A stretch of 64,000 bases of DNA, taken from contig NC_134025.1 in the NCBI RefSeq assembly GCF_964204645.1, forward strand, positions 6,634,001-6,698,000, written 5' to 3'. Under the pieces are notes generated by a model, which made no database searches, was not told the DNA's origin, and worked only from the letters and a program-made list of their open reading frames with translations. Position numbers and translations under genes: made by a program. How positions within the stretch are numbered: position 1 is the stretch's first letter; each line of letters begins with the position of its first letter. This DNA is from Tubulanus polymorphus (taxonomy: Eukaryota > Animalia > Nemertea). This document shows, piece after piece, positions 1-64,000 of the stretch.

Positions 1-189
1 ACAAAAAATTGATTTAATCGCAAACTAAAATCAAAAATTACTTCTGTACGCTCACCTTCCTGTGCCCGTCTTGTGTTGATAGCATGTGACATTTTTTACT
101 CGCGCAGTCTGTGATATATGTATGTATATATCAGCTAATTTCCCACCCTTTCCTCTGCAATGTTTCACCTTGAAATGTTACTTACGATG

Positions 190-194
<5 letters not shown>

Positions 195-270
<76 letters not shown>
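195..270. repeat. (AT)n microsatellite, ~38 units
   Basis: Uninterrupted AT dinucleotide run. Confidence 0.98.
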
Positions 271-275
<5 letters not shown>

Positions 276-1153
276 CATGTATAACTTAAATACGCAACTT
301 CTTCCTACATAGTTAAAATGCGTCTGCCTAACACGAAAGCCGTCGAATGTGCTTTGTCCGTTATTGTGTTCGATATGTACGTGTTTTAAAGAATGCGAAA
401 AAATAAAAGCCATTTATATATACGTGTGTTCTATACGGGAAAGTGAAGTTTCGAATTGTAAGTTCATGACGACGAAAATTGTAATAAAAGACCCGTCCAA
501 ATATAATGGAAGAATTCAAAAGCTTTCGTGAGCTAATAAGCACCGTGTATCTTTCTATTCAAGTGATCCGCGTCAAACGATCTTCACGGGAAAAAGGCTT
601 AAGAAAGAGCACAGAATGGAAAGCTTTATATGAAGAATGTAGAATTAATACAGAAGATAATACAGCATAAAGCAGATTGCCAGCAGCTTCACACCAGTTT
701 TTGAGGCCTTTGGATCGAACAAGATTTTGCCAATGAATGACAATAATTTTCGTTTTTATTTTCATGGAATGATACTGGCTTGAAATTGTGCTGATTTCCC
801 AATGTCTTCGTTTGCTGACTCATTTTCCACAGCTGTGACAAAATCTGCTGAGAATATTAATTACCACGATACGGTGTTTTTACATACTCGGTACTTCAAT
901 AAATTATTATTTTTTTGATTGCGTAAAACCACTAGATAGATGATATAGTTGTTACATTGTGTTGATCGGTAGGTTTGGAATGAAGGAAGTAATTCAGTTT
1001 CAGTGAGAAAGTGTTTCCGATGTGATGCGTTTAGGAGAGGATATGTATAAAACCTATACGGGTTGTTATTACTTCCGCGTATTCATTCGAAATACAAACT
1101 ATTTTCAATCAAAATTGAGAGTAACATATAGGATATGAAGTCTGTATAGATTG

Positions 1154-2010
1154 ATGGCAGCAGAGATACGCGCAGTAAGGATGAATTCCTCGGATATAGA
1201 GTTAGTTAGAAGGAACAGCAATAGATCTCATGCTGATGATAATAGTTCCCCATCACATACTAATGATGTTGAACAATACGTTAAAAATACGAACAGTCAG
1301 GTAGTAAAGTCAAAATTCGAATATAAATCTATCTATAGAATGAAAAAGATTATGTCAACAATGATGCATGATTATTGCAAACTGTTTGTTTTTTCGAGGT
1401 CTACCGTATCACATATGACTTTCTTACTGTGTGATGTCCTCATTTATAGGTTTCGTCGTCGCCTCATACATCGACCGAATCGGCAGCATCATCCAAGTCT
1501 GACCCAAGAGATGAAACGGCGAAACTAACTGCAGAGTTTGGTTTCTACGCCACCAAGAAATCTAAAGCGAGTACGATGTTAGATTTGGCACTTCTATCGG
1601 CCAACGCGTCACTTTTGAGGGTAAACATTGGTCTGGAGAAGACGCCGATGGTTTGCGGCGTCATCAGTTTGCTAGCTCTTTCTATTTTGTGTCAACTAGT
1701 CGTAGGCTTTATTTTTCTTCGGATGGGTAAATATGAAACGACATCTCTCTCTCTCTCCCTTTCACTTTTTCTTTTTCTCGATGAGTTCGCTTCTTTTTCA
1801 GTTCGTTCTAACGCTTGGTCGAAACTTATGGTAAAATACGATATAGAATCGGAAACGACTAAACAAGAGAAATTGAAGGCGCTCTATGATCAGATCGTGT
1901 TGAACAGTCGCGCTACTGCAATCGTCATGTTTATCACAATCATCAATGTATTTATTGCAGCATTCGGCAATAGTGTTTTACCTAACAGTAGTAATAAGAC
2001 AATAAGTTAA
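1154..2010 (+). CDS. Ninjurin-family membrane protein, 3 exons (1154-1300, 1450-1726, 1802-2010), ~210 aa
   Basis: Spliced translation contains FYATKKSKASTMLDLALLSANASLLR (cf. ninjurin YxxKKSxAxxMLDxALLxANAxQL), two hydrophobic segments, VKYDI and the C-terminal IINVFIAAFG motif; GT-AG introns keep frame; TATAAA at ~1046, AATAAA downstream. Confidence 0.9.
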
Positions 2011-2767
2011 TAGGCGTCATCGTGAAATCGTAGATTAGATAAACGAGAGTCCATGATTAGATTAACAACGAACGGAGCTATTTTCATTAACTAAGAATAA
2101 TACCCGATCCAAATCCATAACAAGAGAGTGATGATTATTGAAAATCAAGAAGCCCGCATGCAATCGGAAATGATGATCCGGGTTAGAAACGCCTGTCACT
2201 GTTTATTTAGTAACTTATTCTCGCTATATGAAAAAATAAACATCAAACATTCAATAAATCAATATTGTCAAACAGATTCTCCATTCCGATTGCCTGTTGT
2301 ATTTTTGCCGGGTATTCGTGTGAACGGGTGAGTGAATAATTGCACCCGGGCAAATTCATAACAGGCAAAAGATACAGGTCTCGGTCTACATTCAAAATGC
2401 ATATAAATATATATTTGATATGACTCGAAGTATAACATTCATCACAACGATTTAGTAACTGCAGATACGAGTTATAATTTATCCAAGATACAAGTCATCT
2501 TTATTAGTGCTAATAAGTTGCTTTGAGTAGTAATAACTGCATCTGGATATTCTTGAAATATTTGGCCAATGATTGGCCGCACATTGTTTAATTAGTTTTT
2601 ACCGAAAATAGTAGTTTCTGAGAACAGCTGTTATACATAATGGGCATGTAGACATAAAGGCGTCTCTTAAGGCAAATAAAAAAGATTAAACGTTTATAGT
2701 ATTACTGTGGTGTTCTATATAACCTCAGGATTTCAGTAGTTTGGAGAAGATCAACGAGACGATCACC

Positions 2768-3710
2768 ATGTTGCTGGGTCGTGTTCTCCTGGCTGTTACT
2801 GTATTTTCGGTTGCAGACGCCGCTATTTTTAGAGGGATTTATCAAAGTAAGTCACGTTGAAAAGGAAAGCAAAACCTTTTCAAAATTGTATGTGTTCGCA
2901 CGCACCATTATCTGCGTTGCTGTGAAGAAAAAAATGATATACTAAGTATTTTTTCAGGTACATGCGAAGGGCTGAATTTCAGTGCTGTCTACGATAAAGC
3001 CACAAACAAAACCAAGTATGAGATATATAATGAAAATGGGCGTTGCGCAAAGGCTATATGCACTCCAAGAAACTCCTTCATGAATATAACATCTGTTTTG
3101 AAAACGGTTTACACGTAAGTTATTTTTCCCGTTCGCAATAATCATGAATGATACTTCGACTTACTTAACTTATGGTCAATTCATGTTCTTTTCAAGTTGA
3201 TCACATTGTTTAAAATAGATAGATTTAACCGACATGTGAAACTCAATGAACAATCTCGAGCCCGGTGAAAGCGAAACACTCATAAATGCGTTTTAGACTC
3301 CTTAGTTTTAGAGTTCATTCTTCGAAGAATCATCAGAATATTTGACATATATCTGCAAGATTTTTAGATTGACCATCGTATGTTCACGCAATTTAAATGC
3401 GCTGTCATCAATATTATATGAGTCGATTATGTGACACAATAATATTGTACATTTTACTTTAAACAGGTGTGGAATAGCAATATACAATGCTGTGCCATGT
3501 GAATACAAAAATATGATTGAAAGTGAGTGTTACTTCGGAAGATTGTCAAATGCAACTTATCCAGGCTGTTGTTCTTCCCATCAGAAGATTTGTCGCCACG
3601 ACAAAAACAGCGAGTATTTCAAACAATCAACATTTACAGAGTTTAAACAGGAAAATAACGATAAGATCGCTTTATGCGCAATTACTACTGCAAGCTCGGG
3701 GAGTTATTAA
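2768..3710 (+). CDS. Secreted single von Willebrand factor type C domain (SVWC)-like protein, 3 exons (2768-2846, 2958-3114, 3467-3710), ~159 aa
   Basis: Signal peptide MLLGRVLLAVTVFSVADA; Cys pattern C..CxxxxC..TCG..C..YPxCC..C typical of SVWC (Vago/La1-like); both introns have gtaagt donors and compatible phases (1, 2); TATATAA at 2716, AATAAA at 3816. Confidence 0.8.
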
Positions 3711-5891
3711 TACGTCTTCCACAGATTTATCATAATTTATATCGTGTATATGTTTGTAATATATACCGGTATACATTATTCCTACATATATATATGTATA
3801 ATATGTTTATGGATAAATAAAGGTATTCATATATCTACCTAAATTTCAATTTTCATCTTTAGATATTTCAATGGTCTCGTAATTCGCAATATGCATTTTC
3901 AGGCCCTTGACGTTAGAGAATACAAGCGCGTCCTATAGGCCGCAAAGACTTAGGCTGCGAACTGCATCAAGTTGTTTTTCTAAAGGCCACGGGACAATAG
4001 CAACAGGACCACGCTGCTCCTTGTGCTCCTGTCTGGATTCACCCCCCCCCCCCTGCTCATGGGAATTTGTAGAAACCAGTGTCTTTCAAACGTAGTCGTA
4101 GATTCCCAAACCAACATTGTACCAGCTGGACAATGACACTACATAATTGAAGATAAAAGAAACTGTGCATTCGAGATAATGATAGTTTATTTCTTTTCAG
4201 TTTTTGATTATATTATATCTTTAATATGAGTAATAATACAAAACAAAGGATTGAAAATTTCATATACATGTACATATTATCATCACCTATAAGTCAATTT
4301 TTCCCCAACAGATGCGCACACGAAATCCCAATACCAAACGTCCAGTTTTACCAACATTTAAGTACGGCACAAGCATAAATACTGAGTTAATTGTGGAAGA
4401 AAGACTAGAGCTGTTTGTGTGGCGACCAGTCTTGCGATGGTTTGTCATCAATTAACATAGTCATTGGTATCTGGGATCGCAAATCAATATTAAGATGATA
4501 TCTATAACAATCAACGATATACAATTTACATTAATGAACTCTAGTTCTCGAATATAAATATAAACACAAGTATCCAATGAATGTAACAACCAGTGTGACC
4601 ATCGTGATAGTTTTTTCAGGTTTTTTTTCAAATATTTAGAACACAGGTAATTAGAGCTGCCGTTGAGGTAAAATAATTTTCACATTCTAATCCAATAATG
4701 TACAACTAATGGGGAAAATAATTTGTACTTCAGGTGGTCTATCAACAGCTTTAATATCTCTAATTACAGACTTCTTACAGAATGAATCTGATTTACAGGT
4801 TGTTTCTTTAAGCTGAAAGCATCGAACAAAAATCTAATTCACAAATAAATAAAGTACCTTTGTCTGTACATGTACTTTTGGTACAAGCAAGCTCTTATTA
4901 AGACCTACTCGTAATCGTTCTAAAATAACATTAACCAATGAAGGATATCTTAATCATTACGTACAAAATGCAGACAGGTTTATACGAGATTCTACTTACT
5001 TGCCAGAGCCTACGTCTAGAACAAATTCAAAATTGTGATTATGGTACGTCTACCCGGTATCTCCGGGTGTCTCCTGATGTTAGGCAGTTTTGGATCATTT
5101 CATATACGATTGATGACACATCAATAAAAGAGCGAGATTTACTCAGAAATATACCTTGAACCAGATGTATGAATATGATATCAAAGCTACTATAATGCAA
5201 ATAAGCAATACAAGATGCTATTATGGTCGCGCAAAAACAATCCGATATTTAATCAAGTTTCTCCATCTTGTGATGACCTCAACGGTGGTAAAAAGATGGA
5301 AAAACCTAGGAGTACATATATACTTTCATTTATATAATACCAGTACATACGGTAGTTCAGTTAGCAAGAATTTGTCAAGGACGACGAGTGCATCAAGATT
5401 TAGCAATAACTATGACACGATGATATGTGGTAAATGACTATCAGTAAATCATTTCCTCGCTTCCTGTTTCCAGCCAAATACTTTCAAATTAATAATTAGT
5501 ATCGAGAAGCAAAATATCGAAAAATAACTGTATATATGTAACTCTTATAAAACAAAAGAATCAAAAATAAATCAAATATGGCTTCACTTTTTCCATTTGA
5601 TTGATAAAACATTTTATAACTATACGAAATTTGAAACTATTGGTGGATAATTCCTCTACATGACTGAATGCTCTGTTATACTTCTTGACTGATGGTTCAA
5701 TAAAAAAACATTCAGCTAAATGATTTTTAAAATCCATTAGGATTTGCAAAGAAAATTCTCATCGAAGATTTACATTCACATAAAAAGTTCATATGCGATA
5801 ACTAGACGGCGCCAATGGTAGTCCTCACAAATCTACACACAATGCGACTGACAAGTACCAATCTGCGTTCCTCTTCAACGGATGTATGAAC

Positions 5892-21190
<15,299 letters not shown>

Positions 21191-21731
21191 GATTATTCCG
21201 TACTCTTCTACTGACTGTGTTGTGTAATAAAATCAATTCAATTCCAACCACTCAGACAAAATATAAACAAACTAGTGTTTTCAGTATCAGCGCCGAACAC
21301 AGAATGCGACAACAACGCAATCAGCTTTCGAAATAAAGGTTTATATACGATCTTTAAAACATGCTCAAATACGACCGGTCTCTGGGTTGATTATGTTTGT
21401 AAAACGCCAATTTGTTGTCATAGAATCCGTCCAAGCCCCGGTGCACGTCAAGGCGTGGTCAATGAATAGTTCCTGCTGCAGCCACTACGAGTCGCCACCG
21501 TCCGCCCCAACTATGCCATAAGCGCGCTATTTCACGGATCGACGAATCTTTGCTTGGCCCACACAGTTAATGCTACTTCTTTGAAAAATTGTTGATTTTA
21601 TTGTTGTTTTCTCTCCTTTAATCTCTGTATAGACTCTGTCATACGCTTTCCGCCGTGAAATACATTTGCAACTTGAAAACTTAAATGCAGTGATCCATAA
21701 TCAAGACGAAGATGAGATTTTTTGGTTATCA

Positions 21732-21844
21732 CACAGGGACTTGACACAAAAGGATACCCCAGTATCCTGTACTATATATAAAAAGTCTTTTTATATAGTA
21801 CCTAGGATACTGGAGTCAAAATCCTTTTGTGTCAAGTCCCTGTG
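21732..21844. mobile_element. 113-bp palindromic MITE with 8-bp TSD (P-element- or hAT-like)
   Basis: 24-bp perfect TIR CACAGGGACTTGACACAAAAGGAT, inner arms also complementary; GGTTATCA duplicated at 21724-21731 and 21845-21852. Confidence 0.9.
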
Positions 21845-24800
21845 GGTTATCACCGGTAATTAAAAACATTTATTTGCTACTCAGAGCCTCAGCGTCATTT
21901 TCTCGTAGGCCTGATAATCAGTCAAAATCGGTCTGAAAAACTGGCTTTTTCTATTGTCCAATCATTACCGGGTATAAAAATAAAGATAAATCGAAACAAG
22001 AATTCGCATTCGAAGAATCGTATCGTCGTCAAGTAAAGAGAAAGTTCTAGCCAAAATACTTTGGAGAGAGATAGATTAAAGAAAAAATTTAGGATATATA
22101 TAATTAATGTTTTTGCTCTTGATATTGTAACTTACCTTTTTTCGGACATATTGTATGGGCAATAATTTTTCTTGTTGATCCAGAATAACGTAATAACTAT
22201 TTCTGAAAATATTCCATGGAAAGTGCTGAGTCTGGAGAGTTCGCGTAATTCCCGCTCTTCGCACTAATGAGAGAACTGAGACTGATGAGAGAGCTCGTGT
22301 CCCGGTTTATGTATTTTATGAGGTGAAGGTCTAACTACCCTAAACCAAACTGTTTTTATGTTGCTCGTAAAATGAGAAACGGGTGAATAGTAAGAAAAGC
22401 GGCCAACCGTAATAAGATAAAATGAGAAGCGAAATGAATAATGCGTCTTACTAGAGAGACGAAATGTTAATAAGGAATAGGTCGAACGACGATCAAACGG
22501 GCAAATAAGCCTTAAAGAAAGCGTCAAAAAGTCCATAGGCGATGAGTGGTGCATAAGTCCAGCTCTCGGAACCATTTTCACTGTTTTAATAATGGGGCTC
22601 ACAAATCAATCGCCTCAGGTCGATTAAATAGATATACCGTTAAAATCTAAATTTTATAGTCGTGAACATCTACAATTGGTTTTGGACCCCACATCCTGCT
22701 TTTTCCAACACTGAAGTTGGAATTCCATAGAATAAAACAAGCTCATAAAAAAGTTCGTAATCAGACGGACATCTGAGTATCGGGGCTTTCGATTTCTCTA
22801 CTGTGTAAATACTAGCACAAAATTGTCACAGCTTTTCGTCGACCTTGAATTCGTCCATTTGAACTGACGTCGTCCCGAAAGAAAACTGGGCGCGTATCCG
22901 AGTCTTAAAACTAGGCTACCCGATAGTTCACTATCAGTAGGCCCTACCTAAAAGTGTCGAGAAAGGAACAATACGAAACCCGCCCTCTCGTACCTGCTTG
23001 AAATGCAATCTTCCAGAGAGGGAATTCATATTTCCATCACTTACAGTTTAAGGAATTATCGTACCTGTTTGAATATGCCCTTATTCTGTAAACTGTCCTT
23101 TTTATGGGAATTACTTCCAAAGGTTGTCGGGTCTCCATCGCTATACCTGGGGTGTCGGTCATTATTGGGGTGTATAAAACGGAATACAACACTAAATTTA
23201 CTGTATATGTATATTCCTTGTTATCTTATCACGCAAAAGCCAGTTCAAAGTCTGATAAGTTCCGTCCAATATATATTTGACATGGATCATTGAACAGTTC
23301 ACCTTTTGTTTATGTATTTGTTTATTATACGTCTATCAAATCTACAATTTATTGCTATCTATTACCAGTAAATAAGTAATAAAGGCAACAGATTTCATTT
23401 TTTTGCAAAACAAAGTCTCGTGTGCAGCCATTTTTGGAAGTGTATTTTGCCTTCTCTTGAAACCAAAATCAAGATGGCATCCATTAAGTTCACAGCGTTC
23501 ATATCGCGGTGTATATGAAAGAGAAAATGTCATCGTAAAACAACAGTTGCGGAATGGCGGCACTTCTGATGTAATTTCTACAACAGATGTTGGTTATTCT
23601 CGGCGCAAGAGATGCATTTTGTTCATCCTAAATTTCCTCCCTCGACGGGACCGAAGTACGCGGAATAAAATCTTTAAAAAAATCAGCAATAAAAAATTAT
23701 GATGCTATTATCAATTAAATATAGTTTCCCATTATTTCTAAATGAGTACATGGAAAAAGACAATACATGTACAGAATCACATGCACGAACTGATTGTTAG
23801 CCGGTACCAATGATTTAGTATCATGCGGACAATTTCTTACTACATAGTTCCATTGGCGACATGGATTAATGCGACTCATTAGTTGGTCATAAATTATTAC
23901 TGATTATTGAAACAATAGTTATCATGCAACAGGGGATTCGAAATGGGTCCTCTATCCTTTTAGAGACATCTCTAGAAAAACAAATGAATAATGGACAAAC
24001 GTTATTTATTAGAATGAATATATTTGATATATTTATTTACACCTAAACATATGATACGTAAATCTTTCATCAAAAAGAAAAGCTTTAGCGGTAAGCTACA
24101 AGTAGCAAGTGATCATTATGTGATGATGTAGTCTTAAATAGTCAAACTTAACTAAAATATTAACAGATAACTCTAACAGAATATTCAGAAGAATCCACAG
24201 CACCATTGTGAAATACACAGATATTTTGGAAACGATGAGAACCCATTATCTTTTAGAAAATCACACTCTTTATGAGAAAATAAATATCAAAATATTTTTG
24301 TGATTGGAACATATATAGATTTGATATGAAAAATATGAAATCTTATGACTTTAATAAGCCACCATTCTGTTAAGGTACCGAGAACCCAGTCATATAAATT
24401 TTTCTTAAAACCACCTTTCGTTGAACCCAGTCTTTCGATTTTAGATGCAATCTAGAAATCAGAATATCATGTCTCTACCAGCACTAAATAATTGCTATCT
24501 AGAGTTGAAACTCAAGAGTGGAGGCGGATATATTCTTAGAAATTCCCCCCCCCCCCGAGACTTTTCATATGCAGAAACAAATGCATGTAGATCAAGGTCA
24601 AGGTTGCTGGTACCTAGTGGAAACTCGTTTCTCACTGCATATTTTAGAGGACCAGAACATGTGCTCATTAAAACCTATACCGCATAGTCCATCATTACAT
24701 CCAGTATGAAACTATGGCATTGGAGAAATATTATTTTCATGAAACTACAGCATCTTATTTTCTCCTTCGGGTCACAGCTCTTAGTTTACTATATCCGGTT

Positions 24801-25287
24801 AATCATTATATCTGATTCTTACTGTAAAACCTACACTAAATGTATTTTCTTAAACGAAATTTCGGAAACTTAATGTGACTAAAGTATAACATGCACAGCG
24901 TGATTCCTCTGTAGAATGGACAATAATATGTTGTATGCAGCGTGTACACAGCATATAATTAATAATAGCTTTAGAGTATTAATCCCAAATGTAAAATAAA
25001 TTCTAAATTCTCCATAAACCGACATACTTTATTTTATCGTTTTATCACATTACAGTTTCTACGCAACTCAAAATAAAGAATTGAAGCAGCAACCTTTGAA
25101 TATACAAACTAACAAATGAACAAATGAGAAATTCAAAGCTATTAGTATTATCGTGAATACTGCAAAAATATAGCTTCATTCAAATGACACTTGTTAAAAG
25201 CTAAAGATAGCAGGATTAATACATGGCCGATGACTTCATGCTGTTTTTTGAACGTTGTTTCTCAAAAAACTGCAGTTTTTCTGTCGA

Positions 25288-28200
25288 TCATAGAAATTTT
25301 TGCACAAGATCTACTAATGATATCGCTAATTGGTATTCGTTATGTCCTTCCGCTAACTGGTTGACTACTTGTCCAATCAACGTAGCAGTGTCCTTGATTG
25401 CTACATTAGGGAATTTCAACTGAGTTGAATCCTGAAAATAAAATGAAAGGAAAAAAGATATTAATGCATCTTATTGTGGGTATTTATCAAAGAAGCAATA
25501 AGATTTGATAATGCTCAGTGGATCTAGTTGCACAGTCCTGAGTTAAATTTGTTAAAACAATGAAAATGAACTGATTTTAACTCAGAGTTAAGCAACTCAC
25601 AACTGTGAAACTAGGCCCAGGATACCATGAGATTTTGTTAATCTATCAACAGTTATAACAGGGAAATATATAAGTAGACAAATGTTTCCTAACAAAAAAA
25701 GTAGGTAAGCAGTTTGGAGCAACCACTTTGACTGACAGGTATCCCACTGACATGGTTTTTTTAAAGAAACCAACTACTACAGCTATTTCTAACATGAACT
25801 GCTCAATAGTTTTGTTAGTAATCGGAACATAAATGCTGCTGAGACACAGTTGCTATAGCTACCTATGCTATGGTTAGTTTAAACAATAGTAGATCATTAT
25901 CAGGGAAATTTTAAAAAAAGATGTAAATGGAAAAAAAATTCTAGGATTCATTATTACTTAAAAAGCCTCTGTTCAATGTTCCGATAGGTGAGAAATTAAA
26001 ACTTCAAAATTCTGGAGCACTTTAAACCCTACTATTGTAGGTATTTAAGCATTTCACTTAATCTATTCACCTATACTGGTAGCATACATAACATATAAAC
26101 ATATTGAATAACATTTTTTAGCCTAAACATTTGCTATTCTGGCAATACGTTTTTTTGTCAATCAGTTGTCAGGGAGAAAAACAAGAACAATGTTTTTGCA
26201 TTAAAATAAAACACTAAACGAATGGCTTTGGTGCTACTTTCCATAAAATTGCTACCATTATCAGCCGGAAGGCTGTTTGGTATCATCATCTTTGATACAA
26301 ATGCAACTGCATTGGAGAAGTTCCAACAAGCTTCAGCAAAGACCTTTTTCATCTTTTTATTAGTGGGAAATTATACGAAGGTACCATATAATACGTTGAA
26401 AGAATACTTTGTTATTTGGTATATTACGAGTATGATTTCACCCATTAAACTCTAAGCTCTGACATCAAAGAGATGCCAGCATGAACTGTTTATTCATAAT
26501 TCACTCTCATATATTCTGACTGCTTTTACACCTCACCAGCTGCTACCAGCGTAGAATTAAAACAGCCTTCTTTAAGACAAAAATGCAGCATAATCCAAGT
26601 GCAAATATTTATATAAATTCAATATTCTTCCATCTTTTTAAACTTCCCTTTAAAAACTATCTACGAATATATTTATCAAAAAGAGGCTCAGTGCAGCCAT
26701 CAGAACCCAGTTCCACAGTTGTGAGTTAGAGTTAACTCTGAGTTTAAGTTAGTTCATTTTCAATGAGTTAACTCCAAGTCAAATCTTAACTCGGAACTGT
26801 GGAACTGGACTCTTGGGTACTTAAGTTAACCACCATTGGCTTAAATCTTTAACCTATCAAAACTCTTTTAACTTCCCTGTTAAGAATGAGATCGGGGGCA
26901 AGTTAAAAATAATATCTGCCAATGTAACTAAGTGCGCCTGGGCATTAAGCCCTAACACGTTCCTAGGAACTAATCCTAATTTGCATAATCTGTTACAAAG
27001 GTAGAAAAAAAATTGAAACATATTTCAACATGTTGCCAGGGAGTTTGGCATTATGTACAAACTAAATATGACTTTTCAGCATTTAGAAATTTCAGTCGAA
27101 AATTCCATGAGGTAGCCAATGCTTTTTCTCTGTGCAATATCCATTCATATATCTCCATGAAATAAGTCTGGACTTGTAATATCATATGCAAATAGGGTTA
27201 ATGAAATTACTCAATTGTACATATCTTAAAAATTCACAGAAGCATAAAGACAATAATAGTCATTTTCAAATGAGTAAGCAAGGATAACATATTTGTATTT
27301 TTACACAGGCACACCACACGCATGATTCCTTGATAATTTCATACTATTAAAATTACAAACTGATTAAATAGAAACTAAATATTAGAACACAATTAGACTA
27401 ATTATACATTAGCTATTTAAATCATATTCAAAATGAAGGAATAACCAAGTTCAAAAACTTGGTGGTTAAGAAACAGTTTCTGGACCTTGATGAATAAAGT
27501 CTCCCTAATTTTACTTTGTCTAGAATTATGAATATGCCTCACTGAAATTATTATAATATGTCATGACAAATTGTGAGATGTTACCCAATTGCCGATGTGT
27601 TTGATTGTCGAGTAGTTTATGTACATATCTCCATACAGAAAACTACTCTCAACAATACTGAATATTGGTTATTTATGTAGTTTACTTGATTAGACAAGGT
27701 CAGTTGTCACATTCCTGATATAATGCCAACAGCAGTAAAAGTAATATTCAACTCAGGGATTATCGTCTTGCATGGCATATCATTCTTAGGGCACAAGTCT
27801 GTTTAACGATCCACAACAATTTGTAATGCTAATTACGCTGTAGTAGAGCTGGACTGGTGGTAACAAGAGAACTGGTAAAGCTTGACACGTATATTCTAAT
27901 TAAACGAATGAGACATACCAATGATTTCAGCCAGGTGGATAAAGTAGTGGATAGTTTACTGAGATGTTGTATCCCACCTTCTGGATCTGACTGTATAATA
28001 TAATGCGATAATCGTTGTCCAGCAATCAGTATTAACTGTGAACCCATAACTGCATGGTCATTCACTGTAAGCAAAACCTACAAATGAAGATTTTAACATC
28101 TTTTTAACTGATTAAAACGTTATGAGAATAATGAACAATAGCATACAAAAGTTAAGCTAACCTCTTCTCCTAGTTTGTCAAATCCGTAAGAATATAATTC

Positions 28201-31200
28201 GCAAACATGTTGTCGTTTAATTTCGTCCACATCAACACCCATTTCCTGCGTGATTGACAGTATTAATGGCGGCCATTTTGTATATTTCGTACATGTGGTA
28301 AATTCACTTTCCGAATTTTCAGTTACAGTCTCCGATAAGTATTGGACAGCACCACCTATAATCCGATGAAAGAACTGCTGCCGGTATTTGATCACACCGA
28401 TATCAATATTTTTCGCGGGAAGCAATGGATATGAATTTAGGTCTTTGAAAAAACAACTTTTTCCCTGGAACGAAAACAAAAGTTGATTCAACTGCTGAAG
28501 TGGTGAAGATTATTAGGAAGATGTTTGCGTTCATATGATACTTACTCGGGTATCAAATAAAGACAGCACCTTGATTGACTTCATACTGAAATCTAGCACC
28601 GCGTATACACATACAGCTAACAGATAATGATGTCTTATTAAGCCGTAATTAGTCATCGGTTGATCTATAGCTAATTGCACTAAAGACGTCGGTCCTGTAA
28701 TCTCTTGCCACAATTCCTCAATATTATAGACACCGACATCTTCTATATCACAGTTAGCCTACGTATATAGATAACGAAATTCAAGTCAACATCATCTTCG
28801 TTTTGCAGAAAGCTAACTTCGAAAGTTGTGAGTTAACAGAAAAGTATAACAAAATGTACAAGAAAGAATTTGGAAGCTGGCGACAAAGCAAAGCCAAAAT
28901 GAGGGAAACTATACCCCATCAATGGGAAAGAAATTCAAACATATCTATAAATATTTTCAAATAGAGAAAGCTGCATTACCTGCATTAGAATGTCCAGTAG
29001 ATCACAGACTAGTTGAGCGAATGAACTTATACTTTTGTCACTCATTCCAACATCCTGTAATATGATAATAGTACGATGATCTGCAAAGAACTATTAAAGA
29101 TAAGATACCAGACATTTGTCACGTTTTATTGAGCACACTCACTCTCCTGCACAAACGGTCTTTAGGCACTTTTCCAACTTTTTCGATCAGTTGAGCTAAG
29201 GCTGACCATTTCTTCGCAATGAATGTATTCCACATCATTATGCATATACCTGAAGAGAAGTTAGAATCCAGTAAAATTAACCAATACAAAATAAATTAAT
29301 GTTTGACAGATAATAGCGAAGAAACTGACCGTGTTTTAAAGCAGCATTCTGAACACACTGGAGAAAATCTAAACTATTTTTCAAATGATCCATCATCTTA
29401 AAATTGAACATAATTAACATTCATTAGTGAAGAATTTGGATGATTTCAAAAAATGAGACTAACTGATGTAACAAAACCATGCAGACCTCAGGATCTTTGT
29501 TCCATTGCACGACATGCTCCCACGAACAATTAGCCGTTAGCACATCACTGTTTAAACTCTGGCCTAATCTTTCAGTTAGTCTGTTCATTAAATCTGAAAT
29601 AATCAGCAAAACTAGAATTAAAGTAGATTTCTAAAATAAATACTTTGTAATATATTCAGCAAGATAGTGATGTGCCTCACTTTCTACATTAGATTTCCTA
29701 GTATGGACTGGTTCCTCAACAGCTGGTATATCACCCCCGACATCTTCTGTTTCCATTGATGTCTCTCTGCTATCCATCACTTGTTTTTGAGAAATGACAC
29801 TTATAGGTAAACATCGTTTGACTATCCATCTAGAAACTAATTCAGCAAAAACTCCTGCAACAAAGCAACATTTTGGTGGATATTCCGACACGTTCAAACG
29901 TACTTCATGATGTTATTCAAGTTTAAAAATAGTGATTTTCATCACTTACCTTTACCACCCTCTAATAACCTAGCAACAGAGACACGCAATGATTCACTTG
30001 TAACAGTAACCTGTCCATCAGTTGGTTCACATGTGGATTGTAGTAAACAGCTCAGAGCGAGCACATCTTCCAACTGTTTGACTAGAATATTCCATTGTTC
30101 TATATCAATGGAAACTGATTCCCATTCATTCATATCCATTTTAGAGCTGTCATTAGATGTCACTGATATGGCATCCTACAAATTCAAAAACCAATTACAT
30201 CATAGACAATACCAATCAATCTTGTTTGGAAATGTATCTATTCAGTTCTACTTACTTTGTCCTTAGTTGAGAACAGTTCAGATGATACAAATCTTGATAC
30301 TATACTGGCCAATAAACTGGATGCTATGTTCGTAGTTTGGCTACATTTCAATCTCAGTTGTTGCCACCAGGGGGAAATAGTGATGGAATCGACAGTTATA
30401 TCTACGACAAAGGATATGCGGGTAGAAAAAATTTACAAGATACATGGTAGGCACTAGAATGATTGACAAAAAATGATAAAAACTTCATATACCTTTCATT
30501 TTAGTGATAATTTTTAGTAGTTTATACATTTGAGGTAAGGAATTAACGTCTAGTCTTTCTTCATTCAACCAAACTTGGAACAGTAGAGACTAGGAACAGA
30601 AATACGCTACAAGTTACAGGAGATATATTACATACTTAAAGCTGGAGCAGTTCATTGTGAAAATGCTTACCACTAGATCATCAGGTGGTAATATACTGAC
30701 TTGAAGCAATGTAATCAAATCTTCTACTAAACTTGTGCCGTTCAGAGACGTTTTGAATACAAAATTTCCAAGCGCGAGAAGTTTATCCTCGGGTAAGCCC
30801 GGTTTCAACGATACCCCGGTCTGCGCATGCTCTTCCAAGTGCAACGTATGACATTCAAAACAACCAAGAAATGCAGCCAAATTCAACAAAACGTCAGATG
30901 CAAACCGAACACGAGGCTCGGTAAATATCTTCTTGGCAATGTTCAATTGATCTAAACAGTTGTTGGCATCAGCTTCATTCAAACCCAAAATTTTCACTAA
31001 TATCTGAAAGGTAATAAGTTGTAATTCTAAAATCAGAAAACAATTTGCAATGGTTGAGTTTTCAAAAATATCTGACGCTAAGGTGATAATACCTGTGTTG
31101 GGTCTAAGATTTGTCCAGTTTCAGCCTTTTGACTGTTCACTTTCTCTAAAGCGCAGTAAGTATGAATCAGTTGTTGCTGTAACTGGCAATATTTAATCAG

Positions 31201-34200
31201 TCTCTTCGTTTCTGTATCCAAGGTTGCAGCCTCTTCTTTAGCTTTCTCTGCTGTAAAAGATTATAGAACCCATTCAACGTCAGAAACTTGCAACAAACTT
31301 CTTCTTCAAATGAAAGATCTGTACCTTGTATGTGATAATGTTGAAGAATAGCTTGAATAACTGTATCCATAAACTGACTAGACAAATACTTGGTAGATAG
31401 CACACGCTCTAAACCCTACAATTCAAATTAATCAAAAACATTTTGAAAAACTTTTGAAAATAGATATGTTTTGATGTTCATCAAAATAGAATAGCAAGAG
31501 ACTAGAACTTTACCTGTATTTTCATTCCAGCAGTCCGCATCTCAGAGAAAATAGCCAATATTTCTGATTCAAGTAAATCTAAAAAAATCGGATATGAATC
31601 AGAATTCAATGGATTATGTTTCATGTCGAATACGGTGGGTTCAAACTTACCTGATTCCTCCTTGTTTTCTCTTAGAGATAATTTCAGTTTCTTCAATAGA
31701 TGCATATCTCTGGCTCTTTTACTGTTCTTATCACTAAAATATCATGAATTAATTCCATATTCAATAAATACAACAAACAATCAAATCATCAGCTCAATGA
31801 AGAATCCCTGTGAAATATACCATCTGTTTCACAATTCAGTTACCTCAGCGCTAAATGGAACGGAACATCGACAACTTTGATTGTTCCATCAACATCTAGC
31901 AGACAACATTGAAATACTTGTCCTTTTCCTTCACGATATGTTACATTATTCAAACCCATCATTCCAAATCCTGGATATGTCAGCGTACACCATTTACCCA
32001 CGTTAAAGGCAGATACTCTCATACCCTGCTGAGCGGTCCAAACCTTAAACACAAAGTAATGACATTGATAATCAATGTTAGTCCTTCATCTTATAGAAAA
32101 TCTAACCATATCAGGGGGAAATAAACAGGTGATTTTATTACCTCTAATATTCCCCTACGTGGTGCGTATATGATGAGAAATAAGGCAGTACGGACTACTT
32201 TTTTGGAACGACTTGAATCTTCTTTCACTTCAACCCAGGCTACTTGCGCGTCGCGATAACCTAAACTAAGGAAAAGAGAGATTTAACCATTTTGATACAC
32301 GTACATCCATCCAACAAAATCTAGAACTTTCAAGTGGTTTGAAGCGGTTCAATATCATGTCGTCTGTAACGATTATACCAACCCTTCCACATTCTGATGG
32401 CTATTCCTTTATCGACATCGATTAGAACAATTCTACCATAACTATCAGTGGTTACAGCTAGCTTATTATTAGGTGATAGCTGTATGGATTCACCCTGGCG
32501 ACGTTTATCAGGCAAACCAAATCTATATGAAAATACGACGCAAAACAAATATCTGTCAGTTATGGGTGAGGCGAGTGGGAATAGACGCTTTAAAACAAAC
32601 ATTGTTACCTGATAGGGAGAGGAGTTGCCGGCTCAACTTTTGGTTTCTTCCTTTTTTCATCTTCACTATTATTTTTACCCCCAATACCAAACCAACCACT
32701 AAAATCCAGATGGTTAAAAGAAAATAATCACTTATCAGTCTTCAATTCAACGATGATATTTCAATGTAGAATGGTGGTGATTACTTACCTAGCTGCAGTG
32801 AATATAGCACTTTTCAACTTGTTAGCCACTGCCAAAGCAACATCTGATAACAGTGGCTGAGCACTTCCCTAAAACAAGCAGACTTGTATAGATCTTTTCT
32901 TATGCATTCTTAATACGGAAAAATTAGGATTTTTTTTTAATTTCAATAATAAAACGTACCTCAACTGCATAAAAGAATCCAACATATGGACCAATACCGG
33001 CAGTGATATACTGAGAAGCAACTGGAGGAGTTGGTTTAATGGAAGCCGAAAATCCACCGAGTAATGAAGCTGCTTTCATTTGATCAAACGGATTTGGATT
33101 TACTATACCTATAATAAGAGATCAATGTCAGATAAAAGTAAAACACGTGCTCACTTAGGATACAACACACAAATACAAGAAATGATTACCATACGTACCT
33201 ACACTAACTTGATCAGTTATAAAATCTTGTTCTTGTAATCCAAACTTTCTATATGCTAGAGGTGGGGGCTGGATACTGTCTGAACCACTAGCGGCAGCTA
33301 CAAATATAGTCGGATATTGGGATAAAATGTAACTGTCAAAAGACATCGTTCACCAGACATCACCTTCATACAAGACATGTCTATCTGTGGAAGATGGATT
33401 CATACTTCTCGGACCTGTAAACACAATCGCATAGTCTGCAGACTTTTACCTCTTGCAACTTGGTTTCGACAAGCTCGCAATGTCTGAAACAAACTAAATC
33501 CATCAATAGAAACCAATGCGTGTGGATAAAGTATCGTCAGTTCTTCGTGTTGTTCGGAATCACCGGTGTATCGGGCAGGTGCGTACGAGCGGCTTTTTAA
33601 CTTCACAACTGGTTCCTCGTGTAACAACTGCGAAATGAGCAGTGTCCCATTCTCGGTGTACATCCTTACATAACCCGTAGAGAAACCAATGATAAAGCAT
33701 GTCCAATCAGCCGCACCTTGTGAGCTGCGCTTCTGACTCGACAATGGTAGGCATATGATGCTCGAAATTATTTCTCTGAAATAAATACGATCAACTCATG
33801 AATAAGAGTAACCAGAAAATAATGATTCTGAATTTTACACAGGGTTTGTTTGATTCATCCGCACGAATAACATTACAAGATAACCAATGACATACATAAA
33901 ACATATAGCTTTTTCATATTTTACACAGGGTTTGTTAATACATCAAATCCATAGGCCCTATATTACAAATATCGTCACAAAATTATCAAATCCTCAATGA
34001 TATACAAATAATAGGTAGCTTTTTTGACACACAAGAATATCAGCTTACCCATCTTCTTCTCCTAGAACACTTTCAGTTGTTACAACAAACTTAGAAACAT
34101 CGTCATCAGAGTCCCACTTTTCTAAAAGAAGGAAACAACACAAATTCTCAATAGCCTATACCTATGAAGAATGTTACCCATATGGGGCCAATTACTCAAA

Positions 34201-37200
34201 AGTTGGTCCAAGATAACTGGCGGATAAATATCATAGTAAAAATTAACTTTTAATAGTCACTATGTCAACAATCCACTGGTTAAGTCTGACCAATTTTTGA
34301 GCGACTGGCCGATGGATGAAATCGAAAAGATCAAAGATACGCACGACTGAGAATTACTATTTTCTTATCATACGCAATCGCCACGTTATCCAACATAGGT
34401 GAAACAGACACGAGACAATTCTGTAACCACGATGACGCTAGGTCGGCATTTTCTTGTTGTTCAGTAGTTTCATCATCAACCTGCCAACCCCAATCCAGAT
34501 CATCTCCCCACCCTCCTGAATCATCATCTATTTATAAGACAGATAGGTACAATTAGCATTAAATGTAAAATGGCAATGTCGTGAAAGGTTCGATTCGACC
34601 AGAGGGGACAGATCCGAGAGAAAGAAGCAACACGTCTGGTTACTACGAAACCTTGGAAGTGACTGATTTTATTTCACATAGATGGAGAATAAACATAAAC
34701 AAGATGTCATCCACAGTAAATATATAAACACAAACCAGATGAGCGGCTTAGTAACCGAACTTTCGAAACACTCCCGGCGGCGGGAAGAAAAGATAGGATG
34801 TATAATGCCTATGTGCTATTAGGAATACCTATGAGGTTAATAAGCCTACGTAAAAAATGAGAAATTAATCAATTTCCAATTTCATATCAGAATCACTAAA
34901 TCTTCGATACATTAAGTTTGCATTACTCTTAATCTTCATTTAACACAAAACTGAGATTGCTTTGACATTAAACATTGACATTAAGCTTTGACGTTAAACT
35001 TTGACATTGCGTTTTCACTACAGAATTTAAGATGAATGGTGAGCTAGTGGACCCGAAAAGTACTGATTTGAAACGATAGACCTTGAAGGGACTATCGGGA
35101 TCCGTAGGATCTGATAGCCATAGAAATTTTGTGAAATTTCTATCGTTTTCACCGAGTTTTACATTTAAAAATGCCTTTTCAATATCACTTGTAAATGCGA
35201 CGTTTTTCGTGCGAAAGCGGATTAATATCTGCACAAGATCATTTATTAATGAAGGACCGCTTTCCAGACAGTCGTTCAAACTAGGATTATCCCCTTGTTT
35301 ACAACTACAATCATAAACAATTCTAATCGGTGTTGTGATTGATTCCTTTTTAACCGAGTGGTGGGGTATGTAATGGCCCTGGCTCTTGTCATCATTTTCT
35401 ACTATCTCAATAAATTCGCGTGAAAGTTGCTCTGCTATTATCGCATTATATGTCTGCCTCAGTTCTGGAGACAAGCGTTTAACCATAGATCTAGTTCTAG
35501 CGGTACAAATATCAAAATTGGTAGGGAGCGGTGGATAATCTTCTTTCCAAGGTAAATTCGCTATATATTTACCACTGGTATCGCGTTTAAGGTAATTGTC
35601 TCGATACGTTTCAAAATTCATTGTTTCAGATTTAATCGTTTCCTTGATGCCAATTACTTCAAGATCCCAGTAGTTAGATAATTTTGAGAATTCATCGTTT
35701 GAATGTATAGTATTCAAAAGACAGGTAGTATGGAGTACCGATGTATTCGCATTCAAATTGATGGGTCCTGATAGAAGGAACCCGAGTTTGGAACTGACAG
35801 CTGTCGGGCCAGCTCCTCTAACCACTTCATTCTCTACGATCGACCAGTAATAATCAGCACCGATTAATAGATTAATTTCACAATTGCTGGTGTTGACGTA
35901 CGGTGCTAATGGTAAATTTCGAAGGTACGGGTGATTTGTCACAGCAAGTTTTACATTGTTCTGAATTGGTGGACATATTTCCGGTACAACTAATGCACGT
36001 AAACCAATTTCGCCTTTACGCGTACGAAGTTTTAAATCTATACTCCGTAGAGTACGTGCCCCAGGCGAATTGTCACCAAAGGTGGAAATATTTACATCTT
36101 GCTTTTCAAATTTGTCCAATCGGACACCTAATTCATTTACCGACTTTTTAGTGATGAATGAGCACTGCGCTCCTTCGTCAAACAAGATATTTACCGTGGT
36201 CGAATTCGAACCATAATTTATTTGACCAATAGCCGATTTCAAGAGAACAGGACTTGAAGTTGGAGCTATATTGACATGAATATTTTTTGATTCAATATGC
36301 GTATCAGTATTTCGATCTATATGAATAGCAGTGTGGTGTTTGCCTTTGCAAACCTTACAACGATATTTCGATTGGCAAGCTGTTACCATGTGATTGCCAA
36401 AACAGTTATAACACTTACGATTTGCCTTTATGATGTCTTGTCGCTTTTTTGGGTTAACGATTATATCGCATGAGAACGCCGTATGTGGACCCTTGCAGAA
36501 CGCGCAACTGTTGTTTTTCGAGGCCGGATTTTTCCTCGTTTTAGTGCTTATATGAAGAGCGGATAATTTTTCATTATCGAAGTTGACGCAGCTCGCTCCT
36601 GCCTGTGTAGCTTGTATTTCCTTTCGGATCGCGTCGCGTAGTTCTTTAAGTGTCCAGGCGCGGTCTCCGTGCTCCCGTGAAATTTGTGTTTTGACGGGAC
36701 TCGGTAGCTTATCGAAGACTACCGGAACGAGTATGTCACCGAACGCATCTTCCGATTTCCCGAGCGCGCGCAATCCTCGAATATATGTTTCCAAAGAATC
36801 GTAAAATTCGCGTAGACTCTCGTGATCCTGCGGTGGCTGCAAATCTAATAAAGCTCTGATGTACGCGTTCACGATCTTGTGAGGTTGACCGTATCTTTCT
36901 ACTAAGATCGTCAGAGCTTCTTTGTAGTTAGCGCTAGTTATTTGCAGACCTTCTATGGTACGCGCTGCTTCGTCAGTGAGTTGTGCGACCAAATATTGAA
37001 ACTTCTGGATATCGTCCAAATGCGGATCGCTATCGACGGCTGAGATGAAATTATCGTAGAAAGTAGACCATTTCAAAATGTCACCATCGAAATTTGGGAG
37101 AGCCAATTTTGGTAGATTGACTTTTTTACTGCCGGTTGAGGTAGTACTGCTTCGATTGATGGTACTTACAGATTCGTTTAGCGATTGTGGTTTTGGTATC

Positions 37201-38178
37201 TTCGCTAGTAGATTATCCAAGTTCAGTTTGAATCGACCGAGTTTGATTTGTATCTCAGTGAGATAATCATCTGATTCAACTATAGTGTTAGTTAACTCGG
37301 TTTCATCAACGATTTCATCCATTAATTGTTGGTCTAATTGTCGTAAATATTCGAATTTTGTGAACAGCGCGTCGATTAAAGTGGAGAACGGTTGAACAGT
37401 TTCCAGAGTTCTTGAACTTTCATCGACGAGTAGAATCTCTGCTAGTTTTTCTTCCGTTTTTCCGAAAATCTTCGTCATTTGGCCCCGTTGGGCCCTTCTG
37501 ATTGCCGTTAGCCTTCCTTCTGACCCCATCCTGGTCACGGCACCAAAATGTCGTGAAAGGTTCGATTCGACCAGAGGGGACAGATCCGAGAGAAAGAAGC
37601 AACACGTCTGGTTACTACGAAACCTTGGAAGTGACTGATTTTATTTCACATAGATGGAGAATAAACATAAACAAGATGTCATCCACAGTAAATATATAAA
37701 CACAAACCAGATGAGCGGCTTAGTAACCGAACTTTCGAAACAGGCAACTATAGACAAAGAGGACTTAGTAGAAGTCTTAGGTTACAAGTAATGACTACTA
37801 TACTACTCTGGATGGAGTGTCCACTGATGACTGCACAAGGGCTTATCGATGGGCTTGTTGGACCATAATGATCTACTAACTATCAGTGATAATGTTCATT
37901 TTCTTATTAAACTGTTAAAGGAAATTATCCAAATCATGGATACAATTGATTTCAAATTATTCTAATGAAAAAAAATCATTTTTCTTAATTGAAGCCACCA
38001 TTAAAAAAATAAACACTATGGAAGCCCATCCTGTTCTGTCCAGCTGTGCTGTCAGTCAGTGTCTGTCCAGTCAGTGTGACTTACCAACTTGGTTTTCACT
38101 TTTTAAATGAGGAAATAAGTAATTTCTAACGTTCGTTATATCGTGAAAATTGGCGATAATGCTCAGTTGACACGCCAT
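25288..38178 (-). CDS. RAB3GAP2: Rab3 GTPase-activating protein non-catalytic subunit, roughly 27 exons (first 38178-38085, second starts 34527, last 25431-25288)
   Basis: N-terminus [26 protein letters not shown]; conserved [92 protein letters not shown]. Confidence 0.95.
25520..25617. mobile_element. MITE family A copy (diverged)
   Basis: Same internal TGAAAATGAACT..TTAACTCAGAGTTAA core and CTAGTTGCACAGT/ACTGTGAAACTAG ends. Confidence 0.75.
26704..26811. mobile_element. MITE family A copy, inverted relative to 12150
   Basis: Close reverse complement of 12150-12257 with TIR CCAGTTCCACAGTT. Confidence 0.85.
34186..34310. mobile_element. Harbinger-like MITE, family B
   Basis: Imperfect TIR GGCCAATTACTCAAAAGTTGGT / ACCAATTTTTGAGCGACTGGCC inside Rab3GAP2 intron 2. 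Confidence 0.6.
34968..37529 (-). CDS. BEL/Pao Gag-protease-truncated RT polyprotein (~853 aa from the ATG at 37529)
   Basis: Gag [25 protein letters not shown]; three zinc knuckles ([27 protein letters not shown]); protease ILFDEGAQ; RT N-half ([35 protein letters not shown]) then stop before YxDD; no RNase H or integrase. Confidence 0.95.
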   Translation of the reverse strand: MGSEGRLTAIRRAQRGQMTKIFGKTEEKLAEILLVDESSRTLETVQPFSTLIDALFTKFEYLRQLDQQLMDEIVDETELTNTIVESDDYLTEIQIKLGRFKLNLDNLLAKIPKPQSLNESVSTINRSSTTSTGSKKVNLPKLALPNFDGDILKWSTFYDNFISAVDSDPHLDDIQKFQYLVAQLTDEAARTIEGLQITSANYKEALTILVERYGQPHKIVNAYIRALLDLQPPQDHESLREFYDSLETYIRGLRALGKSEDAFGDILVPVVFDKLPSPVKTQISREHGDRAWTLKELRDAIRKEIQATQAGASCVNFDNEKLSALHISTKTRKNPASKNNSCAFCKGPHTAFSCDIIVNPKKRQDIIKANRKCYNCFGNHMVTACQSKYRCKVCKGKHHTAIHIDRNTDTHIESKNIHVNIAPTSSPVLLKSAIGQINYGSNSTTVNILFDEGAQCSFITKKSVNELGVRLDKFEKQDVNISTFGDNSPGARTLRSIDLKLRTRKGEIGLRALVVPEICPPIQNNVKLAVTNHPYLRNLPLAPYVNTSNCEINLLIGADYYWSIVENEVVRGAGPTAVSSKLGFLLSGPINLNANTSVLHTTCLLNTIHSNDEFSKLSNYWDLEVIGIKETIKSETMNFETYRDNYLKRDTSGKYIANLPWKEDYPPLPTNFDICTARTRSMVKRLSPELRQTYNAIIAEQLSREFIEIVENDDKSQGHYIPHHSVKKESITTPIRIVYDCSCKQGDNPSLNDCLESGPSLINDLVQILIRFRTKNVAFTSDIEKAFLNVKLGENDRNFTKFLWLSDPTDPDSPFKVYRFKSVLFGSTSSPFILNSVVKTQCQSLTSKLNVNV
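37528..37545 (-). other. Primer binding site complementary to the 3' end of tRNA-His
   Basis: TGGTGCCGTGACCAGGAT 3 nt downstream of the 5' LTR; matches the eukaryotic tRNA-His 3' end (...GTCACGGCACCA) from memory; its last AT overlaps the gag ATG. Confidence 0.85.
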
Positions 38179-38472
38179 TGTCACAATCAGCGGTCAAATC
38201 AACTACCAGCAACCCATACGCGAATTAATCACGCAAAATATCAGTTATTTTCTACAAAACTGCCAAGTTGTCAACCATGATGGATAGCAGTTCTGCGCAT
38301 GCCCAATGTCGGAGCATTCCTTAAATGTAAAACATGAAAGAGAAATTTTTCTCGGTATCAACAAGCCCCGCGCGATACGCACTTAGTGTGGAGAATGGTG
38401 CATATTACGAAATGTCGAAGAAATTACAAGAAATTCAATAGTTTAGCTATAATAGCTTAAACTTTGCTAATT
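38179..38472. promoter_or_regulatory. Bidirectional promoter region Rab3GAP2/XRCC3
   Basis: Only 294 bp between divergent start codons; NRF1-like TGCGCATGCCCA at 38294-38305. Confidence 0.75.
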
Positions 38473-40482
38473 ATGAATAATTTAGACTTGAATCCTAAAA
38501 TAATTAATACTCTTAATAAGTGTGAGTATTTTATTTTATTATTGGCTTATTTGGCTAATATAATCATTTTCCTTGACCTTAATAAACGTCACTCAACAAG
38601 TCAAAACCTAGCTAGTCCTATCGACCGTGGTGGTAAGCTTTTATAATCGGATGGGCTTATACCAATGTGGTTTGTTTTGTGAAAATATCCGATCGTGAAA
38701 CTAAACCACAGACAGGTAACTGACTAAGCCTGTAGTAAATAGAGCCGTATTTAATACCCTACTACTTCAATGACAGACTTCGCTGTACTCGATTACTCGA
38801 AGGCTTTACTATTCAATTCTTGTTCATCCATATTTCTCTTGTCTTTGACTTTTTTGCAGTCAAGTTGACCAGTCCAAGTCACATTCTAAGCTTATCTGCT
38901 CCTGACCTTGAAAGAAAGACCAAGTTGTCATCAAATGATGTCGCGATATTACAAAAAACTGTTGCCAATTCTGTATTGATATCAAAACCAATGACTACTG
39001 GTAGGTAAGATGTAAAAAACTCTTTGATGATGAAAGTGGTGATATTTTGTGAATGATAGACTGTGTATAATCTTTGATGTTCAAATGTTTGAATAATTTC
39101 AGCACATGAAATATTTCATACAGAGTCTGATACTGACGGAAACCGATTAAATGTAGGTTGTCCTATTCTCAATGCATTTCTTGAAGGTAAAAGCGATATA
39201 CCGGTACATGAACCATTATTTTACTCAGTCAAACTTGCTAAACTTAGCATTATTCTCATAAATAATTCTTCTGATATTTTCAGGTGGAATTTTAAGACAA
39301 GGTATCACTGAAATAGTAGGAGAAAGTGCTAGTGGCAAGACGCAACTATGCATGCAGTTATGTTTGACAGTACAGTTACCAGTAAAACAGGGAGGACTTG
39401 ATGGAGGTACCAGCCCTAAGGACCTGATTTGAAAAATTATTTGACCATGGGATTTAGGCTTGTTTTATCTATGGCACAGAAAAGGCTTTAAATTGTAGTC
39501 CAACAATGAGAAATATTTACAGAAAAACAACCTTATAAATATAAGTGTTTGATATTTTCCTGCTGTTGGTTTTCTTTTTAGGAGCGGTTTATTTATGCAC
39601 AGAAGATGCCTTCCCAAACAAACGTCTTCATCAATTAATTCATTACTTTCAAAATAAAGACCTGTTCTCAACTATTGATTTCGGTGATCATATCTATATA
39701 GAACACGCTGCTGATTTGGTAGGTTAGCAACAAAACTTACAGATTTCTTCTTCATTACAAAAATAGCAATCAATCATTTCATTTGACTGAACTAAGCAGC
39801 CGTACAGATTCTGGCAAAAAGATAAACTGATTTGCATATTATCATTTTCAGGAAGGATTACTGTATTGTATAGAGAAGAGAATTCCGTTGCTGTTGGCTC
39901 GAGGTGCGATTAAACTGATTGTCATAGATTCAATAGCTGCTCTATTCAGAGTTGAATATTCGATTAATGAAACTGTGCAGCGAGCAAAACATCTCAATAC
40001 ATTAGGTTCCATATTGCACAGAATGAATAACCGGTATAACATACCTATTGTATGTGTTAATCAGGTACGTTTACGAGTGGTATTCCATCTTTAATATCCG
40101 TCTATAGATATGTATTCAAAAAGGGGCATCTACGTTATTATCACTAGTTTTCATTTTCTTTGAACTGTTCTTATAAACAAACTATTTGGGGCTTGTATCA
40201 ACTTGGTGAAGTATTGATATATTTTCGATTACATATATTATATTACAGGTGACGGCATCATTTACTGATAGATCAAAGAAGTGCGTTCCAGCTCTTGGTT
40301 TGACTTGGGCAAACTTGGTAACTACGCGAATTCAACTGAGTCGAACAACACGTCATGTAACGACTTCACCCGTTCAGATGGAAACTTGTCTACGAACTAT
40401 AGAAGTATTATTTGCCCCACATTTACCTAATAGGCTTTGTCATTATGTGATAAACGACAGGGGAGTCGAAGGCTTGTCGTGA
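38473..40482 (+). CDS. XRCC3: DNA repair protein XRCC3 (RAD51 paralog), 7 exons: 38473-38521, 38860-39000, 39103-39186, 39284-39406, 39582-39718, 39852-40064, 40249-40482; ~326 aa
   Basis: N-terminal LDLNPKII, Walker A GESASGKTQLC, AVYLCTEDAFPNKRL, Walker B LIVIDSIAALFR, PALGLTWAN, FAPHLP; exons sum to 981 nt. Confidence 0.95.
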
Positions 40483-42843
40483 CCTGCCCTTCATTCGCAT
40501 GTGCACATGAACGGAACTTCTCCCTCGAGAGCAAAATTGAGATGATAGATGGCAACAAACGCCTAAGTTCTCATCCTTATATTCGTTTCCATTGTCTGAA
40601 AATGAGAACTGAAACTGACTGAAACATCTGAGGACGGACAATACTCAGATGTAGTTGATAAGTTATTGCTAGTCTAATTCATTGTGACTCAGTGATTTTC
40701 TCATAGGATTTATGAACACCGTTCTTCGTCATAATGTGAATACCTAGTTGAAAGGCTGTTTATTGATATTAATTATGCAAGGTTCATGAAGTCGGGTAAA
40801 TGTCACTATTCTGAGAATATACCAAAACGTAAACAGCAATGAAATGTTACATCATGCAGGATATTAAATGTAGTAGAAACAGATCTTGACTTGCGTTACG
40901 TAAAGAATAAAATTTGAGAACATTTTGAAATAATCAACAAGTGTTGAATTATTTTATTTTCATTTTAGTTTATCCTGAATTTGTACTGCGTGTTTGAAAA
41001 AAATGTGATACACCAAGTGACCTGCTTTTTCGTTTGGAATTTCTACATAATTAAGAGGATATCCTTGCTCACTCGCGTCATATTGGATGATACACTGTGA
41101 GATGAGGTGCATCACAAATATTGGAGAATTCGCTAGAATTGCAAGTTGACAAATCTTCAGAGAATTAATTTAAGCTCAGCCATGCGCGAAGAAAGCGTGA
41201 CCACAATCACGTGGCATGGAATGGACGTTATAAACTTTATTATTTAGAAATTACAAAAACAAAAGCACATGTAAAAAATCACATTTTCTGAGATGTTGAA
41301 CAATATAAATTCAATGAATTCGTACGTGAATTTCATACATGCATTGTCTGGAGTGATTCGATTGGTGTTTATGGAAAGCGAAGAAATTACCAAAAATTAA
41401 TTAATTTTTTGAAGTGATTAGATTATAGACGGTGACGAAATGCACTAATCTCGGCATTACTCGGTACTTTTATTTTCGAGTTGACCCTCATGCCGAAGTG
41501 TACCAGTCTGAATGGTTGCCCGCCTTGGTGGTGCCGCGTAGGAAGAGTATCAAAATGGTACATTGGTCATCGAACGTAACGGCGCGAGTTCGGCTTCCCC
41601 AACTGTTGCAGTGAGGTTTGAGAAAAGTTTCAACTGGTTAATCCTTGGTAGATAGAAAGATAACTTTACTTCATCTTGAAAATGATAGTTTTATAAGGAT
41701 ATCTACATTAAACATGATACAACTGAGTATTTCAACATATATATCTATATTTTTGGCCAACAACATCGGGTCTTCAGTGAGTGTATTCACCTGAATGGAG
41801 ATCGCTAGCGCTAGGCCTAGGCTAATCTCGCAATCTGTGAACCATGTGTTTTTCCGAATCGAAAAACATCATGGATATTGATTCATGGGTTCTAATTCGT
41901 TTTAGAGTCCGTGATTGATTCAAACGATGATGCAGTATTTCGCACCCAATGAAGCATCGCATCAAACACTTTAAGAAAATCGTTTTCCATTTCAGATATG
42001 ATGGTCCAGTGGCGGGAACATTTGCAGTTCAATGTCTATTGACTCATCAAAGGTGTGTCCGCGACTGACCACGGACATCCATCACGACTATCAATTTATT
42101 GCTTGAAGCAAATAAATATCGAACGCGTGTAAGTAAAATTAATACCTAGGCGGTTTGCACTTTGCGGATATTTAGTCAGCTGTCATATGAAATGCATTTA
42201 AGGTTATATTTAAACAGTTAAGAAGCTTTCACGTGTCACATACAGATTCTCGTCTTCACTCGTGGAGATAATCGGAGTTGGGTTTCAACTAGAAGTTCCG
42301 TGCATGAGTTTCCCCTGAAACAACTACATATATGATGTATATACATCAAAGTGAAATTCTAAAATCAATCTCCTAAAACTGCAAACATTCGCACATGTGA
42401 AAGTACCCCAAAATGCAATTGCCAGCTTACGTAATTGAGTTCATAATTCAGGACCTGGTGAGCGGGCTACGGTTGCTATTTGCGAGGTACGTACCAGCTG
42501 AGCACGTCCCAAACCGACCGGAATATTGTGAAATACAAAAGATAAAGTGTTAATTTTGACGTCAAACGATTCGATCCATGCATTAGACTTTATCAAATAT
42601 TCATAGCAACCAGTAAACTGGAGGACTGCACAACCGTCCTATACGATACTGCAGCAAGCCACATGAATAATGTATTCGTTTCTTGACAACGGGACGATGG
42701 AAATCATGCAGCGAGTCCGTAACTGTCAAGCGAGACACACATAAACGTGATGATATCTACAATAATTGTGCCATATGTACGCTGAAATATCGCCAATATG
42801 ACAGATTCTTAACTGTTTTTATATATCAAGACAAAGACGAAAA

Positions 42844-45800
42844 ATGGGACTTTGTGGAAGTAAGGACGGTGTCGATTCAACACTGACATATCATTTGCAA
42901 ACGTGTCACGAACATGAAGCTGGAGTAAACTGTATGGCTGTGAGCGAAGATGGCTCGGTGATAGCGACAGGGAGCGAAGACCGAACCGCCAGACTGTGGA
43001 GTAGTAAGACCGAACGATGCGAGTGTATAGGTATACTGACCGGGCATCAGGATTACATCAACTGTATCCTGATCGAAGACAATTACGTCGTGACCGGTTC
43101 GGCCGATAAAACTATCCGAAAATGGGACATGGGTACATGCGAATGTGTGCTTGTCTTCAGTGGTCACAAGTCGCTTATTAATCGAATCATATGCAACGGA
43201 GATTTTATATTTAGCAGCTCGTACGACCGATCCGCCAGATGCTGGGATTTCGAGTCGGGGGAATGTATTCGGGTATTTAATGGACATAAACGAGGGGTCT
43301 ATCCCTTGATATTCATTCCCGGGGAAGAAGAAGAAGAGCCTGTAGACGAATACGACTGGGACGCTACGAAAGACATCCTCATCACCGGAGCGGCTGACTT
43401 CATGGCCAAATCATGGTCATTTGAAACCGGAAAATGCCTGAAAACTTACAAGGGACACACGGGTGCAATCACTTGTATGGCGACTGACGCTCTGGGCAAA
43501 GTGTTATTTACTGGAGGGTCAGATCAGTCGGTCCGTAGCTGGGACATAGCCAAAGGTGACCAGCTCAAACTATTCGAGGGCCACCAGGGAGCAATTATAT
43601 GTTTACAGGTAAAGGTACCAGCTGTCCACGCTCTCCAGCTGCACTCACGTCTCTCACTTTCTCTTCTTCCGGTGTCAATACCAAACACTCCCTTCATTTC
43701 TTCACTCTCCAACTTAAATTCCGTGTACCCAAAATGTAGATATCTCAAAATATAAACGCCTGATTTAAAGAACCTGCAATTGCCGATAAAAGAGATGGAA
43801 AAGAACATATCATAGAGGTCTTGCACGTGACGTCATGGTTTGTTTGCCAACCAGTGTTGAGATCTGCCATACATAACACAAGATAATAAAAAGCGGATTC
43901 ACAAATTTTGAGGGTCTGTCATGTAATTGAGTTATTGCGTTTGCTAACCAATACGGCGTAATCGCGTCAAAAATGACATTACTGCAAGACCTCTTACTCT
44001 ACTTCAGCATTGATTCCTTGAGCCGCAAAATGCGAAGAGGCCGTAAGAATTTTTTTCGAATCACAGCTACCTGCGTGTGGTTTACACGGCACCACGCACC
44101 TCTATCATGCTCCCAGCTTGAAGTAATTATAATAGTAACGCCTAGCTACCAGCTTTTGTTTTCCGTCACTATTTTGAGATCATGAGGCCACATCAAAACG
44201 ATAGCAATGTCTACTTTTAGAAATAGGGAAATTACTTTGAATGATCATCATTTGGATTTGTAATGAATATTGTATCTACAAATTCATTAATAAATACACT
44301 AACTCGTAATTTGAAAACGCCCATTCTAAATTTTGTTTCCCAATGGATTATATAATATTGCAATCAAAAGCGTCATCGCCATAGTCATCGTCAGCGGGCG
44401 CAACTTTCATGAAATGAAACTGATAATTGCCTGTTCAGCGTGCACCATTTCAAGGCTCGATGAGACAAAACTCAATGATGAGAATGTATATAATATATTA
44501 TGCCACTGTGTTTCATGTTAGCGCGCAGAAATATCTATTTTTCTCTTGTAAAAGTAATTGTTCATGTATCGGACTTCACATTAAGTGCCATTCGTTTCCC
44601 CTAGTTACAATATTTTGTTTATAGCTATAATTAAAAAAGAAACCACACCGACGTGATAATTGTTTATAGACTATTCACGTTGTTTCTAATTTCAATGTTA
44701 TTTTGAAAATATCAATTACGAAACCTTGTGGGTGTCCATATCAAAACAGTATACGATAAGTTGATCGTCAATCAATGGGACCAAAATGGACACTTACCAA
44801 TTCCAGATTTTTGCAGAAATTTCAAGTTTGATTCCTCGCCGTGTGTTGTTTTTCAATATTTACCTAAAATATTACGGCGATTATTAATCTATATGCATTT
44901 ACCACAACCAATGGTCTAAAATCCATAAGTAGGACACAATAAATAGTTTCCTTGCTATCTAAACGGACACGCGGCGTAATAAGTTTATGATCTAAAACGT
45001 GTTCATCAGCATCCTCTTCAGATAAAACAAATTCCTTATCAATCTGCTCTCTTTTCTCAAAATCATGTCGTTATTTGAGCGGATTCATAAAAGCTTTTAT
45101 AATCGCCATGTTTTTACGATTAGTATTAATTTCCCCCACAATAAGCACATGAATAAGGTAATAATCACAGTCTTTACTGAATTTTGATTTCTATATATCT
45201 GCCATATTATGATACGTTACAAAAATCAGCTGATTATTTCTACCCTAAATCAAATTGGATTTGACGATACCGTACTACAATAGATTGTGCACCAATCTAA
45301 TTATGCATTTAATGTTCTCGGACATGTGCAGTCGTAATAAATGTAGAAAAAAATACCAGAAAATTCTACATAAAAGAATATGGCTTCATCCAAATATGGA
45401 TCGATTCGACTGCAGTCTTTCCAACATTCAATTGAGATAAGAACCCCGTAAACACCACTTCTAAACAGCAATTTCAACAGGCACATCCGCTTCCGCTTCA
45501 CTCGAAATACGCCAGAAACTGTCAAACCGACGCAGAAAGTTTGTGATACTTTTTTGACGTTTAATTAAAATATCATTTCTTCGAGTCTTGTTGGGAATTT
45601 TTGACGTGAGTGAAAACGATAAGAATTTTTATTTTGAACCCGTTCTCTCTCTCCAATCTTCGACTCGTCGATAAAGATGTTCGTGATGTTTGCTCGCGCT
45701 CGTGAATAAATAATATTTAACTGATACAGAAATAACTGGTCAAAATATCGAGTCAATTCAATTCGCTAGATGATAGTTGATATGTTACGCCCTATTTACA

Positions 45801-48800
45801 ACCTGACATTTAATCCACATCGTTTCCACTCTTAATTTCAGAAATTGATTACATTCTATTCAGATAGCCGCAGTTGAAATGTATCGATCTTGCAGATTGC
45901 CTCACAGCCGCCCTACTGATTTCATTTGAAATCTTTATTGAAAAAAAAAATCATTATTGGTTTTCACTTGAACGAGATCGCAGTAACACCTTCACTCAAT
46001 GGTCTCTATAGCAACTGGGGTTTTGTCAAATCAAATAAATAAATGCCGGACCGGTTTCTTTTCTAAATTCAATGTAGGTTTAGGAATATTTCTTAATTTT
46101 CTGTTTCGATTGGTGGGTTAGTGGCATAGGTCATAATGATTAACTCCTAGGTGCACTGCGATTATCATAGGAATTAGGGTTTGTAAAGGGTTTTTGGAAC
46201 GTCGAAAAATGACTATCCGAATCTATTTGATACGAATTATCAATCAGTTTTCATCGAGCTAAAATGTAAAGCATACCAATTTAAGTAGTCGAATAAACAC
46301 TCTAATCCGTATACACTGTGGATAATTGAAGAAGTCCTACAATTTTCATATGATAGAAATCATTGAAACCACAACGTTTCGGCGGTTGACTAACAGCAAA
46401 ATTACATTTTATCTATTTTTGCTTACAATCATCATCAGGTGGAATGACCAGAGACAAAAGTAACAAAGTATATGATATAGATATATCTACTATACTTTAA
46501 ACTCACAGGACGAAAATAGAAGATACATCATAATAAATTCTAACAATTAAAAGTTCGAATTGTGGGACTTCTTCAATTATCATACCCAATTTATGCGCAA
46601 ATATACATTTACCATGGCAAAAACTATTTCATCTTTTATCGAGCCGACATGCAAGGTTTGTCTAGATAAAATTGGTAACCACAACCTATGAAAACAATTT
46701 CCATGTACAATTTCTATCATCTCGTTGTTGTATTCGATGTCTGAGAAGATGTCGAGGTGTGAAATAATTATGATGTTTTATTCCTGGTCAGATATTAAGC
46801 AGGAATAATGAAAACTATGTGCCGAGAAAGATCCTTTAAAGTATCATCATTACTTTTTCTGACTTTGTACTTACCTCTCAATTCACTGACATGATATTTC
46901 GTTCATCACCCACCTATCAGGGCGATAATTATGTGTCCAGGGATCATAAAGAGTAGAATATCGCTACCTGGCGCCGGGGTACAGTGACAGATAACTGTTT
47001 ATTGCGGTGTAAATGGCCTTTAAATACAGGAATATGCTCAAATAACGCCATGCCTAAAGCCGATAAGAACTGGCAAGTGCGTATCATCGGCGAATATCAA
47101 TTAACCTTACCACGGACTTATTCCTGGGCAGACGATCGTCTAATTTGAATACGAACTCAATCGGCTCTCAGTAAATGCACGCTTTATAAAACTGAGTTTC
47201 CGTGACACACGTATACCTTCGAAAAAAACGCATTCGGTCGCAACGTACGGTAATTACTGCAAACAACAGTCATCGGTGGCTTTTGATTTTCCGCCGTTTT
47301 ACATTTGGAATCTGTTTGTCTTCACATCCGCTTTGACGTCATCGACAACAGCAACCGGCGTGATAGATGTTTTTCTAGGTGTTACTGATTCATATTGTAT
47401 CATCTTCTCTTCCATCGTTTCATTCGATTTACGTGAATATTCAAACAACCACAACCCGTATTACCTTACGCTTGAAAAGACTACTGTTTCATCATGCATA
47501 TTTGAAATATTCTAGATTGAAATCGAAAATCCAATCAAATCATGCTATTTTATTTTTCATGGACTAATTTAGGATGCGTGATTTCATTGCGTTTGAAAAT
47601 CAAAATTTTGAAGATTTTACTCCGATGTGTTTCGTCAGAATCTATAATTCTAAATCTTGAACAGTCTTTTTGCCCAAAAATGATTAAAATGAATAACAAA
47701 AATAGAGAAAATCTGTGCGCATATGCCAGTACCAAATGTATACATGTGAGGCATTTGGCTACCTCTACAGGCTATTGGGAAGACGATATCAATGTTTATA
47801 ACCTCACCAGCGCTTATTGCTGCATTGAATATATGAATGAGTAATATCATTAAAAAAGTTAATTATCAGCTGGTTTGATCGATATTTTCACTTTGTTTCT
47901 ATATTATTCCAATCCAGAGATATGAACGAATGAAAAAAAAATTAAATGGGGAAAAATATTGAGAAAAAAATCAACAACGCGGACCGAGTGGGTACCCAAA
48001 AACATGGCGCCTAGAAACTGTAAAAAGGCTTGTGTGATGATGATAGTAGGGTGTCTGTAGATGTTCCTCCAAAATGAGACACGTGTATGGTGGTGATAGA
48101 TTGGTGGTACCAGGGATGATAGTATAATTGATTTAAAAGGAGATTTACTATCATTTTGTTTGACGATAGTTCGTGATTCAATGTCACCAAAAACTGCGAA
48201 GAATCAGAGCTCCCTGTTTCAAGAAGAAGCAACTCCATTGTTATACGCCCATCTTTCAATGATTTTAGATGTCTGATATGTCTGGAAATTATACGATATC
48301 GTATGTTGAAACACCCCTATTCGCAAATAATGTTCTTTTACATCATTTTCATCTCGTCATCTGCCTGATTTTCACGTAGTATTTATTCACGCCGCGAGAG
48401 CATATATACCTCTGAAATGAAGTACGATTTCCTGATCAAATAACCATCATTATTAGACAAATAGACTGTCTCTCGGGGCTGCACTGCAGCCATTTCAATC
48501 ATCACCATTATAGTCGGTCGGTCAGTCATGTCAGTCACTTCAGGGGATTTTTGATATTCGTCTCTTTGGATCTGGAAAGCATTTCCCTCAACTGTAAGAA
48601 AAAAGGCCATCGGTTCGTTAACAGGGAAGCGCTGGAAGTTGCACAATGTTCTGAAAATGAACCCTTTAGAAATGACCATAAAGTAATGAGACAATGCCTT
48701 AGTGTCGCTCCATGATTATCAGTGGCATCAAACCTATTAACACGAAATCTCATGAAAACCGGGCAACAAATATCAATTTATGAGAATTGGACGGTTTCGC

Positions 48801-51800
48801 ACCATTAAACAAGCATATAACGTGTATCATAGAGCATCATTAGCAAATTGACATTTTACGTAGTTATTGGCGCTTATATTCATGTAACTGGCAGCCACAA
48901 TTCACCTAGAAATATCAGACGGGATTGTAAATACACCCGGGGCTCGTGGGAAGGGAAGAAAAGCACTTCATCGGCCGCAACTCTCGTGTCAACTGCTGTA
49001 GTATTAAAACCGGAATTCAACGCCGTATTTAGTCGACTCGTACGTTGTGTCAAGTACATGTGTGACGCTGGAGTGCCGTCATTTAAATGGCAATTTTGAC
49101 GTTTGAAATTAGTTTTTGAATGCAAAATGGCCATTTTACTAATAGATTGGTCGGTTCGATGACGGGCACCGCCCGTCGATCAGCTGCAGATTGACGTTGT
49201 TACAATGCGCAGCGTTAATTACGGTTTACCCATCTCAATCGAGTACAATCAAAACAATTAGTAAAATTTCATGACTGAATATCAGCTATATGCCATTAAG
49301 TTTCAAGAGTGATTTGATGAACGAATTTTCGTTTTCACAAGCCTGCAAAAGGTTCCGCAAAATTTCGGCCAAGTCGAAAGTAGACTCTTGAAAATATGTG
49401 AGTAGTGTACCAATGGCGTACTCGGCGTGCATGAAGTACAAAATTGAAAATGCGCAAAATGATGATAAAAATGCTAGTTCGAGACACGTCGATAACAAAA
49501 TTATTTTCTACCATCGGCCTTCATAATATGTGTGTAGGCTTTAGCCTCATTATATTTTTTTTCAATTTTGCAATTCTGCTATTTGGAATAGAGGATTGGA
49601 AGCTTTTTCATGTAGGTGTACTCGTCGGCGGGCAATTACTTAATTCGTATCTCTCCCAGAATAAACCATGCAAATTGAACATTCACCTCAAATCAACTTT
49701 TTCATTTTCCATTATCTTTTCATATCAAATTCTTATTCCTCATAAGTGAAAATATGCAAATAAACCTGTAAATTCATATCTTTTATTCCTCAAAAGTGAA
49801 AATATGCAAATAAGCCTACATTTTTGTAAATTCAAATTTTATAGGTGGTGAATAAGATCATGTACACAGGTAGCAGTGACCATACCGGTCGCTCGTGGGT
49901 TACAGAATTCGGAGATTGTACCAGAATATATCGAGGCCATAAGCATACTGTTAGTACAATCAGACTTCATGAAGGACTAGGTAAGTTTGTTCCTAATATA
50001 AAGCTTATACATCTAATTCTGACAAATCTAAGTTGACAAGTAAAAAAAAAAAGAACATAGAGAAACGGAAAAGTCAAAAGAGAAACGGAAAAGTAAGGGA
50101 ATCACCTGCTTACATTCGTATACATAAGACCTGTAACTATCCGCTTTGTATTCTGGTCTGGTATCAATTCGGCTCTTATCTCCGTATACAGACCAATGCA
50201 GTACCATCAAAAACATGATTGCAATCCTTTTTATATATGATTTATTGCTGCTATTTGCACATGCAATTGACCAGAATTAACAAGTTTACCCACCACCCTA
50301 ATCCAGTCCCTATATGAGCCTCTCCTCGCTGAGGTTTGCGGGGTTGGGGGATGGGGTTGGGGTGTTTACGAAACAGGTCTTTTTACTTTTCCCATAGTGT
50401 GGCGATTTGAACCACATCTGAAGGATAAAGATTAGATTTAAATTACGTGAATATATTTTTCAGTTATAACAGGATGTGGTGACGGTATGGCGCGGTGTTT
50501 TAACGCCAAGTCCGGTTCGTTGAAGCGTGTCCTCCGAGGTCACGAGTCCGCTGTCAACACACTAGAGGTCGCTACTAGTCACATAAAAAATGTTGTGTAG
50601 ATTATTATCATGTAAATACAACGAGAACTTCAAAATTACATGAAGGAATCTATAGCAGAGGCTATTCGAGTGCCGTCACAATGGCCATAAAGCGCGCTAA
50701 GCGGAAGTAAAAAGTTTTTGACGTATGAAACACGTGACGTGACTAAACCGCAATTTGTGATTCACTTCATCATTTTCCAGTTTCCAATTAAAGGTCTCAA
50801 CGTTATAAACAGTTTCTCATTTGAAGTTCTCGTTAGATAGCTGGAAATATATTGAGCGACTTTCCAATTTTTCAAATAATTCGCCAGTCTCGAAAGAAAA
50901 TATGTGTACGTATTTATGGAAAAGAATATTTGGGCGATATCCAAAAAGCTTTATCTGAATTTGAAATCATATGGTGAATTGTTTGTACATTGGATTGTTG
51001 TTCGCGTATGGTTTAAATGGTATAGCCCACACGTGCCAGTCGGGAACTACATCCTTTAGCCCAGACTGGACTTTCTGGTCAAGGAGCCCACCTTATAGAC
51101 CCCCTTCTAGAATAGTCGTAATCCGCACTTAACAGCACCAGCGTCTCATGTATATATACATTATCCCGTTATTTACTATCGTAATTCTTTTTGTTTTATC
51201 CATTAGTATTCACAACATCAGGGGACGCTATCGCCCGCTGTTTCGATGCCAAGTCGGGCTCACTGAAACGAACGTTTAAGGGACACGAATTATCCGTAAA
51301 TTGCCAACAGGTTAGATCTATTTATACGTTGAGATTACGAGGAGGGATTGTCGCCACTTGTTGCGGTTTTCCAGGTCCTGCGTTGTGAGAAATCCTTCAA
51401 ATCAAATTCGAGTTTTATATACTCTTGCGTCAATAATGATTTGTATTTTGTCTCGTCTCGGTCTTGTGTGCTATACGTATAGGGGTGCATGCCATGGCTG
51501 TATCCGGCATAGATATGGATCTAAACATCATGTCCTCGACAAAATAACCTGTTCGCTTCACACGCCTCACATTTGCCTGACTGGTATCTTCATCAAATAT
51601 AATGATATCATTTAAACTTCAAGCACAAACACAAATATATTCTCACACTCATGTGATTTCGATCATTCGAAATATTCGGAAACGATCATTTACAAATGCG
51701 ATATTTCATTCGTTAAATAGCAATATTGACGTCGTTGCCACTAACATTTTGTGCTTGTTATCTAGATGAAGCTTGAATGAACCAATAGAGTTTCTATGCG

Positions 51801-54029
51801 TTGCTTAGCAATTATTGAATGCCTCAACTTCACCAGCATTAGAATCAATGTTTTAGCACTCAACATTCTTCCTATTTATGTGTTCTATGTAACTTGTCTT
51901 GTCTTGATGTGTTGTGTTATTCGTATCACGTATTTGTTTGTGCTTTTCTTCGTGATGCACGTGTTACATGAGCTCGGTGCTTGTAGTTCGTGAATGTACA
52001 TATTACCATCTTCCGCGCCATTATAGTTTATCAGAACCCATCTAATCGCGTGAGGATATCCGATGTCAAAACGAGCATTAGCAACACAAACAATCGTTAA
52101 TGGTTGAATTAAAAAGCTTTTACGGTCTAAAAAGTTTGTCTCGGATTGCGGCCTTTTAGATTTGTTGAAATTGCGGTTTTAGCTTTCGATGAACTCCACG
52201 AAATCAGAAGCGCGTTACAAAAACATTCATAATGTTTCCAAAGGTCAATTTAAAGAAATCGTACTCCATTTGATAATGTTTCCGTAATCATACATATTTT
52301 TGGTGATGTAAGGCTTATTTTTAAGGAATTATACCACTATACTCGTAGATCATTTTATCGTTTTATTTTCGGCAACCTTTTACAATTCGTTTGAACGCAT
52401 TTCGCGTGAACGTATAGGTTCCAGAGCAATTATATAATTATTTCTCAGTCGCTCATCTCACTGTCTGTTGTCTAGTTCGAAATCATTCGTGTATTTGATT
52501 AAACATGCACACAGCACGATAATCCAACTAATTGCCCTTCCCCAAGTCACGATCGCCTTTTCACCATCGGCTTACCAACGATCGTTGCTATGAAATAGAA
52601 ATTATCGTTCAAAAGCTTCGACCAAATAGTTTGTACTAACCATATCAAAATGGTTAATACGTAACTCAAGGTTAAACTAGAAGTGTTTACATCACAGAAG
52701 ACTATTTAGTGATATCATGATATCATGATTTGAACTATATGAATTGAAACCATGCAGCTTTTCGCTGTATTTTGGGCGGTTCTCGGCTAACCCTGATAGC
52801 AAATTGGCTAAAAGTACTTTTGAAATTGCGACGCCGGATATGTGACAGACATCGCAATCGCTTCGTGGAACGGTTATTGTAGAATCGTCTACGTTGATAT
52901 AAACCAGACTAAGCTACCGATATATCTTAGGCCTACATGGCATAATTCCAGCGCAAACTTTCGAGAGGATTTTGTTCCAGCGGCGCTCTACTTTAGAATG
53001 AGAATTGATCTTCGATTGAATATGAATGTGAATTCCATTCATAACTAAACACAATAGAAATGTAAAGAGTTGCGTGATGTTATTAACAAATCAAACTAAC
53101 ACCGAGTTGTATATACCCCATAGTTTCGGCAATATTAGTTTCCTCTATTGCGATGAAATGCTCCACTTTCAATAAATTTCATGGCAATTTCGTGATTTTT
53201 AAGACTTGGTGGACCGTATCCTGTTATATAATAAATATAAAATTATGTATTCGAAAGATTTACGGATGAAACATCTGAAAACTTCTGAATGTTACCTTGA
53301 AAAACAATTAAATAGAACGCATAATGGCGATCCGTTTGGAAGCCTTGTTCCATTCGACGTTATTCCTCAAACATTTCTTATTTTTGGACATCGATTTATT
53401 TTCGTAACCTTTTTGTTGAACATGCCCTCCTTCAGCGGAATATCATGCTCACCTCGAAAATGGAGGGGGGATGCGATTAATTCTACTGACATTTTGAAAC
53501 GAGGACCGACTGTTGTGGTTATGATTCCCTCCACACTTCACGCAATTCAGTTATCGTAAAAATGGCTTTAAATGACGTCGGAAAACTTTAAATAATTCAC
53601 TGTATATCCAATTGCTACAGAATATTGTTTGAAATTTATCAATTTTGTCAATACTGTGTATCTATTCGAGCCGAATAACTTACAAAACATATACATTTGT
53701 TGATGTTGCAGATAGTCGATGGAAGACTTTTCACCGGTTCGCATGACGGAAGTGTCCGCGTCTGGGATATCACGGGTATGAAGGATGACGTCACTTTCGG
53801 ACGGGCAGACGACAAGAAAAACTCCGAGCAAAAGAAAGAGATCGAAAAACTGAGCGGGATGAAAACTGTCGATGGTAACCAGAATGGAATTAAAAATGGT
53901 GACAGTAAAATCATGATCGGAGATGAATACGCGGAGAGTAATATGCAGAACGGAAATACTGAACACCTTATTGCTACTTCAGATATGACGTCACAAAACA
54001 GAGAGAAAGGTCCTAGAGATAGATTCTAA
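42844..54029 (+). CDS. WDR86: WD40-repeat protein WDR86-like; exons 42844-43608, 49845-49980, [50464-50567 OR 51207-51310], 53712-54029; ~440 aa
   Basis: Repeats colinear with WDR86 as recalled (TGSEDRTARLW, FSSSYDRSARCW, GHTGAI, GD..AR.F.A.SG, SHDG.VR.WD); phases 0/1/0 are consistent only when exactly one 104-nt exon is used. Confidence 0.88.
43812..43994. mobile_element. Degenerate MITE
   Basis: AGAGGTCTTGCACGTGACGTCA versus inverted TGACATTACTGCAAGACCTCT. Confidence 0.55.
46321..46581. mobile_element. MITE with 24-bp TIR
   Basis: GATAATTGAAGAAGTCCTACAATT / AATTGTGGGACTTCTTCAATTATC (1 mismatch); no clear TSD. Confidence 0.65.
49720..49819. repeat. ~50-bp imperfect tandem duplication just upstream of WDR86 exon 2
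   Basis: TTATTCCTCA(T/A)AAGTGAAAATATGCAAATAA occurs twice 50 bp apart. Confidence 0.8.
50464..50567 (+). CDS. WDR86: WDR86 alternative exon 3A
   Basis: ttttcag|...|gtcgct; 104 nt, phase 1-0; encodes VITGCGDGMARCFNAKSGSLKRVLRGHESAVNTLE. Confidence 0.8.
51207..51310 (+). CDS. WDR86: WDR86 alternative exon 3B
   Basis: cattag|...|gttaga; 104 nt, phase 1-0; encodes VFTTSGDAIARCFDAKSGSLKRTFKGHELSVNCQQ. Confidence 0.85.
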
Positions 54030-54250
54030 CTTTGATTCTGTCCATATTTCTTAGGATTCGGCTCTATTGATAGTTTTCTTAGGTGTAACTAGTCTCGTAG
54101 CTGCGTTGATATCATTCCAATCTACCAAATCAGGAGAATCTAATCTCCCGATTACTTCTCTCCTTTTCTATTGAAAATTAGGAAAAAGAAATCCGCAAAA
54201 TTCTAAGATAAAACAAATCCCTTTAGAATTAAAGCTTAGATACGTTATTA

Positions 54251-54340
54251 CAGCCAACCCCCGATAAATACAACCCCTTTACAACCACCACCCCCCACCT
54301 TGCACCAGGTTTCCGGGGGTGGTATATCGGGGGTTGACTG
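54251..54340. mobile_element. 90-bp Tc1/mariner (pogo-like) MITE downstream of the WDR86 stop
   Basis: TA|CAGCCAACCCCCGATA...TATCGGGGGTTGACTG|TA; ends related to the 7650-8359 element. Confidence 0.8.
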
Positions 54341-56261
54341 TACTCCCGCAATACACTTTATTTCTACAGAAAATACAATCTGTTATCTATTTTTCTCCAA
54401 ATCTCTACTCTCACAAATTGAAATATGGGTAAACCTAAGAAGCCCTCATATCTTAGTTTTGGAAATATGTTACAGATTATCCCTAGCTCACAAAATTTCT
54501 GAAAAATAAGCACTTCTTAATGGTGCATGTAACCTTGAAATGAGATAAACTCATTAATGACTCATTACATTCACCTTATTTTCACCTATGCCGGGTATAC
54601 AATCTGTGTTTCCCCAGCAGGGTGTGAATGTGTTTTTAGAAATGTATTGGTTTGGTGAATTTTGTAATATAAATCAACTACGATTTCATCTTAATAGATT
54701 TATTCGTTTAATCGTCTAATATACGTAATACAAGCACCATATTATCCATAAAAATGTAAATATAGTACCCAAATAAAGTGGAATCAGTTGGAAAATGGTT
54801 CTTTTGGGCCAGCTCCGCAGACTTACCAAGTCCAAAATGGGCTGAATGTGTATGTTAAGACTGGTATATGTTAAGATTCATTTCGCTGAAGGTTAGTTAT
54901 AGCAAAAAAGTTGATCGCCCGGCGTTATTTTGGTATTTCGATCGCGGAAAAGATCTCTGGTTAGACTGACTTCGGGGTTCATTATAACCACATAGACTAG
55001 TATCGATACCGCTAATCAGATTATGGATAGATAAAGAGAGTATTCATCGATAATCGTCGGCAGTCTCTACTCTGACAAGAAAGGTTACATGTGTGTAGTC
55101 GTCCATTACGAACGATGTTGGATGATTTATTTTCCGTGTAAACCATCTATCTACGACAGCTGACGTTGCATCCCTCGCTCTCACGAATGCAAAAACAACA
55201 TGCGCGCCAACAATATGTCCAACGTTAAAAGCCACATTTTCAGCTTGTTGAAAAGTAAAAAAGCGGCTCTCAACGACGTCCATTACTTGACATCGAAGCG
55301 TAAAAACATTATCTGTGTAGAAATTTGTTGCGCATTCGAATCATGATCTGTGAAACCATGGAGTCCATGGTAAAAACAGACAGGAATATTGATTATTCTG
55401 TTCGGTAATCTCTTAACTTTTTTTTGTAAAATCAGAGGTGTTGGTCATGATGCGTGTAAGATACGTCTTCGCACAAAAAACTGAAATAGCGAAGAATCGT
55501 CGCTTCTCGCCATGAAATATTGATCAGGTTTTCGTGCACCGTCATCGCACTTTCCTTAAAGAAAAACATCAACAAAAAGCCCCGATGCAGGCATATGATT
55601 AATGACGTTAGAAAAAGATAGACATCAGATCGTGTGATCGTGTTGCTAAACATTTTCGAATTTAACCAATTACGCAGAAAGTAACATTCGCGCGGCTTAT
55701 GTAATAATAATGTTACGCGATTTAAGACGTTAGACGTTCGAACAATTACACCTTTCATTTGCTGTATCATCAGTCAAGCGTAGGCAGGCGAAGTGAAGTA
55801 ATATATCAAACTGTCAGTAACCATCGCTCTAATCGCATGAAAAGGATTATTTGACATACCGATCATTTATCACGAACTTTCGTTTTTGCTCGCACCCGCA
55901 GCTCTTCGTCGTTGCTTATCGGTCCCCATATTTGCTTAACATCAATTGAATTACGGCAATTGCTTGAAGCGGTTGAAATTAAATTTGTTCTTCGAAAGTT
56001 AAACCCGCATTCGCGCCGGGAATTGACGACATCGTCAACTGTCGCCGAAAAGATTAAACGATGGTGTATGTGAACGACTATTTTTAGCAAAACATTGTTA
56101 GATTAAATGTATATCATTTTGTCATGACGATATTATTGCTTATGGCAAATCCATTTATCCATTTCATTACACGAATTGCGCCCAGACTGTTAGAGTAAAA
56201 GGTCCGACACCTAGAATTGAACATTCAAACGTATTTATGATATACAGTTTAGGCCTAATAC

Positions 56262-56599
56262 CATCCGCCCCGGCAGGGATTCGAACCTGATGGCATCGAG
56301 ATTGCCACGGCACGAAACCCTGCCATAATCGACCGTGCGCGCAGATACATGCGCAGTTCAGATGATGTGATTTTTAGCCAATCAGAAATCCCGTTTTATT
56401 TTAGCCCGGGTTTTCCCATTTATAGTTCTTCCTTGAATTTTTCCTCAACGATTATACAACGAGCAATCTGATTGGTGCCGCCAGTTTTCGTTCGGAAAGC
56501 TGCGCATGTACCTGCGCACCCGGTCTACTGATGCAGGGGTTCGTGCCGTGGCTGAGTGTAGCGATGCCATCAGGTTCGAGTCCCTGCAGAGGGAGGATG
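56262..56599. mobile_element. Foldback/Mutator-like non-autonomous element with long TIRs and 9-bp TSD
   Basis: ~130-bp imperfect inverted arms; GCCTAATAC at 56253-56261 and 56600-56608. Confidence 0.85.
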
Positions 56600-58590
56600 G
56601 CCTAATACGTGAATGGAGACTTGCATGTCTCACATGTTTATGTCTATATGACCTTTGTGTTATTATATACTTTTCTCATCTATGGTGAAGTTGTGATATA
56701 TATGATAATTATACTGCTGACTAATAAAGCACCTTTGGAGAGAAAAAATATACTGGACTTTACTGTGTATCAATCTTCGAACACATCCGTCCGTATCTTT
56801 GCTATACGTATTTCAAGCAAAAATATTGAAGATCCGTCCCACAGCTTTTCTGTTCGAGCCGTCCTTTCAACGTCAAATAATCATCGCCATGATTTTGGAC
56901 CGCATTTCAACCGTGTATCGTTTTTAAGTGAGTTGAATGCGAATGGTAATGATAATCTATTGTCATCAACGTGTCCAAGTCAAGAGCCAATCAATCGACT
57001 TTGATTTTTCTCATAATTTTGACGAATTATTTCCAGCGATAGGTGTGTGTATTGTCGGTTCGAGAAAATTGACAATTGATAATTCATTCCATTTCGCTAA
57101 TCCCAGTAGTGTAAAATATATACTATATTCTTAGGAGATCCACTTCGTGAAAAGGATTTCCGTGTATACATTGCATTGAGAATTGAATAAGATGTAATTT
57201 AGATGTAAAACAAACTGCTTAATATACGTTTGAGTTTTTCTGTAATTCACCTGCATAAATAATCAAATTGAAGGTCATACTGCTACGTAAGCCTAAAAAT
57301 CGGTGGTTGCTGAAATTCAATGAACGCTTATGATGTTATGATGTTATAATGTACGTATTTAAAATACAAATACTGCAAATAAAATAATTTTCAAAGATTT
57401 CTGATAAGTATCTTGTGTTGTGTGGTCATTTGGTTCGTTCCTTGTTTACTTTCTTACAACAAAATTGTTTCGACGCGAAATGTCCCGATGATTTTTTCGA
57501 TGCTAGAAAATAGAAGATAATGACGATCAAGATGCACTCGCAAAATATTTCATGGTTCATAGATTCGAAACGTGCTATGGCGAACACACCGAAAGTACAT
57601 ATTTGGATTTTCGACGAAGTTTGAAAGTTTGAAAACATCGTTGTACCGAATTACTGGGTTGATAGGTAGAAAAAGTTATATTCATCCTTATCTTCAATAC
57701 CTTTGAATAATCATTTTTTGTCAGAATGATAAACTTTGAACAGTGAAAACTTTCCTCATACTTTGACGAAGTTTCTTGTTTTGGTTTATTAAAATATAAT
57801 CAATCAAGCACCTGAATAGTGAAAGTGGCCGGGAGCACTAGGGCTGAAACAACAAATCTTTACTGTCGACCGATTTGAATTCGATCAATTTGATTACATG
57901 AAAATTTCTGTGCATCTTTTCCACAGACACCTGCGGCTCAGTTGTTAAGAATCACTCACAAGAAACGCAAGAAATATAGAGACCTTTAAATCTAAAGACA
58001 AATAAAAGAAAACTTCTGATTCTGAAGAAGCTCTGCGTTCTAAATTGTCACAACGATACATCTAATTATCCCCGGAAAATTTTTGAAAGTACATATTTCG
58101 AGTTGTTAGTTTTAGCTTCTTCGAAGTGGAAGATCGGGCGAAAACATAGGCAATTGAGATTTTACGATACCCAACTGCTGCATATAATACTTTAAAAGGT
58201 GTAAATTTAACTCACATGCATGTGTGCTTTTTTATTGTCGGTATTAATTTGAGTTCCATATTCTTTTGTACATACATAAATGACAACCAAAGTCAAAGTA
58301 TTTTCACAGCAAGTTTTAAACAAAAAATGCGATGTTCAACTACGAAGAAAATGCTGGGTCTCACAAACTTCTTAGCGATAGACGTATAGAAATCCATTTT
58401 TCTCGGATCACTAAAACCAGAAATTGGTTCCAAATAAAACAGTAAACATTATTCAAACTGTTTATATCCATTTGAATGGCTGATAATTCCTTGGTAACCG
58501 GGAAATGTGTTTCGTCAGAGATAGTTCTCGATAAGTAGCATCATCCAACGATGACCAAAACGTCTGTCGGGCGGTGTAGAGTAATCGTTC

Positions 58591-58920
58591 TCAGCGTAGC
58601 GCATCGGCTGCCCAGCGAGGGGCACGTTTTCCTATTCCTCGTTTACAGGCAGGCCCTTGAAATCTAATCGGACACAAACATACGCATAAAAGGCCCCTGC
58701 CTGTGTTCTTGACTCGAGGGCCTCGGCCTCCATTTTGGCAACGAATACTCGAATCGAAAGGTGAACAGCGATAAACGACCGCCTTTAATTCCATCTGTTC
58801 CACGGACCGACCAGTTCCTTGCTTTGATTCTGGTAATAAGCTTTCATGTGTCCTGCCGATTAGAAGAATATAAAGCTGCAAAAGCGGCAGAACCATTGAG
58901 AACAATTTGTGATGATGCAT
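58591..58920 (-). CDS. Small secreted single EGF-like domain prepropeptide, 109 aa, no intron in CDS
   Basis: Hydrophobic N-terminus (FSMVLPLLQLYILLIG), six Cys with CQNGG and CLCPIRFQGPAC, followed by KR-GI-GKR; AATAAA on minus strand at ~58231. Confidence 0.7.
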   Translation of the reverse strand: MHHHKLFSMVLPLLQLYILLIGRTHESLLPESKQGTGRSVEQMELKAVVYRCSPFDSSIRCQNGGRGPRVKNTGRGLLCVCLCPIRFQGPACKRGIGKRAPRWAADALR

Positions 58921-61900
58921 GTGGACTATTGAGAGAGTGTGTCAATGATCATGTGGCATCGTCGACTGGCGAAGTTTGAGGCACACCTTTAAGCCAGCTA
59001 CCTATCAATGGTAAGATATCTGATTATGTATGACATCGGTAAGAAACTCCCAACGGAGCTGCGGTAATTGCGTTGAGCACATGTGCGTGTAAAATCGTTG
59101 AATAATTGTTCGACGAAAGGGTTCATAGGTGCATGTAGTATATTTGAGATACTTTATAGGGTTTTTAAGTTAAGAAATCGTATTTCCCTTTCAGAGAAGC
59201 CCTTAGTACATTCAAAAACCTTAATCCATGATTTATGACTTTATTTTGTTGGAAAAGTGCTTACTCGTTTTCCTGTATTACGTGAATCATCATTTTACAC
59301 TGGAAAATTCAAAAATGACGAATTAAGAAATTTACATCTGGATGTTCAATCAAGGATTGAGCCATCGTTTTTCAGTATCAGTTCAATATCGGTGTGCAAA
59401 TTTGGTATTGTTTTTTAACTATCTGGCTTATCATGTTATTGTGATCACATTCCGTGTTACTATCTCACGATATTTCATAATTGTCTCTTCGTTTAAATCT
59501 ATTAATTTGTACCTTATCTTCACGAGTAATTTCGTTGAGCTGGATTATGCTGATTTAAATCAACTGTCGCCTCTGTTCATATGTTCTGAGATAATCGAGG
59601 CATCATATTGTTCCATGCGTTCTCGAAGGTACAAGTATGCGTCAAATTTATTATTCCATGATTAACTAATCATGGGGAAATGATAACGATTGGCCATTTT
59701 TGCAATATACTCGTTAGAACCGAGTTTGTTTTGTAGGGGGCTTCAATACACGGGAATTTATAGATTGATATAGATGATATTCAACTCGATTCAAAGTTGC
59801 TTTGAGCAAAACGTTAGATTACCGAAGTTACAACGAAATACGCGGCAAAGTTGACTTAAATAATGTCTTTGAAACGAATATCAGTGCGACGACGATAACA
59901 ATGCTTTACCGGGTATAAGGGATGAATTAGCCTGACTGTGTTCTCGATGAGAAAAGCGATCACTTAGTGCAATCTCAGAAACGCGTAGTTTATGGTCTCC
60001 GGGAGTAATAACCATCGCAATCGCATACGTTAACTGTTAAAGACAAACTATGGTCTACAGTCTCTGGTCCACTGAGGTTACCTACAGAGAGCTATTAACG
60101 TTTCCATTACTCACCATTTCTCCTCAGACAAAAACAACTTCACTCATCGAACGGCGCTTGTTCATCGACCCCTGAGGTTTTATCAATTATCCCTGAACAT
60201 TTACACTTCACCCTGATAATCAAATAGATGTCTCTTAATGTGCCGCTAGCTTTCTGAGTGCTTTGACAGCCACTAGTATCAGTATATTTGGTACTTCCAA
60301 GACGCTCACTGGACCTCATCTTCTTGGGACTCCATTTATTCAAGTCTTTTATTAGATAACCCAATTTCCCACTTTCAGCAGGTGACTGTATCAAATGATT
60401 TTGACGTTGGCTATTGTAAATCAGGTCTTTTTCTAAGAGACCACTATACCGGGTGCTTGTTGTCTGGTGTACCCTTGGTTTCCCCGGACGCGCTCGCGCG
60501 GTATTCATCGGCCCTCAATTCAAAAGTTCAAAGATTTTCATCGCTATCAACTAAACTCTGTAACCGCCTAAATGGGTTAAAAAAATCCTGATGCCGAAGG
60601 CGTACGGTAGTTTACTGTACTACTACAAACATTTCTATTTGCCTATTTCTCAGAAGGAGTTTTTGAAGGAGTTTCAAGCATTCTGTTTAAATTAAAGGAG
60701 TTTCAAGCACATTAAAAGCATTTTCTGTCTTGTGATATAGTCATTTAAAAAATATCGATGTACTAAATTAGTCAGCCAACATATTAATCCACACTTCAGT
60801 CGTCGGTCTAGGATGGATGGAAGATTGTTTGAATGTACGGTACCGGAACCCAAATTCCGCCAATTATGTACTGCGATTTAAACAAAAAATGTTGTAAATT
60901 CGACCGTTGATCACACGAATGTATCTGTACTTCGATTTCCGATTTCAAATCCAAACCCCCTGGTTTACTCTCGGCCGAGAGGTCGTGGCCGGGTCTATGG
61001 GGAAAAATCAAAACGGAGGAATCAGACGACATTTAACCAGGGCAATCCATATCTTAAAATAAAAAATAAAAAGTTTTTAAGGTATAAAGAAGTCGTAGGG
61101 ACCCTGGGCAAGTATCAACAACACTCGGCTGGTACATTTCATTCTACGAAAAAAATGATTTACTCACTTGCTGGTCGCTGCTCGCCGATGGAGGCACCCG
61201 CACACCAACTGCTATCAAGGTATACTCCGAATAATCATCTGTGGCAAGTGACCTATTATAGTAAAGCACTTCTATATTTTGATATGTCCTACAGTTCTAC
61301 CCGATTTAATTTTCGAGCGGCAAATTAACATGAAATTCTCTACAGCTTTTCGCCGTCATATCATCTATGTCAACTACTTGTTTGTTACTGAAAATTTCAA
61401 GGAAGCTCAAAGGAAGCTTATTGAATTTAATTGCAATGACATCAATGATTTGAATCGGAAAGAAGACGACGACGTAGATCTAAGAATAAGATGTAGTAAA
61501 GGACTTTGCCCTTTCTTATTATCTGATTGATTAAGGCCTACACTCTTACAAGAAACACAGTTTTATCTTTTTGCAATTATTCGCTACCGTGATCAATTAA
61601 TAATTACCAGTTCGCTGCCAGTTCATTAATCATTGGTTTTACTAAATCATAATCGATTAATGATCATTCATTTTTTTCATACCCATTTTCCCTGAATTTC
61701 TATTTGGTGTGATTGATTCCTTCAGAGGACAGGGCTATTAATTTCCAGAAATAAGAAGATTAGACTTATAAAATTTCATTTGTATATTTCCAAATACGAT
61801 AGGTCCCATGGGTTTTTTTAATTGAAAATTACTTGGGTAGGCCTACTGATAACTATCAGGGTTAGATATAACTTCTGGGTTCACATCATGACCTGGTTTT

Positions 61901-63131
61901 TTCATTATATGAAACTGGTTTCTTTACATGCGTTGTCACCACTTGTTGAAGTGTTCTTGCGCGTTGCCTATGTAATTGTTATTGCGCTGATAATGACCCT
62001 TATAGCTAGCAGTTTCGTAATTTCTATTTGCAAAATGGGTTTGGTTGTTAAAAATAACTTCAATGTAAAAGCTTATACTTAGTACATGTATGTATTAAGA
62101 TAATTCACCAAACCCTAAAATTGATTGTTTTCTGTTTGTTTTGACTGACAAATGATAACCCACATTTGATAATATACATTTCCTTGCAATATTTGGTTGA
62201 TAAGATACACTGGGTTTTCGTTCCTAAGAGTCAGTTTCATGTGACGGCATTGAGAACAGGTATGTTGTGTGTTGAGTCTCATGAATTTCTGGTAGCCTCA
62301 ACTTCCTTTCGTATGGCTTGGATCGGTTTCTATTGTAAGATTTGACCGAACATCTAGGCCTACAAAGTGTGTACCTACCATAGTCAGTGGTTAACCTGGT
62401 TGGAGTTCTCACAAATTGACATTGATGAACTAAAATGGATAGGAATAAAATGAATGAATGGTATGAAAGGCATAATATTTTAAATCATTGATATAAATTC
62501 ATTTATTTTAGTTGTAAAAGACTTAATGTTTATGCATGCTGTGTAATGACATATTATGTATGTCTAATTAGCGCAATTATGCACAGGTATATATGCCATC
62601 AGGCTTCCTTTGGAAAGGTAACACGATGTCCTTGGCCCATACTTGGTGTGTTTGTCTCTCCAGAAATCTAATTAAAGTCTATGGGCCTACAATCAATATA
62701 TCCAAAAAACCTGATATTACCTTGAATTGGAATGAACTATTCAAACTCTAGGGTCAAAACTAAGTCAACTTTTAAGCTGGGTCTGAACATCCTCATTGAC
62801 TTATGTCGATTCAATTGATTTTTTTTACAGATCAAGTGGCTGAAATGGTGAAAGCATCATGAGAATTCTTCACGTAATGTTTTACGCATCAATATGATCA
62901 TACCCAAAAGCTCCTTTAATTATTCCAGCAGGTGTACATGATATAGAAGCATGGATAATTCATTGGAAAAAGACATTATCAAGATATGTTGCTTGCATCA
63001 ATTATTCAAATTGACTACGCTTGATAAATGATCATAGTAACTGAATCAATTATTCCTCCATGTAGTCACTCAAAGAAACTGATCCTTCAATGATTCATAT
63101 CTTGATTCTCTGTTTTACTGTTTCTGAATAG

Positions 63132-63929
63132 AAGATTTCAAAATGATTTACGTAAATCCGCGTGTAATTGGTAATTTCTGTGTCAATCCAAATCAGCCAT
63201 CAATGAACAGAATCAGCTGCAATCATACGACTGAATCAATAGATGATACGTCCGGGAGTGGTTGTAGCGATGATTTCTCTATTGTAGAAATAAACAATGC
63301 AGATATCGGAGATCAGTTCGAAAGTTCGATGAAAATTGAGGATATTACGAATTCGCTACGACGAATTCGCCGTGGAAGACAACAGCAGATGCAGCAGCAG
63401 CAGCTGAATGAAAATGTCTCATCACGCGATATTGAGAAATCGTCGAACGGTCATCAGGATGGATTTTTCAAACAAGCTCGGAAAACCCTTTCGACGTTCG
63501 TTTCTCAAATCATCACACCAGATGCGGATGTTAACAAAAATGTCAACGAACCTTCTGCTTCACCAATTCTGCGATCTAAACCCACGCCTCAAATAGCTGC
63601 CCCATTGATGGCAGAACCGCGCCACATTTTTGAGCACTCCGAAAGTAGCAGCACAAATGTTTATTTACTCGATCACCATTCAGAAGAAAGTGCATCAGCT
63701 ATATGTAATACATTCTGGCGACCGAGTTTAACGTTTAACACGTATAGCCATGGTGATGACTTAATCAAATTTACATCACTATGGCCAAAAGAAAATGTAC
63801 TGCCAGCATTGTTATTGGAGGCGTATCATTCAACATCATTGAGAAAATCGATTCTAGAAATTAGTAAATTAGTGATACGCTGTGGTCCGGTGTCCGTCTT
63901 AAAATCATTGTTGGATCTTCATATTATTG
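63132..63929 (+). CDS. 798-nt coding exon of an unidentified gene continuing beyond the window (first in-frame ATG 63143)
   Basis: Stop-free frame of ~266 codons bounded by pyrimidine-rich ...ctgaatag acceptor and G|gtaagt donor; absent from the ORF track because the frame has no stop before the window edge. Confidence 0.75.
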
Positions 63930-64000
63930 GTAAGTACGATTCATCTTATAGTGTAGAAGTTTCTTTTTGTGTTTGGATTAAAGATCTAGATTTTTTGAGG

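Follow-up and report, generated by a model that had tools for sequence, protein, structure and literature searches.

Tandem copies of WDR86 exon 3 in the nemertean Tubulanus polymorphus, a probable pair of mutually exclusive exons

The Tubulanus polymorphus gene for WDR86, a scaffold protein that has received little study, contains two neighbouring versions of its third coding exon, referred to here as exons 3A and 3B (A and B). We consider it probable that these are old tandem copies, intact and incompatible in reading frame, which are likely spliced singly to produce two isoforms of 440 residues, each predicted to form an eight-bladed propeller. The pair is real and very probably a functional case of mutually exclusive exons (MXEs) of a familiar class, one that is wider and older than was first seen.

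Identification of the WDR86 gene

A six-frame scan of the window, the 64-kb stretch of T. polymorphus DNA analysed here, recovered the remainder of a four-exon WD40 gene on the forward strand: coding exon 1 (42844..43608, 765 nt, ending in phase 0), coding exon 2 (49845..49980, 136 nt, ending in phase 1 at the consensus donor TAG/gtaagt) and coding exon 4, which runs to the stop codon (53712..54029). The spliced B form (42844-43608, 49845-49980, exon B, 53712-54029) is exactly the T. polymorphus RefSeq protein P0001 (440 aa). Exon 1 matches P0001 at 100% identity and also many proteins named WDR86, including the top matches. In a quick tree built without exon 3, P0001 falls in a 26-row group with vertebrate WDR86 (support 93, unstarred) and in a 13-row lophotrochozoan group (support 95); a Haliotis paralogue and three other WD40 proteins lie outside the 26-row group. 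For this protein Pfam reports only propeller families. The name WDR86, given in the initial annotation from the sequence alone, agrees with this grouping and with the names of the top matches; judged by its sequence, the gene is a WDR86 orthologue.

Intron 1 contains high-copy interspersed repeats at 46280-46480 and 47770-48031 (in public run X1, a summed depth of 2000-3000 with numerous loose ends). Elsewhere in the window, the reverse strand has an 890-codon stop-free segment (34971-37640) between near-identical direct repeats (~34530-34860 and ~37500-37870), which looks like an LTR retroelement, and a calpain-family protease exon (13747-13995; Pfam Peptidase_C2, E 1.8e-17). The forward strand has a 291-codon open frame running past the window end (63128-64000) with no Pfam match, and plus/minus self-matches mark an imperfect inverted repeat at 56170-56685 with ~200 nt per arm.

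Two copies of exon 3 with incompatible frames

Exon A (50464..50567) and exon B (51207..51310) lie on the forward strand, separated by a 639-nt GT-AG intron (50568..51206). Both are 104 nt long, in phase 1-0, and open. Exon A has an AG acceptor and the donor GAG/gtcgct, whose weakness was flagged at the outset and amounts to 5 of 9 consensus matches; exon B has an AG acceptor and the donor CAG/gttaga, with 7 of 9. Exon B is part of the RefSeq model P0001, the single isoform annotated for Tubulanus (its cluster has n=1 and no A form). Exon A lies outside that model; we regard its splicing in Tubulanus as very likely. Contigs from three public runs contain no GT-AG joint at the exons, a result that is uninformative about expression.

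The two exons are identical at 62 of 104 nucleotides. A recount returned exactly the numbers first reported, 21 identical residues out of 35, with different codons at 15 of the 21: the same residue occupies 20 of the 34 whole codons (14 of these with different codons), and the split first codon is Val in both, again with a different codon. The local alignment of A with B exceeds 300 of 300 shuffles. In four comparisons of their flanks (200-600 nt), 200-287 of 300 shuffles match or beat the real sequences, and the flanking introns can stand as unrelated, as they had been described. A and B are thus homologous neighbours encoding the same protein segment, equal in phase and length, free of in-frame stops and bounded by canonical splice sites, as is expected of tandem-duplicated MXEs. 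A profile search of the 64-kb window at low threshold found no third copy. A contig from public run X1, which is possibly the window's own source, spans 46552-56000 with zero differences, so the exon pair is not an assembly error.

Exons 1, 2, A and 4 join into a frame of 440 aa, as do exons 1, 2, B and 4. Inclusion of both A and B leads to a stop at 354 aa, 44 nt ahead of the last coding junction, and skipping of both leads to a stop at 311 aa, within the last coding exon, so the early statement that both or neither would break the frame is correct. The further claim of an obligatory choice of one of the two holds for the protein frame and goes too far for splicing. Under the 50-55-nt rule of nonsense-mediated decay (NMD), the positions of these two stops make NMD not reliable for either product. 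Moreover, the full joint of A and B is barred by frame, but A and the sequence directly behind it contain eight in-frame GT sites, three of them with 5-6 of 9 consensus matches and hence as strong as the donor of A, and through these cryptic donors a minor product joining a modified A to B could arise.

Selection on both copies

The divergence between A and B is concentrated at silent sites, with pS at 0.87 (saturated) and pN at 0.24. Out of 35 codons, A and B agree at 25 first, 27 second and 11 third positions, and they differ at 10 of the 12 four-fold sites. Conservation with synonymous change extends over the whole of A (codons 1-7, 8-25 and 26-35). A neutral-decay simulation kept the frame, the splice sites, at least 21 residues and the observed third-position divergence in 0 of 20000 runs at each of 7 distances; because that model holds B fixed and lets only one copy decay, with no indels and no slow synonymous drift in B, its outcome indicates long constraint on both copies and is still compatible with a recent loss of A. 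When copies in the same position were compared between species, pN (0.00-0.22) was well below pS (0.33-0.87) in 9 of 9 pairs. This comparison, run as pS/pN, answers to the dN/dS check suggested in the initial annotation, and together with the simulations it bears out the reading proposed there, that near-saturated synonymous change with a conserved protein reflects long purifying selection, which appears to act on A and B alike.

Exon 3 copies in related genes

Invertebrate relatives were compared, as had been recommended, among both proteins and genomic loci. Lineus longissimus, a nemertean of a different class from Tubulanus, has two RefSeq isoforms, X1 (XP_064646055.1) and X2 (XP_064646056.1), both of 461 aa, whose 13 residue differences all fall in the exon-3 segment. 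X2 is identical to exon B at 27 of 35 residues; X1 is identical to exon B at 24 of 35 and to exon A at 20 of 35, and exon A shares 20 of 35 with X2 as well. The two isoforms swap the same segment as A and B, X1 being at most a putative orthologue of exon A. X1 and X2 are automated RefSeq models. Like the Potamilus and Sinanodonta sequences, Lineus X1 was placed as a first or last copy from its sequence similarity and not from the order of copies in the genome.

Selective divergence in the exon-3 segment is also found in two further pairs of close relatives, the bryozoan P0004/P0130 and the unionid P0008/P0021. P0130 is a single 434-aa frame on a 2049-nt contig and matches exons 1, 2 and 4 of the metagenome locus L026; its exon-3 segment matches the upstream L026 copy at 97% and the downstream copy at 49%. 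As one frame on a contig of that length it is apparently spliced, with the upstream bryozoan copy used alone; no other observation points as directly to the splicing of an upstream copy by itself. None of the 149 stored proteins with an exon-3-like stretch (at least 40 bits) contains two full copies, and the isoform sets of Pollicipes (P0109/P0187 and P0116/P0149) and of a rotifer (P0035/P0188) show no difference in the exon-3 segment. Two gene models are likely mis-annotated: Nucella P0048 fuses two partial exon-3 copies, and Sinanodonta P0021 omits exon 2.

Genomic DNA of relatives was available as 49 metagenome loci from one scan, which we sorted with an exon-3 profile. Two or three tandem copies follow exon 2 in 10 of the 49: three in L010 and L014, and two in L013, L016, L019, L020, L024, L025, L026 and L029. 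As L019/L020 are near-identical, and L024-L026 likewise, these amount to 7 distinct genes, which are bryozoan-like, mollusc-like or from an unplaced lophotrochozoan lineage; L019, L026 and L029 group with Bugula (support 100), L015/L016 are closest to Potamilus, and L014 falls within the lophotrochozoan group without a closer placement. In every copy examined the ends are AG/GT, the phase is 1-0 and the length is 104, 107, 110 or 113 nt; each of these lengths is 3n+2, and therefore any two, or all three together, break the frame. A single copy is present in eighteen loci that reach from exon 2 to exon 4, namely 15 rotifer-like loci with tiny introns (L005 and L006 placed by test, the other 13 by likeness to them) plus L031, L041 and L049. 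L031 lies outside the lophotrochozoan group in a quick tree, and the rotifer-like single-copy loci share the intron positions of exon 3. Of the remaining loci, four lack introns and 17 are cut short by the end of the contig. The truncated set includes L011 and L015, each showing a single copy, and L017, which has no copy in the 3957 nt from exon 2 to its contig end and is 97.5% identical to the two-copy L016 over 1.9 kb. No annelid or cephalopod locus was identified in this set. The great age originally proposed for the exon pair is thus supported by the saturated pS as well as by tandem copies in a nemertean of another class and in other lophotrochozoan genes.

The unplaced lophotrochozoan lineage has three copies at L010:2057-3883 and L014:10392-11586, and the contigs of L013 (532-1578) and L011 (1276-1382) break off after two copies and one copy, respectively. 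In this lineage copies 1 and 2 are without the GH histidine and mostly have insertions of 1-3 residues in the d-a loop; between L010 and L013, 8 of 8 changes in copy 1 are synonymous. These copies are a more radical version of the exon-3 switch.

History of the duplication

In exon trees of 34 columns the copies group by position within each lineage with variable support, Tubulanus B with Lineus X2 (97/89 and 95/91, and 94/94 unstarred in a third tree), and the first and second copies of molluscs and of bryozoans each with their own kind, so the duplication is likely older than the splits sampled inside each lineage. The branch of A is 0.22-0.37 long versus 0-0.06 for B, and A has no supported sister, its grouping with Lineus X1 appearing at no support level. 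Mollusc first copies group weakly with bryozoan second copies (bootstrap 81-97, never starred), as might be seen if the copies arose independently or changed order. None of 8 groupings (p 0.10-0.60) and none of 3 (p 0.25-0.43) was rejected by AU tests; among the 8, species-specific duplications had p 0.18 and 0.10. In the 8-grouping test the 'upstream' label went to the middle copies of L010/L014, with copy 1 of L010/L013 absent, and the 3-grouping test used the true first copies. By parsimony of distribution, the chances of a single lophotrochozoan origin are about even. The fuller history is tentative and, taken whole, rather doubtful: one origin in the lophotrochozoan ancestor after the rotifer split may have been followed ever since by a tissue-regulated switch of the top-face partner, with one lineage expanding to three versions, two of which dropped the GH histidine and rebuilt the d-a loop.

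Predicted effect of the swap on the propeller

AlphaFold2 models of P0001 (the B form) and of Lineus X1 (A-type) have 32 strands each, with a mean pLDDT of 84.6 overall and about 97 over the exon, and the folds nearest to the model are the eight-bladed Tako8, ODA16 and Fbw7. WDR86 is predicted to comprise eight WD40 repeats in one propeller with no other domain. The structure comparison proposed in the initial annotation yields two 32-strand propellers, with Lineus X1 standing in for Tubulanus A. In the model, blades 1-5 come from exon 1, as does strand a of blade 6. Exon 3 (residues 301-335) encodes blade 7 from strand b to strand d, continues through the d-a loop and makes up most of strand a in blade 8; its two boundaries fall inside strands. 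Exon 4 adds the end of strand a, strands b and c of blade 8 and a low-confidence tail.

The hot-spot position rules for the WD40 top face set out in PMC3419727 place D-1 at Gly306, R1-2 at residue 330 and R1 at Asn332; D-1 and R1 are the same in A and B, and R1-2 differs only as Ala/Ser. Across 6 pairs of copies, positions 302, 309 and 329 differ in all six and positions 305, 323, 328, 330 and 333 in five, and positions 306, 307, 310, 317, 318 and 327 never differ. The changes cluster around the b-c turn (304-309) and the d-a loop (328-330), which by established WD40 geometry lie on the top face. The differences between copies also correlate with how variable each column is in 14 single-copy orthologues (rho 0.48, p 0.004). 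With D-1 and R1 unchanged and the differences lying partly on variable columns, a change of partner is plausible rather than demonstrated. The original picture of two propeller isoforms with a swapped blade surface is retained as far as the predicted isoforms go and needs redrawing as to the surface, the swap taking in strands b-d of blade 7 and strand a of blade 8 with D-1 and R1 constant. That the swap serves to adjust the loops on the top face where blades 7 and 8 meet (304-309 and 328-330), and hence partner affinity, is a proposal to which we give an even chance.

Choice between the copies and alternative explanations

The 639-nt spacer had been taken to exclude steric exclusion. Its length alone is insufficient for that, since distant branch points enforce steric blocking in OGDH, as reported in PMC7969005; what argues against steric exclusion in Tubulanus is the AG-free zone of the spacer, only 63 nt long, and the lack of a CTRAY motif in its first 80 nt in a motif scan. 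Incompatibility of U2 and U12 splice sites finds no footing either, gtaagt, gtcgct and gttaga all being U2-type by sequence with no U12-type donor among them when set against the U12 consensus. Exclusion hard-wired by competing RNA pairings (a docking site with selectors) or by a distant branch point is known from other MXE clusters (PMC5740500 and PMC7969005), and over 7 genes 2 of 24 intron pairs, in L010 and L029, beat at least 99 of 100 shuffles. There is, however, no common pattern among those pairs, all 3 Tubulanus intron pairs score no better than shuffled sequence (equalled or exceeded by 45-80 of 100 shuffles), and no intron element convincingly shared by Tubulanus and its relatives was found, so that we regard hard-wired exclusion as unlikely. 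Inverted repeats flanking A and B were rejected as a signal, being not above shuffles. With these other modes eliminated, regulated competition between weak exons is favoured. Donors match the consensus at 5-7 of 9 positions in the upstream copies of 6 relatives, 6-8 in last copies and 4-6 in rotifer-like single copies; the rotifer-like exons are equally weak, and donor weakness is therefore not special to duplicated exons. We lean slightly towards a scheme in which A and B would be competing U2-type exons with weak donors, chosen through regulated exon definition by tissue-specific RNA-binding factors, and in which wrong products would be lost as unfoldable truncated propellers, not by steric block or RNA pairing.

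Three other accounts concern the use made of A. Partial use of A through a cryptic in-frame donor joined to B, adding residues, has in its favour the eight in-frame GT sites and the fused Nucella model; but the inserts of 4-38 residues would sit inside blade 7 in the model, A stays conserved, with synonymous changes, up to its 3' end and the Lineus isoforms are equal in length, which leaves this account barely credible. That A was once an alternative and has recently gone out of use in Tubulanus, with only B spliced now, fits the weak donor, the single RefSeq isoform, the longer branch of A and the replacement in A of residues that orthologues commonly share (Phe/Tyr by Ile at 302, Asp by Asn at 314). 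Against it, A has kept its exact length, frame and AG/GT ends along with Thr303, Gly306-Asp307, Ser-Gly 317-318, Gly-His 326-327 and Asn332, and the equally weak upstream copies of the 6 relatives include one type seen spliced; we think such a loss improbable. Somewhat stronger, if still on the unlikely side, is the account in which both copies are alternatively spliced and near-equivalent, each being kept since transcripts that use it must fold. The constancy of D-1 and R1 and the location of the differences, largely at columns variable among single-copy orthologues, both speak for it. Yet the position-specific identities of the copies are kept across species within each lineage, the L010-L014 lineage conserves three copies of which two lack the GH histidine and have a remodelled d-a loop, and redundant copies would be expected to disappear over such times. 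Single splicing of two distinct copies therefore remains the reading that we prefer.

Relation to known mutually exclusive exons and significance

The commonest type of tandem-duplicated MXE has a length that is not a multiple of three, as in 377 of 629 human clusters (PMC5740500), and substitutions of tandem-duplicated exons are described as ancient and often convergent (PMC9741552). Like the MXEs described there, A and B are homologous neighbouring exons of similar length and the same frame that encode the same protein segment; unlike validated sets, the Tubulanus pair is known from genomic sequence, with A a putatively spliced exon. Two further studies offer the closest parallels. Exons 5a/5b of Coronin-1D/CORO6 in tetrapods (PMC3203266) are likewise duplicated and exclusive and swap most of one WD40 blade; the specific function of that propeller is reported as unknown and fine-tuning has been proposed. 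CORO6 belongs to a different WD40 family and its exons are vertebrate-restricted, whereas WDR86 is eight-bladed and its cluster lophotrochozoan, with 2-3 copies. The coq-2 exons 6a/6e (134 nt) and the mrp-1 MXEs of helminths, annelids and molluscs (PMC7434440) are also of equal 3n+2 length, spread across invertebrate phyla and absent from mammals; a single or repeated origin is left open for coq-2 and an independent origin is reported for mrp-1. Unlike that of WDR86, the coq-2 switch has a tested function, the choice of enzyme substrate (PMC7434440).

No description of the WDR86 exon pair was found in the literature, as covered by titles, abstract openings and the supplements of PMC5740500. 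WDR86 has no match in those supplements (10 files in text form) and 'WDR' none in the main text of PMC9741552, and among the matches listed for the literature WDR86 occurs in omics gene lists only. The initial view that the pair is undescribed holds to that extent, but the pair already stands, unremarked, as the automated RefSeq isoforms of Lineus.

As a class, the mechanism is a familiar one. For Tubulanus, the present annotation likely misses an isoform, and the gene models of its relatives choose different copies or fuse them, which would distort comparisons between orthologues. Four lophotrochozoan lineages carry the cluster and rotifer-like loci a single exon, making WDR86 a test case for inherited versus convergent MXEs across phyla. 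A and B offer a natural variant pair for the search for WDR86 partners, and the long retention of two to three versions of a 35-residue segment points to the junction of blades 7 and 8 as a site of functional tuning.
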